From Neobacillus sp. (GTDB lineage: Bacteria; Bacillota; Bacilli; Bacillales; Cytobacillaceae), in assembly GCA_040797665.1 (NCBI GenBank), contig JBFNER010000020.1, positions 9,124-73,123 on the forward strand: a stretch of 64,000 nucleotides of DNA, given 5' to 3'. Made by a program: the position numbers and the translations under genes. The number at the start of each line of letters is the position of its first letter. The first letter of the stretch is position 1. The notes below the pieces were generated by a model, which did no database searches, was not told the origin of the DNA, and saw only the letters and a list, made by a program, of their open reading frames with translations. Of the stretch, positions 1 through 64,000 are shown one piece after another.

Positions 1-330
1 TACGTTGTTGATTCAGGAAACCAAAGAGTCCAAGTATTTAATAAAGATGGAGAGTTCGTAAGCATTATTAATGGCTCAAAAGGCGGAGGCGGTTCAGCTT
101 TTGTAAATCCGAGGGGAATTGGTATTGACCAACGAGGGATTATCTATGTTGTAAGCAATCTAACCCATATTATTTATGGATTTAACCAAGAGGGTAATCA
201 AGTATTTCAATTTGGATCAATGGGAGAGGCTAATGGCCAGTTCTATTTACCAAACGGATTGTTTATTGATGAAAAAGACAACGTCTATATTACAGATACA
301 CTAAACCAAAGGGTTTCTGTATTTAAGTAG
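1..330 (+). CDS. NHL-repeat beta-propeller protein, C-terminal fragment (5' end lies outside the window)
   Basis: Frame 1 is open from base 1 to TAG 328-330. The translation YVVDSGNQRVQVFNKDGEF...GQFYLPNGLFIDEKDNVYITDTLNQRVSVFK shows repeated NHL-type units (VxDxxNxRVxVF ... GxFxxPxGi). Confidence 0.75.
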   Translation, partial: YVVDSGNQRVQVFNKDGEFVSIINGSKGGGGSAFVNPRGIGIDQRGIIYVVSNLTHIIYGFNQEGNQVFQFGSMGEANGQFYLPNGLFIDEKDNVYITDTLNQRVSVFK

Positions 331-467
331 AGATACAACAAATTTATATATTAAAGGGGGTGGTTGATAGAAAGATAAATTGATTGCATAGATTTCCCAT
401 TATATGAAATACCTAGACAATTAAAAAAGAGAGAAAAAAGAGAGAGATTTATTGGGAGGTTTTAAGA

Positions 468-2144
468 GTGAAAAAATTTAGTTTTAGTCTAATATTTGCA
501 ATGTTGCTCCTTAGCATGTTTGCTGTAGTAGCCTCGGCGGAATTTGATAACGAAGAAGCTAATCTGCCGATTACAGTTGAGAATGCAAATCCAAATGCTA
601 ATAAAACAACTGAAGGTATCAATACAAACGACGGCTCAACATTTGGTAGTGTTATCAAGTCCGAAGATATGAGAGATAATCACGGTGTGCAAGGTGACCA
701 AAAAACTCACGGATCTTACCAAAATAACACTAACGCTTGTGCAAGCTGTCACCAAACACATACATCAAAAGCTAGACAGTTATTATTTGCTGATAGCACC
801 TATAATACTTGTACAGCATGTCATGACGGTACATTAGGTTTTTACAATGTATTTGAAAATGGAGAAGATTATTTTAACTCCGGATCTACTGCTGGAACAT
901 TTGGCGGTACACATTCTGGGAACATGAGTGTTCACTTATCTACAGGAGCAGTTCAAGTTAAAGCTGCACCAGGTGGAAATAAAACGTCTACTGACACAGC
1001 TTCATGGGGCGGTTCTTTTACTTGTGCTAGCTGCCATGCTCCACACGGATCTTACAGCAGCCGTTTATTACATTACAACCCGGCCAACATGGGGAACACA
1101 GCACCTGAACTAGGTGGAAATAAAGCAGTTAAAATTGATGTTGTTAATTATGCTGATCGTAACACAGGTGTGTCTGCAACTTCTGATAAATTCAGAGCGG
1201 TTAGAGCCACAAAGGCTGAACATGCTTTAACTGATGCTAAATATGATAGTATCCCGGTAGATGCAGTTATCATTATGGTTTATGAGAAAAACTCTGGTAA
1301 TACTGCTTATGCAAAAACAACAAATCCATGGTTATATGGTTATAGTTCAACATCAAATGGCCGAAACTATCAATCACGACTATTTACAGTAACCAAAGAT
1401 CAAATTAGTACAGTATTAAATGCTGATGGCACAATTAAAGGTTATGTTGCAGCAAACGATTATACAAATGCAGTCATTGACCAAAACGATTATAAGAATG
1501 GTGCAGGTATATTAGCATTTAAATATGACAAAGGTCTAGTTTATGCAAAAACAGATGAAGGAAAAGCATTACTAAATAGTGCACTTTCAGCTGATATCGG
1601 ACGTGCTTATGCTGTAACATTAAAACTTGATGCTGTACCTGGTGCAGTTTCTGATGTTGTAACCAAGCATGATGTTTCTGCATTATGGGCTTCTGGTGGA
1701 AACGGTCCTCAAGTATCTCAATGGTGTTCTACTTGTCATACTGACTACCTATTCTCTTCAAGTTGGAATGGTGCTACAAGTAAGCATGGCAACTATAATA
1801 GTGAAAAGTATTATGGACATACAACAAGTAGTGCAACATATACTTGCTTACGCTGTCACTTTGCACACGGTACTGATGTTGAAATCATGGTAGATGGAGA
1901 TGGAGCTACTATTCATGATTTACAAAAACCAACAACTGAAACATTAGGTAAAGGCTGGACAGAAGAGGTAGCAAAAGATTATATGCTTGACAGGAACCCT
2001 TCTTCAGCACTTAAGAAGTTCACTAACATGTCTGGATGTTGGGCTTGTCATAACAGCTCTAAGGCTGCATCATTGAAGAATACAAACCGTGATGAACTTC
2101 ACCCAGATGGTATGATCCCTGATCCATCTACCAAAAAGTATTAA
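468..2144 (+). CDS. Secreted hexahaem c-type cytochrome (6 CxxCH), OmcS-like motif order
   Basis: GTG start 8 nt after GGGAGG. Signal peptide MKKFSFSLIFAMLLLSMFAVVASA. Motifs are CASCH, CTACH, CASCH, CSTCH, CLRCH and CWACH. All 12 cysteines lie in CxxCH motifs. Doubled-CXXCH pattern CxxCHxxH...CxxCHDG is present. Confidence 0.85.
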   Translation: MKKFSFSLIFAMLLLSMFAVVASAEFDNEEANLPITVENANPNANKTTEGINTNDGSTFGSVIKSEDMRDNHGVQGDQKTHGSYQNNTNACASCHQTHTSKARQLLFADSTYNTCTACHDGTLGFYNVFENGEDYFNSGSTAGTFGGTHSGNMSVHLSTGAVQVKAAPGGNKTSTDTASWGGSFTCASCHAPHGSYSSRLLHYNPANMGNTAPELGGNKAVKIDVVNYADRNTGVSATSDKFRAVRATKAEHALTDAKYDSIPVDAVIIMVYEKNSGNTAYAKTTNPWLYGYSSTSNGRNYQSRLFTVTKDQISTVLNADGTIKGYVAANDYTNAVIDQNDYKNGAGILAFKYDKGLVYAKTDEGKALLNSALSADIGRAYAVTLKLDAVPGAVSDVVTKHDVSALWASGGNGPQVSQWCSTCHTDYLFSSSWNGATSKHGNYNSEKYYGHTTSSATYTCLRCHFAHGTDVEIMVDGDGATIHDLQKPTTETLGKGWTEEVAKDYMLDRNPSSALKKFTNMSGCWACHNSSKAASLKNTNRDELHPDGMIPDPSTKKY

Positions 2145-2197
2145 AAAAGCTAAAGATTAGCGGCAACTAATCTTAGCTAAAAGGGAAATGAGAATTT

Positions 2198-2234
2198 AGT
2201 ATAAGGTGTTATGCTCAGCATAGCACCTTATACT
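2198..2234 (+). terminator. Long hairpin downstream of the hexahaem gene (possible intrinsic terminator)
   Basis: agtataaggtg (2198-2208) pairs perfectly with caccttatact (2224-2234). The trailing T-tract is weak. Confidence 0.4.
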
Positions 2235-2334
2235 CATTTCTAGATAATCCTAATGCTAATGAAAAGTGAGATTAATCGTCAAATAATATGATTACATTTT
2301 TACATTGATAATATTATATATCCACTATATTCAC

Positions 2335-2350
2335 TGTAAAATACGTCACA
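2335..2350 (+). promoter_or_regulatory. Crp/Fnr-type box candidate TGTAA-N6-TCACA (alternatively a TAAAAT -10 element)
   Basis: TGTAAAATACGTCACA matches TGTGA-N6-TCACA with one mismatch. The 10-mer TGTAAAATAC recurs at 2471-2480, so the assignment is ambiguous. Confidence 0.25.
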
Positions 2351-2412
2351 TTTAACTAAGCCAAATCATTATATATTTGACATTTATATATGAATATTTG
2401 TTGAATTATCAG

Positions 2413-2441
2413 GTTAACTACTAGTACCCCCAATAGTTAAC
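2413..2441 (+). promoter_or_regulatory. Leader hairpin about 68 nt upstream of the nonahaem cytochrome start
   Basis: GTTAACTA (2413-2420) and TAGTTAAC (2434-2441) form a perfect 8-bp stem with a 13-nt loop. Confidence 0.3.
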
Positions 2442-2508
2442 ATTTAAAATATTATTATAAGACTGTCATGTGTAAAATACAGATTTTAAGAGAGAAGAGG
2501 GGTACTAA

Positions 2509-4824
2509 ATGAGACGAGGAGGACTCCTGCATAAAACGAAGGTACATATTCTTATTGTTTTTGTTTTATGTTTTCAATGGTTAGGATCCTACCATTTATT
2601 AAATATAACATCAGCTAATGATGAAGTCCCTGTTACTACAGAACCCAATTTAACGATTGATTCGCCGATAACAAATAGTGTCCTAGAGCAGACTACGATC
2701 AAAATTTCTGGGACTGCTCAAAACTTTTTAAGCGATGTATCCGTTATGATCATAAGCGGGTCAAAACAATTCGGTCCAGTGGGAGTAAAAGATGGAACTT
2801 GGAGCATTGAGGTGGACTTACAAACAGTTGGTACTCATAGTTTCTATGCTGTAGCTTCAGACTCTGATGGGACGCCTTTTAATTCGAATGTTATTCAAGT
2901 AACCATTGTAACTCCGACAGACACAACACCTCCAGAGGTCACTTTTGTTTTACCAGTGGAAGGCGCAATTACCAAGTATCCTTCTATTGAAGTTACAACC
3001 GAACCGTTTTCGAGGGTTGAATTTTGTATCAATTGTACAGAGCTTAACGGGTTAGTAACAGGAGATTGGAAATCAATTCCTGCAAACAGTGATGGGAAAT
3101 GGATATTGACAGACACAGGCTTACTAGATGGTAAACACACCATTTATGCAAGAGCAATTGATGCTGCTGGCAATGTTGGTCCTTATCAAAAGCGTACTTT
3201 TACTTTAGATAAAACCCGTCCTATCGTATCACCAAATGTATACCCGAAACAGGACATGACGCAGGTGCCGGTTGGTGTAGATACAAAAATAAAGGTTACG
3301 GTAATAGATTCAACATCCATTAAACTATCAGAAATCAACAAAAGCATTATAGTATCTAGTTCAAATGGTTCTCCTGTTTCTGGGAAAATTGAATATGATA
3401 ATAACACCAAACTACTTACTTTTACTCCAGAAAAAGAATGGGCTTATAGCACAAAGTACCATGTTATGGTTAGTCCGCTTGGGTTGATAGATGAGGCAGG
3501 CAATAATGCCTTTCCTCGGTTATGGTCTTTCACAACAGAAACTCGTCCAGGAGTAGTGGTTGACAACAAAAAACAGTATTCCTTGACCTATAACGGAGAA
3601 AATTTTCATCGTGAAAGTCCACATGCCATCTATGCTTCTAATGTGAACACTTGTGCAAATTGTCACAGTACTCACGTGGCGGGCAGCCCAAATTTATTGA
3701 ATCAGAGCAATGGGGCTGAACCCCAACCTAATAATAATCTATATGTAGATGATTATTGTATGGCCTGTCATGATGGAACCGTAGCACCAAAACATGAGAA
3801 TAGTGATAGTGCCAATAAGCATGATGCAGCAATCAGCAGCATTTCAGGAAAACCTAATGGCAGCTCCTGCTCTAGCTGCCATGATCCCCATGCGGATTGG
3901 TCAGAAGAAAATCCAAATTTAGCACAGGGGCATATTGTCTATACCCATACGGTTGAAAATCCTATTAATCCAGAAAAGCCGCGTGGACAGATTAGCTCAA
4001 AAGAATATATGTGTGAATCCTGTCACGAATCAGATAGTGCTAAGAAGATAAGGGAAGCTGTTGGATACATTGTTTATACACACAAAGTAGATAATCCTAT
4101 TGATCCAGAAAAGCCAACTGGAAAAATTAGCAGCAAGGACCAGACGTGTGAGTCATGCCATGAATCAGATCTTGATAAAAAGATAGAGGAAGCACTTTTT
4201 CAGGCAGGCACGGATGGTTATCGTCTCTTCCAATATAAAAAATCAACAACAGCTATTGGAATATATGAAGATTATGACCTTTGCCTTCGATGCCACAATC
4301 AAAGTTTTAAAACAAAATATGAGGCAACTCCAGATATAGGACAGTACTACAATTACTTGTCAAAAAAATATATTTATGACAATTTTGATAATGTAACGAC
4401 GTTTTCCAATCGTGATCTAACAACGGAAAAAACTAATTCTGGACATATCATAAAGGCACAGGATGGCAGCCTTTTAGCGGGACAGATTCCATGTGCAGAG
4501 TGTCATGATACCCATGGATCAAATAATATTAAACAGCTAAAAACTTTGATTGGACATGAAAACCCTAAGCCGTTTGAAGCACTTACCGGTGATTGGGATG
4601 CTGCTAAAGAAAGAGTGTTTTGTATAACATGTCATAACGGCGAGACAGGTATATATGGTATAACTGGTACAGCACTTTTTGATAAAACAACGGGAATAAC
4701 AATTGACCCAGCTAAAACGGGTCATAATAGAGACAATAAAGAAGCATGTTCGAAATGCCACAGCAATAACGGTTCATTTATTGAAGCGGCACATTCTCCA
4801 AAGAGGATAAAAGTACTGCCGTAA
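2509..4824 (+). CDS. Nonahaem c-type cytochrome with N-terminal signal/anchor and Ig-like stalk domains
   Basis: ATG follows AGAGGGG. A hydrophobic N-terminus is followed by about 330 aa of Ig-like (Big/SbsA-like) sequence. Nine CxxCH motifs follow (CANCH, CMACH, CSSCH, CESCH x2, CLRCH, CAECH, CITCH, CSKCH). Confidence 0.85.
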   Translation: MRRGGLLHKTKVHILIVFVLCFQWLGSYHLLNITSANDEVPVTTEPNLTIDSPITNSVLEQTTIKISGTAQNFLSDVSVMIISGSKQFGPVGVKDGTWSIEVDLQTVGTHSFYAVASDSDGTPFNSNVIQVTIVTPTDTTPPEVTFVLPVEGAITKYPSIEVTTEPFSRVEFCINCTELNGLVTGDWKSIPANSDGKWILTDTGLLDGKHTIYARAIDAAGNVGPYQKRTFTLDKTRPIVSPNVYPKQDMTQVPVGVDTKIKVTVIDSTSIKLSEINKSIIVSSSNGSPVSGKIEYDNNTKLLTFTPEKEWAYSTKYHVMVSPLGLIDEAGNNAFPRLWSFTTETRPGVVVDNKKQYSLTYNGENFHRESPHAIYASNVNTCANCHSTHVAGSPNLLNQSNGAEPQPNNNLYVDDYCMACHDGTVAPKHENSDSANKHDAAISSISGKPNGSSCSSCHDPHADWSEENPNLAQGHIVYTHTVENPINPEKPRGQISSKEYMCESCHESDSAKKIREAVGYIVYTHKVDNPIDPEKPTGKISSKDQTCESCHESDLDKKIEEALFQAGTDGYRLFQYKKSTTAIGIYEDYDLCLRCHNQSFKTKYEATPDIGQYYNYLSKKYIYDNFDNVTTFSNRDLTTEKTNSGHIIKAQDGSLLAGQIPCAECHDTHGSNNIKQLKTLIGHENPKPFEALTGDWDAAKERVFCITCHNGETGIYGITGTALFDKTTGITIDPAKTGHNRDNKEACSKCHSNNGSFIEAAHSPKRIKVLP
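3928..4197 (+). repeat. In-frame tandem duplication, 2 x 135 bp (45 aa), each copy carrying one CESCH haem site
   Basis: Unit 1 is GHIVYTHTVENPINPEKPRGQISSKEYMCESCHESDSAKKIREAV. Unit 2 is GYIVYTHKVDNPIDPEKPTGKISSKDQTCESCHESDLDKKIEEAL. Confidence 0.9.
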
Positions 4825-4827
4825 GGG

Positions 4828-4857
4828 AACGAGAGTGAAAACTCTCGTTTTTTTTTT
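4828..4857 (+). terminator. Rho-independent terminator of the nonahaem cytochrome gene
   Basis: aacgagagt-gaaa-actctcgtt followed by a T9 run. Confidence 0.85.
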
Positions 4858-4952
4858 GCTTTTCCTATTAACAAGAGTGTTAAATCAATAATGAGATTGA
4901 TGTCAAGAGAAATTCATTTTTATGGTTATTTTGTCTTAAGAGTTAACAGATT

Positions 4953-4993
4953 TGTAACAAATTACAGGTAATTATACCTGAGTAAAATGTTAC
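4953..4993. promoter_or_regulatory. Cluster of three short palindromes upstream of the octahaem cytochrome gene (candidate operator)
   Basis: TGTAA-CAAA-TTACA (4953-4966), CAGGTA-ATTA-TACCTG (4965-4980) and GTAA-AATG-TTAC (4982-4993). Confidence 0.3.
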
Positions 4994-5075
4994 ATTAAAA
5001 GAGATAAAAAGGGATAATTTGGTAATTTATAATATTGTTATAGTGATAAAGTATTTTAATAGTAGTGATTAAAAT

Positions 5076-5115
5076 AAGACCTAAATACTCAATTCAGAAG
5101 GTCTTTTTTATTATT
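5076..5115 (+). terminator. Terminator-like hairpin inside the leader of the octahaem cytochrome gene (possible attenuator)
   Basis: AAGACCT (5076-5082) pairs with AGGTCTT (5099-5105), followed by TTTTTATTATTT. It lies about 80 nt upstream of GTG 5196. Confidence 0.35.
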
Positions 5116-5195
5116 TACCAAAAAAAAGGGGGCTTGATGAATGAAAACATAAATATTTTTTTCTATAAAAAAAATTAGAGAAGGAGGCACAAAAA

Positions 5196-7142
5196 GTGTC
5201 CGAAAAATGGGGAAGTTATAGGTTAAGAACGAAACAAATCATTATTCTATTTTTAGTAATTTCTACTGCAATTGTACTCAGCACCTTCATGGTCTCGGCG
5301 TCAGATACTTATTACTCAAGTTACTACCCAGCTAAGAACTCCACTTTGGCCGTTTCAAACACAAAAGTTACAGTTAATATTAAAAGTGTTAATGAATTGA
5401 ATAGTTCCAGTGTTTTACTTAAGGTGAACGGCGAGCCAGTTCAAGCATCTTTCGTTCCTAAAAGCAATACAGGGGGCAAGGAAGGTACAATCAGTTATAA
5501 TGCAACCAATCTTAAGGATGGTGTTAACACTATTGAAGTAAGGATGAGTGACAAAGCAGATCCACCAAACCTGTTTAGTGATTCTTGGACATTTACCGTT
5601 GCAGAACCGCCAAAGATTTTAGATGTGACTCCTGCTAACAATAGTGAACAGGCTACCTTAAATCAAATTTCTGCTGTTGTAACGGATAATAGTGGAATCA
5701 ATTGGAATACAGCTCTACTTAAAATAAATAATGTGGTAAAGGGCCCGCTGGAGATTAACAAGGAAACCGGAACCATTACCTATACTAATTCCTTTCCGAC
5801 AGGAACCCATACTGCTCTTTTAGAAATAACTGATAGTTATGGAAAAAAGGCAACTAAGACTTGGAGATTCATTGTGGATTCTGCTCCACCTGAAATTAGT
5901 TATCTAAATTATTTCAAAGATGGCATGACCATTACAGATGGTCCACTCAAGATTAGTATGGGGCTAAGGGATTTAGTGGACATCAAGGAAAATGTAACTC
6001 TAAAATTAAACGGAGAAATACTGCCAATTAATTTTCAATATCAAGGATATTATTATTATGGGGAGTATATTGTCACATCTAAAAAAACAGCAACCTTAAC
6101 ATATGAGAAAATGCTACCAAACGGTGCTCAAACACTAGAATTATTTATGGAAGATATTTTTGGGAATCATACCACTCGCAAATTTAATTTCACTGTTGCA
6201 TTAAAGCCAAAGATTTCTGAAGTAACACCGCTGAAATATGGTGAAGAAAATTTAAGACCTACGATTTCAGCTGTGGTAACATCCCCAAATGGTTCGATTA
6301 ACCCTGATTCCATTGCTGTAAAGGTGGATAACGAAGAGGTTGATTTTAATTTTGACCAAAATAAGGGGCTAATAAGTTATACGCCATCAAAGGACTTAAA
6401 AAATGAAAGCTACCATACAGTTAATATTTCGGTAGCCGACCAAACAGGGCTCTCTTTAGTTAGAGAGTGGAAGTTCTATTCCAATACTTATACCGAAATG
6501 GATGATTCTAACCCTGAAGTTTGTACAACATGCCATGATGCTTCAAGCACAGGTGGTACTAATGGGGTTCTGGAGAATGTCCATAAAGCAAAATTAAGCT
6601 TTAGTGGAACGCATGTACAAAACAACTGTGAAAATTGTCATAAATATATAACCGCTGATGCTGGGTGCAGTCAATGTCATGATGACCCTGAAGGTGATGA
6701 TTACAAGTATGCTCCGCACGGGTCTACACCAACCATCCACTATCAGGCTACAAACTTTGATCCAAATTCGCCGATTCGGGTGGCGGTTAACCGATCCATG
6801 AACGATTGTATCCTTTGTCACCAGCCGGGATCTTTGATTAAGGGATATCAAGGCTATCAAACGACACCTACAAGAACACTTAGTAATCACGATATTCCTG
6901 AACTCCACAAAACCGAAGATACCTGTACGGAGTGTCACGCAAAGTCACTTACTCGTGAACACGCCAGGGAAGATAGAACAGATAAAAATAATAACCCGAT
7001 TACATGTAACACATGTCACCAAAGTACTGATACTATGGTAGTAACAGCTATCAATGAAAAGAATACATCTTGTAAGGCATGTCATGAGCCGCATAAAGAT
7101 GTACACAGCGATTGTAAAAAATGCCATGTTAATAGTTATTAA
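5196..7142 (+). CDS. Octahaem c-type cytochrome with N-terminal signal/anchor and multiple Ig-like domains
   Basis: GTG starts 8 nt after AAGGAGG. A hydrophobic N-terminus is followed by about 400 aa of repeated Ig-like modules. Eight CxxCH motifs sit in the last ~210 aa (CTTCH, CENCH, CSQCH, CILCH, CTECH, CNTCH, CKACH, CKKCH). Confidence 0.85.
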   Translation: MSEKWGSYRLRTKQIIILFLVISTAIVLSTFMVSASDTYYSSYYPAKNSTLAVSNTKVTVNIKSVNELNSSSVLLKVNGEPVQASFVPKSNTGGKEGTISYNATNLKDGVNTIEVRMSDKADPPNLFSDSWTFTVAEPPKILDVTPANNSEQATLNQISAVVTDNSGINWNTALLKINNVVKGPLEINKETGTITYTNSFPTGTHTALLEITDSYGKKATKTWRFIVDSAPPEISYLNYFKDGMTITDGPLKISMGLRDLVDIKENVTLKLNGEILPINFQYQGYYYYGEYIVTSKKTATLTYEKMLPNGAQTLELFMEDIFGNHTTRKFNFTVALKPKISEVTPLKYGEENLRPTISAVVTSPNGSINPDSIAVKVDNEEVDFNFDQNKGLISYTPSKDLKNESYHTVNISVADQTGLSLVREWKFYSNTYTEMDDSNPEVCTTCHDASSTGGTNGVLENVHKAKLSFSGTHVQNNCENCHKYITADAGCSQCHDDPEGDDYKYAPHGSTPTIHYQATNFDPNSPIRVAVNRSMNDCILCHQPGSLIKGYQGYQTTPTRTLSNHDIPELHKTEDTCTECHAKSLTREHAREDRTDKNNNPITCNTCHQSTDTMVVTAINEKNTSCKACHEPHKDVHSDCKKCHVNSY

Positions 7143-7176
7143 TGGATGTTTTGCATAATCTTCTAATAAGTAATCC

Positions 7177-7210
7177 AACGAGAGGGAATACTCCTCTCGT
7201 TTTTGTTTTG
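7177..7210 (+). terminator. Rho-independent terminator of the octahaem cytochrome gene
   Basis: aacgagagg-gaatact-cctctcgtt followed by TTTTGTTTT. Confidence 0.8.
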
Positions 7211-7390
7211 TGGATAACCATGATTTTACTTCAATGAAACTCCATTACATGTTGATAACTTCTGTAAATTTGTTGATATGTGGATATTATTTTTAGAATA
7301 TTTAAAAATTATGTTAATAACATCTATTAAGTAACCTATCATTTTATGGATTTATCTAAAACTATGTTGTTAAGTAGGAGGTTATCCACA
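7209..7390. promoter_or_regulatory. DnaA-box cluster
   Basis: Perfect TTATCCACA at 7209-7217 (minus strand) and 7382-7390 (plus strand). 8/9 matches at 7279-7287 (ATATCCACA, minus) and 7250-7258 (TTATCAACA, minus). Confidence 0.45.
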
Positions 7391-7409
7391 ATAAGAGAAA
7401 AAGTTAATT

Positions 7410-7439
7410 TTGAAATTCCCACGCAACTCAGGCTATAAT
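7410..7439 (+). promoter_or_regulatory. Candidate sigma-A promoter of prfB
   Basis: TTGAAA (7410-7415), an 18-nt spacer, then TATAAT (7434-7439). Confidence 0.5.
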
Positions 7440-7507
7440 GGATGAGGAACTAATGATCGAAATGCATAAACTACGGTAAAGACCGAATCATTATAGAGGT
7501 GACGAAA

Positions 7508-8609
7508 ATGGAATTAGCAGAAATTCGTAATGAACTTGAGAAAACAGCTAAAAAATTAGCGGACTTTAGGGGGTCTCTTTGACCTAGAGAATAAAGAAGC
7601 CAGGATTGCTGAGCTTGATGATACGATGCTTCATCCTGACTTCTGGAATGACCAGCAGGCAGCACAGATTGTAATCAGTGAAGCAAATGCCTTGAAGGAC
7701 CAGGTAAATGAGTTTAAGGATTTATTCGAAACGTTTGAAAATCTTGAAGTGTCCTACGAGTTAGTTAAAGAAGAAAGTGATGCTGAGCTTCAGGCTGAAC
7801 TAGAGGATGAACTCAAAAGGCTTACAACACGTTTAAGTGACTTCGAGCTTCAACTGCTCCTAAGTGAAGAATATGATAAACATAATGCCATACTAGAGCT
7901 GCATCCTGGTGCAGGTGGAACAGAGTCACAGGACTGGGGTTCCATGCTTCTCCGAATGTATACACGTTGGGCGGAGAAGAAGGGCTTTAAGGTGGAAACA
8001 CTTGATTACTTACCAGGGGATGAAGCTGGGATTAAAAGTGTAACCTTAGCGATTAGAGGTCACAATGCTTACGGTTACCTAAAGGCTGAAAAGGGCGTAC
8101 ACAGGCTAGTTAGGATTTCACCATTCGATGCTTCAGGACGTCGTCATACATCCTTCGTATCCTGTGAAGTCATGCCTGAATTTAATGATGAAATTCAAAT
8201 CGAGGTTCGTACAGAAGATTTGAAAATTGATACGTACCGTGCCAGCGGGGCTGGAGGACAGCATATCAATACAACAGATTCAGCCGTCAGGATTACTCAC
8301 ACGCCAACTGGAGTTGTTGTTACCTGTCAGTCTGAGCGTTCACAGATCAAAAACCGTGAAGCCGCGATGAAAATGCTGAAGGCAAAGCTTTATCAACGCG
8401 AAATCGAGCAGCAGGAAAAAGAGTTGCTCGAAATTCGTGGTGAGCAAAAGGAAATCGGCTGGGGAAGCCAGATTCGCTCTTACGTCTTTCATCCATATTC
8501 GATGGTCAAAGACCACCGAACTAGTGCTGAAAGTGGAAACGTCCAGGCCGTAATGGACGGAGAACTAGATATGTTTATCGACGCTTACCTGCGTTCTAGA
8601 ATATCTTAA
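7508..8609 (+). CDS. prfB: Peptide chain release factor 2, expressed via programmed +1 frameshift: join(7508..7579,7581..8609)
   Basis: ATG 7508 opens a 24-codon ORF ending CTT TGA C (TGA 7580-7582). The +1 frame continues into an RF2 body with SPF and GGQ motifs. Total length is about 366 aa. Confidence 0.95.
7568..7583 (+). promoter_or_regulatory. prfB +1 frameshift site (internal SD-like AGGGGG plus CTT TGA C slippery/stop context)
   Basis: The sequence AGGGGGTCTCTTTGAC matches the conserved RF2 autoregulatory frameshift cassette. Confidence 0.9.
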
Positions 8610-8619
8610 ATATCAACGG

Positions 8620-8660
8620 AAAGCCTTTGCCTATACTATTTGGGCAAAGGCTTTATTTTT
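8620..8660 (+). terminator. Rho-independent terminator after prfB
   Basis: aaagcctttgcc ... ggcaaaggcttt form a 12-bp stem, followed by a T-rich tail. Confidence 0.8.
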
Positions 8661-8833
8661 GATAAGAATTACTAATTAGTATAGAGTGCCTCATGAAAAC
8701 TGAATAATTACAAACACTAATAAAAATTTACCGCTTTACCACGGCAACTGACTAGCATTTACAGTAAATAATGTCCATGCTATACTCATTCAAAGTTATA
8801 GTAGAATCGGTGAATATGGAAGGGAAATAGCGT

Positions 8834-9697
8834 ATGAATAAGAGAAAGAATAATCAAATCAACCCTAAGCTGGAAGGGATTTTTGAATACGTTAATGTAT
8901 TAATTGGTTCAGCGGTTATAGCATTATCCTTTAATGTCTTTTTACTGCCAAACCAAATTGCATCCGGCGGCGTTAGCGGGATAAGTACCATCCTGCTAAA
9001 TGTATTTGGCTGGGAGCCAGCCTATGTTCAATGGGCTTTTAACATCCCCTTATTTATTGCAGGAGTTATCTTGTTAGGTAAACAATTTGGAGCAAAAACA
9101 CTAGTTGGAACGGTGTTTTTGCCATTTGTGGTGTTCCTGACAAAAGATATTGCACCATGGACGATGGATGCTTTACTTGGTGCACTGTTCGGCGGAATCG
9201 GTGTTGGCCTCGGGTTAGGAATTGTTTTCAGAGGAAATGCCTCTACAGGGGGAACGGACCTTGCAGCCCAAATCATCAATAAATATACAGGTTTAACCTT
9301 GGGCACCTGTGTGGTACTGATTGACGGGTTAATTGTAATCACAGCAGCGATTGTTTTTGATATAGAAAGAGGTCTATATGCCCTCATTGCCCTTTACGTA
9401 ACCAGTAAAACGATAGACCTAGTACAGGTTGGCTTTGGCAGGTCCAAAACCGCGATGATCATAACAAATAAGCAAGATGAAGTCCGACAAGGAATCTTGA
9501 ATAAAATCGACCGTGGTGTGACAAAACTATCTGCATACGGTGGTTTTACCGATAATGAACGCCCGGTTCTCATGTGTGTGGTTGATCAACGGGAGTTCAC
9601 AAAATTGAAACAATTAGTCAAAGCCGTTGATCCAACTGCATTTGTCGTCGTTATGGATGCTTCAGAGGTATTAGGAGAAGGTTTCAAAAGGGCTTAA
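8834..9697 (+). CDS. yvjA: YitT-family membrane protein (DUF2179 C-terminal domain), YvjA-like
   Basis: Polytopic membrane N-terminus with the GGVSGISTIL and GGTDL motifs typical of YitT. Its position after prfB matches B. subtilis. Confidence 0.8.
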   Translation: MNKRKNNQINPKLEGIFEYVNVLIGSAVIALSFNVFLLPNQIASGGVSGISTILLNVFGWEPAYVQWAFNIPLFIAGVILLGKQFGAKTLVGTVFLPFVVFLTKDIAPWTMDALLGALFGGIGVGLGLGIVFRGNASTGGTDLAAQIINKYTGLTLGTCVVLIDGLIVITAAIVFDIERGLYALIALYVTSKTIDLVQVGFGRSKTAMIITNKQDEVRQGILNKIDRGVTKLSAYGGFTDNERPVLMCVVDQREFTKLKQLVKAVDPTAFVVVMDASEVLGEGFKRA

Positions 9698-9748
9698 TGC
9701 TGGTATAATATTTTTGTATGGTAATTTTTTCTTAGGGGGGAGTAGGGT

Positions 9749-10078
9749 ATGAAAAACAAGCTGCTTAAAATGTTAGTGGGTGTTGGTCTTGTCATGGGCT
9801 TAGCTGCATGCGGTGGTGGCGGTGACGATACTGCTAGCGGTGGAACGGATTCAGCTCATGCGGATGCTGAAAAGATCTACAATCAAAAGTGCTCAAGCTG
9901 TCACGGCGACAATCTTAAAGGTGGAATGGGTCCTGAATTAACAGCGGTTGGGGCAAATTATTCACAAGATGAAATTGCTGATATCATTCAAAATGGTACT
10001 CAAGGCGGTATGCCAGCGGGTCTTATTTCTGGAGATGACCTTGACAAAGTAGCTGAATGGTTAGCAACTAAAAAGTAA
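9749..10078 (+). CDS. cccB: Cytochrome c-551, lipoprotein, monohaem
   Basis: Lipobox LAAC, a single CSSCH, a distal Met region (GGMPAG), 109 aa. The position is syntenic. Confidence 0.9.
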
Positions 10079-10086
10079 CTTACATA

Positions 10087-10120
10087 AAAACGTTCTGTTA
10101 ATAGACAGGACGTTTTTTTT
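10087..10120 (+). terminator. Terminator after cccB
   Basis: aacgttctgt-taatag-acaggacgtt (one mismatch) followed by T8. Confidence 0.7.
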
Positions 10121-10248
10121 ATGAATATAGAAAGATTTTTCGAGGAATGTCGAAAAATCGATAACGAAAGCTTGGATATAACTGTCAATCTATGTATTAT
10201 TTGAAAAGAAACTGTAATATTTTTACCGCTATGAATAGCGGTATAGAA

Positions 10249-10257
10249 TGTTATAAT
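10249..10257 (+). promoter_or_regulatory. Extended -10 promoter element (TGtTATAAT) upstream of ftsE
   Basis: The sequence aTGtTATAATggg lies 114 nt upstream of the ftsE ATG. Confidence 0.45.
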
Positions 10258-10268
10258 GGGTCTATGCG

Positions 10269-10300
10269 AAATCCTGCAGATTTTGTCTGAGGATTTTGTT
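10269..10300 (+). promoter_or_regulatory. Terminator-like hairpin in the ftsE leader
   Basis: AAATCCTgCAGA-ttttg-TCTGAGGATTT gives 11 bp with one bulge, followed by TTTTGTTT. It lies between the extended -10 element and the ftsE RBS. Confidence 0.35.
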
Positions 10301-10370
10301 TCCATGCAAGAAAATAAAGAATTATTGTCGAATTTTCGTTTCGAAACTAATTCTATGAAGGTGATTTTAA

Positions 10371-11057
10371 ATGATAGAAATGCAAGAAGTATATAAGAAA
10401 TACCCGAATGGGGTTTCGGCTATTAATGGGATAGATGTTAGAATCAACCAAGGGGAATTTGTCTATGTCGTTGGACCAAGTGGTGCTGGTAAATCGACCT
10501 TTATCAAAATGATGTACCGCGAGGAAGTTCCATCTTCAGGCACGATCACAATGAATGGCGTAAATCTTGCAAAGCTTAAAATGAAGAAGGTGCCTTTGTT
10601 TCGCCGTAATTTAGGAGTTGTTTTCCAAGACTTCAAGCTTCTTCCGATGCTAACTGTCTACGAAAACGTCGCTTTTGCTTTAGAAGTAATCGAAGCACAA
10701 CCCAAATATATAAAAAAACGTGTGATGGAAGTGTTAGATCTTGTTAACCTTAAGCACAAAGCTAGAATGCTGCCGACAGAACTCTCAGGCGGAGAACAGC
10801 AGCGTGTATCCATCGCTAGATCCATTGTAAATTCACCCAAGGTTGTCATCGCTGACGAGCCGACGGGTAATCTTGATCCCGAAACATCATGGGAAATCAT
10901 GAATATTTTTGAAGAAATTAATAATCGCGGAACAACCATCGTCATGGCAACACATAACCGTGAAATTGTAAATACAATTAAGCACCGTGTAATTGCCATT
11001 GAAGGTGGGAGAATTGTTCGTGATGAACAAAGAGGTGAGTACGGTTATGAAAATTAG
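10371..11057 (+). CDS. ftsE: Cell-division ABC ATPase FtsE
   Basis: Walker A GPSGAGKST, signature LSGGEQQR, Walker B VVIADEPTGNLD. 228 aa. Confidence 0.95.
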   Translation: MIEMQEVYKKYPNGVSAINGIDVRINQGEFVYVVGPSGAGKSTFIKMMYREEVPSSGTITMNGVNLAKLKMKKVPLFRRNLGVVFQDFKLLPMLTVYENVAFALEVIEAQPKYIKKRVMEVLDLVNLKHKARMLPTELSGGEQQRVSIARSIVNSPKVVIADEPTGNLDPETSWEIMNIFEEINNRGTTIVMATHNREIVNTIKHRVIAIEGGRIVRDEQRGEYGYEN

Positions 11058-11940
11058 AACTCTTGGCCGTCACGCCCGCGAAAGCTTAAAAAGTATTGGC
11101 AGAAATGGCTGGATGACTTTTGCGTCTGTTAGTGCGGTAACGGTAACGCTTATCTTAGTTGGTGTCTTTTTCGTTATTATGATGAATTTAAATAAAGTGG
11201 CACAAACCATTGAAGAGGACGTGCAAATTCGCGTTCACATTGATGTGGCTGCAAATGAGCAGGACCAGGAAAAGTTAAAAAAGAATATTGAAAACCTTAG
11301 AGAAGTAAAAAGTGTCACCTTTTCATCAAAAGAAAAGGAGCTCCAAGACCTCATTAAGAGTATGGGTGAGGATGGACAAGCCTTTAAATTATTTGAACAG
11401 GACAACCCGCTTAACGATGTTTTTATCGTAAAAACGACTAACCCACAGGATACAATGGCGGCGGCTGATAAAATTGGGAAGCTAGAGTATGTAAGTAAGG
11501 CTGTCTATGGTAAAGGTACTATTGAAAAACTCTTTAAGTTTATTGATGCTAGCCGTAATGTTGGGATTGTTTTAATTGCTGGATTATTCTTTACTGCTGT
11601 TTTCTTAATATCCAATACGATTAAAATTACAATCGTTGCTAGACGAAGAGAAATACAGATTATGAGATTAGTAGGTGCAACCAATAACTTCATTCGCTGG
11701 CCTTTCTTTATCGAAGGGTTAATACTGGGTGTCCTTGGGGCGATTTTACCAATTATTCTCATTTCGATAGCGTACTACCACGCATATGACTATTTAGCAC
11801 CAAAGTTAGTGGGCAATTTTATTCAAATCCTTCCATTCAATCCATTTGTCTACCAGGTTTCTGGTGTCCTGATTTTGATGGGGGCCTTAATTGGTGTTTG
11901 GGGAAGTTTGATGTCAGTTCGAAAATTCTTAAAAGTATAG
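11047..11940 (+). CDS. ftsX: Cell-division ABC permease-like protein FtsX
   Basis: The ATG at 11047 (MKIRTLGRHARESLKS) overlaps the ftsE stop. Four TM segments and an extracellular loop domain. The ORF-track start at 10993 is an upstream extension inside ftsE. Confidence 0.9.
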   Translation: MKIRTLGRHARESLKSIGRNGWMTFASVSAVTVTLILVGVFFVIMMNLNKVAQTIEEDVQIRVHIDVAANEQDQEKLKKNIENLREVKSVTFSSKEKELQDLIKSMGEDGQAFKLFEQDNPLNDVFIVKTTNPQDTMAAADKIGKLEYVSKAVYGKGTIEKLFKFIDASRNVGIVLIAGLFFTAVFLISNTIKITIVARRREIQIMRLVGATNNFIRWPFFIEGLILGVLGAILPIILISIAYYHAYDYLAPKLVGNFIQILPFNPFVYQVSGVLILMGALIGVWGSLMSVRKFLKV

Positions 11941-11944
11941 AATG

Positions 11945-11973
11945 CTAGGAAGGGCATAGGAGGCCCTTCCTAG
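11945..11973 (+). terminator. Hairpin after ftsX (weak terminator, no immediate T-run)
   Basis: ctaggaagggc-ataggag-gcccttcctag forms a perfect 11-bp stem. Confidence 0.45.
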
Positions 11974-12056
11974 ATTAAAAATTTTACAGCATGTATTCAC
12001 TGACTAGGTAAACAACGGTTTGCCCGTACATAGAGAAACGAAAGGAGAAATCGGCA

Positions 12057-13301
12057 TTGAAGAAACTATATGTGACGCTTGCTGTAATCTTTATGCTAGG
12101 GACCGGGAGCTCCCTAAGCGGAGTAGTTGAGGCAACCTCTGTCTCTAGCCTCAAGGAGCAACAAAATAAAATCCAACAAGACCGGTCAAACCTTAATTCA
12201 AATATTGATGAAGCGGAAGAGAAAATCAATAATCTCCAAAATGAACAAGCGGCTGTTAAGACAGAAATGACCCGTATTGATCTAGCAATAGGTGAAACTC
12301 ATGCGAACATACGCGAAAAAACAGCTATGATCGAAGAAACTGAAGCAGAGATTGCTAAGCTCCAAGAAGAAATCAAAGTTACGAAAGAGCGAATTGAAAA
12401 GCGTAATGAGCTATTAAAGGAAAGAGCACGTAATTATCAAGTGACAGGCGGTATGGTTAGTTATATAGATGTGTTAATGGGTTCAAAAAGCTTTAGTGAT
12501 TTTATCGACCGTGCGAACGCTGTTGCGATCATTATGCAAGCTGACCAGGATATCTTAAAACAGCATGAAGCAGATAAGAAAGACCTTGAAATGAACCAGG
12601 CTAAAGTGGAAGAAGAGCTAGCAAGCTTACAAACTATGCTGACCGAATTAGAAAATATGAATAAGCAATTAAATTCACAACGTGAGGAAAAGAATAAATT
12701 ACTAGCAACTTTGGAACATGAAGAAGAAGAAGCACATAATCATAAAATGGAGCTGCAAGAGGAAGCAAAATTACTTGCTGCTCAAGCTGCTGCCATTCAA
12801 CAGGCGATTAAACTAGAGCAGCAAAAACAAGCAGCTGCTAGCAATCCGTCTTCAGGTGGAAGCTCTGCTCCCCCTCCTGCAGCAAGCGGAGGCTGGGTAC
12901 AGCCTGCTAATGGAATCTTTACATCTGGCTTTGGTTCACGTCCAGACTTCCGTCCAGGCGAATTCCATTATGGAATCGATATTGCTAATCGAGCTAGCGG
13001 TGTACCTATTTGGGCCGCGAACGATGGTGTGGTTATCCGCTCCTATTATTCTAGCAGCTATGGAAACTGCATCTTCATTGCACATTCAGTAAATGGTCAA
13101 ACTTATACAACGGTATATGCCCATTTGGAGGACCGACATGTAGGTGAAGGAGCAACTGTGAAAGCTGGACAGCAAATCGGAATTATGGGAACAACGGGTG
13201 ATTCCACTGGTCAGCATTTACATTTCGAGCTTCATCAAGGACAATGGCTGCCAAATCGCAGTAATGCTATTAACCCAAGAGGCATTGTACCACTGCCATA
13301 A
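12057..13301 (+). CDS. Secreted coiled-coil plus M23 (LytM) peptidase, EnvC/PcsB-like FtsEX partner candidate
   Basis: TTG start after GGAG. Signal peptide, about 230 aa of heptad-rich E/K/Q sequence, an A/P/S linker, then M23 motifs HYGIDI and HLHFE. Confidence 0.85.
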   Translation: MKKLYVTLAVIFMLGTGSSLSGVVEATSVSSLKEQQNKIQQDRSNLNSNIDEAEEKINNLQNEQAAVKTEMTRIDLAIGETHANIREKTAMIEETEAEIAKLQEEIKVTKERIEKRNELLKERARNYQVTGGMVSYIDVLMGSKSFSDFIDRANAVAIIMQADQDILKQHEADKKDLEMNQAKVEEELASLQTMLTELENMNKQLNSQREEKNKLLATLEHEEEEAHNHKMELQEEAKLLAAQAAAIQQAIKLEQQKQAAASNPSSGGSSAPPPAASGGWVQPANGIFTSGFGSRPDFRPGEFHYGIDIANRASGVPIWAANDGVVIRSYYSSSYGNCIFIAHSVNGQTYTTVYAHLEDRHVGEGATVKAGQQIGIMGTTGDSTGQHLHFELHQGQWLPNRSNAINPRGIVPLP

Positions 13302-13310
13302 TATGAACAA

Positions 13311-13341
13311 AAAAGGAAGAAGCCGAGCTTCTTCCTTTTTT
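13311..13341 (+). terminator. Rho-independent terminator
   Basis: ggaagaagc-cga-gcttcttcc followed by T6. Confidence 0.85.
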
Positions 13342-13472
13342 CATGGTGCTTTTCCTTTTCTATTCATAACCTGTCCCATTCACACATATAAGTTAATAAT
13401 CCAGCAGGAAAAAGGAGCCTAATATTTAAATTTAATAGTAATGGTTTTCTGCTAAACATGAGGGGGTTAGAC

Positions 13473-14924
13473 ATGAATAGAAAATGGATTGCCTTGCTTT
13501 TGATAGGAGCACTTCTAACAGGAGGAGGCGGAACATACGCAGGTATGCAATGGCTGGGGTATACAAATAGCAGCAGCTTTGAGCATTCCGTATCCGATAA
13601 AGAAAAGGTTCTTTCCGAACAAACTGATTCAAAAGGACTTGCAAAGGTTAACCAAGCCTATGATTTAATCGTAAGCCGTTATGTCGAAAAAGTTGATGGT
13701 GATAAATTGGTTGAGGGAGCCATTCAAGGAATGCTCGGTGTCCTTGAAGATCCATACTCCGTTTATATGGATAAGGAAACAGCTCAGCAATTTACTCAAA
13801 CATTAGAATCATCATTTGAAGGAATTGGTGCAGAAGTCGGCATGGTCGACGGGAAGATCGTAATTGTTTCCCCCTTTAAAAATTCACCAGCTGAAAAGGC
13901 TGGCCTAAAGCCAAATGATGAAATATTAAAAGTGGATGGCAAAAGTGTCGAGGGTCTCGACCTGAATAAAGCAACACTGCAGATTCGTGGGAAAAAAGGG
14001 ACGAAGGTCATTTTGGAAATTGCCCGCCAAGGTTTAAAGGAACCATTATCAATCTCAGTTACTCGTGATGAAATACCGCTTGAGACCATACATGCTTCGG
14101 TTAAGAAGCAGGATGGTGAGAGAATCGGCTATATCGAAATTACTAGCTTCTCAGAGAACACAGCAGCAGATTTCAAAAAAGAGTTAAGCTCATTAGAGGA
14201 ACAGGATATTGAAGGATTGATCATTGATGTTCGCGGTAACCCTGGCGGATTGTTAGTAAGTGTTGAAGATATATTGAAAGAATTTGTACCAAAGGATAAG
14301 CCATATGTGCAAATTGAGATGCGAGACGGAGAAAAGAGACGATACTTTTCCAATATCACTAAGAAAAAGGAATATCCGGTAGCCGTTTTGATAAATAAAG
14401 GAAGTGCCTCGGCTTCGGAAATACTAGCGGGTTCTTTGAAAGAAGCAGTGGGGTATCAACTAGTAGGTGAAACCACATTTGGAAAAGGCACCGTTCAGCA
14501 GGCGCTATCAATGGGCGATGGCAGTAATATAAAATTAACACTTTTCAAATGGCTTACACCCGATGGAAACTGGATTCATAAAAAAGGAATCGAACCTGAT
14601 GTAAGGGTCGATCAGCCAGCTATTTTTAACACTCATCCACTTCAGATTGAGAAGGCACTTGAAAAAGACATGAACAATGAGCAGGTTAAAAATGCGCAAG
14701 AAATTTTAACAGGATTAGGGTTTGCACCAGGGCGAACGGATGGTTATTTTAGCTCACAAACAGAAATTGCTGTTAAAGGCTTCCAACAGCATAATGGATT
14801 GCAGCCAACCGGAAAAATCGATGCAAAGACAGCGGCAGCTCTTGAAGAGGAAGCAATAAAAGAAATGAAAAAAGAAAAAAATGACATTCAGTTGCAAACG
14901 GCGTTAAGGCTGCTTACACAATAA
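13473..14924 (+). CDS. ctpB: S41 carboxy-terminal processing protease with PDZ and C-terminal peptidoglycan-binding domain
   Basis: ATG 13473 lies 6 nt after AGGGGG. PDZ segment (GIGAEVGMVDGKIVIVSPFKNSPAEKAGLKPNDEIL), S41 core (GSASASEI ... TFGKGTVQ), and a PG_binding_1-like tail. The position is syntenic. Confidence 0.85.
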   Translation: MNRKWIALLLIGALLTGGGGTYAGMQWLGYTNSSSFEHSVSDKEKVLSEQTDSKGLAKVNQAYDLIVSRYVEKVDGDKLVEGAIQGMLGVLEDPYSVYMDKETAQQFTQTLESSFEGIGAEVGMVDGKIVIVSPFKNSPAEKAGLKPNDEILKVDGKSVEGLDLNKATLQIRGKKGTKVILEIARQGLKEPLSISVTRDEIPLETIHASVKKQDGERIGYIEITSFSENTAADFKKELSSLEEQDIEGLIIDVRGNPGGLLVSVEDILKEFVPKDKPYVQIEMRDGEKRRYFSNITKKKEYPVAVLINKGSASASEILAGSLKEAVGYQLVGETTFGKGTVQQALSMGDGSNIKLTLFKWLTPDGNWIHKKGIEPDVRVDQPAIFNTHPLQIEKALEKDMNNEQVKNAQEILTGLGFAPGRTDGYFSSQTEIAVKGFQQHNGLQPTGKIDAKTAAALEEEAIKEMKKEKNDIQLQTALRLLTQ

Positions 14925-14933
14925 TACAAGAGT

Positions 14934-14965
14934 AAGGCACTCATGGAATTATGAGTGCCTTTTTA
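14934..14965 (+). terminator. Rho-independent terminator after ctpB
   Basis: aaggcactcat-ggaatt-atgagtgcctt followed by TTT. Confidence 0.85.
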
Positions 14966-15270
14966 ATTTTATTACCATGATGAGAATTTTTGTTCAACAA
15001 TTTTCACAATAAGCCCTATGGTCAACTGGTTATTGTGTTGCGGAAATTAACAGAATTTCCACGGAAATATTGTTGAAGAATGTTGAAAAAGGACTGATTA
15101 ATGCTATAAAAAACGTATGTACTGCTCATAGCCTGTTATCACAGATGTTTTTTCGACATATTTTTTATTTTTTCAAGAAACTAGCAATATGTTTTATTCC
15201 AAGCTTTTGGTAAAATAATCTTTAAGAGATAAAATAGTAGAAGAAGTTTAATAGAGGCAGGTGGCAGGAA

Positions 15271-16464
15271 TTGGCGCTAGAATGGCTTATAGAGCTGTTA
15301 AAAGGGATTGGAAAATTATTTCTTCACCCTGTTTTTTACTATCTAGTTTTTCTTTCAGGGATTTTAGGCGTAATGAGAGTGAAGCGGGAGAGGAAGAATT
15401 TCCATATAAGGGCTTTTGATGCCTATTTTGAGCTTAGGCAGTTGTTTCCACCGGGGATCATCACGGGGTTGGTACTCTCACTCATTATATTGATGGCAGG
15501 ATTAGCTATACCTTTAGTAGCTATTCTCCTTATCGCTGCCTTTACATTTATATGGAGTTTAACTACAAATATCAGGCTGATGTCTCCTGCTTACACAGTC
15601 GGTGCTGCTTTTTTTGCGATTATCATCTTTACGGAGAATAACTGGAGCATACCACTGATTTCTAATGTAATTGAACCGAGCGGTGAGATCATATATCCAT
15701 CCGTTGTACTTCTTTTAGGTATGCTTATCATCGCAGAGGGTGTGCTGATTAAGAAAAATGGCAGTAAAGGAACATCGCCTAAACTGATAAAAAGCAGACG
15801 AGGACAGAGTGTTGGTACGCATGAAGTAAAACGATTGTGGATGCTGCCTGTTTTTCTGCTAATACCAGGTGAAGCACTTCAAATACCTTTTGAGTGGTGG
15901 CCGGTTTTTCACTTAGGAGCAGAATCCTATTCACTCATACTCGTTCCATTTGCAGTTGGCATACAACAACAGATTCAAGGCAGACTTCCTAAAACTGCGA
16001 TTCAGCTATATGGGCAAAGAATCATCATTCTTGGTATTTTCGTAACACTTTTATCGGCAGCGGGTTTCTGGTATCCACTTACTTCTATTGTAGTGGCTGC
16101 ACTTGCGATCATTGGGCGTGAAACAATTTCATTGATGCAGCGGATGAAGGACGATAGTTTGCCGTTCTATTTTTCGAAAAGAAATAATGGACTTATGATT
16201 ATCGGTATTATCCCTCAGTCACCGGCAGATAAAATGGGGCTGCAGGTTGGAGAAATCATTGCCAAAGCAAATGGGGTAGTTGTTCGCGATGAACAAGTAT
16301 TCTATGAAGCGTTACAAAAAAATCGGGCACATTGTAAGCTTGAGGTCCTTGATACCAATGGGGAAGTCCGGTTCGTTCAACGTGCACTATACGAAGGCGA
16401 CCATCACGAGCTTGGCATTCTATTTGTTCAAGATGAGCGTAAATTTGATAAGAAAATTGGGTAA
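15271..16464 (+). CDS. minJ: Polytopic membrane protein with C-terminal PDZ domain, MinJ-like division-site topology factor
   Basis: 397 aa, the same length as B. subtilis MinJ. Multiple TM helices and a C-terminal PDZ (GIIPQSPADKMGLQVGEIIAKANG). Syntenic position downstream of ctpB. TTG start. Confidence 0.75.
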   Translation: MALEWLIELLKGIGKLFLHPVFYYLVFLSGILGVMRVKRERKNFHIRAFDAYFELRQLFPPGIITGLVLSLIILMAGLAIPLVAILLIAAFTFIWSLTTNIRLMSPAYTVGAAFFAIIIFTENNWSIPLISNVIEPSGEIIYPSVVLLLGMLIIAEGVLIKKNGSKGTSPKLIKSRRGQSVGTHEVKRLWMLPVFLLIPGEALQIPFEWWPVFHLGAESYSLILVPFAVGIQQQIQGRLPKTAIQLYGQRIIILGIFVTLLSAAGFWYPLTSIVVAALAIIGRETISLMQRMKDDSLPFYFSKRNNGLMIIGIIPQSPADKMGLQVGEIIAKANGVVVRDEQVFYEALQKNRAHCKLEVLDTNGEVRFVQRALYEGDHHELGILFVQDERKFDKKIG

Positions 16465-16474
16465 TAGAGAAGAG

Positions 16475-16506
16475 TCAAAGGGAATTAATCCTTTGGCTTT
16501 TTTTGT
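16475..16506 (+). terminator. Terminator after minJ
   Basis: caaagg-gaattaat-cctttg followed by a T-run. Confidence 0.6.
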
Positions 16507-16573
16507 ATATTTACCAGCTTGTCAGTTAAAGCTAAATGGGTAAATTTATTAATCGGAAGGTGGTTTAGCCTAT

Positions 16574-17146
16574 ATGCTTAACTTTTTAGATTTTTACAAC
16601 CCTGCCCATTTAAATCTAGAAGCAGCATCGGCGATCATTTTTTATTTTATGGTTTACTCGCTTTTTGGCTGGTTACTAGAAAATAGTTATAGCAAGTTTA
16701 CCGGCCGCAGCTTTTTTAAGCCAAATTTCTTTCGCGGCCCTTTTAAGCCCATGTATGGTTTTGCCCCAGTTTTATTAGTTTATTTGATTAGACCAGAGAC
16801 AAATTGGCTGATAGTGATTTTGCTGTGCTTTTTCGTCCCAACTGCAGTTGAGTATGTAAGCGGGATACTATTATTTAAGCTTTTTCAACAGCGCTGGTGG
16901 GATTATCAGGATATGCCATTGCAGATACAGGGTCATATTTGTTTGCCGTTCTCTTTATGTTGGATTGTCCTGTCGTTTGCCTGTATTAAATGGATCCATC
17001 CTTTTATTGTCGGAATCTTGGGAGCGGTTGAGCCGGTTTGGTCCTGGATTTGGCCAGCGGTCGGTCTATATTTTTTAGCTGAACTGGCTTTAGCAGTACG
17101 GAGGCATTCTATGGGGGACGTATCTACGGGTAACCAGCAGATATAA
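16574..17146 (+). CDS. Small polytopic membrane protein (CmpB / DUF1113 'putative ABC-transporter type IV'-like)
   Basis: The N-terminal motif FMVYSLFGWLLENSYS is typical of that family as I recall it. Five or six TM segments. Confidence 0.55.
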   Translation: MLNFLDFYNPAHLNLEAASAIIFYFMVYSLFGWLLENSYSKFTGRSFFKPNFFRGPFKPMYGFAPVLLVYLIRPETNWLIVILLCFFVPTAVEYVSGILLFKLFQQRWWDYQDMPLQIQGHICLPFSLCWIVLSFACIKWIHPFIVGILGAVEPVWSWIWPAVGLYFLAELALAVRRHSMGDVSTGNQQI

Positions 17147-17159
17147 TGATTAGAAAGTG

Positions 17160-17189
17160 AGGGACCAGCCGAGGTCCCTTTATTTTTTC
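17160..17189. terminator. Bidirectional terminator between convergent genes
   Basis: GGGACC-agccga-GGTCCC with a T-run on the plus strand. It overlaps the 3' end of the minus-strand gene. Confidence 0.55.
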
Positions 17190-17725
17190 TTTAAGAAAAG
17201 ATAAATCATATAGCTTATGACAAGCACTACTAGTAATCCAATTTGCCATTCGGTTTTAAATTGGAGGACCTTGTGTACAGAATAAGCCTCAATTAATAAA
17301 GAGGGGATTTTGCCCACTGTACTAGCGATGCTAAATGAAATGATTCCCATTTTGCTAATTGCAGCTGCTAGTGTAACTGCTCCAGAAGGAACAAAAGGTA
17401 GAACTCTTAGGACGAGAACCAAAAATATTCCCTCTAGATTCTCAGTGGATTTGAGCTTAGCTACAAGTCTATTCTTTGATTGTAATTTTTCAGTTAGTTT
17501 ACTTAGTCCCTTCCGATACAGAATAAAACTGATAATGGCGCCCGCTGCTTCCCCAATAATTGAAACCATTAATCCATTGCTAAAACCAAAAAAAGTAATG
17601 TTCCATGCTGTAAGAAAAGCACTTGGAACGACACCTGAAATCGCAATTAGGATATTAAGAATGACACTGATAAACAATGCAGTTGTTGTATTTAGAGGAA
17701 TCCATTGAGGGATGAAATTTTCCAT
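17180..17725 (-). CDS. TVP38/TMEM64 (DedA-related, SNARE-associated) family membrane protein
   Basis: VLRVLPFVPSGAVTLAAAISKM-type motif. The likely start is MENFIPQW (17725), preceded by AAAGGAA. The ORF track extends to 17770. Confidence 0.7.
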   Translation of the reverse strand: MENFIPQWIPLNTTTALFISVILNILIAISGVVPSAFLTAWNITFFGFSNGLMVSIIGEAAGAIISFILYRKGLSKLTEKLQSKNRLVAKLKSTENLEGIFLVLVLRVLPFVPSGAVTLAAAISKMGIISFSIASTVGKIPSLLIEAYSVHKVLQFKTEWQIGLLVVLVISYMIYLFLKKK

Positions 17726-17943
17726 TTTTATATTCCTTTCAATCGTTGATCTCCTATCCATAATCCGCAAATAAGCCTGTATTGTAAATAAAAAGTTTGC
17801 AGATTCTATGGATTTCGAAAAAAATTAAATGATAACTAACAAAGCTTAGTATTAAATGTTTTGATTTTCTTCATAATTTCTCGATTTTTTTAGGTTATGA
17901 TGTTAGTAAAAATTAAACTTCAAAGTTTTGAAGGAGAAAGTTA

Positions 17944-19332
17944 ATGAAGCGGTTTATTCAAATAAAAAGTATATCTGTAAAGCTCGGTTTACTGTTAAGT
18001 GGTGTTTTTACCTTTTTACTCCTTATCCTTGGAACCATATTATACGTAGTTTTTACGAATTTATTTGTGAATTATATTAATCAGGACTTGCTTGAGAGAG
18101 GTATCAATCATGCGAATGTTTTAGAACGTCAGTTTAATCAGGAAACCATTGAACATGTTATTAGTATGGAGAAAAATGTAACAACGAAGGTATTAGTTAT
18201 AGATGTTGAACAAAACATATTGGCTTCCTCGTCTACTCCTGACCGAGATATGATTGATCACTTATTACCCAAGAACATGAAATTATCTAATGGATTATTG
18301 TTAGAAGATGATTGGCGAGAGCATGATTACATGATTACCGTTTCACCGATTGGAACAAATAAGGGTTTTGTGTATATGTACTATCCAGCAAACATACTTA
18401 AAGAAATAGTAAATGTTTTGAATGTTCTAATGCTAGTGGTTAGCATCGGAATTGTACTACTTGCATTTGGATTCATTGGAATCCTATCTAAAAAACTCGC
18501 ACAACCACTTCTAATGATGAGGGATGCAACGAATAAAATGTCATTGGGAAAATATGAGCAAAAAATACCTGTAAGTGGTAAGGATGAAATTGCTCAGTTA
18601 GGAACATCAATCCAGTCGCTAGGAGAACAACTCCAATTCTATGAAAATAGCAGAAATGATTTTCTTGCAGCTGTTTCACATGAACTTCGTACACCACTAA
18701 CATATATAAAAGGATATAGCGATATCCTTAACAAAGACATGGTTAAAAATTCTGATGAACAGAGGGAGTATCTTAAGATTATTAATAAAGAGGCAACACG
18801 AATCTCCGTCCTAGTCAATGACTTATTTGAATTAAGCAAACTGCAAGTAGGCCGTTATGAACTGGTGAAAGAGTGGACGGATGTTAACCATGTGATTGAA
18901 AAAGTGATTTCCAATCTTAAACCAGCGGTTTTAAAAAAGGGATTAAGGTTTAATGTTAGTCTCCAGCCTGTCCCGAAGATTCATATAGATGAAAAGAGAA
19001 TGGAGCAGGTTATTTACAATTTAGTTGAAAATGCAATGAAATATACGAATGAAGGTGGAATTACGATTCACTCAGCTATAGAAAAAGAGATTGTCATGGT
19101 AAGGATAAGCGATACGGGAATTGGAATACCAGAATCTGATCTTCCTAAAATATGGGAACGTTTTTATCGTGTCGATCAATCTAGAACAAGAAAAACGGGT
19201 GGTACAGGGATTGGGTTATATGTAGTAAAGAAGATTATTGAATCACATGGTGGTGAGGTTACGGTTACAAGTATTGAAAATGAAGGGACTACCTTTACCA
19301 TTTTTTTAACTAATAACTTTAGTGGTAATTAG
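17944..19332 (+). CDS. Sensor histidine kinase (2 TM, extracytoplasmic loop, HAMP, HisKA, HATPase_c)
   Basis: H-box SHELRTPL, N-box NLVENAMKYT, G-boxes DTGIGI and GTGIGL. Confidence 0.9.
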   Translation: MKRFIQIKSISVKLGLLLSGVFTFLLLILGTILYVVFTNLFVNYINQDLLERGINHANVLERQFNQETIEHVISMEKNVTTKVLVIDVEQNILASSSTPDRDMIDHLLPKNMKLSNGLLLEDDWREHDYMITVSPIGTNKGFVYMYYPANILKEIVNVLNVLMLVVSIGIVLLAFGFIGILSKKLAQPLLMMRDATNKMSLGKYEQKIPVSGKDEIAQLGTSIQSLGEQLQFYENSRNDFLAAVSHELRTPLTYIKGYSDILNKDMVKNSDEQREYLKIINKEATRISVLVNDLFELSKLQVGRYELVKEWTDVNHVIEKVISNLKPAVLKKGLRFNVSLQPVPKIHIDEKRMEQVIYNLVENAMKYTNEGGITIHSAIEKEIVMVRISDTGIGIPESDLPKIWERFYRVDQSRTRKTGGTGIGLYVVKKIIESHGGEVTVTSIENEGTTFTIFLTNNFSGN

Positions 19333-19343
19333 GAGAGAAGTAC

Positions 19344-20015
19344 ATGAAAATATTAATTGTTGATGATGAGATGGAAATGAGGCTGCTATTACGATTATAT
19401 TTGCTGCAAGAGAACTACTTAGTGGATGAAGCGGAAAATGGAAGAGAAGCTCTGTCAAAAGTGGCAAAAGGTCGTTATGATTTAATGCTTTTAGATGTGA
19501 TGATGCCGGAAATGGACGGATGGGAAACGATTGATCAGGTCAGGAAGATTTCGGATATTCCTGTCATTATGTTGACAGCAAAAGGTTCGCTTATGGATAA
19601 GGTAACTGGGTTATCTAGGGGAGCAGATGATTATTTAGTAAAACCATTTGAAGTAGAGGAACTATTAGCGAGGATTCAGGCAATTATTCGTAGGTCCCAG
19701 CCGAATGAGATAAGTGATCAAATTCTAAAATATAAAGGAATTCTTTTAAATCTTAGTGCGCGTAGTGCGATGTATCTGGATAAAAAGATTAACCTTACTC
19801 AGACGGAATTTGACTTATTAGAAGTATTTTTTAAACATAAAGGAAAGGTGCTTTCTAGAGAGCAGCTAGTTGAGATCGTTTGGGGGTTAGAGTTTGCAGG
19901 AGAAGATCGGACAGTTGACTCTCATATTCGAAACCTTCGAGATAAGTTGAAATTCGCTGGGATAGAATGGCCATTGATTAAGACCGTCTGGGGAATAGGA
20001 TATAAGGTAGAATAA
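19344..20015 (+). CDS. OmpR/PhoB-family response regulator
   Basis: Receiver domain (DDE...D...LTAK) plus a winged-helix output domain (TVDSHIRNLRDKL ... GIGYKV). Confidence 0.9.
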   Translation: MKILIVDDEMEMRLLLRLYLLQENYLVDEAENGREALSKVAKGRYDLMLLDVMMPEMDGWETIDQVRKISDIPVIMLTAKGSLMDKVTGLSRGADDYLVKPFEVEELLARIQAIIRRSQPNEISDQILKYKGILLNLSARSAMYLDKKINLTQTEFDLLEVFFKHKGKVLSREQLVEIVWGLEFAGEDRTVDSHIRNLRDKLKFAGIEWPLIKTVWGIGYKVE

Positions 20016-20024
20016 GGTGAGACG

Positions 20025-20264
20025 ATGAAGCGACTTTTACCGCTGACTGTCCAAATAGTTTTAATGGTATTCGGTATCTCCTTATTAATTTTTGTTATTA
20101 CAATGTTTTCTCCAAATAATGTGGAGGTTGTAATGAAAAAAGGGATTTTACTCGAGCATATGTATTTATGGTTTGGTAAAACCTTTTGCATGTTCCTATT
20201 CGCCATAGGAGTATTTGGCTTCCTTTGGATGGTTATTCGCTTGATGAAATTGAATAATAGATAA
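20025..20264 (+). CDS. Small two-TM membrane protein, probably co-transcribed with the two-component system
   Basis: The ATG follows AAGGTGA and lies 10 nt after the regulator stop. Two hydrophobic helices. No recognisable family. Confidence 0.5.
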   Translation: MKRLLPLTVQIVLMVFGISLLIFVITMFSPNNVEVVMKKGILLEHMYLWFGKTFCMFLFAIGVFGFLWMVIRLMKLNNR

Positions 20265-20360
20265 AAGCTTACAGGCTGTAAACTTTTTTAATACATACCT
20301 TTGACAATATCATTCGGTATTCATACAATAAACTAAAGAAAGTTGGTTTAATCCAAAATA

Positions 20361-20729
20361 ATGGTGCATATGAAAAAGAGAGAGCACAAATGTCAAGAGG
20401 TGATGATGATGTGTCTTTCCAATGATTTTGTTGAGCAGCAAGCAAATGAATATGCTCAAAGGATTCGTAAGGATACATTATATAAGTTTAGTAGAGTAGA
20501 AGAAAATGACTTCTCCTTCATTACCAAGGTAATCTTAGAAGATGAGGCGGGTTTGAGTTATTCTGTTGAACCAAATTCCTTTGGATTAAGTTTTGCAAAA
20601 GGGGAGATTACCTATAAAGAATACAAAAGATTACAAGAAAGAGAAACCTTTAATGGAATAACCAGTTTTTTTGTCATCATAGGCTTTGTTAGCATATTGA
20701 TGATTACTACCGTAAGGTTTTTAATCTAA
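20361..20729 (+). CDS. Hypothetical protein with C-terminal TM anchor (probable start near 20409)
   Basis: An ORF with a C-terminal hydrophobic helix. AGAGGTG precedes the ATGATGATG triplet at 20403-20411. Followed by a terminator. Confidence 0.45.
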   Translation: MVHMKKREHKCQEVMMMCLSNDFVEQQANEYAQRIRKDTLYKFSRVEENDFSFITKVILEDEAGLSYSVEPNSFGLSFAKGEITYKEYKRLQERETFNGITSFFVIIGFVSILMITTVRFLI

Positions 20730-20761
20730 CAGCAAGTCCGTCGGAGGCTTGCTGTTTTTAT
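20729..20761 (+). terminator. Rho-independent terminator
   Basis: acagcaag ... cttgctgt followed by T5. Confidence 0.6.
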
Positions 20762-20808
20762 TTGTATAAAGTGATTGCACCAAAAGGAAAATAAGTTAAT
20801 GGTGTAAG

Positions 20809-20824
20809 TAACGTAATTAACGTA
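20809..20824 (+). promoter_or_regulatory. Direct repeat TAACGTA-N2-TAACGTA upstream of the lipoprotein gene (candidate regulator site)
   Basis: The heptamer occurs at 20809-20815 and 20818-20824. The same heptamer recurs at 23302-23308, upstream of the polyferredoxin operon. Confidence 0.2.
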
Positions 20825-20890
20825 TAAATGCATACTTTCTGCAAATTTATGGTGTAGGATAATAAAATAATTTTAAGGAGGAATTGAAAC

Positions 20891-22174
20891 TTGAAAAACA
20901 AACTTCAGCTACTTTTTCTAATCACGATAATTCTAACATTATTCTTAGTTGCTTGTTCAAAAGAAAATGATTCAGCTAGTCACGGTAGTACAGATAATAA
21001 TCATACGGACATGAATAAGGAAGGAACAAAGTCAGAAAAAGATACTTCTAGTGGAGTAAAAGATGAGTTCGCTAAGGCACCGACTGAAATGAACCAATAT
21101 GCTGACCAAAATTTGTTATCATTAAATACAAAAAATATTACCCGCTTAAACTCAAGTCAGCCAATTGAAGCAGCAGTGTTAGTTTCTCAAACTATTTTTC
21201 CAGCAACACATAAAGAAAACCAGCCAGGAACTGTGATTTTGGTTCCTTTAGATAATTGGCAAATAGGGTTGGCTTCTGCAAATTTAATTCATCATCCAAA
21301 TAACGGACCCATCCTTTTCATTACGAACGATGGTATTCCAGATCTTACACTGAATGAAATCAAACGATTGAACCCATTGGGAAATACAGAAGGTACACAG
21401 GTAATGGTGATGGGCGCTGTGAATCAATTGATTCTAGATTCTCTAAATCAATATAAAGTAGAAGTTATGAATGAAACGGAGCCTGCAAAATTTGCTGAAG
21501 CAGTTGATAAAAAGTATGCAGAGGTTTCAGGAGGAGAATTCACGAACAGTGTGATTGTGGTTTCAACGGATGAAGAAGCAAAGCTATTTTCATTAGCTGC
21601 CGCAAACTGGATTGCCCATATGCCAGAACCTGTTCTATATGTTACAGCCGAGGATATTCCTGCTGCTACTAAAAGTGCCTTAACCAAAAGAAATAACCCC
21701 AATATCTATGTTTTAGGACCTGAAACAATCATTTCTAATTCAGTAGTTAGTGATTTGAAAAAATACGGAACAGTAACTCGGATTAGTGGTAAGGATGTTA
21801 TCAGCAATTCAATCGAATTTGCGAAGTATAAAGACCAAGCAACTGGTTTTGGGTGGGGGTTAGCTGAGCCAGGTCATGGTTTATCTTTTATTTCGACCGA
21901 AAGTCCAGAACTGGCAATCGCTGCTGCTCCATTTTCCCATTTAGGAAAGCATGCACCGATTATTTGGCTGGATAAAGGGAATGTAACGGAACCAATTTAT
22001 CAATTTATGGCTACGATTAAACCAACCTTCAAGGAAGACCCTACAACAGGTCCTTATAATCATGGATTTATCATCGGAACGCAAACAGATATCACATTTA
22101 CCGTTCAAGGAATACTTGATGATAAATTAGAAATTATCCAAGAAAATGGAGGCGGTCATGGAGGCGGCCACTAA
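20891..22174 (+). CDS. Lipoprotein with three cell-wall-binding-repeat-2 (CWB2)-like modules and a GGGHGGGH tail
   Basis: TTG follows AAGGAGG. Lipobox LVAC. Three ~95-aa modules resemble CW_binding_2 (e.g. VILVPLDNWQIGLASANLIHHPNNGPILFITNDGIPDLTLNEIKRLNP). Confidence 0.65.
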   Translation: MKNKLQLLFLITIILTLFLVACSKENDSASHGSTDNNHTDMNKEGTKSEKDTSSGVKDEFAKAPTEMNQYADQNLLSLNTKNITRLNSSQPIEAAVLVSQTIFPATHKENQPGTVILVPLDNWQIGLASANLIHHPNNGPILFITNDGIPDLTLNEIKRLNPLGNTEGTQVMVMGAVNQLILDSLNQYKVEVMNETEPAKFAEAVDKKYAEVSGGEFTNSVIVVSTDEEAKLFSLAAANWIAHMPEPVLYVTAEDIPAATKSALTKRNNPNIYVLGPETIISNSVVSDLKKYGTVTRISGKDVISNSIEFAKYKDQATGFGWGLAEPGHGLSFISTESPELAIAAAPFSHLGKHAPIIWLDKGNVTEPIYQFMATIKPTFKEDPTTGPYNHGFIIGTQTDITFTVQGILDDKLEIIQENGGGHGGGH

Positions 22175-22206
22175 AAGTTATGGGATAAGAGAAGGGGGAA
22201 GCAGCT

Positions 22207-22818
22207 ATGAAAGTCAAAATTGCTGTTAATGGCGGGATAGGTTTTGGGTCTAAGCTAAATGCAAAGCAACTGCTTGTTCTGGCAAAATATTTACAAGATG
22301 ATGACCTCGAATTAACTACCTTTCAGCAGTTATATATTGAAATACCAGCAGACAATAAGGATGAAATTATTGCAGAATTTGAGGGAGTGGGACTACATTC
22401 CTATTCGGTTGGCAACTATGTGAAAAGTCTAAGAACCTGCAATTTTTGTAAGGGAGAGGAGGAAGAAGGAATGCCTGTCGCAATTGAGCTAAATCAACGA
22501 ATTGCAGGTATTCCTGTCCCTTTTACCTTGAAGCCGGCATATACTGGCTGCCCTGTGGGATGTGGGGAGCCTTTAATCAATGATATTGGGATTATGAAAA
22601 TAAAAGATAGCTACAGTTTATATGTTGGAGGAAAGTCAAAGGGCCAAGATGCAGAGGCAGGTAAATTATTACTTGAGAATCTTAGTCCAGATGAATTATA
22701 TTCAGCGGTTGAACGAATGATCCGTTTTTACAGCGAGCAAGGCAAAAAACGTGAACCATTCTATAAGTTTGTTAATAGAGTAGGTTTCGCTGCCCTACTG
22801 CAAGCAACAGATAGTTAG
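22207..22818 (+). CDS. Small (203 aa) nitrite/sulfite-reductase-like (NIR_SIR) 4Fe-4S/sirohaem-domain protein
   Basis: YTGCPVGCGEPLINDIGI closely resembles the TGCPNGCG...G cluster/sirohaem loop of CysI/NirA. An upstream CNFC pair is present. A ferredoxin-like half-domain lies at the N-terminus. Confidence 0.6.
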   Translation: MKVKIAVNGGIGFGSKLNAKQLLVLAKYLQDDDLELTTFQQLYIEIPADNKDEIIAEFEGVGLHSYSVGNYVKSLRTCNFCKGEEEEGMPVAIELNQRIAGIPVPFTLKPAYTGCPVGCGEPLINDIGIMKIKDSYSLYVGGKSKGQDAEAGKLLLENLSPDELYSAVERMIRFYSEQGKKREPFYKFVNRVGFAALLQATDS

Positions 22819-22853
22819 GTTATTAGGATAAGAATCTTATAGAAGGTCATTTA

Positions 22854-22886
22854 AAAAGCTTGGGGAAGTCCTCAAGCTTTTTGATT
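22854..22886 (+). terminator. Rho-independent terminator
   Basis: aaaagcttg-gggaagtcct-caagctttt followed by TGATTT. Confidence 0.7.
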
Positions 22887-23027
22887 TGCATATATTCGTT
22901 CTAGATAGGAAGCGTATTTTATGTTTTTAAAATTGTTACAAAATCTCGTTAGTTTCTGCACATTCATTTCATACAATCAAAGCAGATTAATTGATCTTTA
23001 CCGAAGGTTAAATAGAGGAGGATTTAT

Positions 23028-23156
23028 ATGAATCATGAACATTTAATGAAATTTAGCGTACGTCAAATGGCAAAGGAGGGAAAGTCAATCAAAAAAACTA
23101 AGATGAAAATATCATTATTGAGTTATATTGCTTTGTGTATAAAAAGACGAAATTAA
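23028..23156 (+). CDS. Possible 42-aa basic small protein
   Basis: Strong RBS AGAGGAGGA lies 7 nt before the ATG. The ORF MNHEHLMKFSVRQMAKEGKSIKKTKMKISLLSYIALCIKRRN is followed by its own terminator. No family recognised. Confidence 0.3.
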   Translation: MNHEHLMKFSVRQMAKEGKSIKKTKMKISLLSYIALCIKRRN

Positions 23157-23183
23157 AAGGGATTGTTCTCATTTTTGAGGACG

Positions 23184-23211
23184 ATCTCTTCTATTTTTAG
23201 AAGAGATTTTT
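23184..23211 (+). terminator. Rho-independent terminator
   Basis: atctcttct-attttt-agaagagat followed by TTTT. Confidence 0.7.
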
Positions 23212-23260
23212 ACAAACTTATGAACAATAATCAATCATTAGGTTACAGACAAATTTAATC

Positions 23261-23283
23261 CATTAAAAATGCATTAAAACTGC
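23261..23283 (+). promoter_or_regulatory. Direct repeat CATTAAAA with 11-bp period (candidate OmpR-type regulator site)
   Basis: CATTAAAAaTG / CATTAAAAcTG at 23261 and 23272, about 80 nt upstream of the 23359 start. Confidence 0.25.
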
Positions 23284-23358
23284 AAACTTTGGCCCTAAAT
23301 TTAACGTAGAAAGCAAAATAACCATGTATTACTCAAATAACTGTTGGAGGTGGAAAAG

Positions 23359-23793
23359 TTGAAAAAAAGTTTTATATCATTATTTGTTTTAGCATTTATC
23401 TTCTCTTTTAATCTATTAGTTTTTGCGGACAAGGGCCATGATGATAGCAAACCTGAATCTTCAGAGGTCACAGAAACGGAAACACAAACGGAAACGGAAA
23501 CTGGGGAGATCGATCATACAAAAGAAGCAGAGGAACATTTAAAAGAGGCGGAGAAACATTCAAAAGAGGCAGAGAAGCATTCTAACGATGCCAATTCACA
23601 TTCTGATGGAAAAGAGAATCAATCTACTGAGGACAAGGAGAAAGAACATGAAGAAGAGGCAGATGATGGACATCATGGCCCGGTAGTTGAAACACCGCCA
23701 AACTATAAAGTATTAGGAACGTATGGAGCGGTGAATCTTTCATTTATCTTAATTGGTGTTTGGACTAAGTGGTTTAGAAGGAAGGGGAAATAG
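23359..23793 (+). CDS. Exported His/Glu/Lys-rich repeat protein with C-terminal membrane anchor
   Basis: TTG 23359 lies 5 nt after GGAGGTGG. Signal peptide, TETETQTETETGE, KEAEEHLKEAEKHSKEAEKHSNDANSHSDG, DDGHHG, then a TM helix plus RRKGK. The stop lies 2 nt before the next start. Confidence 0.6.
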   Translation: MKKSFISLFVLAFIFSFNLLVFADKGHDDSKPESSEVTETETQTETETGEIDHTKEAEEHLKEAEKHSKEAEKHSNDANSHSDGKENQSTEDKEKEHEEEADDGHHGPVVETPPNYKVLGTYGAVNLSFILIGVWTKWFRRKGK

Positions 23794-23795
23794 AC

Positions 23796-25160
23796 ATGGC
23801 AATGCCTGAGAAAAAACTAAGACCAGAAAAGGAACCTTTTGACCTTCTGTCTATTCCGCTGGTTAAAAAATTTGTAAAAAGTAAATGGTATCCCGGAATC
23901 TTTCAATGGATGGTTATTTTTGTATTTTCGGTTATTGTGTTTGAATTGGTAATGGGAACGGTAAATCCGAGTAAAAACTTTGGAACAACAATGACTTGGG
24001 TGTTATGGTGGCCGATTATCCCTATTTTATTTCTAGTAGCGGGTCGTTTCTGGTGTGCAATCTGTCCTTTTGGCAAGCTAAGCGACATCATCAGAAAAAC
24101 AATTGGTGCAAATCGCCCAATGCCTAAGTTTCTAAGAAGATATGGAATATGGTTAATTGATTTATTCTTTATCGCCATTACATATAGTGACCACGTGTGG
24201 GGAATTGTAGAATCGCCACGCGGATCAGGTTACTTGTTGCTGCTATTAGTTACAATGGTTGTCGCAACTTCTGTTTTTTATGAAAGAAGAACATTTTGTA
24301 AGACGCTTTGCTTCCTTGGCGGTCTTGCCGGGAACTATGCGCGTTCTGGAGCCGTAAAAGTACAGGCAACACCAGATATTTGTAAAACCTGTAAGGTTCA
24401 ATCATGCTACAAAGGAACGGAGAAAGTAGAAGGATGTCCGATGTTCCAATTTCCAAGAACAATGGAATCTAGTGCTGAATGCAATATATGTGCAAACTGT
24501 GTGAAAAACTGTCCGTATAACTCGATTAAAATCACAACTCGAGTTCCGACAAAAGAATTATGGGGCTTAAAGAATCCAAAGCTTGAGCATGCTTCCTTAG
24601 CAGCGGTAATTATGGGAATCGTGTTCGTACAAAACATTACCATGCTTGAACCATGGCAGGATATATTAAATGCAATCGGAACGGTTACTGGTACCTCAAA
24701 CTACACTGTCAACTTCACCATCGCTTTTATCATTGCAATGGCGATTCCAATTCTATTATTATTAGGAACTGCAAAAATAGCTTCATCCTTCGGTATGGAA
24801 GGTACAGTTAAAAAGAACTTTACTCGGTTTGGATACGCGATTATTCCTTTAGATCTTGCAGGTCACTTAGGTCACAATCTTTTCCATATCTTCACCGAGG
24901 GTAAAGCAATTTGGTATAACTCAATTGGTTTGTTTGGAGTTCAATCGAATCCTGGCAGCCTGAGTCTTGCCTCAACCCCAACTGTTCAAATGATTCAGTA
25001 TGCGATAATTGTTATTGGACTGATCGGTACAACTTATGTGACGTATAGAATGGGTAAGAACTCATCATTTAAAGCAATGCTCCCATACTATGTACTCATG
25101 TTTGCACTAGCAATTGCTAATATTTATCTATTCTCACTGCCTATGAGTCACAGAGTATAA
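23796..25160 (+). CDS. Integral-membrane polyferredoxin (NapH / CcoG / YccM-like, two 4Fe-4S motifs) with an extra C-terminal TM bundle
   Basis: FWCAICPFG and FCKTLCFLGG membrane-proximal Cys motifs. CKTCKVQSC...GCP and CNICANCVKNCP ferredoxin motifs. About 9-10 TM segments. Confidence 0.75.
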   Translation: MAMPEKKLRPEKEPFDLLSIPLVKKFVKSKWYPGIFQWMVIFVFSVIVFELVMGTVNPSKNFGTTMTWVLWWPIIPILFLVAGRFWCAICPFGKLSDIIRKTIGANRPMPKFLRRYGIWLIDLFFIAITYSDHVWGIVESPRGSGYLLLLLVTMVVATSVFYERRTFCKTLCFLGGLAGNYARSGAVKVQATPDICKTCKVQSCYKGTEKVEGCPMFQFPRTMESSAECNICANCVKNCPYNSIKITTRVPTKELWGLKNPKLEHASLAAVIMGIVFVQNITMLEPWQDILNAIGTVTGTSNYTVNFTIAFIIAMAIPILLLLGTAKIASSFGMEGTVKKNFTRFGYAIIPLDLAGHLGHNLFHIFTEGKAIWYNSIGLFGVQSNPGSLSLASTPTVQMIQYAIIVIGLIGTTYVTYRMGKNSSFKAMLPYYVLMFALAIANIYLFSLPMSHRV

Positions 25161-25191
25161 GGTGAATAAAATGACATTGATTAATCATTAA

Positions 25192-25240
25192 CCAATAAAA
25201 GCCTGTGCAGGTTAGTATCCTGCACAGGCTTTTATTGGTT
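25192..25240 (+). terminator. Strong terminator (20-bp perfect stem)
   Basis: ccaataaaagcctgtgcagg-ttagtat-cctgcacaggcttttattgg. Confidence 0.85.
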
Positions 25241-25324
25241 TAAAAGATTCTTTTTCCAAGTATGATGAAAAAAGTTTGGGAACACTAATTGGAGTGCTGA
25301 AATTAGTGAAAGAGAGGGGAAACA

Positions 25325-26647
25325 ATGTTTAAAGAAACCATGCAAATGGGACGACCAATGCAAGTTCTATTATTGGGTGTATTGCTCTCTCATTTAGGAA
25401 CATTAATGGCCACTCCAATGCTTCCCATTATGTTAAAAGTAGATGCGGGGTTAACACTAGTTCAGATTGGTACGATACTGGCAAGTATGTCGATTTCTTT
25501 TCAGTTTGGGAGCATTGCAGGCGGTACATTGGCAGACCGTGCTGGGAGAAGGTTTATTATTGGCCTTGGTGCCATGGTCGCCGCTGCTGGACTAATCGGC
25601 TTTGGTGTATTCAATCAATTTTTTCTGCTTTTGGTTACTTCTATTATTACAGGTTTAGGGAATGGCTTGAATGCACCCTCTACAAAGGCAGCGATTGCTG
25701 CTTTAGTGTCAACTGAAAATCGGACAACAGCCTTCTCAATGCGCGGAATTGCAGCAAATATCGGAACAGCCGCGGCTGGCCTAATTGTATTTTTTCTGAT
25801 TACCGGTTCTTCTAAAATCATCTTTTGGATCGCTGGAATTATTTATATTGCCCTAGCTTTTATCTCCTGGACGTTACTTCCGAAAAAATGTGGTGAACTT
25901 CCGTGCCCGCCGGTTCCGTCACAAGCTTATCGCCTTGCTTTTAAGAATAAGTCCTTTGTTGTCTTTGGGGTGGTAAGTATATTTATCTGGGTATTATATG
26001 CTCAGTTAGCTTTAGTTCTGCCCCTTAGAGCGACTGAAATTCTACCCGACCCGAAAAATGTCGCGCTAATCTGGACGATTAATAGCTTTATCGTCATTGG
26101 TTTACAAGGTGTTATGACCAAGCGGGTGATTAATAAGATTCATCCACTAAATTCGTTGGCGTTCGGTGTTTTAATCGTCGGTATCGGAGTAGCTTCCTTG
26201 TACTTTTCGAGTTCGTTTTTTCATCTAGTGATTAGCGGAGCTATATTTGTAATGGGAGAAATGCTATTACTGCCAACGATTGATAGTACCATCTCCCAAT
26301 TATCGACTGCGGAATTGATTGGCCTCTTTTTTGCCCTTGCCAATGTAATCTATGGATTGGGGGAAGCTGGTGGAAAATTTGCTGGCAGTCAATTATATGA
26401 ACTCGGAAATGAGATTGAAATCTTCCCTTGGATTATCTATGCGATTATGGGAGTGTTTCTTTTCTTTGTTGTATGGATGCTGAAGAGATGGAAGCCACTA
26501 GCAACAGCCATGGAAACGGCTGCGAAAAAGGATGATAAGCCAAAGGAAGGACCAAAAGTACCACTTGGCCCAGCCGAACATCAATCACATCCATTCGATG
26601 ACTGGGTACCAGAAGTTATTGGAAGAAAAAGAACAAGTACAGAATAA
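25325..26647 (+). CDS. MFS transporter (12 TM)
   Basis: GTLADRAGRR motif between TM2 and TM3. Twelve hydrophobic segments. RBS GAGAGGGG. Confidence 0.85.
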   Translation: MFKETMQMGRPMQVLLLGVLLSHLGTLMATPMLPIMLKVDAGLTLVQIGTILASMSISFQFGSIAGGTLADRAGRRFIIGLGAMVAAAGLIGFGVFNQFFLLLVTSIITGLGNGLNAPSTKAAIAALVSTENRTTAFSMRGIAANIGTAAAGLIVFFLITGSSKIIFWIAGIIYIALAFISWTLLPKKCGELPCPPVPSQAYRLAFKNKSFVVFGVVSIFIWVLYAQLALVLPLRATEILPDPKNVALIWTINSFIVIGLQGVMTKRVINKIHPLNSLAFGVLIVGIGVASLYFSSSFFHLVISGAIFVMGEMLLLPTIDSTISQLSTAELIGLFFALANVIYGLGEAGGKFAGSQLYELGNEIEIFPWIIYAIMGVFLFFVVWMLKRWKPLATAMETAAKKDDKPKEGPKVPLGPAEHQSHPFDDWVPEVIGRKRTSTE

Positions 26648-26779
26648 AAGAGGGTCGTCAGGATTCTCTTTTTTTCATATCCCGCACCTTACATATAGAT
26701 TATTCTTACTCCAGTACATGCATAATCTGGAATCACGAACAAAACCTAACAGCAGTGGAATTTAATTGGTGGTGTTTAA

Positions 26780-27865
26780 ATGCGTTTTTCCCGTGCTCAG
26801 TTATTAATTGCTCTCATTCTTTTCATAGGGATTTCCAACCATGTGCTCATCATGCCTCACTTGCTTGCAACTGGTAAACGGGATGCATGGATTTCTGTGT
26901 TGGTTGCCTATCCCTTTCTATTGTTTTGGGGGTTTATCCTTTATTTGATTATGAGAAAAAACCCGCAGCGAATATGTCTTTATGACTGGATAGAAGCCCG
27001 GGCAGGCGGTGTAATTTCACGCGTATTAATTTACATCCTTACGGCATATGTTTTCGCGATTAGTGCTATATCTTTTTATGATTTAATTCAATCCGTTAAT
27101 ATTTATTTTTTGCCTCGAACCCCACCCTTTGTTGTCATGCTCCCTTTCCTTTTGATTAGTGCTTGGTCAGCATATAGTGGCTTAAAATCAATAGTCTCTG
27201 TTTCAGCGGTTTTATTGCCGATTGTTTGGATACTAGGAATTTTTGTAGCATGCTTTACTTTTCCAGAAAAAGATTATTCCTATCTTTTTCCAGTCCTTGT
27301 TAACGGTCATCAACCCATCGTAAAAGCGACCGTCATAATTCTTGGGGGGAGCGCGGATTTACTTGTGCTTTTGCTTCTTCAGCACCAGTTAAAGAAATCG
27401 TTTACGTTGTTTAACCTGTTCTTACTCATTACCATTTTAGTTGGTCTAATTCTTGGCCCTACCATGGGCTCATTGTCCTCGTTTGGTCCAGCAGTTGCAG
27501 CAGATATGCGGTTCCCGGCCTTTGAACAATGGCGCCTAATAACCTTGGGAGAGTATATTTCCCATGTTGATTTTATGGCAGTGTTTCAATTATTAAGCGG
27601 TGAAATTATCCGGGTTTCATTAGGACTCTACCTGCTATGGAATCTGGTTAAAAGTCATTCTCCGGCTTCGAATAAAAAGCATGTGTTTTTTGTCGCTTTG
27701 CTTCTTTTAGGATTATTGACAATTATTCCATTAAGTGACATATGGGTTCAAGAGATGGTCGGTAAATTCTTTTACCCAGCGGCGCTGCTTTTTGCGGTGA
27801 TAATTTCATTGGCATTATTAATCATAAGCTATTTGCCACTGAGGAAAGGAGCACAAAACATATGA
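26780..27865 (+). CDS. Spore germinant receptor B subunit (GerAB/APC-type permease)
   Basis: 361 aa, about 10 TM, typical GerxB N-terminus (Q..ALILFIG..NHVLIMPHLL). ATGA overlap with the next gene. Confidence 0.85.
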   Translation: MRFSRAQLLIALILFIGISNHVLIMPHLLATGKRDAWISVLVAYPFLLFWGFILYLIMRKNPQRICLYDWIEARAGGVISRVLIYILTAYVFAISAISFYDLIQSVNIYFLPRTPPFVVMLPFLLISAWSAYSGLKSIVSVSAVLLPIVWILGIFVACFTFPEKDYSYLFPVLVNGHQPIVKATVIILGGSADLLVLLLLQHQLKKSFTLFNLFLLITILVGLILGPTMGSLSSFGPAVAADMRFPAFEQWRLITLGEYISHVDFMAVFQLLSGEIIRVSLGLYLLWNLVKSHSPASNKKHVFFVALLLLGLLTIIPLSDIWVQEMVGKFFYPAALLFAVIISLALLIISYLPLRKGAQNI

Positions 27866-29292
27866 AATTTAAGCATTTCGATCATGTTTTAGCAAAAGGA
27901 ACCTTGACTCGCGAAGAAATCAAAGCATTTTTTCATCATTATGCCGATATTGAATTCATTCCAATGGAGAATGACGAAAATTTCCAAGCTTTTTATTGCA
28001 AAGGGATGCTTGATGCAACACAGTTAAATGAGTATTTTAATCGAATTCTCATAAGTATCAGTAAAAAAGAACCACGAGGACATTCCGAAGTGTTACCACC
28101 TTTTCAGCATATAAGGAGTATGGATGAAATGTTGAATCTTGTGTTTTCAGGTTCCTTAATTGTGTTTCGGGAAGGCACTCCGTTTTTTTATGTGTTCAAT
28201 ATAAGCAAGGTTCCACAACGGAACCCACAAGAATCGACGACAGAAGTTTCCATTAAAGGACCAAAGGATAGTTTTACAGAAGAGATGAATGTCAATATCT
28301 CCTTGATCCGCAAAAGATTAAAGTCGGAACAGCTCTATTGCGAGGCCTTTACTGTAGGGTCGCTGAGTAAAACAGAAGTTTCTCTGCTTTATTTACAAGA
28401 TAAAGCCAATATGAACATCATTGAGGAAGTCAGGAAACGACTTTCAGACTTTCAAGGCGAAAGTGTTGTCAGCAGTGGTCAATTAGAGCAGTGGCTTTCC
28501 GATCGCTCGCTCTCTTTGTTTCCCTTATTCGATTATGCTACTCGGTCAGATTATGTTATTGAATCCATGTTGCGCGGAAGGTTTATTCTAATTGTCAATG
28601 GATCTCCCTCTGTATTAATTGGACCAACAAATGTATTGGAGCTAATCAAATCGCCTGAGGATGTGCATTTTCCTTTCTATCTTGTTCTGTTAGGACGCTT
28701 TATACGGATTGTTGGCTTAATGGTTGCTATCTTCCTGCCAGGATTTTGGGTATCGCTATCTTCTGTCAATATTGACCAACTGCCGTTTGCTTTATTGGCC
28801 ACCGTCGTTGTCTCACGAGAAGGATTACCGTTACCAATAGGAATTGAAGCGATCTTTATTCTCGGACTTTTTGAATTGTTAAGAGAAGCGGGAATTCGAA
28901 TGCCAACCGTTCTTGGACAAACTGTTTCAATTGTTGGTGGAATTATCATTGGTGATGCAGCAATCCGAGCAGGACTTGCTTCGCCAACGATGATTGTAAT
29001 CATTGCGTTAACTGCTGTCGCAAGTTACACACTTGTGAATCAATCATTGGTTGGAACTGTAAGTGTCATGCGGATTTATATCTTACTGTTATCCATTTTT
29101 CTAGGAGTGTACGGGCTTTTTATTGGATTCTTTAGCATTCTTATTTATTTTTCTACATTGGAGTCATTCAAAGTGGCTTATCTAGAACCTTTTGCCTCAT
29201 TAACATTCAAAGAATATTTAGCAGCCTTGTTGGTGAATCCATTTGATCGAAAAAAATTTGGAATATCATTTATTCAGAAGCGGAGTAAATAA
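27862..29292 (+). CDS. Spore germinant receptor A subunit (GerAA/GerKA family)
   Basis: 476 aa. Conserved SIKGPKDSFTEEMNVNISLIRKRLKS, RFILIVNGSPSVLIGP and C-terminal TM bundle motifs. Confidence 0.9.
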   Translation: MKFKHFDHVLAKGTLTREEIKAFFHHYADIEFIPMENDENFQAFYCKGMLDATQLNEYFNRILISISKKEPRGHSEVLPPFQHIRSMDEMLNLVFSGSLIVFREGTPFFYVFNISKVPQRNPQESTTEVSIKGPKDSFTEEMNVNISLIRKRLKSEQLYCEAFTVGSLSKTEVSLLYLQDKANMNIIEEVRKRLSDFQGESVVSSGQLEQWLSDRSLSLFPLFDYATRSDYVIESMLRGRFILIVNGSPSVLIGPTNVLELIKSPEDVHFPFYLVLLGRFIRIVGLMVAIFLPGFWVSLSSVNIDQLPFALLATVVVSREGLPLPIGIEAIFILGLFELLREAGIRMPTVLGQTVSIVGGIIIGDAAIRAGLASPTMIVIIALTAVASYTLVNQSLVGTVSVMRIYILLLSIFLGVYGLFIGFFSILIYFSTLESFKVAYLEPFASLTFKEYLAALLVNPFDRKKFGISFIQKRSK

Positions 29293-29293
29293 T

Positions 29294-30463
29294 ATGAAGC
29301 GTCAATCCAAGATGGTTTGTGCTGTCATCCTTTCATTTTGTCTCCTACTTGTTACGGCTTGTGACCACGACATCGGTGAAATCGAAAATCAAAACTTTGC
29401 AACCGCCATCGGAGTTGATTATCGAGATGGGAAATATTTTGTCTATATTCAAATGCTAGGCTTAAGCTCTGTTGCGAAAAGTGAAGGCGGAAATAAGGAA
29501 CCGCCAGAAATATATGTTTCTGAGACGAGTGGTGCAACGTTTATCGATGCATTTTTTAAAGCTTAGCATACGGGGCAAGAAAAGTTTCTATGGGCCCATG
29601 TCACTGCAATTGTTTTGAGTGAAACTGCACTGGAAAAAGGGCTGGATAGTGTCTTTGATGGCTTGACGCGATACTATGAGTTCCGTCCCACTCCATGGAT
29701 TTTTGGGACAAAAAGTTCAATGGTCGATATCTTATCTACAACTGGATTCTTTAAACAAACGTCATTGAACACGCTTCTTCATAGTCCGAAAAGCTCGTAT
29801 GAGCAGAGCTCTACCATTAGGCCGGTTAAGCTAAATAAATTTGCTCGGGAGTTTTTTGATCCTGGCCGCACCACCTATATACCTTCGCTCACCATTGATG
29901 ATCATCAATGGAAGAATAATAAAAAGGCGGAAGCAAAGTTAATGATTGATGGAGCGTTTTTTCTAGGCAATAAAATATACAAAGGCTATTTTCCATATGA
30001 AAAGTTAAAAGGCATACGCTGGCTGACTTCGGAAACCGTTCGTGCTTCTTTGCTTTTGCCAAGCGAAAAAAATCCAGAATTTATTACGGTGCTAGAAGAC
30101 CAAAAGGTGTATATCGATCCTGTAGAGCACAACGAAAACTTCCATTTTACAATCCATTACCTTGCTAATGGAATTGTGAGTAACCGCATGAAGAACAACA
30201 CGATTAATGTAGAGGAAATGGAGGAGTTCGTAAAGAAAGGGATTGTTGCTGAAGTAAGACAATTATATCAATTAGGTTTGGAACATAATATCGACTTTTT
30301 AAATTTAGAGCACCAGCTTTACAGAAAGCATCATACTGACTGGAAAAAACTAAAAAATCAGGGTTCACTGCTTCAGGAAGACAGCCTTAGATCAATTGAT
30401 GTGAATATCACAATAGAACATTCGGGGTCGTTTAAAAACCGAAAAATTAGGATTAAAGAATAA
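29294..30463 (+). pseudogene. Spore germinant receptor C subunit (GerAC lipoprotein) interrupted by an in-frame TAG at 29564-29566
   Basis: ATG 29294 with lipobox LVTAC. The frame continues unchanged across the TAG (...IDAFFKA*HTGQEKFLWAHVTAIVLSE...) into the 29615-30463 ORF. Both halves are GerAC-like. Confidence 0.8.
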
Positions 30464-30608
30464 TGGCGTAAAGATAGGCTTGGTATGGCTTTATTAATCA
30501 AATTGCTCGAAAAGATCAAAATAAGCGTTAATGGACAAACTTTTAATGCTTACTGGTCTTTTCTTTTATTTTTAAACAATGATAATACAAAAAAAATTTA
30601 TAAGTAGA

Positions 30609-30660
30609 TTGACATTCAAACGTCTATTTGAATATCATATAATCAAACGAACATTTGAAT
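30609..30660 (+). promoter_or_regulatory. cad promoter with two CadC-type inverted-repeat operators
   Basis: TTGACA (30609-30614). ATTCAAA-N6-TTTGAAT (30614-30633, perfect). AT-CAAA-N6-TTTGAAT (30642-30660). TATCAT / TATAAT -10 candidates lie between them. Confidence 0.6.
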
Positions 30661-30677
30661 GAAAAGAAGGTGAGCTT

Positions 30678-31046
30678 ATGAAAGAACGTGATGTTTGCGA
30701 AATAACCTGTGTGGATCAAGATAAAACAACCCGTGTTCAGCCCTTAGTTGAAAAGGGCAATATAGTTGAGGTAACCAAGATATTTAAAGCATTGTCTGAT
30801 GAAACACGAATGAAAATTGCCTATGCACTAACACTTGAAGATGAGCTTTGTGTTTGTGATGTCGCCAATATCGTCGGGGCAACTACCGCTACGGCTTCAC
30901 ACCATTTACGCCATTTAAAAAGCTTAGGTCTAGCAAAATATCGGAAAGAGGGGAAGCTAGCCTACTATTCCCTTGATGATCACCATGTAAAGCAATTAAT
31001 TCACATTGCTTTTGAACACCAAGAGGAGGTGGCCGGCCGTGAGTGA
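30678..31046 (+). CDS. cadC: ArsR/SmtB-family Cd/Pb/Zn-responsive repressor CadC
   Basis: 122 aa. N-terminal CEITC, an ELCVCDV metal site and an HHLRHLK DNA-recognition helix. Strong resemblance to pI258 CadC as I remember it. Confidence 0.9.
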   Translation: MKERDVCEITCVDQDKTTRVQPLVEKGNIVEVTKIFKALSDETRMKIAYALTLEDELCVCDVANIVGATTATASHHLRHLKSLGLAKYRKEGKLAYYSLDDHHVKQLIHIAFEHQEEVAGRE

Positions 31047-33120
31047 AGCTGCTGAAAAACAGGTTTATCGTGTCCAAGGCTTTTCCTGAACGAGCTGTGC
31101 CACAAAGTTCGAAAAGAACGTACAACACCTGGATGGTGTTGTTGATGCAAAGGTAAATTTTGGCGCTGCTAAACTAACAGTCTATGGAAATGCATCACTT
31201 GATGAATTACATGAAGCAGGTGCATTTGATAAAATTACCCTTACTCCTGAAAAGGAAAAGTTACAGCCAGCAGTTAAAGAACCATTTTGGAAGCAATACG
31301 CAGGTCTGACACTTTCTTTGCTGTTCCTACTTTCAGGTTATATATTTTCTGAAAATATCTTATTTGCTGCTTCCATTTTAGCTGGAGGATTTCCTCTTTT
31401 TAAAACGGGCTTAAAAAATTTAGTTCGGCTTGATTTTGATATGAAAACATTAATGACGATTGCGATTATCGGAGCAGCCATTATTGGCGAATGGAGCGAG
31501 GGTGCCGTTGTTGTTATTCTGTTTGCCATTAGTGAAGTGCTAGAGAGATATTCAATGGATAAAGCCCGTGCTTCGATTCGTTCCTTGATGGAGTTAGCTC
31601 CTGCCGAAGCGCTTGTCATTCGGAATGGAAAAGAGCTGCTTTTAAAAGCAGAGGATATTGAAGTAGGCGACATCATGATCGTCAAACCGGGGCAAAGAAT
31701 TGCCATGGATGGCGTTATTGTTGAGGGTTACAGCAGTATCAATCAGGCTGCTATCACGGGTGAATCTGTACCTGTTGAAAAAGCTGTTGCTGATGAGGTA
31801 TTCGCTGGGACATTAAATGAAGAGGGATATTTAAAAGTAAGGGTTACAAAGCTTTCTGATGATACGACGATAGCCAAAATCATTCACTTGGTCGAAGAGG
31901 CTCAAGGGGAAAGAGCCCCTTCGCAACGATTTGTTGATAGGTTTGCGAAGTACTATACACCGTTAATTATTGCGATTGCTGCGTTGGTTGCAGTCGTTCC
32001 ACCATTCTTCTTCGGTGCCGACTGGAGTGAGTGGATTTACCAAGGTCTTGCTGTATTAGTGGTTGGCTGTCCATGTGCATTAGTCATCTCTACACCTGTT
32101 TCCATCGTAACCGCAATCGGAAATAGTGCAAGAAACGGTGTGTTAATAAAGGGCGGAAACTTCTTAGAAGAAGCCGGAGCACTAAAAGCAATCGCCTTTG
32201 ATAAAACAGGGACATTAACAAAAGGGGTTCCGACTGTTACGGATTTTGTGAACTTAAGTAAAACAACTCATGACGATGAACTGCTGGCGATGATTGCGGC
32301 ACTTGAAAATAAATCGCAGCACCCTCTTGCCGCAGCGATTATAAAAAAAGCTAAGGGCTATCAAGAAATTGTTGTGGATGAATTTACGTCAATGATGGGT
32401 AAGGGCATTAAAGGCAAGATAAATGGAATTGAATACAAAGTTGGAAATGATAAGTTATTTACAATCATACCTGTCACCATACAGGAGCAAATTTCTTTAC
32501 TGCAAAAACAAGGAAAAACCGTGATGATTGCCGGTGCAGAAGAAGAGATTATTGCCCTAATCGCCGTAGCAGATGAGGTCCGTGCCAGCAGCAAAAATGT
32601 GATTAAGCGCCTCCACGAGCTTGGTATCAAACAAACGATTTTACTGACAGGTGATAACCAGGCAACGGCTGCAGCAATAAGTCAACAAACGGGCGTTACT
32701 AATTTTGAAGCTGAACTTTTGCCGCAGGATAAGCTAGACTTTATTAAGAAACTAAAGGCTGAACATGGCAGAGTGGCAATGGTGGGGGATGGTGTTAATG
32801 ATGCTCCAGCGCTTGCAGCAGCAACAGTTGGGATTGCAATGGGGGGCGCAGGAACGGATACCGCACTTGAAACAGCGGATATTGCGTTAATGAACGATGA
32901 CTTAACAAAACTTCCATTCACGATTCAATTAAGTCGTAAAACCTTACAAATCATAAAACAAAATATTGCCTTATCAATTGGCGTGAAGTTATTCGCACTC
33001 CTTCTGGTCGTACCAGGCTGGCTTACTTTATGGATTGCCATTTTTGCTGATATGGGTGTGACGCTGCTGGTCACTTTAAATGCGTTAAGACTATTGAGAG
33101 TGAAGGATAAGAATGAATAA
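31039..33120 (+). pseudogene. cadA: P1B-type Cd/Zn/Pb-exporting ATPase CadA, single frame interrupted by an in-frame TGA (31087-31089) at the first Cys of the HMA CxxC motif
   Basis: GTG 31039 overlaps the cadC stop. [56 protein letters not shown] is an HMA domain. It is in the same frame as the ORF 31318-33120, which carries CPC, DKTGTLT and GDGVNDAP. Confidence 0.8.
31122..31142 (+). other. 8-bp hairpin 33 nt downstream of the cadA in-frame TGA (weak SECIS-like candidate)
   Basis: ACAACACC-tggat-GGTGTTGT. The loop contains G residues. The spacing is at or over the usual bacterial SECIS limit. Confidence 0.15.
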
Positions 33121-33718
33121 TAAATGGAACCGTTGGATTTACCGGTTATGGTCGCCTGTTTACGATGCCTTTTTTAACAAAGGTCCGTTCTTAAAAGCGA
33201 GAAAAGAGGTTTTTAAGTCACTTCCTTTTAAAGATGATAAGATTTTGTTTGTTGGTGTGGGTACAGGTGCAGACATTGAACTTATGCCAGAACAGCTTTT
33301 GAATATTACGGCCATTGATTATTCAGCTGAAATGCTAGAGCAGGCAAAAAAGAAGTTCCCTTCCTCCCCAATTATCTTTAAGCAAATGGATGCACAGAAT
33401 TTGGAATACCAGGATGCTACCTTCGATTATGTGATGGCAAGCTTAATACTCTCTGTTGTTCCTGACAGTGAAAAGGCCTTCTCAGAAATGGTTCGGGTTC
33501 TAAAAAAGGACGGTCAGATCATAATCTTTGATAAATTTGTTCAAAGAAGGACCTTTTTTATAAAAGTGATCCGTCCCTTGATTCGGATTCTCGGCACTGA
33601 TATTGGCCTTTCTTTTGAAAAAATTATCAACAAACACCGGTCAGAACTCAGGATTATTGAGGACCAGGATGTGTTGTTTCGAGGAATGTATCGGAAAATA
33701 CTGATTAGAAAAAACTAA
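33113..33718 (+). CDS. Class I SAM-dependent methyltransferase
   Basis: Motif I is [11 protein letters not shown]. Methyltransf_11-like layout. The start overlaps the cadA stop by 8 nt. Confidence 0.8.
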
Positions 33719-33749
33719 AAATAGACCAACATTGTTGGGGGAGGTTTTT

Positions 33750-34682
33750 ATGGGACATCATCATGGACACTCCCACGGCCATTCACATGGTCATGGACAT
33801 GGTCATTCACATACAAGTAATAAAAAAGCGTTGTTTATCTCATTTATTTTAATTGCTACATTTATGATTGTAGAAGTCATAGGCGGGATTTTAACAAACA
33901 GCTTGGCTCTGTTGTCTGATGCAGGGCACATGTTAAGTGATGCTGCGGCACTCGGTTTAAGCTTTTTCGCTATCAAGCTGGGTGAGAGACAGGTTTCACA
34001 AGAAAAAACATACGGGTACAAGCGATTTGAGATTATTGCCGCGGCTTTAAACGGACTTACGCTAATCTTAATTTCCGTATATATCTTTTATGAAGCCTTT
34101 CAGCGTTTCTTTGCACCGCAAGAGGTTCAGAGTACAGGAATGTTAGTAATCTCAGTTACGGGATTAGTGGTGAATATCATCGCGGCTTGGATTTTAATGA
34201 GCGGTGATAAAGAAAATCTCAATGTTCGCAGTGCATTTTTACACGTGCTTGGTGATATGCTTGGTTCAGTTGGTGCTATTGTTGCAGCATTACTGATTAT
34301 GTTCTTCGGCTGGACACTAGCGGATCCAATCGCAAGCGTGATTGTTGCGGTTTTAATCATTATCAGTGGTTTTCGCGTCACAAAAGATTCTTTCCATATC
34401 TTAATGGAAGGTGCTCCATCACAAATCGATATGAAAAAGGTTAAGGTTGCCTTAGGCGGAATTCCATCTGTAAAGGAAGTCCATGATTTGCATATCTGGA
34501 CGATTACTTCAGGTTATCCCGTTTTAAGCTGTCATTTGACCATTACCGACGAAGCGGATCATGATGAGATCCTTCATCAATCACAAAAGATCCTACACGA
34601 TGATTTCCATATTGAGCATAGCACCATTCAAGTTGAAAAAGCAGCAAACGGATGTCCAAGTCCGCATGGAACGTGTAATTAG
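33750..34682 (+). CDS. czcD: Cation diffusion facilitator (Zn/Cd/Co efflux) with His-rich N-terminus
   Basis: ATG follows GGGGGAGG. MGHHHGHSHGHSHGHGHGHSH, six TM segments with the HMLSD and HVLGD motifs, and a C-terminal cytoplasmic domain. Confidence 0.9.
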   Translation: MGHHHGHSHGHSHGHGHGHSHTSNKKALFISFILIATFMIVEVIGGILTNSLALLSDAGHMLSDAAALGLSFFAIKLGERQVSQEKTYGYKRFEIIAAALNGLTLILISVYIFYEAFQRFFAPQEVQSTGMLVISVTGLVVNIIAAWILMSGDKENLNVRSAFLHVLGDMLGSVGAIVAALLIMFFGWTLADPIASVIVAVLIIISGFRVTKDSFHILMEGAPSQIDMKKVKVALGGIPSVKEVHDLHIWTITSGYPVLSCHLTITDEADHDEILHQSQKILHDDFHIEHSTIQVEKAANGCPSPHGTCN

Positions 34683-34702
34683 CTAAATAGTAATTCTTAG
34701 TA

Positions 34703-34737
34703 AGGGCCTTTAAATGAAAGGCTCTTTATTTTTTTTG
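34703..34737 (+). terminator. Terminator after czcD
   Basis: gggccttt-aaatg-aaaggctc (one mismatch) followed by TTTATTTTTTTT. Confidence 0.7.
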
Positions 34738-34746
34738 ATTTTCTAG

Positions 34747-34776
34747 TTGACTAGTTTTATGAAGAGATGCTAAGAT
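34747..34776 (+). promoter_or_regulatory. Candidate sigma-A promoter of the Opp/Nik-type ABC operon
   Basis: TTGACT (34747-34752), 18 nt, then TAAGAT (34771-34776). Confidence 0.4.
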
Positions 34777-34784
34777 ACATTTTG

Positions 34785-34807
34785 TAAATCGTAATTGTTT
34801 CGATTTA
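34785..34807. promoter_or_regulatory. Zur box
   Basis: TAAATCGTAATTGTTTCGATTTA versus the Bacillus Zur consensus TAAATCGTAATNATTACGATTTA (2 mismatches). It lies immediately downstream of the -10 element. Confidence 0.7.
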
Positions 34808-34919
34808 TTAAGTTTTTTCAAGACTGTAATAAAAGGGATAACACCGTACATAGGGGGATATAAATCTAACTCACTAACCTAATGTTATAGTTTAGTAATG
34901 TATAAAAATTTTTAACATC

Positions 34920-34942
34920 TAAATCGTAATGATTTCAATTTA
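34920..34942. promoter_or_regulatory. Second, weaker Zur box next to the RBS of the binding-protein gene
   Basis: TAAATCGTAATGATTTCAATTTA (2 mismatches in the right half). Confidence 0.5.
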
Positions 34943-34958
34943 TGGGGGTATTAATAGT

Positions 34959-36482
34959 ATGAAAAAAGTGTTTATATTAATCTTGTTCATTTTATTATTC
35001 ATAGCAGGATGTTCATCAAAGGGAACAGGTAATTCTGAAGAAACAAAAAAAGATAAGGAAATCACCTTTCTCTCTAATTTCCCGAGTGAAACACTTGACC
35101 CGCACCTAAACTACACGGCAGTTCGCGCAGGAATAACAGAAACGTTAGTAAAAGTTAATCAGGAACAGGAGCTTGAGCCGTGGCTTGCCGAGAGCTGGGA
35201 CACAAGTGACGGAGGGAAAACCTGGATTTTCAAGATTAGAGAAAACATCACATTTCAGAATGAAAATCATGTTGATGCTGAAGCCGTTAAAGCTTCTTTA
35301 GAACGCATCATACAAGTAAGTGAAGCAATGAAAAATGCTTTAAAAATAGAAACCATGGAAGCCGACGGACATCATCTAACTATCACAACCGAACAGCCCT
35401 TACCTCATTTTCCTTCCGAGCTTGTCCATCCGAACAGTGCGATCGTAGATGTCAGTGCAGGAGGTATTGAGCAGCAGCCAATTGGAACGGGGCCTTTTAA
35501 AGTCGTTTCCTTTGATCCAAACAGCAAGCTTGCGCTTGTGAAGTACAACGAGTATTGGGATGGTGAGGTTAAGCTTGATCGTGCTACGATGATCTTTAAT
35601 GAGGATGCGAATGCACGGACAACGGCACTGCAATCAGGAGATGCCGACATCGTGTATCGTCCGGCGATTGAAAGTATCGAAACTCTTAAGAATGACAAGT
35701 CAATCAAGACGGATGTCGTTTCAAGTCTCCGGACACATCTGCTCATGTATAACTCCGGAAAAGACGTATTTAAAGACCCTGCATTAAGAAAAGCTTTTGA
35801 TGTCATGATTGACCGTGAAGTAATAGCAGCTGACATCATGGCAGGCCAAGCAACAGCAGCAGAAGGACCTTTCCATGCTGAATCTCCATTCTCGCCGGTT
35901 TATACCGAAAAAGAATTCAGCCTTGATAAGGCAAGAAAATACTTAGAAGAAGCAGGCTATGAGATAAAAGACGGAAAGGCCGTAAAAGAAGGAAAACCCC
36001 TTACGCTTAAACTTATAACCTATTCTTATCGTCCGGAGTTGCCGTTAATTTCACAACTGCTGCAATCCAATGCAAAAGAACTTGGAATTACACTTGAAAT
36101 CCAACAGGTTGAAAATATTGATGAGTATCTAGCAGAAAAATCAGACTGGGATCTGGCGACATACAGCTTAATAACAGCACCAAGAGGCGATGCGAGCTAC
36201 TTCTTAAACTCCGCTTATATGGCAGGGGGAGCCATTAACCCTGGACAAATTAGAAATGATCAGGTTACAGAGCTTATTAAAGAGTTAAACCAAACGTTTG
36301 ATCATGATAAACGGAATGAGCTCTCGAAACTAGCAATCAAAATCATTGATGAAGAGATTCTTCATTCATTTATTGTACACCCTAACAACTTTGTTGCATA
36401 CAAAGATTATGTTCTTAATTGGGAGACAAGTAAGAGTGAATATTACACCCTGACGAAAGATATCGATGTGAGAATTAAATGA
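34959..36482 (+). CDS. ABC substrate-binding lipoprotein, family 5 (NikA/OppA/CntA-like)
   Basis: MKKVFILILFILLFIAGC lipobox and an SBP_bac_5 layout. The ORF track starts 30 nt earlier. Confidence 0.85.
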   Translation: MKKVFILILFILLFIAGCSSKGTGNSEETKKDKEITFLSNFPSETLDPHLNYTAVRAGITETLVKVNQEQELEPWLAESWDTSDGGKTWIFKIRENITFQNENHVDAEAVKASLERIIQVSEAMKNALKIETMEADGHHLTITTEQPLPHFPSELVHPNSAIVDVSAGGIEQQPIGTGPFKVVSFDPNSKLALVKYNEYWDGEVKLDRATMIFNEDANARTTALQSGDADIVYRPAIESIETLKNDKSIKTDVVSSLRTHLLMYNSGKDVFKDPALRKAFDVMIDREVIAADIMAGQATAAEGPFHAESPFSPVYTEKEFSLDKARKYLEEAGYEIKDGKAVKEGKPLTLKLITYSYRPELPLISQLLQSNAKELGITLEIQQVENIDEYLAEKSDWDLATYSLITAPRGDASYFLNSAYMAGGAINPGQIRNDQVTELIKELNQTFDHDKRNELSKLAIKIIDEEILHSFIVHPNNFVAYKDYVLNWETSKSEYYTLTKDIDVRIK

Positions 36483-37420
36483 AACAGATAGGGAAAAGAT
36501 TGCTAGAGCTTGTATTGTTTTTATTTTTGCTTTCCTTCGTCAGCTTCGTGTTCATGAAAGCAGCACCAGGAGACCCGGTAAGGTACATGCTGAACATTGA
36601 CGATGTTTCCATATCAAATGAACAGATCGAAGAGTTAAGAGAAGAGCTGGGATTTAATCAACCTATTTATGTTCAATATTGGAAATGGCTCGTTCGTTTC
36701 TTTCAGTTTGATTTAGGCGAGTCATACATGACTAAGCAGCCGGTTGCGAAAGAGCTTGCGAGCAAAATTCCAGATACTCTTGCCTTAACTTTCTCATCGG
36801 TACTGGTCATGATGATGATTGCAGTGCCGTTTGGAACACTTGCCGCTTTATATAAAAATAAATGGATTGATCACCTTAGCAGAGGATTTTCTTTATTAGC
36901 TGCATCGGTTCCTAGCTTCTGGCTGGGGCTCATATTGATGCAGTTCTTTTCTGTGAAAATGGGGATTCTTCCATCCATGGGCAAAGGAACTCTTCTTCAT
37001 TTAGTGCTGCCTTCCATCACATTGGGCCTTGCAATGGCAGCAGTATACGTGAGACTGCTGCGGTCTAGTTTGCTAGAGAGCCTTGGACAGGACTTTATTC
37101 GCTCAGCAAAGGCACGCGGGTTAAGTTCAAGCAGGATTTTCTTTTATCATGCCTTTAGACACAGTCTGATTCCAGTTATCACGATCTTTGGAGTCAGCTT
37201 AGGAAGTTTGCTTGGCGGAACCGTCATAATAGAAGTTCTTTTTGCCTATCCGGGTGTTGGTAAGCTTGTAGTAGAAGCCATTATCAGAAGAGATTATCCG
37301 GTTATTCAAGGATACATTCTATTCATGGGTCTGTTTGTGGTTACTATTAATCTATTAGTTGACCTGGCTTATCGCTATCTCAATCCGGAAATTCGCTTAA
37401 AGGGGGCAGACCGAGGATGA
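36479..37420 (+). CDS. ABC permease (DppB/NikB-like)
   Basis: ATGA overlap. The EAA loop reads FIRSAKARGLSSSRIFFYHAFRHS. Confidence 0.9.
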   Translation: MKQIGKRLLELVLFLFLLSFVSFVFMKAAPGDPVRYMLNIDDVSISNEQIEELREELGFNQPIYVQYWKWLVRFFQFDLGESYMTKQPVAKELASKIPDTLALTFSSVLVMMMIAVPFGTLAALYKNKWIDHLSRGFSLLAASVPSFWLGLILMQFFSVKMGILPSMGKGTLLHLVLPSITLGLAMAAVYVRLLRSSLLESLGQDFIRSAKARGLSSSRIFFYHAFRHSLIPVITIFGVSLGSLLGGTVIIEVLFAYPGVGKLVVEAIIRRDYPVIQGYILFMGLFVVTINLLVDLAYRYLNPEIRLKGADRG

Positions 37421-38238
37421 ACGCTCGTATAGATACAACAAAATCACTCACCATTCTCCTCGGTGTTTTTGTACTTACCTTGTTCGTTGCACCATATCTA
37501 GCACCATACGATCCCATACAGATAAACATGACCGATCGCTTAAAACCAATGAGCACGGAGCATTTTCTTGGGACAGATCATTTAGGACGGGACGTGTTTT
37601 CAAGAATTCTAACAGGAGCCCAAACCACGGTAGGAACGAGCTTTTTCATTTTAGCTATTTCACTGCTTTTAGGTGTTCCAATTGGTTTAATTTCAGGTTA
37701 TGTGGGAGGGAAACTAGACCGTGTTCTCATGCGGGTAGTGGATGCCTTTATGGCATTCCCTGATTATATCGTGGCAATTATTTTAAGCGGCTTGTTGGGA
37801 CCAGGCATGGTAAATTTAATTTTTGCCATTGTGATGGTCAAGTGGGTTGGCTATGCAAGGCTGGCTAGAAGCACTGTCCTGACTGAAAAACAAAAAGATT
37901 ATATTTTAATCGCCAAACTAAACGGGGTCGGCTCTATTAATATCCTTAGAAGGCATCTGATTCCCCATGTTATTGGGAATGTAATGGTCCTTTCGACCCT
38001 TGATGCAGGAAAGATCATTTTGATGATCGCAGCTCTTTCCTATATTGGGTTAGGAGCTCAGCCGCCAACTCCAGAGTGGGGGGCGATGCTGAATGAGTCA
38101 AAAGCATTCTTCTATAATGCACCGCAATTAATGTTGATTCCCGGTCTATCCATTATGTTGGTCGTTCTAATCTTAAATCTTATTGGAGATTATTTGCGAG
38201 ACCGTTATGACGTGAAAAATCAGAATGGGGGAAATTGA
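37417..38238 (+). CDS. ABC permease (DppC/NikC-like)
   Basis: ATGA overlap. The EAA loop reads YILIAKLNGVGSINILRRHLIPHV. Confidence 0.9.
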   Translation: MNARIDTTKSLTILLGVFVLTLFVAPYLAPYDPIQINMTDRLKPMSTEHFLGTDHLGRDVFSRILTGAQTTVGTSFFILAISLLLGVPIGLISGYVGGKLDRVLMRVVDAFMAFPDYIVAIILSGLLGPGMVNLIFAIVMVKWVGYARLARSTVLTEKQKDYILIAKLNGVGSINILRRHLIPHVIGNVMVLSTLDAGKIILMIAALSYIGLGAQPPTPEWGAMLNESKAFFYNAPQLMLIPGLSIMLVVLILNLIGDYLRDRYDVKNQNGGN

Positions 38239-39035
38239 TGGCTGTCTTAACCATTTCTAATCTAACGATTAAACATAAAGAGGACTCGCTAGTGAAAAAT
38301 GTTAATCTTTGCATAAATGAGGGAGATTGGCTAGCCCTTGTTGGCGAAAGTGGCAGCGGGAAAAGTCTAACAGCATCCTCAATCGGAGGGCTGCTGCCAC
38401 GTGAGTTGATTTCTTCAGGAAGCATTCGCTTGGATGATGTGGAGCTTTCAAACATAAGGGGAAAAGAGTGGCGTACCTATCGCGGGAAAGTTGTTTCCTA
38501 TGTTTTTCAAGATTATCAAGGGGCATTCACGCCGTTTATGACGATTGGGGCCCAATTTGATGAAATGTTAAAAACACATACGAACGATGCAAAAAAACAA
38601 AGAAAAGCTAAAGCCTTGGAATCATTAAGAATAGTAAATCTGCCAGAAGAGCGAGTATATAAGAGTTATCCTTTTCAGCTTAGCGGAGGGCAGCTGCAAA
38701 GAGCCGCAATCGCCATGGCGATGATTCTTAAACCGAGATTGTTGATTGCCGATGAACCAACGACAGCACTTGATAGTATAACGGCAGCCAGTGTCTTGCA
38801 GTTAATTGCCGACTTAAAGCAGGAAACCAACTGTGCTGTATTGTTTATTACACACGACTTACGGCATGTCCGAAAATATGCCAACAAGATGGCTGTCATG
38901 CTAGAGGGAGAAATAGTAGAATCAGGTTGTAAAAATGCCATTCTAAACAAGCCAAAGCATAGCTATACGAAATCATTATTGGCGGCAATACCTTCTCTAA
39001 GAACGTCACCAGAGCGATTATTATCGATTCAATAG
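38238..39035 (+). CDS. ABC ATPase (DppD/NikD-like)
   Basis: Walker A GESGSGKS, LSGGQLQR, LLIADEPTTALD. The ATG overlaps the permease TGA. Confidence 0.9.
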   Translation: MAVLTISNLTIKHKEDSLVKNVNLCINEGDWLALVGESGSGKSLTASSIGGLLPRELISSGSIRLDDVELSNIRGKEWRTYRGKVVSYVFQDYQGAFTPFMTIGAQFDEMLKTHTNDAKKQRKAKALESLRIVNLPEERVYKSYPFQLSGGQLQRAAIAMAMILKPRLLIADEPTTALDSITAASVLQLIADLKQETNCAVLFITHDLRHVRKYANKMAVMLEGEIVESGCKNAILNKPKHSYTKSLLAAIPSLRTSPERLLSIQ

Positions 39036-39057
39036 CAGAATTAGGAGGAACAGCAAC

Positions 39058-39837
39058 TTGGTTACACATAAGCTACTCGTCGTCAAAAATCTAACAAAAC
39101 AGTTTTCATGCGGACATAAAGCAGTTGATCAAGTTTCTTTTGAATTAAAAGGTAATGAATGTCTTGGGATTGTCGGGGAAAGCGGCAGCGGAAAAAGCAC
39201 CTTGGCAAAATGTATCCTGGGACTAGAAAAAGTGGATCAGGGAGAAATTTGGTTAAAAGGAAAGTCACTGCATAAGATTAAAAAGGAAGAGCTTCGTTCA
39301 ATCAGAAGTGAATTGCAAGTTGTATTCCAGAATCCGGCGGCTGCCTTAAATCCAAAACTGAAAATTGTAGATTCCTTAATGGAACCTCTTGATTTTCAGC
39401 CAAATATTGAGCCCTCTTTTTTAAAAGGGATACGGCATCAGCGAGAAAGGACTGCCGAATACTTGCTTGAACTGGTTAACCTTCCAGCGAAGTATTTATA
39501 TTATTATCCACATGAATTAAGCGGTGGACAAAAGCAGAGAGTTACCATAGCAAGAGCGATAAGTATACAGCCTTCGTTAATCATTCTTGACGAGCCGACA
39601 GCAAGCCTGGATGTAACCATACAGGCAAAAATATTAAATTCATTAAAAGATCTTCAACAAAATCTGGGAATCTCATATTTATTTATTTCTCATGATTTGG
39701 CGGCTGTTCATTATATGAGTGACCGAATCATGGTAATGAAACAAGGGCAAGTGGTCGACGAGTGCGATAAACATGATTTGTACTCAGACGGCAGGCACCC
39801 TTATTCAAAGGAGCTATTGCATGTCTTTGATGGATAG
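39058..39837 (+). CDS. ABC ATPase (DppF/NikE-like)
   Basis: TTG follows [36 protein letters not shown]. Confidence 0.9.
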   Translation: MVTHKLLVVKNLTKQFSCGHKAVDQVSFELKGNECLGIVGESGSGKSTLAKCILGLEKVDQGEIWLKGKSLHKIKKEELRSIRSELQVVFQNPAAALNPKLKIVDSLMEPLDFQPNIEPSFLKGIRHQRERTAEYLLELVNLPAKYLYYYPHELSGGQKQRVTIARAISIQPSLIILDEPTASLDVTIQAKILNSLKDLQQNLGISYLFISHDLAAVHYMSDRIMVMKQGQVVDECDKHDLYSDGRHPYSKELLHVFDG

Positions 39838-39890
39838 ATTCGAGGTTTTACTTAAATAGGAAAAAGTAAAAAATCATATATGGGAAAAAA

Positions 39891-39910
39891 GAGCAGTAGA
39901 AAATCTGCTC
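39891..39910 (-). terminator. Terminator of the minus-strand permease operon
   Basis: GAGCAG-N8-CTGCTC. On the minus strand it is followed by TTTTTT. Confidence 0.5.
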
Positions 39911-39915
39911 CTTTA

Positions 39916-40839
39916 CTACATAACTTTAACATTGATTGGATAGAGATACGGCTCTTTAGGTTCTGTGACTACTTTCCATTCGGTAATTTTTATCATCGGT
40001 AGTTCTAAACCATCATAGGGGATTATCTCCACTATCCCTGTCGCTTCAACCCATGTATCTTCTTCAAGTAATGAAGCCTCTGGCAGCTCCGATATAAATC
40101 CGATAATGCTGGCATCAGCAACACAGTGAGTAATTAAAAATCTTGATAGGACAAGCTGGTTTGGCGGAAGACCTTCTTCTTTATATACAAATCCTGTTAA
40201 TTTAATTTCTCTTCCTTTAAACTTTTCAACATCCATATGGATCTCTTCATAATAACTTGAGAAAACCTCTTCAGACATTTCAATCGATGAGCTTTGCTCT
40301 AATTTTTGGATAAGGCGATTGTATTCCTCTTTTGTATATACTTTTCTATCCTTTAAAAGGGAGGGATCTGAAGGGTCAACAGTTAATACTGGCCCCTCTT
40401 GATCACTTGTATTTGTTCCTGGCCTATTTTCAAAAGCTCTATTGGTTATGACAGCCATGCCACCTTTTTTTTCCGCTATCGACGCATCTAGAACTTTTGC
40501 TGGAAGCAGGAACCCAGTAGCTAACGGAAAAATAATAATCAGATAGGATAATAGTTTTCTACTGTTAAAGTGAGAATCCCCATGATCGTGACCACAGTGA
40601 TGGTCATGATCATCGTGCTGGCAAGAGGAATTACCTTTATGCTGTTCTTTAAGGGTCCAAATTCTTGTAGATTGGATAAAAAACAAAATCAAAAATAAAA
40701 CAGAAGCAATCTGACTTAATAGTTCATATTTTGGGTTAATAAATTTGGTCATCTCACCTAGATAATGCATTTTAAAGAGCAGGGCGGAAAAAGATAATAA
40801 AATAAACGCTCTAACAGCCTGCTGAACATGAAACTTCAT
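39916..40839 (-). CDS. TIGR03943/DUF1980-like membrane protein with a His-rich loop, partner subunit of the adjacent permease
   Basis: N-terminal TM pair, the HKGNSSCQHDDHDHHCGHDHGDSH loop, and a C-terminal soluble domain. RBS AAGGAGGGGGG. Confidence 0.65.
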   Translation of the reverse strand: MKFHVQQAVRAFILLSFSALLFKMHYLGEMTKFINPKYELLSQIASVLFLILFFIQSTRIWTLKEQHKGNSSCQHDDHDHHCGHDHGDSHFNSRKLLSYLIIIFPLATGFLLPAKVLDASIAEKKGGMAVITNRAFENRPGTNTSDQEGPVLTVDPSDPSLLKDRKVYTKEEYNRLIQKLEQSSSIEMSEEVFSSYYEEIHMDVEKFKGREIKLTGFVYKEEGLPPNQLVLSRFLITHCVADASIIGFISELPEASLLEEDTWVEATGIVEIIPYDGLELPMIKITEWKVVTEPKEPYLYPINVKVM

Positions 40840-40853
40840 CTAATCCCCCCTCC

Positions 40854-41852
40854 TTATAAAAAGCTTTGTGTGATCATAATTGAAATGAAAACAACAGACG
40901 TAATCAATGCTAGCAGGATTAAAACAAATTTCGCTCGGAACACGCTGAGCATCATGAGTGTATTTTTCAAATCCATCATCGGTCCAAAGATCAAAAATCC
41001 TAGAATCGCTGAAGCTGGGAAAATACTGCTAAAAGAGGCCCCAATAAAGGCATCTGCTTCTGAACATAGTGATAAAACATACGCCAAACCCATCATTATA
41101 GCTGTAGAAGATGCTGTTCCATCGGCTGCTTCTAAGAGTGCTTTTGCAGGCATGTAGGTTTGGACAAGTGCAGCAAGAAAAGCACCTAAAATGAGATATT
41201 TTCCCATATCAAAGAACTCATCAACTGAATGTTTCAGCATGGCCCAGAATCTGCTTAAAAAGCTTTCCTTCTTAGCGTGTGAATGTGTGGCAACTATTTG
41301 TAATGAAGCTTTGAATTGATTCCCCTTAAAAAACCAACTGACGATAAAGGCAACCACCACCGCGATAAAAAAGCCTAGTCCCATTCGTAACCCTGCAATT
41401 TTCATATCGTTCCCAAATGCCATATAGGTAGAGGCAATAACAATGGGGTTAATCAGCGGACCAGTCAGCATGAAACCGATTGCTGCGTGAATAGGGACAC
41501 CTTTCCCAATGAGTCTGCGGACAATCGGGACAATTCCACATTCGCAGGCAGGAAATAGTGCTCCGACGATACAGCTCATGATGACAGCTAAAACCTTATT
41601 TTTGGGTATTAACCGTTGAATATGTTTTTCGGTAACAAAGATTTGGATGATCCCCGCAATAAGAACTCCGATTAATACAAAGGGGAGCGCTTCTATTAAA
41701 ATACTTAAAAAGATTGTATTAAGATTTAGTACAGACGAAGGTATATCAAAAGGAAGAGTATAGCTTGTACTAAATGAAATCAGCAGAAATGCTAGACAAA
41801 GCATACTAATACCAGTAATTTCTAAAATGTTATTTCGAATAATTTGATACAT
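40854..41852 (-). CDS. Permease of the DUF318 / YraQ (ArsP-like) family
   Basis: 332 aa, 8-10 TM, with the paired motifs GALFPACECGIVPIVRRL and SLCSEADAFI. Confidence 0.75.
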   Translation of the reverse strand: MYQIIRNNILEITGISMLCLAFLLISFSTSYTLPFDIPSSVLNLNTIFLSILIEALPFVLIGVLIAGIIQIFVTEKHIQRLIPKNKVLAVIMSCIVGALFPACECGIVPIVRRLIGKGVPIHAAIGFMLTGPLINPIVIASTYMAFGNDMKIAGLRMGLGFFIAVVVAFIVSWFFKGNQFKASLQIVATHSHAKKESFLSRFWAMLKHSVDEFFDMGKYLILGAFLAALVQTYMPAKALLEAADGTASSTAIMMGLAYVLSLCSEADAFIGASFSSIFPASAILGFLIFGPMMDLKNTLMMLSVFRAKFVLILLALITSVVFISIMITQSFL

Positions 41853-41895
41853 TATAGCCTCCTATTGCAGAAATTTTCTGCTTGCTTCATTATAA

Positions 41896-41918
41896 CAAAT
41901 CGTAACAATTACGTTTTG
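41896..41918. promoter_or_regulatory. Zur box overlapping the -10 region of the minus-strand permease operon
   Basis: CAAATCGTAACAATTACGTTTTG has the core TCGTAAC-A-ATTACGT versus TCGTAAT-N-ATTACGA. On the minus strand it is followed by TTATAAT. Confidence 0.65.
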
Positions 41919-42118
41919 AATTCTAGAATATATCTATGAATTTGTAAATAAGAATATGACTTTTTTAGATTTTTTGACAAATTTATGAGACCTGTTAACA
42001 CAGAATTTTTTCCCTGATTTTTGCAATGATTTCTATTAAATTGGTAATAGTATAAAATCTTGTTTGATGCTATGATAGTTTTGCAATATAGATAGATTAT
42101 TTAGGGGGATTGTTTTAT

Positions 42119-45007
42119 TTGAAAGCGGTTGGCCGTTTATTATTAGCTTTTCTTATCATTTTCTCTGCTGTGGGACCATATCTAGTTGGAAAAACCGTTC
42201 AGGCTGAAACAGTTAATACACCAATAAGTCTCGGGTTTACCCCACATGACACAGCAATTGACCCAAACCAACCTGTCGTTTATATGACGAAGCTTGGCAG
42301 TAAGACATTGTATGCAGTTAATTTTTCTACTGGAGCAATTAAAACACTAACATTACCATATCCAGCAGAGAGACTAGACATTCGAAACAACAAGCTTTAT
42401 GTAACTCAGCATAAAATGAGCCATGATTACTACAATTTCGGCCCTTATACAGGAGCGATTGCCGAAATTAATACAGATACTTTCACGGTAAGCCAGGTTT
42501 TAGACATTACTGCAGATCCCTTTGATATCGCAGTTGATGACAAAGGCTATATTTATATTTCCCCTGGTTCAGGTCAGCATGGAAAACTAACCGTTTATTC
42601 TATGACAGAAAAAAAGGAAATAACTCAAAATTCTTTAAGTACAACCCTTTACGCTAGAAGCAATATCTATTTCAATACTGAGACATCAAAGATTTATGCT
42701 AACGATACTACAGGTAGTCCACTAGATATCAAAGGATATGAAGTGGTAAATGGTGTGATCCAAAATAACTATGACTCACCTTATCATGGTGATTATGCTA
42801 TCGGGATAGCAGGAAAAATATCTCCTGATGGCTCGTATATGTACAATAATGGCGGCTATGTATTTAATCTCGCAACCTATAGATCTGGAGATATGACTTT
42901 CCATACTTCTTTTGGAAAAAAATATAACGATTATGAGTTCAGTGAGCAGCTTCAGTTGACATTTGCAGCTAGTGCAACCACTGGAATTGATGTATATCAA
43001 TATGGTACAAACACCTTTTTATATTCATTAAGAAAAGATCTGGCTGTGCAAAAGCTTCATATTCAAAATGGGGTATTGGTTGCAATTAGTAAGAATACCG
43101 CTGGGAGTTACTTTCTAGAAACTTTTAGTGCTGCTTCACAGCCAACCTCAGGCTTGCCAGAAAACCCTGGTATTCCTGATCCAGTTGGTACGCTGAAAAA
43201 TCTTGGATTTAAACCGAATGATGCAGTGATTGATCCCAATCTACCAATCATCTATATGACAAAATTGGGGAGTAAGACGATTTACGCTGTCAATTTTGTT
43301 TCAGGAGAAATTAAGGCACTAGCCTTACCGTATCCTGCAGAGCGACTAGAGTTATACAATGACCGACTTTATGTCACCCAGCACAAAATGGCACATGAGT
43401 ATTACACAACGAAACCATTAGTCGGAGCCATTGCTGAGGTTGATACAACATCCTTTACAGCAACTAAAATTATCGATGTGGATACAGATCCATATGATAT
43501 TGCAATTGATGAGAATGGCTATATTTATATTGCTCCAGGCTCAAACCAGTGGGTAAATATGAAAATATATTCGTTAGCCACAGGTGGAGAAGTACCTGCT
43601 GGTTACACTGCTCAAATGCGAGCATGGTCATATCTCTATTATAATACTGAAACATCAAAGGTGTATTCCATTGATACGGATACTAGTCCAAGAGATGTCG
43701 ATGCTTATGAAGTAAGTAATGGAACGATAAAAGCACACTATGATTCACCTTATCATGGTGACTATCCGCTAGAGCCATTTGCAAAAATCACCCCAGATGG
43801 CTATAGCATGTATAATAACAGCGGCGTAGTTTTTGATTTGGCCATGTATCGATCGGGTGACCTGACTTACACCTTTACATTAGGCAAGAAGTACAATGAT
43901 TATGAGTTCAGTCTACAGCAGGAATTGACCTTTGCTGCTCGAACAGACGGTGGAATTGATGTATATCAATATAATACAAGAAACTACCTGTATACCATCA
44001 GAACGGATCTGACTGTAGAAAAGCTTTATTATCAAGATGGGCAGTTAATTGCGATTGGTATCGATTCAAATGGTCGATATTTTATTGAAGGTATTGATGA
44101 GAATACGGAAGGAATCCCAGAGGATCCGTCTACGCCAACTGATCCTGAAGAGCCAGGGACTCCAACTGATCCTGAAGATCCAGTCACTCCAGAAGAGCCT
44201 ATATCAATCGAATTCATTGACGCTATTTCTTTATGGTGGGATTGGGACGGAGAGTACTATTACGAAGAATTATTTAACGGAGTAAAGGATGTTTCCTTAG
44301 ATAGTATTTTTGTTTTAGGTTTTGACAATTTAGTAGAAGTAATGGATGAAACCCTAATTACGCTGAAAGGCCCTGAGGGAAATGTCGAACTTTATAGTGG
44401 GGCAGAAGAGGATACCTTAACAATTGTTCCCTATCTTCTGAATGGTAGTACAACCTATACCTTAACCGTAAAAAAAGAAGCTATATCGAACTTAGCAAAC
44501 GATGTTGTCATCCAGTTTACGACAGCTTCAAACTGGGAGTACTATGATGGCATTTGGTATTATTATGATCCCTCTATCGGTGACTATGTTACTGGCTGGA
44601 AGGATGTAGCAGGTGTAAGGTACTATTTCAACGAAAATGGTGAAATGCAAACTGGCTGGGAGAAGATTAATAACGTTTGGTACTACTTTACCGGCAGCGG
44701 TGCAATGAAAAAGGGCTGGCTCTTAGATGGAGGCAGTTGGTATTATTTGAATGCCAATGGCTCGATGAAAACAGGCTGGCTGTATACTGGCGGCCAATGG
44801 TACTATTTAACTTCAAGCGGTGCAATGAAGACTGGCTGGTTAAAGCTAGGCACGACGTGGTATTATTTATCCACTAGTGGAGCTATGAAAACAGGCTGGC
44901 AACTAGTAGGGAAAAACTGGTATTACTTCTATAGCAGCGGAGCTATGGCCTACAATATAACAATTGGCGGGTACAAGCTCGGAGCAAGCGGTGCATGGAT
45001 TAAGTAG
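42119..45007 (+). CDS. Large secreted wall-associated protein: two ~320-aa paralogous propeller-like modules, Pro/Glu/Thr linker, Ig-like domain, C-terminal choline/cell-wall-binding repeats
   Basis: A TTG at 42119 (alternative 42110) follows AGGGGGA. Signal peptide ...GKTVQA. See the repeat features below. Confidence 0.8.
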   Translation: MKAVGRLLLAFLIIFSAVGPYLVGKTVQAETVNTPISLGFTPHDTAIDPNQPVVYMTKLGSKTLYAVNFSTGAIKTLTLPYPAERLDIRNNKLYVTQHKMSHDYYNFGPYTGAIAEINTDTFTVSQVLDITADPFDIAVDDKGYIYISPGSGQHGKLTVYSMTEKKEITQNSLSTTLYARSNIYFNTETSKIYANDTTGSPLDIKGYEVVNGVIQNNYDSPYHGDYAIGIAGKISPDGSYMYNNGGYVFNLATYRSGDMTFHTSFGKKYNDYEFSEQLQLTFAASATTGIDVYQYGTNTFLYSLRKDLAVQKLHIQNGVLVAISKNTAGSYFLETFSAASQPTSGLPENPGIPDPVGTLKNLGFKPNDAVIDPNLPIIYMTKLGSKTIYAVNFVSGEIKALALPYPAERLELYNDRLYVTQHKMAHEYYTTKPLVGAIAEVDTTSFTATKIIDVDTDPYDIAIDENGYIYIAPGSNQWVNMKIYSLATGGEVPAGYTAQMRAWSYLYYNTETSKVYSIDTDTSPRDVDAYEVSNGTIKAHYDSPYHGDYPLEPFAKITPDGYSMYNNSGVVFDLAMYRSGDLTYTFTLGKKYNDYEFSLQQELTFAARTDGGIDVYQYNTRNYLYTIRTDLTVEKLYYQDGQLIAIGIDSNGRYFIEGIDENTEGIPEDPSTPTDPEEPGTPTDPEDPVTPEEPISIEFIDAISLWWDWDGEYYYEELFNGVKDVSLDSIFVLGFDNLVEVMDETLITLKGPEGNVELYSGAEEDTLTIVPYLLNGSTTYTLTVKKEAISNLANDVVIQFTTASNWEYYDGIWYYYDPSIGDYVTGWKDVAGVRYYFNENGEMQTGWEKINNVWYYFTGSGAMKKGWLLDGGSWYYLNANGSMKTGWLYTGGQWYYLTSSGAMKTGWLKLGTTWYYLSTSGAMKTGWQLVGKNWYYFYSSGAMAYNITIGGYKLGASGAWIK
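42230..44100 (+). repeat. Internal duplication of a ~300-aa module (period 972 nt)
   Basis: LGFTPHDTAIDPNQPVVYMTKLGSKTLYAVNFSTGAIKTLTLPYPAERLDIRNNKLYVTQHKM... is paralleled by LGFKPNDAVIDPNLPIIYMTKLGSKTIYAVNFVSGEIKALALPYPAERLELYNDRLYVTQHKM.... Confidence 0.85.
44135..44200 (+). repeat. 27-bp tandem repeat encoding the TPTDPEEPG / TPTDPEDPV / TPEEP linker
   Basis: ccaactgatcctgaaga occurs at 44135 and 44162. Confidence 0.8.
44531..45004 (+). repeat. Seven to eight ~20-aa cell-wall/choline-binding (CW_binding_1-type) repeats
   Basis: Reiterated GW..(G)..WYY(L/F)..SGAMKTGW units. Confidence 0.8.
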
Positions 45008-45018
45008 CAGTTAGCGGG

Positions 45019-45049
45019 CAAGACTCACTATTTGGGAGTCTTGTTTTTT
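45019..45049 (+). terminator. Rho-independent terminator
   Basis: caagactc-actatttgg-gagtcttg followed by T6. Confidence 0.85.
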
Positions 45050-45127
45050 CTATTCATACCTTTTTTGTTGCAATTTCTTTCATATATTTCTAGAATATAT
45101 TCAGAAACGAATGAATGAGGTGGACCC

Positions 45128-45361
45128 ATGCCGATTGAATATGTATCTGCGCTAATATTGCCGGGCTTACTCGTTTTGCTCTTTACACGGGTCACTTATA
45201 ATCGATACATCGGACTTGCTTTAACCGTTGGGTTAATTGCGGCTTCAGTTTATAAAGGCTACACAGATACTTTTACCTTAATTGTGCTTGATGCCTTTTC
45301 GCTCACAGCCGGTTTTTGGTTAGCTTTAAAACTGAAGCAGAGAGCAGTAAAAAGGAGTTAA
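45128..45361 (+). CDS. csbA: Small two-TM stress protein CsbA-like
   Basis: 77 aa. The LFTRVTYNRYIGLALT motif matches my recollection of B. subtilis CsbA. Syntenic position just upstream of uvrB. Confidence 0.65.
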   Translation: MPIEYVSALILPGLLVLLFTRVTYNRYIGLALTVGLIAASVYKGYTDTFTLIVLDAFSLTAGFWLALKLKQRAVKRS

Positions 45362-45379
45362 ATCATTTCAACCATCTAG

Positions 45380-45410
45380 AAGCCTGCGCATACTGAGCGC
45401 AGGCTTTTTT
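45380..45410 (+). terminator. Rho-independent terminator
   Basis: aagcctgcgc-atactga-gcgcaggctt followed by T6. Confidence 0.85.
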
Positions 45411-45430
45411 AGGTGGTTATTTTGAAAAAA

Positions 45431-45444
45431 CGAATATCAGTTCG
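45431..45444. promoter_or_regulatory. LexA (Cheo) box upstream of uvrB
   Basis: CGAATATCAGTTCG versus CGAAC-N4-GTTCG (one mismatch). Confidence 0.6.
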
Positions 45445-45520
45445 CATATTGTTGGTTAGTTTCTGGTAATTTGTGATAGAATGTTAATATGAAAATTTAG
45501 AGGCCAGGGAGGATACATGT

Positions 45521-47500
45521 GTGAAGGACCAATTTGAATTAGTTTCAAAATACACGCCCCAGGGCGACCAGCCAGCGGCTATCCGCCAGCTGGTTGATGG
45601 TATAAAAGAAAATAAGCAGTATCAGACGCTATTAGGTGCCACTGGAACGGGTAAAACATTTACCGTATCTAATGTGATTAAAGAGGTCAATAAACCAACA
45701 TTAGTCATTGCCCACAATAAGACTCTAGCTGGCCAGCTATACAGTGAGTTCAAGGATTTTTTTCCAAACAATGCAGTAGAGTATTTTGTCAGTTACTACG
45801 ATTATTATCAGCCTGAAGCATATGTACCTCAAACAGATACATTCATTGAAAAAGATGCCAGCATCAATGATGAAATCGATAAGCTGCGCCACTCGGCCAC
45901 ATCTTCGCTTTTTGAACGAAAAGACGTGATTATTATTGCCAGTGTCTCCTGTATATACGGCCTCGGTTCTCCGGAAGAATACCGAGAAATGGTGTTATCT
46001 CTAAGAACAGGAATGGAAATGGAACGCAATCACTTGCTGCACCGTTTGGTAGATATTCAATATGAACGAAATGATATTGACTTTAAGCGTGGGACCTTCC
46101 GTGTTCGCGGTGATGTTGTTGAGATTTTTCCTGTATCGCGTGATGAACACTGTTTACGGGTAGAGTTTTTCGGAGATGAAATTGATCGGATTCGAGAAGT
46201 CGATGCGCTTACTGGTGAAATCATTGGCGAGCGAGAGCATGTCGCGATTTTCCCAGCTTCCCACTTCGTAACAAGAGAAGAAAAAATGCGAATTGCGATT
46301 CAGAATATAGAAAAGGAACTAGAAGAACGACTAGAGGAACTGCGCTCCGAAGACAAATTACTCGAAGCCCAGCGAATTGAACAGCGGACACGCTATGATC
46401 TTGAAATGATGCGAGAGATGGGCTTCTGCTCAGGGATCGAAAATTATTCGCGGCATCTTACTTTAAGACCAGCGGGTTCGACACCCTATACACTGCTGGA
46501 TTATTTTCCAGAGGATTTTCTATTAGTTATTGACGAATCACATGTGACCTTACCGCAAATCCGCGGGATGTTTAACGGAGATAAAGCGCGGAAACAGGTA
46601 CTGGTAGACCATGGTTTCCGTCTCCCATCCGCACTAGACAATCGACCGCTTACTTTTGATGAGTTTGAGAAGCATGTCCACAACGCGATTTTTGTATCAG
46701 CTACGCCTGGACCATATGAGTTGGAGCATACGCCAGAAATGATTGAACAAATTATTCGTCCTACTGGCTTGCTCGATCCAACGATTGAGGTTCGGCCGAT
46801 TGAAGGTCAAATTGATGATTTAATTGGTGAAATTCAGGAACGAGTGAAAAGGAATGAACGGGTGCTCGTAACAACATTGACAAAGAAAATGTCAGAGGAC
46901 TTAACCGATTATCTGAAAGAAATCGGAATCAAAGTACAATACTTGCATTCTGAAGTCAAAACGCTCGAGCGGATTGAAATCATTCGTGAGCTGCGTCTTG
47001 GAAAGTACGATGTTCTCATCGGCATTAACCTGCTACGGGAAGGACTCGACATCCCAGAGGTTTCGCTGATTACAATTCTGGATGCAGACAAGGAAGGCTT
47101 CCTCCGTTCAGAACGGTCACTCATTCAAACCATCGGACGTGCCGCTCGTAATTCGAACGGTCATGTTATTATGTATGCCGACCGGATTACAAACTCAATG
47201 GAACTGGCGATCAGTGAAACGAAGCGCCGTCGTGCTATTCAGGAAGAGTATAATCAAAAGCATGGAATTACACCGACGACGATACAGAAGGCGATCCGTG
47301 ATGTGATTCGCGCGACGCATGCTGCCGAGGAACAGGAAGACTATAAACCAGCAGCATCATTCGGCAAGATGTCAAAAAAGGAAAAAGAGAAACTGCTTGC
47401 TACAATGGAGAACGAAATGAAGGCCGAGGCAAAAGCGCTTAATTTTGAACGTGCTGCCGAGCTTCGTGATTTAATTTTGGAATTGAAAGCGGAAGGATAA
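45521..47500 (+). CDS. uvrB: Excinuclease ABC subunit B
   Basis: GTG start. [33 protein letters not shown], and a C-terminal UVR motif. Confidence 0.97.
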
Positions 47501-47506
47501 CAAAAC

Positions 47507-50383
47507 ATGGCAATGGATAAATTGATTGTAAAAGGTGCTAGAGCACATAATTTAAAAAATATAGACGTCACGATACCAAGAGATAAGCTTGTGGTGATCA
47601 CGGGTCTTTCAGGTTCTGGAAAGAGTTCACTCGCTTTCGATACGATTTACGCTGAAGGTCAGCGCCGCTATGTTGAATCGCTTTCGGCCTACGCCAGACA
47701 ATTTCTAGGGCAAATGGATAAGCCAGACGTTGATATGATAGAAGGGTTATCACCAGCCATTAGTATTGATCAAAAAACAACCAGCCGGAACCCCCGCTCA
47801 ACTGTTGGAACGGTTACTGAAATCTATGATTATCTGCGCTTGCTTTATGCGCGTGTTGGCCGTCCAACCTGTCCCATTCACAATATTGAAATCTCCTCGC
47901 AAACAATCGAGCAGATGGTCGACAGGGTATTAGAGTTTCCGGAACGAACGAAAATGCAAATTCTTGCTCCTGTCGTATCTGGGCGAAAAGGATCTCATGT
48001 TAAGGTCCTTGAGGATATTAAGAAGAAGGGGTTTGTCAGAGTTAGGGTAGATGGAGAAATCCTTGATGTAAGTGATGAGATAGAACTTGAGAAAAATAAA
48101 AAGCACTCAATCGAAGTGGTCGTGGACCGGATTGTGGTGAAAGAAGGAATCTCTGCACGGATCGCTGATTCGATTGAATCCGCTTTAGGTCTTGGTGAAG
48201 GTAAGGTAATTGTCGATGTAATCGGTCAGGAAGAACTTCTTTTTAGTGAAAATCACGCCTGTCCGCACTGCGGCTTCTCCATAGGTGAATTGGAGCCAAG
48301 GATGTTTTCTTTTAACAGTCCCTTCGGTGCCTGCCCAGAATGTGATGGATTAGGTTCAAAACAAGAGGTCGATATCGATTTAGTCATTCCGAACAAAGAA
48401 TTATCGCTTAAACAACATGCCATTGCGCCATGGGAACCGACAAGCTCACAATATTATCCGCAGCTCCTAGAGGCGGTCTGCAACCACTATGGAATTGATA
48501 TGGATATACCAGTGCAAGATATTCCAAACCATCTTCTAGATAAGATTTTATATGGCTCGGAAGGTGACAAAATCTATTTTCGTTATGAAAATGATTTTGG
48601 ACAGATCCGCGATGGATATATCGAATTTGAAGGTGTCATTCGCAATGTGGAGCGCCGTTTTAAGGAGACGAGTTCAGATTATATTCGTGAGCAAATGGAA
48701 AAATATATGGCCGAGCAGCCCTGTCCGACTTGTAAAGGATACCGCTTGAAAAAAGAAACACTAGCAGTTCTTATTTCTGGTCAACATATATCCCAAGTCA
48801 CCGACCTTTCAATTGCTGAGGCCCAAGCATTTTTTGATGGCTTAAGCCTGACTGATAAAGAAATGCAAATTGCAAAATTGATTTTCCAAGAAATAAGAGA
48901 GCGTCTTGGTTTTCTGATGAATGTTGGTCTTGACTATCTCAGTATGAGCCGGGCTGCAGGAACACTATCGGGGGGTGAAGCACAAAGGATTCGTTTGGCG
49001 ACACAAATTGGCTCAAGGCTGACAGGTGTTCTCTATATTCTAGATGAGCCTTCTATCGGTCTTCATCAACGCGATAATGACCGGCTTATTGAAACATTGA
49101 GAAACATGCGTGATATTGGCAATACGTTAATTGTCGTCGAACACGATGAGGACACGATGCTTGCTGCCGACTATTTAATTGATATCGGTCCTGGAGCAGG
49201 GGTACACGGAGGAGAAATCATCTCCTCTGGAACACCAGCAGAAGTGATGGCTGATGACAATTCGTTAACGGGTCAGTACTTAGCCGGTAAAAAGTTTATC
49301 CCGCTGCCAATTGAGCGACGTAAGCCAGATGGCCGCTATATCGAAATCAAAGGTGCATCAGAAAACAACCTGAAGAACGTAAATGTGAAGCTCCCCCTTG
49401 GCGTATTTGTTGCTGTTACAGGAGTATCCGGTTCAGGTAAGAGTACACTTATTAATGAGATTCTTCATAAATCTTTAGCTCAAAGGCTCAATCGTGCAAA
49501 AACCAAGCCTGGAGAACATAAGAGTATTAAGGGGATTGATTACTTAGAAAAGGTCATTGATATTGACCAATCTCCAATTGGCAGAACACCACGTTCTAAC
49601 CCGGCAACCTATACCGGTGTATTTGATGATATTCGCGATTTATTTGCGTCAACGAACGAGGCGAAAGTCAGAGGGTACAAAAAGGGCCGCTTTAGCTTTA
49701 ATGTAAAGGGCGGGCGTTGTGAGGCCTGCCGTGGTGATGGTATTATCAAAATCGAAATGCATTTCCTCCCTGATGTTTATGTCCCATGTGAGGTTTGCCA
49801 TGGCAAGCGGTACAATCGTGAGACATTGGAAGTGAAGTATAAGGGTAAAAGCATTTCAGACATTTTAGATATGACAGTAGAAGCAGCAGTAGAATTTTTC
49901 GAAAACATTCCCAAAATTAGCCGCAAGGTGCAGACGATTTATGATGTGGGTCTTGGTTATATGACATTAGGCCAGCCGGCTACCACTCTGTCTGGAGGAG
50001 AAGCACAGCGTATAAAGCTTGCCTCTGAATTGCACCGCAGATCAAACGGAAAAACCTTCTACATTCTGGATGAGCCGACAACGGGTCTTCATGTTGATGA
50101 CATATCTCGATTATTGGTGGTATTACAGCGGTTAGTAGAAAACGGAGATACCGTCCTAGTCATTGAACATAATCTTGATGTTATCAAAGCTGTTGACTAT
50201 ATCGTTGACCTTGGCCCCGAAGGCGGAGACAAAGGCGGTACCATCATTGCATCGGGAACACCTGAAAAAGTAGCAGAAGTACCAGAATCGTATACAGGAA
50301 AATACCTAAAACCAATCCTTGAACGCGACAGGATCAGAATGAAACAACAAATTGAAGAAAAAGAAATGATCACAAAAAGCTAA
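47507..50383 (+). CDS. uvrA: Excinuclease ABC subunit A
   Basis: Two ABC modules ([18 protein letters not shown]), zinc-finger Cys clusters, 958 aa. Confidence 0.97.
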
Positions 50384-50408
50384 AACATCATGTTTTAGCT
50401 TTTTTTTT
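50378..50408 (+). terminator. Rho-independent terminator overlapping the uvrA stop
   Basis: agctaaaaca-tca-tgttttagct followed by T9. Confidence 0.85.
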
Positions 50409-50567
50409 GCGGTTTTTGTAAAGATTTTTATCTTAAAAATTCCTTCTAACTGTAAACTTTTTGGAGATTTATACGTCTACATATTGAGTGATAAGTTTCG
50501 TTAATATTGAAGCTATTCTGAATTAATCATAAAATCATTTTACAAATACCCAAATAAGGAGATGCTT

Positions 50568-51509
50568 ATGGCTATTGCTCGTTCAATTTTAAAAGATGGA
50601 TTACTCTGGCTCATTGTTATGCTGCTCTTTTTATCACTATTATTTTTACCACGCTCTGCGGCATACTCAGAAGGACAAGGAGGGATGTACACAGGTGCCA
50701 AATACGATTATTCGTTCGAAGCACATATGGATGAGTTTAAGGAATTTGTTCAGTACATAAAAGAAAATAAGGGATTAGGAACTGTTTATAATGGTCATTC
50801 TCTAAATGAAAATGTTTTGCGTACCTTTATGAAAAGCATGCTCATTACCATCCCCGCTTTACTGCTTGGATTTTTCCTTGGCGTAGCAAAAGGAGTTTTT
50901 GATTATCGGGTCAGAAACCGAAAAGGAAGATTGGCTGGAGTGACGGTCACAAGATTTTTCCTATCTGTGCCAGATTTATTTCTCATCATCTTCATGCAGC
51001 TTTTGATTATGGAACTTTATGAAAAGGGGATTATTCCACATATAAGCGTATATGGCAGTGATGAAGTAAGCGTTGTAATTCTTGCTATTATCTTCTTAAT
51101 GATTTATCCGCTGTTCTACATAGCAAATATCACGTTTTTTAGTATAAGGGATGAACAAGGAATGGATTACATACGTACAGCCCTTTCAAAAGGAACCTCT
51201 TCATTTAAAATATTGTACAGTCATGTACTAAAAAATTGTTTTGTGAAAATCTTAAGCCATGCCAACACCATTACTATCTATACTCTATCAAACTTATTTA
51301 TAGTAGAATTTCTGACGAACTATAGGGGGGCGGCTATTTTCTTTTATGAAACGATGACCGCCCCGCAGGAATTTTTCGTTGGTCAGCAATTTAGCTTTCA
51401 TGTTTATCCGGCAGCAGGTTATATTATTCTTTTTACTGGGGTAATTTATATCTCAAAAATACTAAGTCAAATTGCTAGAGGAATGGTGTCACCATTGGAA
51501 AGGAATTGA
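50568..51509 (+). CDS. Divergent Opp/Dpp-type ABC permease (DppB-like)
   Basis: ATG lies 6 nt after AAGGAG. Six TM segments. The EAA-like loop reads YIRTALSKGTSSFKILYSHVLKNC. Confidence 0.7.
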   Translation: MAIARSILKDGLLWLIVMLLFLSLLFLPRSAAYSEGQGGMYTGAKYDYSFEAHMDEFKEFVQYIKENKGLGTVYNGHSLNENVLRTFMKSMLITIPALLLGFFLGVAKGVFDYRVRNRKGRLAGVTVTRFFLSVPDLFLIIFMQLLIMELYEKGIIPHISVYGSDEVSVVILAIIFLMIYPLFYIANITFFSIRDEQGMDYIRTALSKGTSSFKILYSHVLKNCFVKILSHANTITIYTLSNLFIVEFLTNYRGAAIFFYETMTAPQEFFVGQQFSFHVYPAAGYIILFTGVIYISKILSQIARGMVSPLERN

Positions 51510-52420
51510 TAGATTTGAATAATTGGAAGCTTTTTGTCAGCTCTTTTTTACTAATGATCTTATTGATTATCGTCTTTGCTGGAGCCCATTTACCCTTTGT
51601 TGATACAGATTTAAAGGAAACAGGTGTGATTAAAACGGAAGAGGGACAGTTTCTTCTACCGCCATTTCCGCCAATGGAGGGATATCTGTTAGGAAGTAAT
51701 CACAAAGGAATTGATATTCTTAGCTTAATTATTTTAGGAGCAAAGGAGACTCTTTTAATTGTAATTAGTGTCGTCATCCTTCGATATATCGTCGCTATCC
51801 CGTTAGCCATCGGTGGTTTTTATTCGAAATTCGTTGAAAATGTTCTAAAGATTTGGCAGCAATTATTTTCGTTTATGCCGCCGATTTTCTTCGTAGCATT
51901 CTTTGTCACTTTACCAATTATGTTTTTTGCTGAGAATCGAGGGTTATGGGTTATTGCCGTCCTAGCACTTCTGGAAGCGGGGAGAATTGCTGAGATTATT
52001 CTTGACCATATGCAGGAAACGGAAAAAAGACCGTATATAGAAGCGGGAATTGTAGCAGGTGGGACTCAATTGCGAATGTTCCGTAATTACTATTTACCGG
52101 TTGTCATCCCTCATATCATTATTTTAATTATTAATGACATGGGGCGTGTACTTTTTTTATTAGCCCAGCTAGGAATTGTTCATATCTATGTGACACATAA
52201 GTTTATTACGTTAGAAAGCGGAGCATATGAAGTGGTCAATTCGTCCTTAGCATGGCCGACGATGTTTGAGACGATTACCCGTGACATTTTTTCATATGAG
52301 TGGATCCCATTTTCCGTCATCGCTGCGATTACTTTGACCATTTTTACGTTTAATTTATTTGCAGATGGGATGCAGAGGTTTTTTGAAATTAAATATCGAA
52401 CAATTAGGAATGACTTATAA
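51506..52420 (+). CDS. Divergent Opp/Dpp-type ABC permease (DppC-like)
   Basis: Overlapping start. The EAA-like loop reads YIEAGIVAGGTQLRMFRNYYLPVVIPH. Confidence 0.7.
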   Translation: MIDLNNWKLFVSSFLLMILLIIVFAGAHLPFVDTDLKETGVIKTEEGQFLLPPFPPMEGYLLGSNHKGIDILSLIILGAKETLLIVISVVILRYIVAIPLAIGGFYSKFVENVLKIWQQLFSFMPPIFFVAFFVTLPIMFFAENRGLWVIAVLALLEAGRIAEIILDHMQETEKRPYIEAGIVAGGTQLRMFRNYYLPVVIPHIIILIINDMGRVLFLLAQLGIVHIYVTHKFITLESGAYEVVNSSLAWPTMFETITRDIFSYEWIPFSVIAAITLTIFTFNLFADGMQRFFEIKYRTIRNDL

Positions 52421-52476
52421 AAATTTGAAACTTTCATTTTCCCATTCCGTATTAAGGGAGAAGGAGTTGAAACGAA

Positions 52477-52791
52477 ATGGAAACGAGAAAGGTTCTGTCA
52501 GGCTTATGTTATTTTAGTATTTTTTTTGCAGGATTTATTTTTCCATTGGTTGTTTATTTTGCCTCTGGTGATGAGATCACAAAGGTGCATGCAAAAAAGG
52601 CATTTCTCTCCCACTTAATCCCGTTGATCCTCATTCCGTTCATATTTATAGCTTTGTTCTTTGATGCATCAACCATTCAAGGCGAAATTCCGGTATTTAC
52701 AATTATTTCAGCTGCAGTAGTTGTCTTGGTTAGTTTAGGGGTTACGATTTGGAATGTGATAAAAGGGGTAAAGGTATTAGTGGCAGAATAA
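52477..52791 (+). CDS. Small membrane protein (DUF4870 / YvlA-like)
   Basis: 104 aa, three TM segments. It sits at the head of a yvlABD-like cluster. Confidence 0.5.
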   Translation: METRKVLSGLCYFSIFFAGFIFPLVVYFASGDEITKVHAKKAFLSHLIPLILIPFIFIALFFDASTIQGEIPVFTIISAAVVVLVSLGVTIWNVIKGVKVLVAE

Positions 52792-52823
52792 ACATAGTAA
52801 AGAATAAACTTATGAGGTGGAAA

Positions 52824-53948
52824 ATGATGAAAGAAGAGCGAAAACGTATTTTGAAGATGGTGGAAGAAGGAAAGTTAACGGTAGATGAGGCATTAACCTT
52901 ACTGGAAGAGCTTGAAAAAGCAGAGCAAACCATGGATCAAAAACAGGAAAAGATTGCTCAGGAATTATCGACAGCCTTTAAGTTCGAAGAAGCAAAAAAA
53001 GAAGACAGCATGAATAGCAAGGTTCAATCGACTAAGGAAAAGATTTTTGATTTTGTCGATACCGCTTTGAAGAAAGTCAAAGATCTTGACCTTGATTTAA
53101 ACTTTGGAAAATCTGTGGAAATATCGCATATCTTCCAGCATGGTGACGTCTATCTGAAGGATATCGATATTGATTTAGCTAACGGCTCGTTGAAATTGAT
53201 CCCTTGGGACCAAAATGATGTCCGTATTGAATGTCAGGCGAAAGTATACCGAGTGGAAAACACTGAACAGGCAAGGCAAAACTTCTTGAAGGATATTTTG
53301 TTTGCGATTGAGGGTCAGAAGCTAAGGTTTATGACACAGCAAAAATGGATGAAGGTGGACGCACTTGTTTATCTTCCACAAGCAGAATATGAACGTGTTC
53401 GCGTCAGAATGTTTAACGGTCCTATTTCAGGTGAAGAATTAACCATAAGAGATCTACGTGTTAAAACAGCTAACGGGAAGATTGAATTTACCCGTTTAAA
53501 TGGAAAAAAGGCTGAAGTTGAAGCTGCCAATGGTCATATTACGATTAAGACTAGTGAGATTGATGACATTGAAGCGGAAACAATAAATGGTTCAATTAAG
53601 CTTGATGGTGATTTCAGAAAGGTAGAGACACAGACACTTAATGGGAACACTACCTGTAACCTGACTGGGAATCGGTGTGAAATGTTTGCAGCAAAGGCGA
53701 CAACTGGAGGAATCGATTTATTTATTTCAGATGATATTGCTGCCAGCGGTGAATTAAAAACGAATCTTGGCGGGTTCAATATAAAGCTGGATGGTATCCA
53801 AATCCTCGAGGAAAAGAGTGAGATGATTCAAAAGATGCTTCGGTTTCAATCTGTCAATCATCCTGAGCGGATGTTAAAGGTTTTTGCAGATACAAAGACG
53901 GGTTCGATTACTCTTCATAAACTTGATCATGAGAGCACTACGAAATAG
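52824..53948 (+). CDS. DUF4097 (YvlB-like) adhesin-like beta-helix protein with an N-terminal coiled helix
   Basis: ATG/ATG at 52824/52827 follow GAGGTGG. MMKEERKRILKMVEEGKLTVDEALTLLEELE. Repetitive NG.I....-type beta-strand repeats. The ORF-track start at 52749 overlaps the previous gene. Confidence 0.6.
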   Translation: MMKEERKRILKMVEEGKLTVDEALTLLEELEKAEQTMDQKQEKIAQELSTAFKFEEAKKEDSMNSKVQSTKEKIFDFVDTALKKVKDLDLDLNFGKSVEISHIFQHGDVYLKDIDIDLANGSLKLIPWDQNDVRIECQAKVYRVENTEQARQNFLKDILFAIEGQKLRFMTQQKWMKVDALVYLPQAEYERVRVRMFNGPISGEELTIRDLRVKTANGKIEFTRLNGKKAEVEAANGHITIKTSEIDDIEAETINGSIKLDGDFRKVETQTLNGNTTCNLTGNRCEMFAAKATTGGIDLFISDDIAASGELKTNLGGFNIKLDGIQILEEKSEMIQKMLRFQSVNHPERMLKVFADTKTGSITLHKLDHESTTK

Positions 53949-53960
53949 GAGAAGAAATAA

Positions 53961-54326
53961 ATGAGATGGCTAGCAGGTATTTTGATTAATGCAGTTTTGT
54001 TCATGGCGATAGCTGGATATTTCTCGGAAAGCTTTCATTTGACAGGATTTGGGGCAGCAATGGGTGCGAGCTTCTTACTGTCTATCTTGAATGTTTTGGT
54101 GCGCCCAATTCTTATCCTGTTTACGCTGCCGGCAACGATCTTTACCCTGGGATTGTTTCTATTTGTAATTAACGCCATCACGCTTGAGCTGACAGATTAT
54201 TTAATGGGTAGTTCGTTTGAAATTTCCAGCTTTGGAATGGCGTTATTTGTAGCGGTCCTTATGGCGTTCGTAAACTTAATTATTCAAAAAACCATTCTAG
54301 AGCCATCGAAGAAAAAAACAAGCTAA
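53961..54326 (+). CDS. Phage-holin-4_2 / DUF360 family membrane protein (YvlD-like)
   Basis: 121 aa, four TM segments, NVLVRPILILFTLPATIFTLGLFLFVINA motif. Confidence 0.7.
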   Translation: MRWLAGILINAVLFMAIAGYFSESFHLTGFGAAMGASFLLSILNVLVRPILILFTLPATIFTLGLFLFVINAITLELTDYLMGSSFEISSFGMALFVAVLMAFVNLIIQKTILEPSKKKTS

Positions 54327-54329
54327 TCA

Positions 54330-54361
54330 AAAAGCAACTGGACAATTCCAGTTGCTTTTTA
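54330..54361. terminator. Bidirectional terminator between convergent genes
   Basis: aaagcaactgg-acaatt-ccagttgcttt flanked by A-runs and T-runs. Confidence 0.8.
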
Positions 54362-55081
54362 TCTTTTCATAGTATGTGTGAAGCGGTAACGGTCGGCGCG
54401 AAAGGTTGATTTTACAAGTTCAAAAGGTGTTCCATCCTTTAGATAGGATATCCGGCTGATTAATAGAATAGGGTCTCCCTCTTCTATGGTAAGCGGCAGT
54501 GATTCACTAATGGTTGCAATCGAGGCTTCAATTTCTTGTGTTGCTTCACTAATAGAAAGGGAGAGGTTTTCTTCAATGTAATGGTAAAGAGACTGATTGC
54601 TATTATCCTCTGTAAGTCCAGGTACGAGATGAACTGGAATATAAGCCGTCTCAAGGGCCATTGGTTCACCATTGGCTAAACGAATTCGCTTGATTTTATA
54701 AATATCATGGTCTACATCAATTTTTAATTCATGGGCAGTTTTATGATCTGCTTGAATAATCTCAAAGGAAAGTAGTTTGCTGCTTGGTTCCAATCCTCTT
54801 GACAGCATATCCTCGGTAAAGCTGGTCATGCCTTGAAGTTCCTGTTCAACCTTTTTCTTATTGACAAACGTCCCCCGGCCTTTTTGACGTACTAAATAGC
54901 CTTCCATTACCAGGTTGTTAATGGCTTGTCGAACCGTCATTCGACTGATTTGATACCTTTCTGCGATTTCACGCTCGGAAGGAATGGCATCATCTTCTTT
55001 GAATACTCCGGTGTCTATTTGTTGCTTTAAATATTCCTCAAGCTGATAGTAGATGGGAACAGGTGAATGTTTATTAATCAT
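54359..55081 (-). CDS. nagR: GntR/HutC-family N-acetylglucosamine utilisation repressor
   Basis: N-terminal GntR wHTH (PSEREIAERYQISRMTVRQAINNL) plus a UTRA domain. Syntenic with nagA and nagB. Confidence 0.85.
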   Translation of the reverse strand: MINKHSPVPIYYQLEEYLKQQIDTGVFKEDDAIPSEREIAERYQISRMTVRQAINNLVMEGYLVRQKGRGTFVNKKKVEQELQGMTSFTEDMLSRGLEPSSKLLSFEIIQADHKTAHELKIDVDHDIYKIKRIRLANGEPMALETAYIPVHLVPGLTEDNSNQSLYHYIEENLSLSISEATQEIEASIATISESLPLTIEEGDPILLISRISYLKDGTPFELVKSTFRADRYRFTHTMKR

Positions 55082-55104
55082 TTTCCACTCTCCTCACGAA
55101 AACG

Positions 55105-55830
55105 CTATATTCTACTTAAAGCTTCCTTATCAGCGATAATCGTAACATTTTTGTGTTGTTTTAATGCTGATGCAGGGAAGTCCTCATGTATTTCTTCATT
55201 GATTAACTTATATAAGGCATCGGCTTTCGCTTCTCCTGATGCAAGGAGATAGATTTCTCTGCTATCCAGAATGGATGCAATCCCCATCGTAATTGCCTGC
55301 TTCGGTACTTCCTCTATAGAATTAAAAAAACGTGCATTCGCTTCACGAGTATTTTGCGCAAGAGTAACGACATGTGTACGGCTTTGAAAGGATGTACCAG
55401 GTTCATTAAATCCAATATGGCCATTTCTGCCAATCCCTAATAGCTGAAGGTCAACCCCGCCAATCTCCTTGATTAATTCCTCGTACCACTGACATTCAAA
55501 GAGTAAATCGGTAGCTGTTCCATCTGGCAGGTAGGTGTTTCTTTGATTAATATTAATGTGATCGAAGAAATTCATCCGCATAAAAGAGTGATAACTATTA
55601 TGGTCATTAGCAGGGAGGCCGGTATACTCATCTAAATTTACGGATTTTACCTGTTGATAAGAGGTTTGGTTTCTTCGGTAATCATCTATTAAATATTCGT
55701 ATACCCCTTTTGGAGTGCTCCCAGTTGCTAATCCAAGAGTAATGGAAGGGTTCGAGCGGATTCTTTCTGCCAATAGCTTTCCGGCCTGCAAACTCATGTC
55801 TGCATAATTTTCAACGTGAATAATTCTCAT
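55105..55830 (-). CDS. nagB: Glucosamine-6-phosphate deaminase
   Basis: MRIIHVENY follows AAAGGAGGG. LGLATGSTP, LLGIGRNGHIGFNEPG. Confidence 0.92.
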   Translation of the reverse strand: MRIIHVENYADMSLQAGKLLAERIRSNPSITLGLATGSTPKGVYEYLIDDYRRNQTSYQQVKSVNLDEYTGLPANDHNSYHSFMRMNFFDHININQRNTYLPDGTATDLLFECQWYEELIKEIGGVDLQLLGIGRNGHIGFNEPGTSFQSRTHVVTLAQNTREANARFFNSIEEVPKQAITMGIASILDSREIYLLASGEAKADALYKLINEEIHEDFPASALKQHKNVTIIADKEALSRI

Positions 55831-55831
55831 A

Positions 55832-57022
55832 CTATTCCCTCCTTTTGTAAGCAATTTCTCCGCGGCATAGAGTCAAATCTACTCGGTAATTATTGGATAA
55901 TACGGTTAAATCTGCATCCTTGCCTTCGGTAATACTGCCTTTTCGGTCGTACACATTTAATTGTTTAGCAGGATTGACACACGCCATCTGGATGGCGTCC
56001 TGTAAGGTGACGTCCGCTGCTTCGATAATGTTTTCAATGGAATCATTCATTTTTAGAATACTTCCCGCTAAGGTTCCATCGGCTAATAGAGCCTTGCCAT
56101 CCGCCACCGAAACGTCTTGTCCGCCTAAATCGTAGATACCATTCTTTAAGCATTTCGCTCGCATTGCATCCGTTATAAGGATCATTCCCTCAGTCCCTTT
56201 TGCTTGAATGACTAATTTCATGACTTCAGGACGGACATGGATTTTGTCAGCGATCAGCTCGACCATTAATTCTTTGAAAAGTAGAGCTGACCCAGCAACT
56301 CCCGGCTCACGATGGTGAAGACCTCTCATTCCATTAAATAAATGAGTAACCTGTTTTGCACCCGCTTGTACAGCCTGCTCCATCTCTTCGTATATTGCGT
56401 CAGAATGCCCAATAGAGGCAATTACTCCTGTATCATGCAGGTATCGAATAAAGGCTGTCCCACTTTCCAATTCAGGTGCAACGGTAACTAATTTAATTGT
56501 TCCGTTAGCTTTGGTCTGCCATTCTTTAAATAGGTCTAGATTCGGGTCGATAATGTATTCCTTCGGCTGTGCTCCAGCCCGCTTACTATTGATAAAGGGT
56601 CCTTCTAAGTGAACCCCGAGTACCTCGGCTTTTCCAAATCCATTCGAGTGTTTTTGATAATCGGCTGCATTTTCTAAGGCTCGCTCAATGTTTGCATGTT
56701 TTTGGGTAATGGTTGTAGCTAAAAAGCTGGTTGTTCCTTCTGCAGGCAAGGCTTTTGCCATCGTATCCAGTGACTCAATGGTAGCATCCATTGTATCAGC
56801 ACCTGCTGCTCCATGAATATGAACATCAATAAATCCTGGCGCTAGTATTTGATCAGGCCCCAGCTCAATGGTATTGATTGATTTCAAGTGTGAAGGAATA
56901 CTCTCTAAAGGACCAAAGGTGTGAATTTTTCCATCCTTGATAAAAATATAAATAGATTCTGCAATCTTTGTTTCTAAAACTGCCTTTCCATGAACCAATA
57001 ATAGTAGGCTCATTTCCTTCAA
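55832..57022 (-). CDS. nagA: N-acetylglucosamine-6-phosphate deacetylase
   Basis: GFIDVHIHGAAG, HLEGPF, TVAPE, HSDA and THLFNGM motifs. 396 aa. Confidence 0.92.
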   Translation of the reverse strand: MKEMSLLLLVHGKAVLETKIAESIYIFIKDGKIHTFGPLESIPSHLKSINTIELGPDQILAPGFIDVHIHGAAGADTMDATIESLDTMAKALPAEGTTSFLATTITQKHANIERALENAADYQKHSNGFGKAEVLGVHLEGPFINSKRAGAQPKEYIIDPNLDLFKEWQTKANGTIKLVTVAPELESGTAFIRYLHDTGVIASIGHSDAIYEEMEQAVQAGAKQVTHLFNGMRGLHHREPGVAGSALLFKELMVELIADKIHVRPEVMKLVIQAKGTEGMILITDAMRAKCLKNGIYDLGGQDVSVADGKALLADGTLAGSILKMNDSIENIIEAADVTLQDAIQMACVNPAKQLNVYDRKGSITEGKDADLTVLSNNYRVDLTLCRGEIAYKRRE

Positions 57023-57072
57023 CTCCGTTTCGGTTGTTCTGTCATTAATTTTATTATAATCTCATGTGGAAT

Positions 57073-57088
57073 AGTTGTCTATACCACT
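57073..57088. promoter_or_regulatory. NagR/DasR-type dre operator upstream of nagA
   Basis: AGTTGTCTATACCACT versus ACTGGTCTAGACCACT (13/16). It lies 51 nt upstream of the nagA start. Confidence 0.5.
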
Positions 57089-57294
57089 AACCCATTCTAT
57101 TCTAGTTTATTTTTCCTTAATCATAAGATTGTATGAAATTGAACAACTATAGTTTTGTGATGATTTTTAAATAATGCTAAAATAAGAGGAATGGAAAATA
57201 CACATTAAAAACTTTATTACTGTTTAGTGTCAGCTTGCAGGCTTTTATTTAAAGTCAATCTTACTTTCGCTTAACCAGTAAAGGAGGAACCCCC

Positions 57295-58230
57295 TTGCCA
57301 AAAGTACGCACCAAGGATATTTATGAGAAATTTAATTTAGAGCTAATTAGCGGTGAAGAGGGTATCGACCGCCCGATTACAATGAGTGATATTTCAAGGC
57401 CTGGAATTGAACTGGCTGGCTATTTTGAATTTTATCCAGCTGAGCGAATTCAGCTATTGGGCAAAACAGAGCTATCCTTTTTTCATGAATTATCTGCCAA
57501 CGAACGCCAAGCAAGAATGGAAAGATTATGTACCGATATTACACCAGCTATTATCATTACAAGGGGCCTGGATGTTCCACCGGAATTAATTGAGGCTTCA
57601 GAACGTGAATCGGTTCCTGTTCTTCGCTCGAGTATGAAGACAACCCGTTTCTCCAGCCGTCTGACTAATTTTCTTGAAAGTAAGCTTGCACCGACAACTG
57701 CTGTTCATGGAGTTTTAGTCGATATATATGGTATCGGTGTCCTTATTACCGGAAAAAGCGGCGTTGGTAAAAGTGAAACCGCACTGGAGCTAGTAAAGCG
57801 CGGACATCGTCTAGTGGCGGATGATTGTGTCGAGATTCGCCAAGAGGACCAAGATACATTGGTAGGAACATCGCCAGATTTAATTGAGCATTTACTAGAA
57901 ATTCGTGGTCTTGGTATTATCAATGTCATGACTTTATTTGGAGCAGGAGCAGTTCGCAGTAATAAGCGGATTACACTTGTGATGAACTTAGAGTTATGGG
58001 ATGCACAAAAACAGTATGACCGCCTCGGTTTAGATGAAGAAAAGATGAAGATTATCGATACAGAGATTACAAAAATCACGATCCCGGTACGTCCTGGACG
58101 AAACTTAGCCGTAATCATTGAAGTAGCTGCCATGAATTATCGTCTAAAGCGAATGGGCGTAAACGCAGCACAGCAATTTACTGAGCGTCTTTCAGATGTC
58201 ATTGAAGACGGAGAGCATGATGATAATTAA
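57295..58230 (+). CDS. hprK: HPr kinase/phosphorylase
   Basis: TTG follows AAAGGAGG. Near-identical blocks to B. subtilis HprK ([36 protein letters not shown]). Confidence 0.95.
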
Positions 58231-58248
58231 GATTAAGGAGATTTTACA

Positions 58249-59079
58249 ATGAATGAAACGATACAGCCATTAGATCCAATAGCCTTTGCTCTTGGACCGA
58301 TTCAAGTTCACTGGTACGGTCTTATTATCGGCTCAGGTCTTGCACTTGCTCTTTTCCTTGCGATAAGGGAAGGAGATAAAAGGGGTCTTCCAAAGGATAC
58401 CTTTGCAGATTTAATGCTTTGGGCGATTCCGATCGCTATCATCTCTGCCCGAATCTATTATGTCATTTTTGAATGGGAATATTATGCCAGTCATCCAGGA
58501 CAGATTTTTCAGATTTGGAACGGCGGTATTGCCATTCATGGAGCCTTGATAGGTTCTGTTGCAACTGCCTATATTTTTGCGAAGAAACGCGGGATTTCTT
58601 TTTGGAAGATTGCGGATATTGCCGCACCAAGTATTATTTTAGGCCAAGCCATTGGCCGTTGGGGAAACTTTATGAACCAAGAAGCACATGGCGGAGAAGT
58701 CACGAGAGCATTCCTTGAAAACTTGTATTTGCCTGAGTTTATTATCAATCAAATGTATATAAACGGAACCTACTATCATCCAACGTTCTTATATGAGTCC
58801 ATTTGGAACTTTGCTGGATTTGCCCTTTTGATTGCGCTTCGTCGTGTAAACCTGCGTCGTGGTGAACTCTTCCTGACCTATGTGATCTGGTATTCGATCG
58901 GCCGGTTCTTCGTAGAAGGCATGAGAACGGACAGCTTAATGTTAGGAAGCCTTCGTATGGCACAATCGATTTCAATCGCATTGATTATTGGTGCCGTTGT
59001 GATTCTTCTCTACCGCAGGAAGAAGCGGCTGGCAGAAGACAGATACCAAGATAAAAACAATCAAGCTTTAACGCATTAA
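58249..59079 (+). CDS. lgt: Prolipoprotein diacylglyceryl transferase
   Basis: [37 protein letters not shown]. Confidence 0.95.
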
Positions 59080-59095
59080 AAAGGAGATTGGAGAA

Positions 59096-60043
59096 ATGTT
59101 GCTTAACTCGATGAAAAAGGGTTTACAGGTGGGCTTGAAAACAACATGGACATTGGGGAAAATCATTTTTCCAGTTACACTTATTGTCGCTATACTGCAA
59201 TACACACCGGTCTTACCATGGCTAATAGAACTGATTACACCACTAATGAAATTGCTGGGCTTGTCTGGTGATGCTGCGATTCCGCTTGTTTTGGGGACAT
59301 TCCTCAACCTCTATGCAGCAATAGGGGCCATTCTGACACTTGATTTTACTGTAAAAGAAGTATTCATTTTAGCAGTTATGCTATCATTTTCACATAATTT
59401 GATTATTGAATCGACCGTTGCCCTAAAGGTCGGAGTCAAGCTTTGGATTATTCTTTTAACAAGACTGGGGCTTGCTTTTGTCTCGGCTATTGTCATTCAT
59501 CTAGTTTGGCAGGGCGGCAGTGAAACGGCGAAATATGGATTCATTTCGGTTGAGGCTGAACAAGTTACTGGTCTAGGTGCAATCCTTCTAGCCGCAATTG
59601 AAAAGGCTGGGCTTGGAATATTCCAGCTTGCACTAATTGTCATTCCACTCATGATCGTGATTCAATTTTTAAAAGATCTTCAATGGCTGCAAAAGTTCTC
59701 TGTGATGATGTCGCCGATCACAAGGTCCCTTGGAATGCATGAGAACACATCAACAACGATGGCTGCTGGATTATTATTTGGTCTTGCATACGGGGCAGGT
59801 GTTATGATCCAAGCCGTGAAAGAAGATGGTGTCAGCAAGAAGGATTTAACCCTGGCGTTTATTTTTCTAGTGGCCTGTCATGCTGTAGTAGAAGACACAC
59901 TGATCTTTATACCTCTTGGAATTCCAGTCTGGCCGCTGTTACTCATTCGAGTAGGCGTAGCCATTATGTTGACGATGATTGTTGGTTTCATCTGGAAACG
60001 GTCTGGGTTTATTAGCAGAAAGGAAACAACGTATGAACAATAA
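59096..60043 (+). CDS. yvoD: Nucleoside-recognition-domain membrane protein (YvoD-like)
   Basis: Polytopic, 315 aa. Syntenic between lgt and ppaX. Confidence 0.7.
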
Positions 60044-60680
60044 CATCAATACTATATTATTTGATTTAGACGGGACATTAATTGATACGAATGAGTTAAT
60101 TATTTCTACCTATTTGCACACACTTGATAAATACTTCCCAGGGCAATATGTCAGGGAGGATGTTCTACCCTTCTTAGGACCAACGCTTCATGAGGTTTTT
60201 GGAAACATGGATCCTGAAAAAGTTGAGGAAATGGTGCTTGATTACCGTACCTTCAATCTGGCCAATCATGATGCACTTGTGAAAGAGTTTGAAGGCGTTA
60301 TTGAAACTGTTGAGATTTTAAAGGATAAGGGCTATAAACTGGCAATTGTCACCACAAAACGTGAGGATGTTGCCTTAAAAGGCCTTCGTCTGATGAATCT
60401 TGATCAATTTTTTGATGTGGTCGTTGCCTATGACCATGTGAAAAAAGTAAAGCCAGATCCTGAGCCAATTCTATTAGCGCTTGAGCAGCTAAATGCCAAG
60501 CCTGAAGAAGCGATGATGGTTGGGGATAACTTCCATGATATTCTGGCAGGAAAAAATGCAGGAACGAAAACAGTGGGGGTTGCTTGGAGTATTAAAGGAA
60601 GAGAATATATTGCAAAATATGAACCTGACTACATCCTTGAGACAATGCCTGACCTTTTAAAGGTTCTTGGAGAGGAATAG
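60033..60680 (+). CDS. ppaX: HAD-family pyrophosphatase PpaX
   Basis: [16 protein letters not shown] (DxDGT), VTTK, GDNFHD. The start overlaps the yvoD end. The ORF track begins 54 nt earlier. Confidence 0.85.
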
Positions 60681-60682
60681 AA

Positions 60683-61222
60683 ATGAGAAACACGACCCGC
60701 TATCCTGTTGAAGGAGCAAACTCCTTATGGCATGTTTATAAAACCGTACCATTTTGGAAGGTAGTTAAAAACTTTATTGTCATACAGTTAGCACGATACA
60801 CTCCGTTTCTCGGAATGAAGAACTGGCTTTACCGGACGTTCTTAGGTGTTAAGGTTGGCGACCAAACGAGCTTTGCTCTAATGGTCATGCTGGATGTGAT
60901 GTTTCCTGAGAAAATCAGCGTCGGCCGTAATACGGTTATTGGCTATAACACCACGCTGCTTGCTCACGAATATTTAATTAAAGAATATCGTCTCGGAGCG
61001 ATTGAAATTGGTAGTGAAGTGATGATAGGTGCTAATTCCACCGTTCTCCCAGGTGTAAAAATTGGTGACGGTGCGATCGTATCTGCAGGCACACTTGTTC
61101 ATAAAGATGTTCCTGCAGGTTCCTTTGTCGGAGGCAATCCAATGAGAGTCATCTACACAAAAGAAGAAATGGAACAACGCTGGGCAAACGACCCGATTTA
61201 TGGAAAAACAATTAATAAATAG
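60683..61222 (+). CDS. yvoF: Hexapeptide-repeat O-acetyltransferase (YvoF-like)
   Basis: Left-handed beta-helix repeats (IGSEVMIGANSTVLPGVKIGDGAIVSAGTLV). Syntenic. Confidence 0.8.
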   Translation: MRNTTRYPVEGANSLWHVYKTVPFWKVVKNFIVIQLARYTPFLGMKNWLYRTFLGVKVGDQTSFALMVMLDVMFPEKISVGRNTVIGYNTTLLAHEYLIKEYRLGAIEIGSEVMIGANSTVLPGVKIGDGAIVSAGTLVHKDVPAGSFVGGNPMRVIYTKEEMEQRWANDPIYGKTINK

Positions 61223-61225
61223 AAG

Positions 61226-61252
61226 AAGCCTGGCTTTGTACCAGGCTTTTTG
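61226..61252 (+). terminator. Rho-independent terminator
   Basis: aagcctgg-ctttgta-ccaggctt followed by TTT. Confidence 0.85.
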
Positions 61253-61400
61253 CTTATATGTAAGTTGGTTATGATTGGTTTTTTGTAAAATCTCTGAGAC
61301 TTTGGTTGACGAAAATTTCCCAAACTAGTAAACTTTAATTTATTAGCATATTAGCGAACTAAAGGATTTTTAAGGATTCTGAAAATAAAGGGTGGTTTGA

Positions 61401-62567
61401 ATGAGCCGATTGTTTATGTTTGAAAAACCATTAGGCATGAGAGATACACTTCCAGAGTTATATGAAAAAAAGCATCGCGTTCGTTCATTAATGGAAGATG
61501 CGATTAAGGCTTGGGGTTATCAATTTATCGAGACACCGACTTTAGAATATTACGAAACCGTTGGTGCAGCATCCGCTATCCTTGATCAGGAGCTGTTTAA
61601 ACTACTTGATAAGGATGGACACACACTTGTGCTTAGGCCGGATATGACCGCACCGATTGCCAGGGTTGCAGCATCTAAATTACTTGAAGAGGATTCACCC
61701 CTTCGTCTCGCCTATTCCGGAAACGTCTACCGGGCTCAGCAGCGTGAAGGTGGGAGACCGGCAGAGTTTGAGCAAATTGGTGTAGAGTATATGAATGATG
61801 ACACGGTAACGAGTGATGGCGAGGCAATCGCTCTGTTAGTCTCTTCTTTAAAAAAAGCAGGACTAAGTAAATTTCAAGTATCAGTAGGGCATATCGGCTT
61901 TGCACAGGAATTGTTTATGCAAATTCTAGGGACAAATGGACGTGCGAATGCATTGAGACGCTTTTTATATGAAAAGAATTTTGTCGGCTATCGTGAACAA
62001 GTGAATTCTTACAGTCTTTCTTCGATTGATAAACAACGACTTCTGCAGCTGCTTGAACTAAGAGGCGGAGAAGAAGTGATCGGCAAGGCGCTCGATATCA
62101 TCGAGGATGGAAAAGGCAGGCAGGCGCTTCTCCAGCTAAAAGAATTATCTGAGGTCATTGATGACTACGGAGTAAAGGACTTTGTCAAATTCGATTTTAC
62201 GATTGTGAGTCACATGAGCTATTATTCCGGTATTTTATTTGAGGTCTATGCTGGCAATGTCGGATTTCCTATTGGGAATGGCGGACGCTATGGGTTATTG
62301 GAAAAGTTCGGTAAACAAGCAAGCGCCACTGGGTTTGCGGTGAGGCTTGACAAATTATTAGAAGCACTCGGGGATATGGGTACGAAAGAGGAAGTCGAGT
62401 GTATTTTTTTCAGCCAGGAAAGACGAAAGGAAGCCTTTCAATTAGCTGAGAAAATGAAAATGGACGGAAAGAAAACAATCTTACAAGATATTAACGGTGT
62501 GAAAAACCTTGATACTTATACGAAAAAGTTTGCCAATACGACCTTTCTGATCGGAGGGGCACAATGA
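61401..62567 (+). CDS. hisZ: ATP phosphoribosyltransferase regulatory subunit
   Basis: HisRS-like fold without an anticodon domain ([20 protein letters not shown]). Overlaps hisG. Confidence 0.92.
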
Positions 62568-63202
62568 TGAATGATAAGTTAACGATTGCGATGCCGAAGG
62601 GTAGAATATTTGAAGAAGCAGCAGAATTGTTACGTAAGGCAGAGTACAAACTGCCTCCAGAATTTGATGAAAACCGAAAATTAATCATTGATGTTGAAGC
62701 AGAGAATCTTCGTTTTATTTTGGCCAAGCCAATGGATGTTGCTACATATGTGGAGCACGGCGTTGCGGATGTAGGAATTGCGGGAAAAGATGTTTTACTC
62801 GAGGAAGAACGCAATGTATATGAACTTCTCGACCTAAAAATCAGCGAATGTTACTTAGCGGTCGCTGGTTTGCCAGGAACAAAAATGAACGATGTTGCAC
62901 CTAAGGTAGCGACGAAATACCCCAATGTGGCTGCAGCGTATTTCCGCCAGCAAGGGGAGCAGGTAGAAATCATAAAGCTAAATGGGTCAATAGAACTTGC
63001 CCCATTGATTGGCTTATCTGACCGTATTGTTGATATTGTTTCAACGGGAAGAACATTGGTGGAAAATGGTCTCGTTGAGTTTGAAAGAATAACAGATGTG
63101 ACGTCACGATTGATTGTGAACCCTGTTAGCTATCGGATAAAAGATTCCCGTATCAATGAGCTCGTCAAAAGATTGAGTGAAGTGGTACAGTTGGAGGGGT
63201 AA
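62564..63202 (+). CDS. hisG: ATP phosphoribosyltransferase, short form
   Basis: [28 protein letters not shown]. 212 aa. Confidence 0.95.
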
Positions 63203-63205
63203 TAA

Positions 63206-64000
63206 ATGAAAATTTTGAATGTTAGTGACCAACGATCCATTAAACGCTCAGTCGAATCAGGGACATCAGAACAGACTTCCACTGTGAAAGCGATTATTGC
63301 TGATCTTCGTTCACGCGGAGATGTAGCATTAAGAGAGTACACAGAGAAATTTGACCGAGTTAGCTTGAAATCCTTTGAGGTAACGGAAGAGGAAATTAAT
63401 CGCGCATACAAGCAGATGGACGCCGAATTTATTGAAATCGTTCGAGAAGCCACGGAAAATATTCGAAGCTTTCATGAAAAACAACTCCGTCCATCATGGA
63501 TGACTACAGAAGAGAACGGGACGATATTAGGGCAAAAGATGACTCCGCTTGATTCGGTTGGCGTATATGTTCCAGGCGGGACGGCTGCATACCCGTCATC
63601 GGTTCTTATGAATGTTATTCCTGCGAAAGTGGCTGGTGTAGAAAGAATCGTGATGGTGTCACCTCCAGATCAATCTGGAAGTCTTCCAGCTGCTGTACTG
63701 GTTGCAGCAAAGGAAGCAGGGGTTAAAGAAATTTATAAAATTGGCGGGGCCCAGGCGATTGCAGCGTTAGCATATGGAACAGAAACCATTGCCTCTGTTG
63801 ATAAGATTACCGGTCCAGGAAATATCTATGTGGCATTAGCAAAACGCGAGGTTTTCGGTGATGTCGATATCGATATGATTGCTGGCCCGAGTGAGATTGC
63901 CATCATTGCTGACAATTCAGCAAGGGCGGATGAAGTGGCAGCAGACTTGTTGTCCCAAGCCGAGCACGATCCGCGTGCCTGCAGCGTCTTAGTTACACCT
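63206..64000 (+). CDS. hisD: Histidinol dehydrogenase, N-terminal 265 codons (3' end lies outside the window)
   Basis: [28 protein letters not shown]. Confidence 0.95.

Follow-up and report, generated by a model that had tools for sequence, protein, structure and literature searches.

A 64-kb stretch of Neobacillus sp. DNA (hereafter, the window) was found to contain the distal half of a cluster of seven genes, probably respiratory, that lies between secA and prfB and carries 45 haem motifs. In our best explanation, to which we assign a probability of roughly 60%, the cluster provides an electron path from the membrane to the cell surface and part of it behaves as an exchangeable cassette. 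Most likely, its proteins conduct electrons from respiration through the cell wall; the cluster joins the Gram-positive systems of cytochrome-based electron export as a member that has apparently not been described before, with a function that we infer from sequence.

Three consecutive genes on the forward strand (A, B, and C; table 1), to which the initial annotation had assigned six, nine, and eight CxxCH motifs, were confirmed as open reading frames with precisely these counts, and a motif scan found no CxxCK or CxnCH variants in them. The rest of the window contained only eight more CxxCH in all six frames (one in cccB, three inside uvrA, and four others); thus, 23 motifs within 6.7 kb are far above chance. 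Positions 1-7210 had been described as a locus with its left border out of sight; genes A to C are real and form the distal half of a cluster whose left part lies outside the window. This left part was read from a public contig (L082), which is identical to positions 1-4863 of the window (4863 bp, 0 mismatches), and the resulting gene order is secA (divergent), NNT1, NNT2, TPR, NHL, A, B, C, and prfB. NNT1 (471 aa, 10 CxxCH, Pfam Cytochrom_NNT) and NNT2 (409 aa, 12 CxxCH) are NapC/NirT-type proteins, and a single N-terminal hydrophobic helix was observed in each of the NNT1, NNT2, TPR, and NHL proteins. The NHL fragment in the window matched Pfam NHL (E = 3.5e-11) and also the DUF5128 six-bladed propeller; the product of the complete gene on the public contig (6854-7822) has 322 aa, with a membrane helix at its N terminus.

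Table 1.— Features of the cluster and its right flank within the window.
Feature	Position	Strand	Description
NHL gene, 3' end	1..330 (frame 1-327, stop 328-330)	+	109 codons plus stop; assigned by Pfam
NHL-A spacer	331..467	+	137 nt; RBS GGGAGG at 454-459
Gene A, predicted secreted hexahaem cytochrome c	468..2144	+	558 aa; Sec signal ending ASA/EF
Two stable hairpins after A	2148-2178, 2185-2240 (span 2148..2240)	+	Located by folding energies
Gene B (Ig plus nine haems)	2509..4824	+	771 aa; N-terminal signal or anchor, Ig-like region at ~43-343, nine-haem C-terminal half
Internal tandem duplication in B	3928..4197	+	Two 45-codon units, 3928-4062 and 4063-4197
Intrinsic terminator after B	4823..4854	+	14-bp stem, then T-run; -18.9 kcal/mol, z = -4.4
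Gene C (Ig plus eight haems)	5196..7142	+	648 aa; N-terminal membrane helix, four Ig-like beta-sandwich domains, eight-haem C-terminal domain
Intrinsic terminator after C	7177..7201	+	10-bp stem, then T-run; -16 kcal/mol
prfB, right flank	7508..8609	+	ORF; promoter-like site 7410-7439
cccB	9749-10078		Downstream of the cluster

Judged from profile comparisons, the product of gene A is a member of an OmcS-related hexahaem family of Firmicutes and a remote homologue of OmcS, the nanowire cytochrome of Geobacter sulfurreducens (PDB 6EF8). The best PDB match of the family profile was OmcS (E = 4e-4), and hhalign gave a probability of 86.6% (E = 4.5e-6); the similarity is low and confined to 89 aligned columns (~25% identity). 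The two proteins are collinear at the flanks of four haem motifs, sharing CxxCHxxH and APGG..CxSCHxPHGxY at haems 1 and 3, and SxWCxxCHTD and CLxCHxAH at haems 4 and 5. Like OmcS, A has six CxxCH, and it keeps a His three residues past the haem-1 motif, the OmcS counterpart of which is His16, a ligand to a haem of the next subunit. Haem ligation between the subunits of OmcS is documented in PMC9473688. The remote homology and the shared haem-motif pattern are consistent with the earlier suggestion that A may form a haem polymer; however, A is 150 residues longer than OmcS, with a beta-rich insert (residues ~203-393 in the structure model) between haems 3 and 4 for which no structural match was found, and its host is monoderm. 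Relatives of A amounted to 189 cluster representatives at E <= 1e-30, and SH3_3 or FN3 domains were seen in some homologues of A. In an alignment of 36 homologues, all six haem motifs of A (residues 91, 115, 186, 420, 460, and 524) were invariant, as were six extra His residues (H81, H98, H156, H193, H451, and H467); thus, all six haems could be bis-His, which suits electron transfer more than catalysis.

Gene B encodes an MtrC/MtrF-type pentahaem domain (Pfam Mtrc-MtrF_II-IV_dom, 61.8 bits against a cut-off of 30) together with Big_13 and Big_5 Ig-like modules. Like the outer-surface decahaem cytochromes MtrC, OmcA, and MtrF of Shewanella, B has the domain II/IV pentahaem module and is predicted to be surface-exposed; unlike them, it has one module rather than two, is without the flanking beta-barrel domains I and III and without a lipoprotein or porin partner, and has Ig-like stalks instead. 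Its 85 homologues come nearly all from Neobacillus or Bacillus, and in an alignment of 25 of them eight of the nine haem motifs were invariant or nearly so, with conserved His sufficient for all haems of B. The units of the internal duplication share 73% nucleotide identity (local protein alignment score 178), and because each unit bears CESCH, B has nine haems compared with the eight usual in the family; the Thermincola counterparts have 8, and the haem at residue 547 was not conserved in the family alignment.

For gene C, only 33 homologues were found, and all eight haem motifs were invariant in an alignment of 21. AlphaFold modelled an N-terminal helix and, at residues 40-430, four beta-sandwich domains (pLDDT > 90), which matched multi-Ig and cadherin ectodomains in structure comparison, and Pfam assigned Big_13. 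The Ig stalks first noted in B and C are therefore real, by Pfam in both proteins and by the model in C; the structure prediction that had been recommended was informative for these domains but not for the haem regions, where pLDDT was < 50 throughout. C aligned with WP_008516181.1 of Dethiobacter alkaliphilus (DealDRAFT_1439 group) at 39% identity over 643 aa (E = 9e-144), spanning the haem domain as well as the Ig repeats, and the abundance of this Dethiobacter protein on ferrihydrite was 10-fold that on thiosulfate (q = 0.006; PMC10376724). The Dethiobacter genes are likewise clustered with those for NHL and TPR proteins and a CymA-like cytochrome; in contrast to C, their products are ~1035 aa long with extra Ig repeats and more haems, and their host is an obligately anaerobic natronophile. 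On the basis of the MtrC/MtrF domain, the Dethiobacter homologue, and the Ig-like domains, B and C look like surface proteins. No LPxTG was found in A, B, or C by motif scan, and no SLH or other wall-binding domain by Pfam at E <= 1.

Only seven well-conserved extra His residues were counted for the eight haems of C; thus, binding or catalysis could take place at one haem. This lack of one distal His would suit a conventional reductase for a soluble substrate (nitrite, sulfur oxyanions, selenite, or tellurite), with B or C as catalytic subunit and the NapC/NirT-type proteins as its quinol dehydrogenase, a reading that we consider unlikely. Periplasmic reductases are commonly fed by NapC/NirT-type donors, several Neobacillus species respire nitrate or nitrite, and weak sub-threshold matches to NrfB, NapB, ExtN, and NrfA were recorded; however, no CxxCK or other active-site motif was present, and no match to the NrfA, HAO, Otr, or MccA families attained a curated cut-off. 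The ligand candidates for six bis-His haems in A and the sufficient conserved His in B also argue against such an enzyme, as do the Ig stalks and the OmcS-like hexahaem, which such reductases do not have. Thus, without CxxCK and without a significant NrfA, HAO, or Otr match, the proteins bear no marks of a catalytic enzyme; an ordinary NrfA- or HAO-type enzyme had been named at the outset as the identity that would overturn an electron-export role, and the Pfam and profile searches returned no significant match to either family.

For electron export, we proposed a path in which the membrane-anchored NNT1 and NNT2, with 10 and 12 haems, would draw electrons from menaquinol, and secreted A, which may form a stacked polymer, would pass them on across the peptidoglycan. 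The Ig-like stalks of B and C would hold their nine- and eight-haem domains off the membrane, and these two proteins would hand the electrons to extracellular acceptors, for which Fe(III) or Mn(IV) minerals, humics, and electrodes are candidates; the membrane-anchored TPR and NHL proteins may be assembly or scaffold factors. A role in extracellular electron transfer (EET) is suggested by the complete gene set from membrane to surface and by the presence of the same core in Gram-positive metal reducers. The accessory EET role predicted in the initial annotation fits this chain and the ferrihydrite-induced Dethiobacter homologue of C.

The EET chain of Thermincola potens and T. ferriacetica comprises ImdcA (TherJR_1117), PdcA, CwcA (TherJR_1122), and OcwA; with OmcS as template, CwcA was modelled as a wire that spans the wall (PMC7911101). 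The Bacillaceae cluster resembles it as a Gram-positive chain that begins with a membrane-anchored NapC/NirT-type decahaem and includes an OmcS-related hexahaem. Thermincola MAG loci also carry NNT, TPR, NHL, and hexahaem genes, usually followed by an Ig-plus-haem protein; the hexahaems of these MAG loci, rather than TherJR_1122 itself, were compared with A and are 36-39% identical to it. Unlike Thermincola, the Bacillaceae cluster has two NNT genes and Ig-stalked terminal proteins, and its hosts are mesophilic Bacillaceae rather than Peptococcaceae; neither an OcwA-type nor a PdcA-type cytochrome was found in the window, since the B and C profiles had no match to 6I5B and a PdcA-like soluble decahaem was absent here and from the public contig. 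The "Bacillary hexahemes" have been reported to be related to SmhB of Carboxydothermus, a protein induced by soluble Fe(III) supplied as ferric citrate (PMC7829351). The flavin-based EET of Listeria (Ndh2/EetAB/PplA) has the same proposed purpose in a Firmicute, but its components are wholly different and include no cytochromes.

Electrons might instead flow inward or both ways, with uptake from Fe(II), reduced minerals, cathodes, or partner cells, as bis-His haem chains are reversible in principle and the Dethiobacter homologues of C were labelled MtoA-like (Fe(II)-oxidising) by their authors. We regard this as the most plausible of the alternatives, although unlikely in itself: the homologue of C in strain AHT1 rose 10-fold with ferrihydrite as acceptor, NapC/NirT-type proteins are usually quinol dehydrogenases, and the relatives that have been studied best, those of Thermincola and Carboxydothermus, are reducers (PMC7911101, PMC7829351).

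The cluster adjoins secA in ~48 other Bacillaceae genomes. This distribution contradicts the initial view of an insertion in one chromosome, and it makes the accompanying statement that Bacillaceae produce only mono- or dihaem cytochromes c too general. The cluster core was also observed in Thermincola, Desulfosporosinus, and Dethiobacter, which have in common the order NNT, ~225-aa TPR protein, NHL, and hexahaem; an Ig-plus-haem protein comes next in most Thermincola loci and in one Desulfosporosinus locus (L008). Among 81 loci, NHL was present in 78, TPR in 76, and NNT in 75, and NHL lay directly 5' of the hexahaem gene in 78/81. A non-respiratory redox role at the surface (reductive iron acquisition, an electron store, or protection against oxidants or toxic metals) appears decidedly unlikely, although most carriers are facultative soil bacilli with no known dissimilatory metal reduction, upstream sequence showed no conserved Fnr box, and the outer genes of the cluster are hypervariable, a typical trait of surface-exposed proteins. 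For assimilation, 45 haems and two quinol dehydrogenases would be a heavy cost, and the relatives are linked to Fe(III) respiration that conserves energy (PMC7911101, PMC10376724).

NNT1 followed the genome phylogeny (r = 0.90), whereas NNT2 to B did not (r = -0.05 to 0.20), a pattern suggestive of a cassette that can be swapped. The GC3 of NNT2 to C was 0.23-0.33, compared with 0.365 +/- 0.030 for 16 other plus-strand genes of the window. Only the NNT2-to-C stretch appears to have been exchanged between lineages; it behaves like a cassette that is replaced while its place in the chromosome stays fixed. The low GC3 and the internal duplication in B could also mean that the genes are remnants of an acquired island, silent or in decay; we judge this very improbable, as all seven ORFs are intact with RBS sequences, haem motifs and ligand His do not vary across 21-36 homologues, and the cluster is kept together with a 75-nt upstream block in dozens of genomes. 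The comparison with relatives that had been advised showed the cluster to be present beside secA.

The spacing within the cluster was largely as first described. The NHL gene ends 137 nt before A without an intervening terminator (fold z = +0.69, no significant structure), and AT-rich spacers of 364 and 371 bp (25-27% GC) follow A and B, with separate RBS sequences for A, B (AGAGGGG), and C (AAGGAGG). A terminator hairpin after each gene was borne out for B and C; after A, the two hairpins are strong (-12.1 kcal/mol, z = -3.9, and -28.0 kcal/mol, z = -7.9), but they have no canonical T-run and the terminator scan made no call there, and they are possibly transcript-end or stabiliser structures. 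The terminator after C marks the right end of the cluster. Beyond it, prfB contains a programmed +1 frameshift (CTT TGA C at 7577-7583), cccB lies downstream as reported, and the order prfB-yitT-cccB-ftsE-ftsX was observed, whole or in part, in 49 loci.

The left border of the cytochrome locus was recovered from a public 13.9-kb contig, L082 (run SRR29088061), which was found by exact look-up of protein B; the same look-up with both start variants of A returned no contig. The last 4863 bases of L082 matched window positions 1-4863 with no mismatch, and L082 therefore represents the flank of the same genome. To the right of its NHL gene lie A and then B, and to the left lie a TPR protein gene and the genes for two membrane-anchored NapC/NirT-type multihaem cytochromes, NNT1 and NNT2. 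The complete unit is thus a cluster of seven genes with 45 haem motifs, lying between secA and prfB (see the table), and the part seen in the initial annotation is its distal half. The NNT1, NNT2, TPR and NHL genes abut or overlap, as in an operon, and each of the four proteins has one N-terminal hydrophobic helix. Neither L082 nor the 64-kb window encodes any further multihaem protein, including one like the soluble decahaem shuttle PdcA of Thermincola.

Features of the cytochrome cluster, its flanks and other parts of the window (window coordinates unless L082 is named)
Feature	Location	Strand	Description
secA	L082 514-3027	minus	837 aa; strand opposite to cluster
secA-NNT1 intergenic region	L082 3028-3504		477 bp, AT-rich
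Conserved block upstream of NNT1	L082 3402-3474		~75 nt; ~4.1 kb before position 1 of the window
NNT1	L082 3505-4920		471 aa; 10 CxxCH; Pfam Cytochrom_NNT (NapC/NirT, PF03264)
NNT2	L082 4921-6150		409 aa; 12 CxxCH; Pfam PF03264
TPR protein gene	L082 6147-6851		234 aa
NHL protein gene	L082 6854-7822		322 aa
A	468-2144	+	558 aa; 6 CxxCH
B	2509-4824	+	771 aa; 9 CxxCH
Tandem duplication in B	3928-4197		residues 474-563
C	5196-7142	+	648 aa; 8 CxxCH
prfB promoter-like site	7410-7439		TTGAAA, 18 nt, TATAAT
prfB	7508-8609		canonical programmed +1 frameshift CTT TGA C (7577-7583), preceded by AGGGGG
Fer4_5 protein gene	23796-25160		454 aa
Choline-binding repeat protein gene	42110-45007		965 aa

The three reading frames A, B and C were recovered on the + strand as first called, with exactly 6, 9 and 8 CxxCH motifs, and contain neither CxxCK nor longer-spaced haem-motif variants. 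All six motifs of A are invariant in 36 homologues and all eight of C in 21, and of the nine in B, eight vary little or not at all in 25. Outside A-C, the six frames of the window hold eight CxxCH (one in cccB, three within uvrA and four unplaced). Pfam likewise bore out the Ig-like domains of B and C and the NHL repeats in the frame ending at 330, and the AT-rich spacers (137, 364 and 371 bp) and separate Shine-Dalgarno sequences of A, B and C were verified. The initial annotation had also given each gene a terminator; this holds for B and C, which are followed by canonical ones, but A is followed by two highly stable hairpins that lack a T-run. The conserved block upstream of NNT1 (ATGAAAAATTATTCACAATTTGTACATTGG...TTAGAGAGGTTAA) is nearly identical in 18 Bacillaceae genomes, whereas the surrounding spacer is variable between genomes. 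We take its reverse strand to resemble a ResD-type TTGTGAA site. An Fnr box upstream of the cluster was considered and rejected, as a box with at most one mismatch occurred in just 4 of 48 promoter regions. No Rfam family was detected at E <= 1 in the region upstream of NNT1, nor at gathering thresholds in any part of the window.

We addressed the distribution of the cluster through the hexahaem family of A. When 1.84 billion representatives were searched exhaustively with its profile, 189 members were found at E <= 1e-30, 335 at 1e-10 and 872 at 1e-3, and the family has 541 matches in 90% clusters. With one genome scanned per species, 103 loci were obtained and 80 of them retained; most belong to Neobacillus, Mesobacillus, Anaerobacillus, Evansella, Pseudoneobacillus and unnamed 'Bacillus sp.', and the others to Thermincola, Desulfosporosinus, Desulfitobacteriaceae, Dethiobacter and unclassified Bacillota, Clostridiales or Eubacteriales MAGs. 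The gene order recurs: the hexahaem gene is preceded by an NHL gene in 78 of 81 loci, the NHL gene by a TPR gene in 76 of 81, and an NNT gene is present in 75 of 81. The cluster is not peculiar to this chromosome; it is shared by ~48 other Bacillaceae genomes, in which it starts roughly 500 bp from a divergent secA. It is followed by prfB, as in the window, in about 32 loci, and in about 16 genomes prfB adjoins secA on the far side of the cluster, on the opposite strand (L005, L007, L014, L016, L017, L020-L023, L044, L051, L057, L058, L066, L071 and L072). These two placements indicated at least one inversion in the clade with an end at the cluster junction. The proposal that the locus was inserted thus stands in so far as it is an addition at the secA-prfB junction relative to B. 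subtilis, but within the clade it is fixed and widely shared, and the view that bacilli have only mono- or dihaem cytochromes c is corrected accordingly. Because dozens of genomes carry it, the cluster is less exceptional than was first held.

The evolution of the individual genes was followed by comparing protein identities between the window genome and 49 Bacillaceae loci. NNT1 identity tracks that of secA (r = 0.90), as do prfB, yitT and ftsE, whereas NNT2, TPR, NHL, A and B show no such tracking (r = 0.20, 0.01, 0.09, 0.06 and -0.05, respectively). In the nearest genome, Bacillus sp. MRMR6, secA and prfB are each 98% and NNT1 95% identical to their counterparts, in contrast to 53% for NNT2, 43% for TPR, 56% for NHL, 41% for A and 32% for B; two genomes show the converse, with A at 74-77% identity and prfB at 95% and 82%. 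C was present in only four species-representative loci (L009, L011, L036 and L039), in which it is paired with a different type of A. The GC3 of NNT1 is 0.36, and that of the genes from NNT2 to C is 0.23-0.33, compared with a mean of 0.365 +/- 0.030 for 16 other + strand genes of the window. Taken together, the identity pattern and GC3 point to a recombination breakpoint between NNT1 and NNT2, and suggest that deeply diverged cassettes were repeatedly exchanged at a fixed site.

A carries a Sec signal and six CxxCH motifs in a single secreted polypeptide. The best match of its family profile in the PDB was OmcS (6EF8, E = 4.3e-4), and hhalign of A with the verified OmcS sequence gave a probability of 86.6% (E = 4.5e-6; 89 aligned columns). 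The two proteins have collinear flanking sequences at four haem motifs, namely those of haem 1 (CASCHQTH in A, CEGCHTMH in OmcS), haem 3 (APGG..CASCHAPHGSY, APGG..CSSCHDPHGKY), haem 4 (VSQWCSTCHTD, MSEWCANCHTD) and haem 5 (CLRCHFAH, CLSCHRAH). The homology between A and OmcS is weak and local. The His at +3 after the haem-1 motif of A (H98) is invariant in the family, and the corresponding His of OmcS is His16. In OmcS, that His coordinates a haem in the adjacent subunit (PMC9473688). Six further His residues besides those of the motifs are invariant in the A family, and as ligand candidates they could make all six haems bis-His. The AlphaFold monomer of A has a mean pLDDT of 55, with haem regions below 50, and Foldseek matched it to no PDB entry at E <= 0.001. 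Haems 3 and 4 are separated by an insert (residues ~203-393) that is confidently predicted as a beta-rich domain, with pLDDT 83-97 in places, and for which the PDB offered no structural counterpart; when A, B and C were each searched as single sequences, the PDB yielded no significant match. We consider it rather doubtful that A polymerises. Some A homologues carry a C-terminal SH3_3 domain (P0007, P0010, P0013 and P0016) or an fn3 domain (P0009, P0066, P0070 and P0080), which may hint at wall or surface attachment; A itself has neither.

B contains an MtrC/MtrF-type pentahaem domain II/IV (PF22113, 61.8 bits; cut-off 30), which follows its Big_13 and Big_5 domains. This domain is shared with MtrC, OmcA and MtrF; however, those proteins have four domains, including beta-barrel domains, and ten haems, whereas B has a single MtrC-type module with nine haems (eight in its family) and Ig-like domains instead of the beta-barrels. 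The ninth haem results from a tandem 45-codon duplication (73% nucleotide identity) with CESCH in each copy, which is visible at the protein level and was missed by Tandem Repeats Finder at the DNA level. The B family has about 70 full-length members, nearly all from Neobacillus or Bacillus. C has just 33 relatives. It is 39% identical over 643 residues to WP_008516181.1 of D. alkaliphilus; in published proteomics the latter was 10-fold more abundant in ferrihydrite- than in thiosulfate-grown cells (q = 0.006). In its AlphaFold model, C has a membrane helix and four Ig-like domains of high confidence; the Ig stalk is the sole confident part, and the haem domain is poorly modelled.

A reading of A, B and C as catalytic enzymes of the NrfA, HAO, Otr or MccA kind, the first two of which the initial annotation had named as alignments that would speak against electron transfer to the outside, draws on matches to NrfB, NrfA and NapB; these are sub-threshold, no catalytic multihaem family of Pfam or NCBIfam reaches its cut-off, and there are no active-site motif variants. 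We rejected it. The presence of membrane-anchored NapC/NirT-type cytochromes, putative quinol dehydrogenases, in the same cluster agrees with a Thermincola-type extracellular electron transfer (EET) pathway, and the Thermincola and Desulfosporosinus loci share the order of the window cluster (12-haem NNT, TPR, NHL, hexahaem). An Ig protein with 7-10 haems comes next in the majority of the Thermincola loci and in L008 of Desulfosporosinus, often together with further large multihaem proteins. NHL and TPR genes beside multihaem genes were noted earlier in Dethiobacter (PMC10376724), and NHL genes in Desulfovibrio ferrophilus and Tenderia (PMC5815863, bioRxiv 2022.05.06.490989). The profiles of B and C gave no match at E <= 1 to OcwA (6I5B), a nonahaem terminal reductase. 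Thermincola CwcA (TherJR_1122 / Tfer_0075) has been modelled on OmcS (18% identity) as a wall-spanning polymer (PMC7911101); primer-derived end sequences of CwcA (Tfer_0075) were absent from all compared loci and proteins, and two metagenome scans for them gave nothing, or chance 16-mer matches without a haem ORF. In L008, two ORFs directly after the cytochrome cluster (17655-19662) resemble, to judge from their N-termini alone, cytochrome c maturation genes of the ResB/CcsB and CcsA types; the window has no ResB/CcsB- or CcsA-like gene.

We propose that the cluster is an EET system, with a probability of about 0.6; the general EET interpretation of the initial annotation was reasonable, and the finding is real. 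Electrons would pass from menaquinol to the outside via a cytochrome chain in which NNT1 and NNT2 provide the membrane step, A lies inside the wall, possibly polymerised, and B and C are held outward on their Ig stalks, and the TPR and NHL proteins would be membrane-anchored assembly factors; we infer location, flow direction, acceptor and polymerisation alike. The cluster is apparently an undescribed example of Gram-positive cytochrome-based EET, and it is found widely in one clade of common soil bacilli. Among the papers searched, we found none describing it in Neobacillus, Mesobacillus or Anaerobacillus; closest is a brief mention by Gavrilov et al. of 'bacillary hexahemes' with no function assigned, as relatives of SmhB of Carboxydothermus, a protein upregulated in ferric citrate respiration (PMC7829351).

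To our knowledge, the only cytochrome-based model for the passage of respiratory electrons across the Gram-positive wall is that of Thermincola, and CwcA, the key wall protein there, could not be purified. The cluster remains useful because it offers tractable hosts for tests of wall-crossing electron transfer: many carriers belong to cultivable, facultatively aerobic species, for example N. niacini, N. drentensis and M. subterraneus, in which genetic work, haem staining and cryo-EM should be feasible. It also points to cassette-like diversification of outward-facing cytochromes. An unlikely, more far-reaching combination is that A is an OmcS-like wire spanning the thick peptidoglycan of a mesophilic soil bacillus and that NNT2-C is a recombining surface cassette diversified by selection, whether for mineral or acceptor specificity or under phage or predator pressure. 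If this were true, cytochrome-wire EET would be common and genetically accessible in Neobacillus and Mesobacillus, and no rarity of thermophilic Peptococcaceae.

The rest of the window is an ordinary Bacillus-type chromosome, with ftsEX, ctpB, germination genes, uvrBA and hisZ. The protein with the Fer4_5 (4Fe-4S binding) domain is encoded beside an MFS transporter gene. Just upstream of uvrB lies the gene for a protein with many choline-binding (cell-wall-binding) repeats, and in L081, the MRMR6 locus, a similar repeat protein was observed on the left-hand side of secA.

Follow-up and report, generated by a model that had tools for sequence, protein, structure and literature searches.

How respiratory electrons pass across the tens of nanometres of peptidoglycan in Gram-positive bacteria is a question with a sole model, a polymer of the cytochrome CwcA from Thermincola, and this model rests on a homology model of an unpurifiable protein. 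CwcA (Tfer_0075/TherJR_1122; Thermincola ferriacetica and T. potens) is a proposed cell-wall cytochrome that was modelled on OmcS; from E. coli it was obtained in insoluble form only, and the homology model leaves its haem 5 free for a ligand in trans (PMC7911101, PMC12203936). Its polymerisation across the peptidoglycan in the manner of OmcS was proposed in 2021, hence the nanowire idea for the hexahaem protein described here is not new. OmcS (GSU2504; PDB 6EF8/6NEF) is the nanowire subunit of Geobacter sulfurreducens, and ligation of its haem 5 in trans has been described in general terms (PMC9473688, PMC7911101). A third described system is SmhB of Carboxydothermus, a dodecahaem cytochrome and weak homologue of TherJR_1122; Gavrilov et al. 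2021 (PMC7829351) place next to it a set of Bacillus-type hexahaems to which no function is assigned. These 'bacillary hexahemes' were not linked to OmcS in that paper, nor was the Bacillaceae gene cluster described (PMC7829351).

In our case, a window of 64,000 nt from Neobacillus sp. (contig JBFNER010000020.1) encodes a hexahaem c-type cytochrome (Table 1) that is a divergent member of the known CwcA/OmcS kind and, judged from the paper's description of the clade, very probably one of the bacillary hexahemes (PMC7829351). Its sequence and gene neighbourhood suggest that it is probably the Bacillaceae counterpart of CwcA, a Sec-exported protein with six bis-His haems encoded within a Gram-positive cluster for extracellular electron transfer. 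An earlier note on this DNA correctly described the host as a Gram-positive spore-former: it belongs to the Bacillaceae, and a gerA-type operon for germination lies in the window. A protein identical over 100% of its residues occurs in a Neobacillus sp. MAG, and members of the family are annotated in Mesobacillus. For Neobacillus, Mesobacillus or Anaerobacillus, no paper on multihaem cytochromes was found in the library searched.

Table 1 Features of the hexahaem locus and its neighbours (positions in the window)
Feature	Position	Strand	Details
NHL-repeat beta-propeller gene, 3' end	1..330	+	last 109 codons; window begins inside the gene
Shine-Dalgarno sequence GGGAGG	454..459	+	8 nt 5' of the GTG; read directly from the sequence
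Hexahaem c-type cytochrome CDS, CwcA/OmcS superfamily, long 'bacillary' form	468..2144	+	558 aa, GTG start
Sec signal peptide	468..539	+	MKKFSFSLIFAMLLLSMFAVVASA; predicted cleavage after ASA; read from the sequence
N-terminal extension	540..707	+	aa 25-80; conserved NAN..TG.GV...VIKS motifs; absent from OmcS and CwcA
Triheme module	708..1079	+	distal His81; haem 1 C91xxC94H95 + His98; haem 2 C115xxC118H119; distal His156; haem 3 C186xxC189H190 + His193
Haem-free beta-rich insert	1080..1703	+	aa about 205-412; conserved PWLYGY motif; length variable across the family
C-terminal triheme part	1704..2141	+	haem 4 C420xxC423H424 (QWCSTCHTD); distal His451; haem 5 C460xxC463H464 + His467; haem 6 C524xxC527H528; conserved SSALKKFTNM
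Two stable hairpins, possible terminator or attenuator	2148..2241	+	RNA fold -41.6 kcal/mol, z = -7.5 vs shuffles
Nonahaem cytochrome	2509..4824	+	771 aa; 9 CxxCH; N-terminal anchor or signal; Ig-like Big_5 and Big_13 (Pfam)
Octahaem cytochrome	5196..7142	+	648 aa; 8 CxxCH; Ig-like domains, Big_13 (Pfam)

The gene is preceded by the strong ribosome binding site that had been reported for it, and the N-terminus of the family follows the consensus MKKxSxSxL...FAxxAxA. The NCBI gene call (P0001) comprises 542 aa, 16 residues fewer than the 558-aa open reading frame, which is consistent with a start at Met17; the predicted signal peptide would then lose its N-terminal part. Given a cut after ASA24, the mature protein has 534 aa, close to the 530 estimated earlier. 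Neither a lipobox cysteine nor a wall anchor (LPXTG, SLH, SH3b) is present in the sequence. The composition is rich in small and polar residues as had been observed (T+A+S+G+N = 46%). All 12 cysteines lie within six CxxCH motifs, whose flanks read on the translation as previously quoted; 14 of the 20 histidines are additional to the six proximal ones, and the haem-free stretch between haems 3 and 4, put at about 200 aa before, spans 229 residues between His190 and Cys420.

The six CxxCH motifs are kept in 63/63 aligned homologues, so the haem pattern is not due to chance; 61 of these proteins have 12 cysteines and two have 13. The best-conserved block of the family is the first triheme module, with a mean column identity of 0.76. 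Twelve axial histidines can be assigned (H81/95/98/119/156/190/193/424/451/464/467/528), six proximal and six distal, 11 of them invariant and one at least 90% conserved in the family, which argues for electron-transfer haems that are all bis-His ligated. A reading of the protein as a catalytic reductase was rejected in view of the conserved distal histidine on all six haems. The Pfam models that exceed their cut-offs, i.e. PF09699 (Paired_CXXCH_1, at the first triheme module, 55 bits vs 20.6), PF14537 (36.4 bits vs 25) and PF14522 (31.7 bits vs 24.8), are generic and uninformative on function. The MtrC/OmcA-type model for outer-surface decahaems, PF22113, scored 28.2 bits, below its cut-off of 30.

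Two regions distinguish the protein, namely the N-terminal extension, which is conserved, and the beta-rich insert, which is confidently modelled and lacks a structural match. AlphaFold2 monomer models were computed for the window protein (63-sequence alignment) and for a short-form homologue (73-sequence alignment). The insert was modelled with pLDDT values of 64-98, mostly above 90, as means over blocks of 10 residues, and a Foldseek search of the PDB with this model returned nothing for it at E <= 0.001. At the haem regions, both models are too poor (pLDDT <50) for their fold to be compared with that of OmcS; Foldseek of the PDB gave only noise for either model, with nothing at E <= 0.001. 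In the long forms of the family, haems 3 and 4 are spaced by 189-321 aa, compared with 99 in OmcS and 68 in CwcA. Within the N-terminal extension, conservation reaches 90% or more at N43, A44, N45, V62 and K64; across the family, 55-180 aa precede the first conserved histidine, and relatives carry additional C-terminal domains.

CwcA is, like the hexahaem protein, secreted and endowed with 12 cysteines. Its locus was reached through the ImdcA sequence in the supplement of the cwcA paper; an exact search of the genome contigs with the published cwcA reverse primer gave no match. In BLASTP, the window protein aligned with CwcA over haems 1-3 (E 1e-8), and the family profile matched CwcA in hhalign with 97.7% probability (E 1.4e-12). 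Short family members align with CwcA from end to end, with six haems and six distal histidines in register. The 12 conserved histidines (H30/44/47/69/126/159/162/227/250/289/292/340 in CwcA) are common to CwcA and the hexahaem protein and follow the same order, and haems 1 and 2 are spaced by 24-25 residues.

For OmcS, the earlier note had proposed a likeness in motif order and flanks, based on six flanks of OmcS, all of which proved correct; the OmcS sequence used for this check agreed with PDB 6ef8_A at 407/407 positions. The resemblance is real, colinear and goes beyond a doubled CxxCH, with OmcS as the top PDB match, but it is remote and lies far below the family level. Two profiles were compared by HMMER with the PDB, one of the hexahaem family (A1) and one of its short members plus CwcA (A3). 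OmcS was the top match of both, with E 2e-3 for A1 and E 5.3e-6 for A3, the latter in a single stretch in which haems 1-5 are colinear. Fifty OmcS-family proteins scored a median of 15 bits (A1) and 27 bits (A3) in contrast to -18 and -8 bits for NapC controls, a difference of about 34 bits. With hhalign, A1 aligned with the OmcS family around haem 3 at E 1e-7 and around haem 4 at E 2.4e-6, A3 at E 3e-20, and the OmcS family with CwcA at E 2e-13. The control alignment of A3 with the NapC family, however, reached E 6e-11. When multihaem families are compared with each other, hhalign gives E-values that are inflated or owed to modules in common; they were therefore discounted, and the HMMER ranks and controls were relied upon. 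Greedy extension in hhalign threw haems out of register, and only the local cores around haems 3 and 4 are trustworthy. Pairwise BLASTP of the window protein against OmcS yielded only patches of 37 and 28 aa (E 1e-3 and 4e-3), and in a phmmer search of the PDB with this single sequence OmcS was not among the matches. The similarity thus stays below the family level as defined by E < 1e-5 with >75% coverage (Portela et al. 2024, PMC10954620). A profile search of 1.84 billion proteins yielded 888 matches for the hexahaem family; compared with the more than 4000 relatives of OmcS found in another protein library (clusters at 90% identity), this number suggests that the profile probably falls short of the OmcS family.

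The aligned flanks read APGG...C-SCH-PHG-Y at haem 3 and MS-WC--CHTD at haem 4. All 12 axial histidines of OmcS (H2/13/16/51/110/144/147/243/257/332/335/404) have one-to-one, colinear equivalents, and the distal histidine stands 34 residues ahead of the haem 3 histidine in both proteins. The CxxCHxxH that had been pointed out at haem 1 is the same in the two, with His98 aligned to His16 of OmcS. This His16 is reported by Wang et al. 2019 to be the ligand acting in trans. By its profile, the hexahaem protein classifies as a remote homologue of OmcS and as a member of the OmcS superfamily.

These comparisons bear on the reading of the protein as a generic c3-type multihaem cytochrome that resembles OmcS in CxxCH motifs and composition only and has no role in extracellular electron transfer. 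The protein is named 'cytochrome c3 family protein' in databases, the Pfam models above cut-off are generic ones, the pairwise alignment with OmcS is marginal, and an unrelated multihaem family also scored well in the hhalign control. Against this, HMMER ranked OmcS above every other PDB entry, dozens of multihaem cytochromes among them, the NapC controls scored far lower, non-haem flanks and histidine spacing (e.g. that ahead of haem 3) are shared with OmcS, and the gene cluster is syntenic with the experimentally studied extracellular electron transfer cluster of Thermincola. A generic c3 cytochrome is hence very improbable.

Within the window, the genes of the NHL protein, the hexahaem, the nonahaem and the octahaem cytochromes are visible, followed by prfB, yitT, cccB, ftsEX and others. 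The C-terminus of the NHL protein shares 77% identity with that of Bacillus sp. FJAT-27225 and 28% with Tfer_0074 of Thermincola (E 3e-15 pairwise, 9.5e-14 in a small database), the latter in an end-aligned manner. The nonahaem protein shares a triheme module with the hexahaem family (residues 369-470) and is a candidate surface electron acceptor of the hexahaem protein, and the C-terminal haem region of the octahaem protein aligns with Tfer_0076, the 614-aa cytochrome encoded 3' of cwcA (BLASTP E 5.6e-13). Sequence searches of the PDB gave no match for either of the two. The order NapC (10 haems), NapC (12 haems), TPR, NHL, hexahaem and multihaem cytochromes is common to Thermincola, Bacillus sp. 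FJAT-27225 and Anaerobacillus; the same gene order occurs in Neobacillus sp. PS3-12, and the haem counts given refer to the first three. The position of the hexahaem gene agrees with that of cwcA, from the NHL to the octahaem gene in the window and over the full order in Thermincola and the relatives. From relatives whose hexahaem proteins are 56-77% identical, we infer that two NapC/NirT genes and a TPR gene lie upstream of the NHL gene, beyond the window.

An NHL propeller gene is also located immediately upstream of omcS in Geobacter. It is the only overlap with the Geobacter locus; companion genes of the osc type for secretion and assembly were not seen among the genes in the window; a passage in PMC13194489 that cites Shen et al. 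2025 states that the osc genes beside the Geobacter cytochrome serve in folding and secretion. Earlier, the hexahaem gene had been called monocistronic, which is not established. The two genes, NHL and hexahaem, share a strand in orthologous clusters and are separated there by 21-150 nt. In the window, the 137-nt gap between them showed no promoter-like site, and this arrangement makes co-transcription at least as likely. At the hairpins 3' of the gene, a consensus terminator scan made no call because of the weak U-run.

Being a distant relative of OmcS and the local counterpart of CwcA, the hexahaem protein is likely to convey respiratory electrons through the cell wall. The apoprotein would be exported, its signal peptide cut after ASA24, and the system II machinery of Bacillus would attach the haems on the outer side of the membrane; the six haems would form one continuous chain as in OmcS. 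As to localisation, partners and the direction of electron flow, we infer that the protein may reside in or on the peptidoglycan and relay electrons from the NapC/NirT membrane cytochromes to the nona- and octahaem cytochromes, which may reduce acceptors outside the cell, e.g. electrodes, humics or minerals of Fe(III) or Mn(IV). This conserved cluster would comprise a 10-haem and a 12-haem membrane quinol oxidase of the NapC/NirT type, a TPR protein, the NHL beta-propeller, the hexahaem protein and the Ig-domain surface cytochromes.

The lack of a wall anchor means that the protein could simply be released. A non-polymerising, released or loosely bound cytochrome might act as a diffusible shuttle or as terminal reductase for soluble or chelated metals, with the insert serving to bind a substrate or surface. 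This region varies and is probably exposed, the 3' hairpins permit a separate control of dosage, and for the related SmhB, a secreted protein, the strong inducer was soluble ferric citrate rather than minerals (PMC7829351). Conversely, the gene strictly keeps its place next to the NHL gene on one side and the surface cytochromes on the other, as cwcA does, and the haems are apparently all bis-His ligated, which is atypical of a catalytic site. Surface domains such as SH3b and FN3 occur in some homologues, in line with an association with the wall or surface, and the paralogues with wall-binding SH3b domains point to retention in the wall. We consider a released form doubtful and regard the wall-associated counterpart of CwcA as the probable one.

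Whether this counterpart would polymerise is a separate matter. Head-to-tail stacking through His98 is possible, at somewhat below an even chance. In its furthest-reaching form, in which His98 ligates haem 5 of the next subunit and long nanowires extend beyond the cell, the OmcS-like polymer is unlikely. Such a polymer agrees with the colinear equivalents of all 12 axial histidines, including that of His16, with OmcS as the best PDB match, with the NHL neighbour common to the hexahaem gene and omcS, and with the insolubility of CwcA in E. coli and the open haem 5 of its model (PMC7911101, PMC12203936). The conserved CxxCHxxH and the 12 histidines do not discriminate between filament and monomer, as a monomer requires the same 12. 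At least one family member (P0470) has no equivalent of His98, a position at which the alignment of 73 sequences (A4) shows about 90% conservation. The extension of about 55 aa in the window protein (up to 180 aa in the family), together with the terminal add-on domains of relatives, might hinder a head-to-tail packing as in OmcS. The osc-type genes are not seen in the window, and among the Geobacter paralogues OmcS alone is known to form wires (PMC12977616).

A variant confined to the wall takes the long-form Bacillaceae hexahaem as a true OmcS-type polymer threading the peptidoglycan, its insert decorating the wire or docking it to the peptidoglycan and its assembly depending on the NHL protein. 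The pair of NHL and hexahaem genes is common to Geobacter, Thermincola and Bacillaceae, and could represent an ancient minimal 'nanowire module' devoid of osc genes. We consider this variant, too, rather unlikely. The NHL propeller, found beside the hexahaem gene in these three distant lineages, is nonetheless a concrete candidate for an assembly or partner factor. The gene module of Thermincola recurs in an Anaerobacillus, a Bacillus sp. and two or more Neobacillus genomes, mesophilic and cultivable spore-formers of which several have complete genomes, and these would be easier hosts in which to study polymerisation of the OmcS type in monoderms. If the hexahaem protein is a monomeric relay only, the locus is one more multihaem cytochrome cluster, well annotated.

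Compared with the described systems, OmcE (PDB 7TFS) and MtrA (PDB 6R2Q chain A) match the N-terminal triheme module weakly (E about 1e-5), over the first three haems only, and differ in haem counts and architecture. SmhB has 12 haems as opposed to six. OmcS shares with the hexahaem protein six haems in the same order, 12 cysteines confined to the six CxxCH motifs, and similar flanks, especially at haems 3, 4 and 5. The haem spacings differ (24/71/234/40/64 in the hexahaem protein, 38/93/99/89/72 in OmcS), and the hexahaem protein adds the large insert, the N-terminal extension and a C-terminal tail of 30 aa, whereas the mature OmcS chain begins one residue ahead of its equivalent of the first conserved histidine. 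Filaments are formed by OmcS and are hypothetical for the hexahaem protein, and the host of the hexahaem protein is a monoderm which, unlike the host of OmcS, has no outer membrane to cross. CwcA, with 353 aa compared with 558, is devoid of the beta-rich insert, its haem 4 following haem 3 at a spacing of 68 residues, and about 5 residues separate its mature N-terminus from the first conserved histidine in contrast to about 56 in the hexahaem protein. The Thermincola cluster contains an extra 17-haem gene, and 14-haem and giant cytochromes are encoded downstream instead of the Ig-domain nona- and octahaem proteins; Thermincola is moreover a thermophile from a class different from that of the Neobacillus host. 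On the sequence comparison, CwcA of Thermincola is nonetheless a closer and more informative relative than OmcS.

The secreted hexahaem cytochrome of the window contains exactly 12 cysteines, all of them within six CxxCH motifs (residues 91, 115, 186, 420, 460 and 524), and 20 histidines; T, A, S, G and N account for 46% of its composition. A direct count on the sequence thus agrees with the earlier note in all these descriptive points, its term 'monocistronic' excepted. The protein shares 100% identity with an entry named 'cytochrome c3 family protein' of a Neobacillus sp. MAG. Homologues were found by the hundreds in Neobacillus, Mesobacillus, Anaerobacillus, unclassified Bacillus species and Bacillota MAGs, and an exhaustive profile search yielded 888 clusters (50% identity) at E <= 1e-3 and 192 at E <= 1e-30. 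Six CxxCH motifs are present in 63/63 aligned homologues, with 12 cysteines in 61 and 13 in two. Haems 1 and 2 are 24 residues apart in every member of this alignment, and haems 3 and 4 are always widely separated (189-321 residues). Of twelve conserved histidines, eleven never vary and one is kept at a level of at least 90%; they comprise the six proximal residues of the CxxCH motifs and His81, 98, 156, 193, 451 and 467. As this number is exactly what six bis-His haems need, the conserved set points to a role in electron transfer rather than catalysis. A released monomeric shuttle or reductase is a less likely rival reading.

The N-terminus (MKKFSFSLIFAMLLLSMFAVVASA followed by EF) was predicted as a classical Sec signal peptide lacking a lipobox, and the family alignment shows its consensus to be kept across homologues. 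The publicly annotated protein of this MAG (P0001, 542 aa) falls 16 residues short of the open reading frame, which fits a start at Met17 (positions 468-515 skipped) and would cost the protein the N-terminal part of this signal peptide. The GTG at 468, preceded at 8 nt by a GGGAGG Shine-Dalgarno sequence, matches the family consensus N-terminus, and the conservation of the signal peptide argues for GTG as the likely true start instead of the NCBI-implied one 16 codons downstream. The claim of a monocistronic gene could not be confirmed: two strong hairpins lie just beyond the stop codon (z = -7.5), yet no promoter-like site was found in the 137-nt gap to the upstream gene, and the two genes are same-strand neighbours in all relatives.

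The cytochrome is part of a gene cluster. In Thermincola, where the Thermincola ferriacetica locus of the hexahaem CwcA was located through the NapC/NirT decahaem ImdcA, the order is NapC/NirT with 10 haems (ImdcA), NapC/NirT with 12 haems, a 17-haem cytochrome, TPR, NHL propeller, CwcA and further multihaem cytochromes. Bacillus sp. FJAT-27225 and Anaerobacillus isosaccharinicus, whose hexahaems are 77% and 56% identical to that of the window, encode NapC(10), NapC(12), TPR, NHL, hexahaem and multihaem cytochromes, an order shared by Neobacillus sp. PS3-12. The clusters of FJAT-27225 and PS3-12 are placed between secA and prfB; that of the window likewise lies directly ahead of prfB, and its genes upstream of the window start are presumed by analogy with these relatives. 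The NHL fragment matches the end of Tfer_0074 (E 3e-15 pairwise, 9.5e-14 in a small-database BLAST). Both downstream cytochromes carry their Ig-like domains N-terminally and their haem domains C-terminally. The nonahaem protein contains the triheme module of the hexahaem (H-x9-CxxCHxxH...CxxCH...CxxCHxxH), the octahaem protein resembles the cytochrome downstream of cwcA (E 5.6e-13), and a sequence search of the PDB gave no solved-structure relatives of either.

Features of the window, in window coordinates
Feature	Position	Strand	Remarks
NHL gene fragment	1-330	+	77% identical to the FJAT-27225 protein
Hexahaem cytochrome CDS	468..2144	+	GTG start, 558 aa
Haem-free beta-rich insert	1080-1703	+	aa about 205-412 of the hexahaem; AlphaFold2
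Nonahaem cytochrome	2509-4824	+	9 CxxCH; hydrophobic N-terminal segment; Big_5/Big_13
Octahaem cytochrome	5196-7142	+	8 CxxCH; hydrophobic N-terminal segment; Big_13
prfB (release factor 2)	7499-8609		classical programmed +1 frameshift
prfB ORF0	7499-7582		stops at CTT TGA C (7577-7583)
prfB main PCRF/RF-1 frame	7626-8609 (ORF as listed)		open from CTT TGA C onward
Lipoprotein c-type cytochrome	9749-10078		109 aa; LAAC lipobox; CSSCH
CWB2, NIR_SIR and Fer4_5 genes	20891-25160		
Spore germination receptor operon	26780-30463		GerAB-type permease, GerA, GerAC

Beyond the cluster, the small lipoprotein cytochrome resembles CccB of B. subtilis and is flanked by yitT and ftsE, as in related genomes. 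In an unusual trio, a gene with a CWB2 cell-wall-binding domain is followed first by one for a small protein of the NIR_SIR (4Fe-4S/sirohaem) type and then by one for a Fer4_5 membrane protein. The germination receptor operon confirms the host as an endospore former.

A six-bladed NHL-type propeller (about 315-323 aa) immediately upstream of an OmcS-like hexahaem was observed in Geobacter, Thermincola (compared locus L004, 14972-15937) and Bacillaceae. The Geobacter gene, directly upstream of omcS (315 aa; compared locus L007, 6809-7756) and presumably GSU2505, can be aligned along almost all of its length to the NHL proteins of the Gram-positive clusters (E about 1e-11). NHL repeats are common, so this match is by itself weak evidence; the notable point is the conservation of the adjacency in three distant lineages. 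The propeller may act as a conserved partner of the hexahaem or as its assembly factor, and this shared neighbour was not found described in the literature searched.

The insert between haems 3 and 4 was modelled with confidence by AlphaFold2 as a beta-rich domain (block-mean pLDDT mostly > 90), whereas the haem regions failed. It carries an almost invariant PWLYGY motif and differs greatly in length between homologues; a Foldseek search of the PDB found no structural neighbour. Short family members (329-418 aa) lack it, and others have FN3, SH3b or other domains appended at either end. The short form of PS3-12 occupies the same slot of the same gene cluster, which marks the insert as an elaboration within the family. 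No description of this domain was met in the literature, where it was not the target of a search of its own.

The likeness to OmcS, the Geobacter nanowire hexahaem, had been put forward from six OmcS flanks. All six are correct, as the reconstructed OmcS sequence is identical to PDB 6ef8_A (407/407 positions). Pairwise, the resemblance is marginal: OmcS was not among the phmmer matches of the window protein in the PDB, and BLASTP alignments were confined to short stretches at haem 4 (E 1e-3) and haem 3 (E 4e-3), in corresponding order. It stood at the profile level. OmcS was the top match of the long-form profile in the whole PDB (E 2e-3; haem 3 on haem 3, haem 4 on haem 4) and again of the profile of short members plus CwcA (E 5.3e-6), in a single alignment from OmcS haem 1 to haem 5; OmcE (1.1e-5) and MtrA (1.8e-5) followed, covering the first three haems only. 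In a local HMMER control, 50 OmcS-family proteins reached median scores of 15 bits (long-form profile) and 27 bits (short-form profile), against -18 and -8 bits for 20 NapC/NirT multihaem proteins. With hhalign, the long-form profile matched the OmcS family at the haem 3 (E 1e-7) and haem 4 (E 2.4e-6) cores, the short forms with CwcA matched OmcS (E 3e-20, register kept for haems 1-3), and the OmcS family matched CwcA across haems 4-5 (E 2e-13). These values are discounted because the control of the short-form profile against the NapC family likewise gave E 6e-11, reflecting either widely shared multihaem modules or inflated statistics. In that control match, haems 4-6 of the hexahaem family, with the stretch W-T/S...A..YM..D...M..C..CH, align to part of the ImdcA/NapC-type decahaems; this may indicate a module common to membrane and wall cytochromes of one cluster, or else hhalign statistics that are unreliable for multihaem proteins.

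Regardless of scores, each of the 12 axial-His positions has its counterpart, in unchanged order, in the window protein, CwcA and OmcS. The rival reading of a chance resemblance is unlikely. In both OmcS and the window protein a distal histidine precedes that of haem 3 by exactly 34 residues, and His98 is the counterpart of OmcS His16, which Wang et al. in 2019 reportedly described as ligand to haem 5 of the next subunit. Ligation of haem 5 by the neighbouring subunit in OmcS is documented (PMC9473688, PMC7911101). We conclude that the window protein is a remote homologue of OmcS and not a member of the OmcS family proper.

The hexahaem would be exported, receive its haems through system II and reside in or on the peptidoglycan between NapC/NirT and Ig-domain cytochromes as partners. 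As a secreted all-bis-His hexahaem, it probably takes electrons from the NapC/NirT quinol oxidases of the membrane and hands them on, across or along the peptidoglycan, to surface cytochromes with Ig-like domains, from which they reach acceptors outside the cell. Since a subunit the size of OmcS covers no more than a few nanometres, crossing a Gram-positive wall would take several copies. They may be stacked head to tail through His98 in the manner of OmcS, one option that we regard as tentative. A long extracellular nanowire is a less likely rival reading. A simple OmcS-like packing is opposed by a conserved stretch of about 55 aa added at the N-terminus (in relatives up to 180 aa, including an FN3 domain), the C-terminal tail of 30 aa and the lack of a His98 equivalent in one or more members of the family (P0470).

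That a Gram-positive bacterium may build a wire of OmcS-like hexahaems has been published before, for CwcA (Tfer_0075 / TherJR_1122), an OmcS homologue with 18% identity (Faustino et al. 2021; PMC7911101), whose stacking into a peptidoglycan-crossing wire was proposed there and repeated in a 2025 review (PMC12203936). CwcA (353 aa) matched the window protein over haems 1-3 (BLASTP E 1e-8), the family profile with E 1.4e-12 and the short members end to end. A 'bacillary hexahemes' clade with no assigned function was placed beside SmhB, a weak TherJR_1122 homologue (Gavrilov et al. 2021; PMC7829351); this gene cluster was not found described for Neobacillus, Mesobacillus or Anaerobacillus in the literature searched. 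The finding offers mesophilic, cultivable hosts for testing the wall-wire hypothesis; any filaments are hypothetical. The window hexahaem is a new, divergent member of an already described cytochrome type, and the electron-relay role assigned to it is the one proposed for CwcA.
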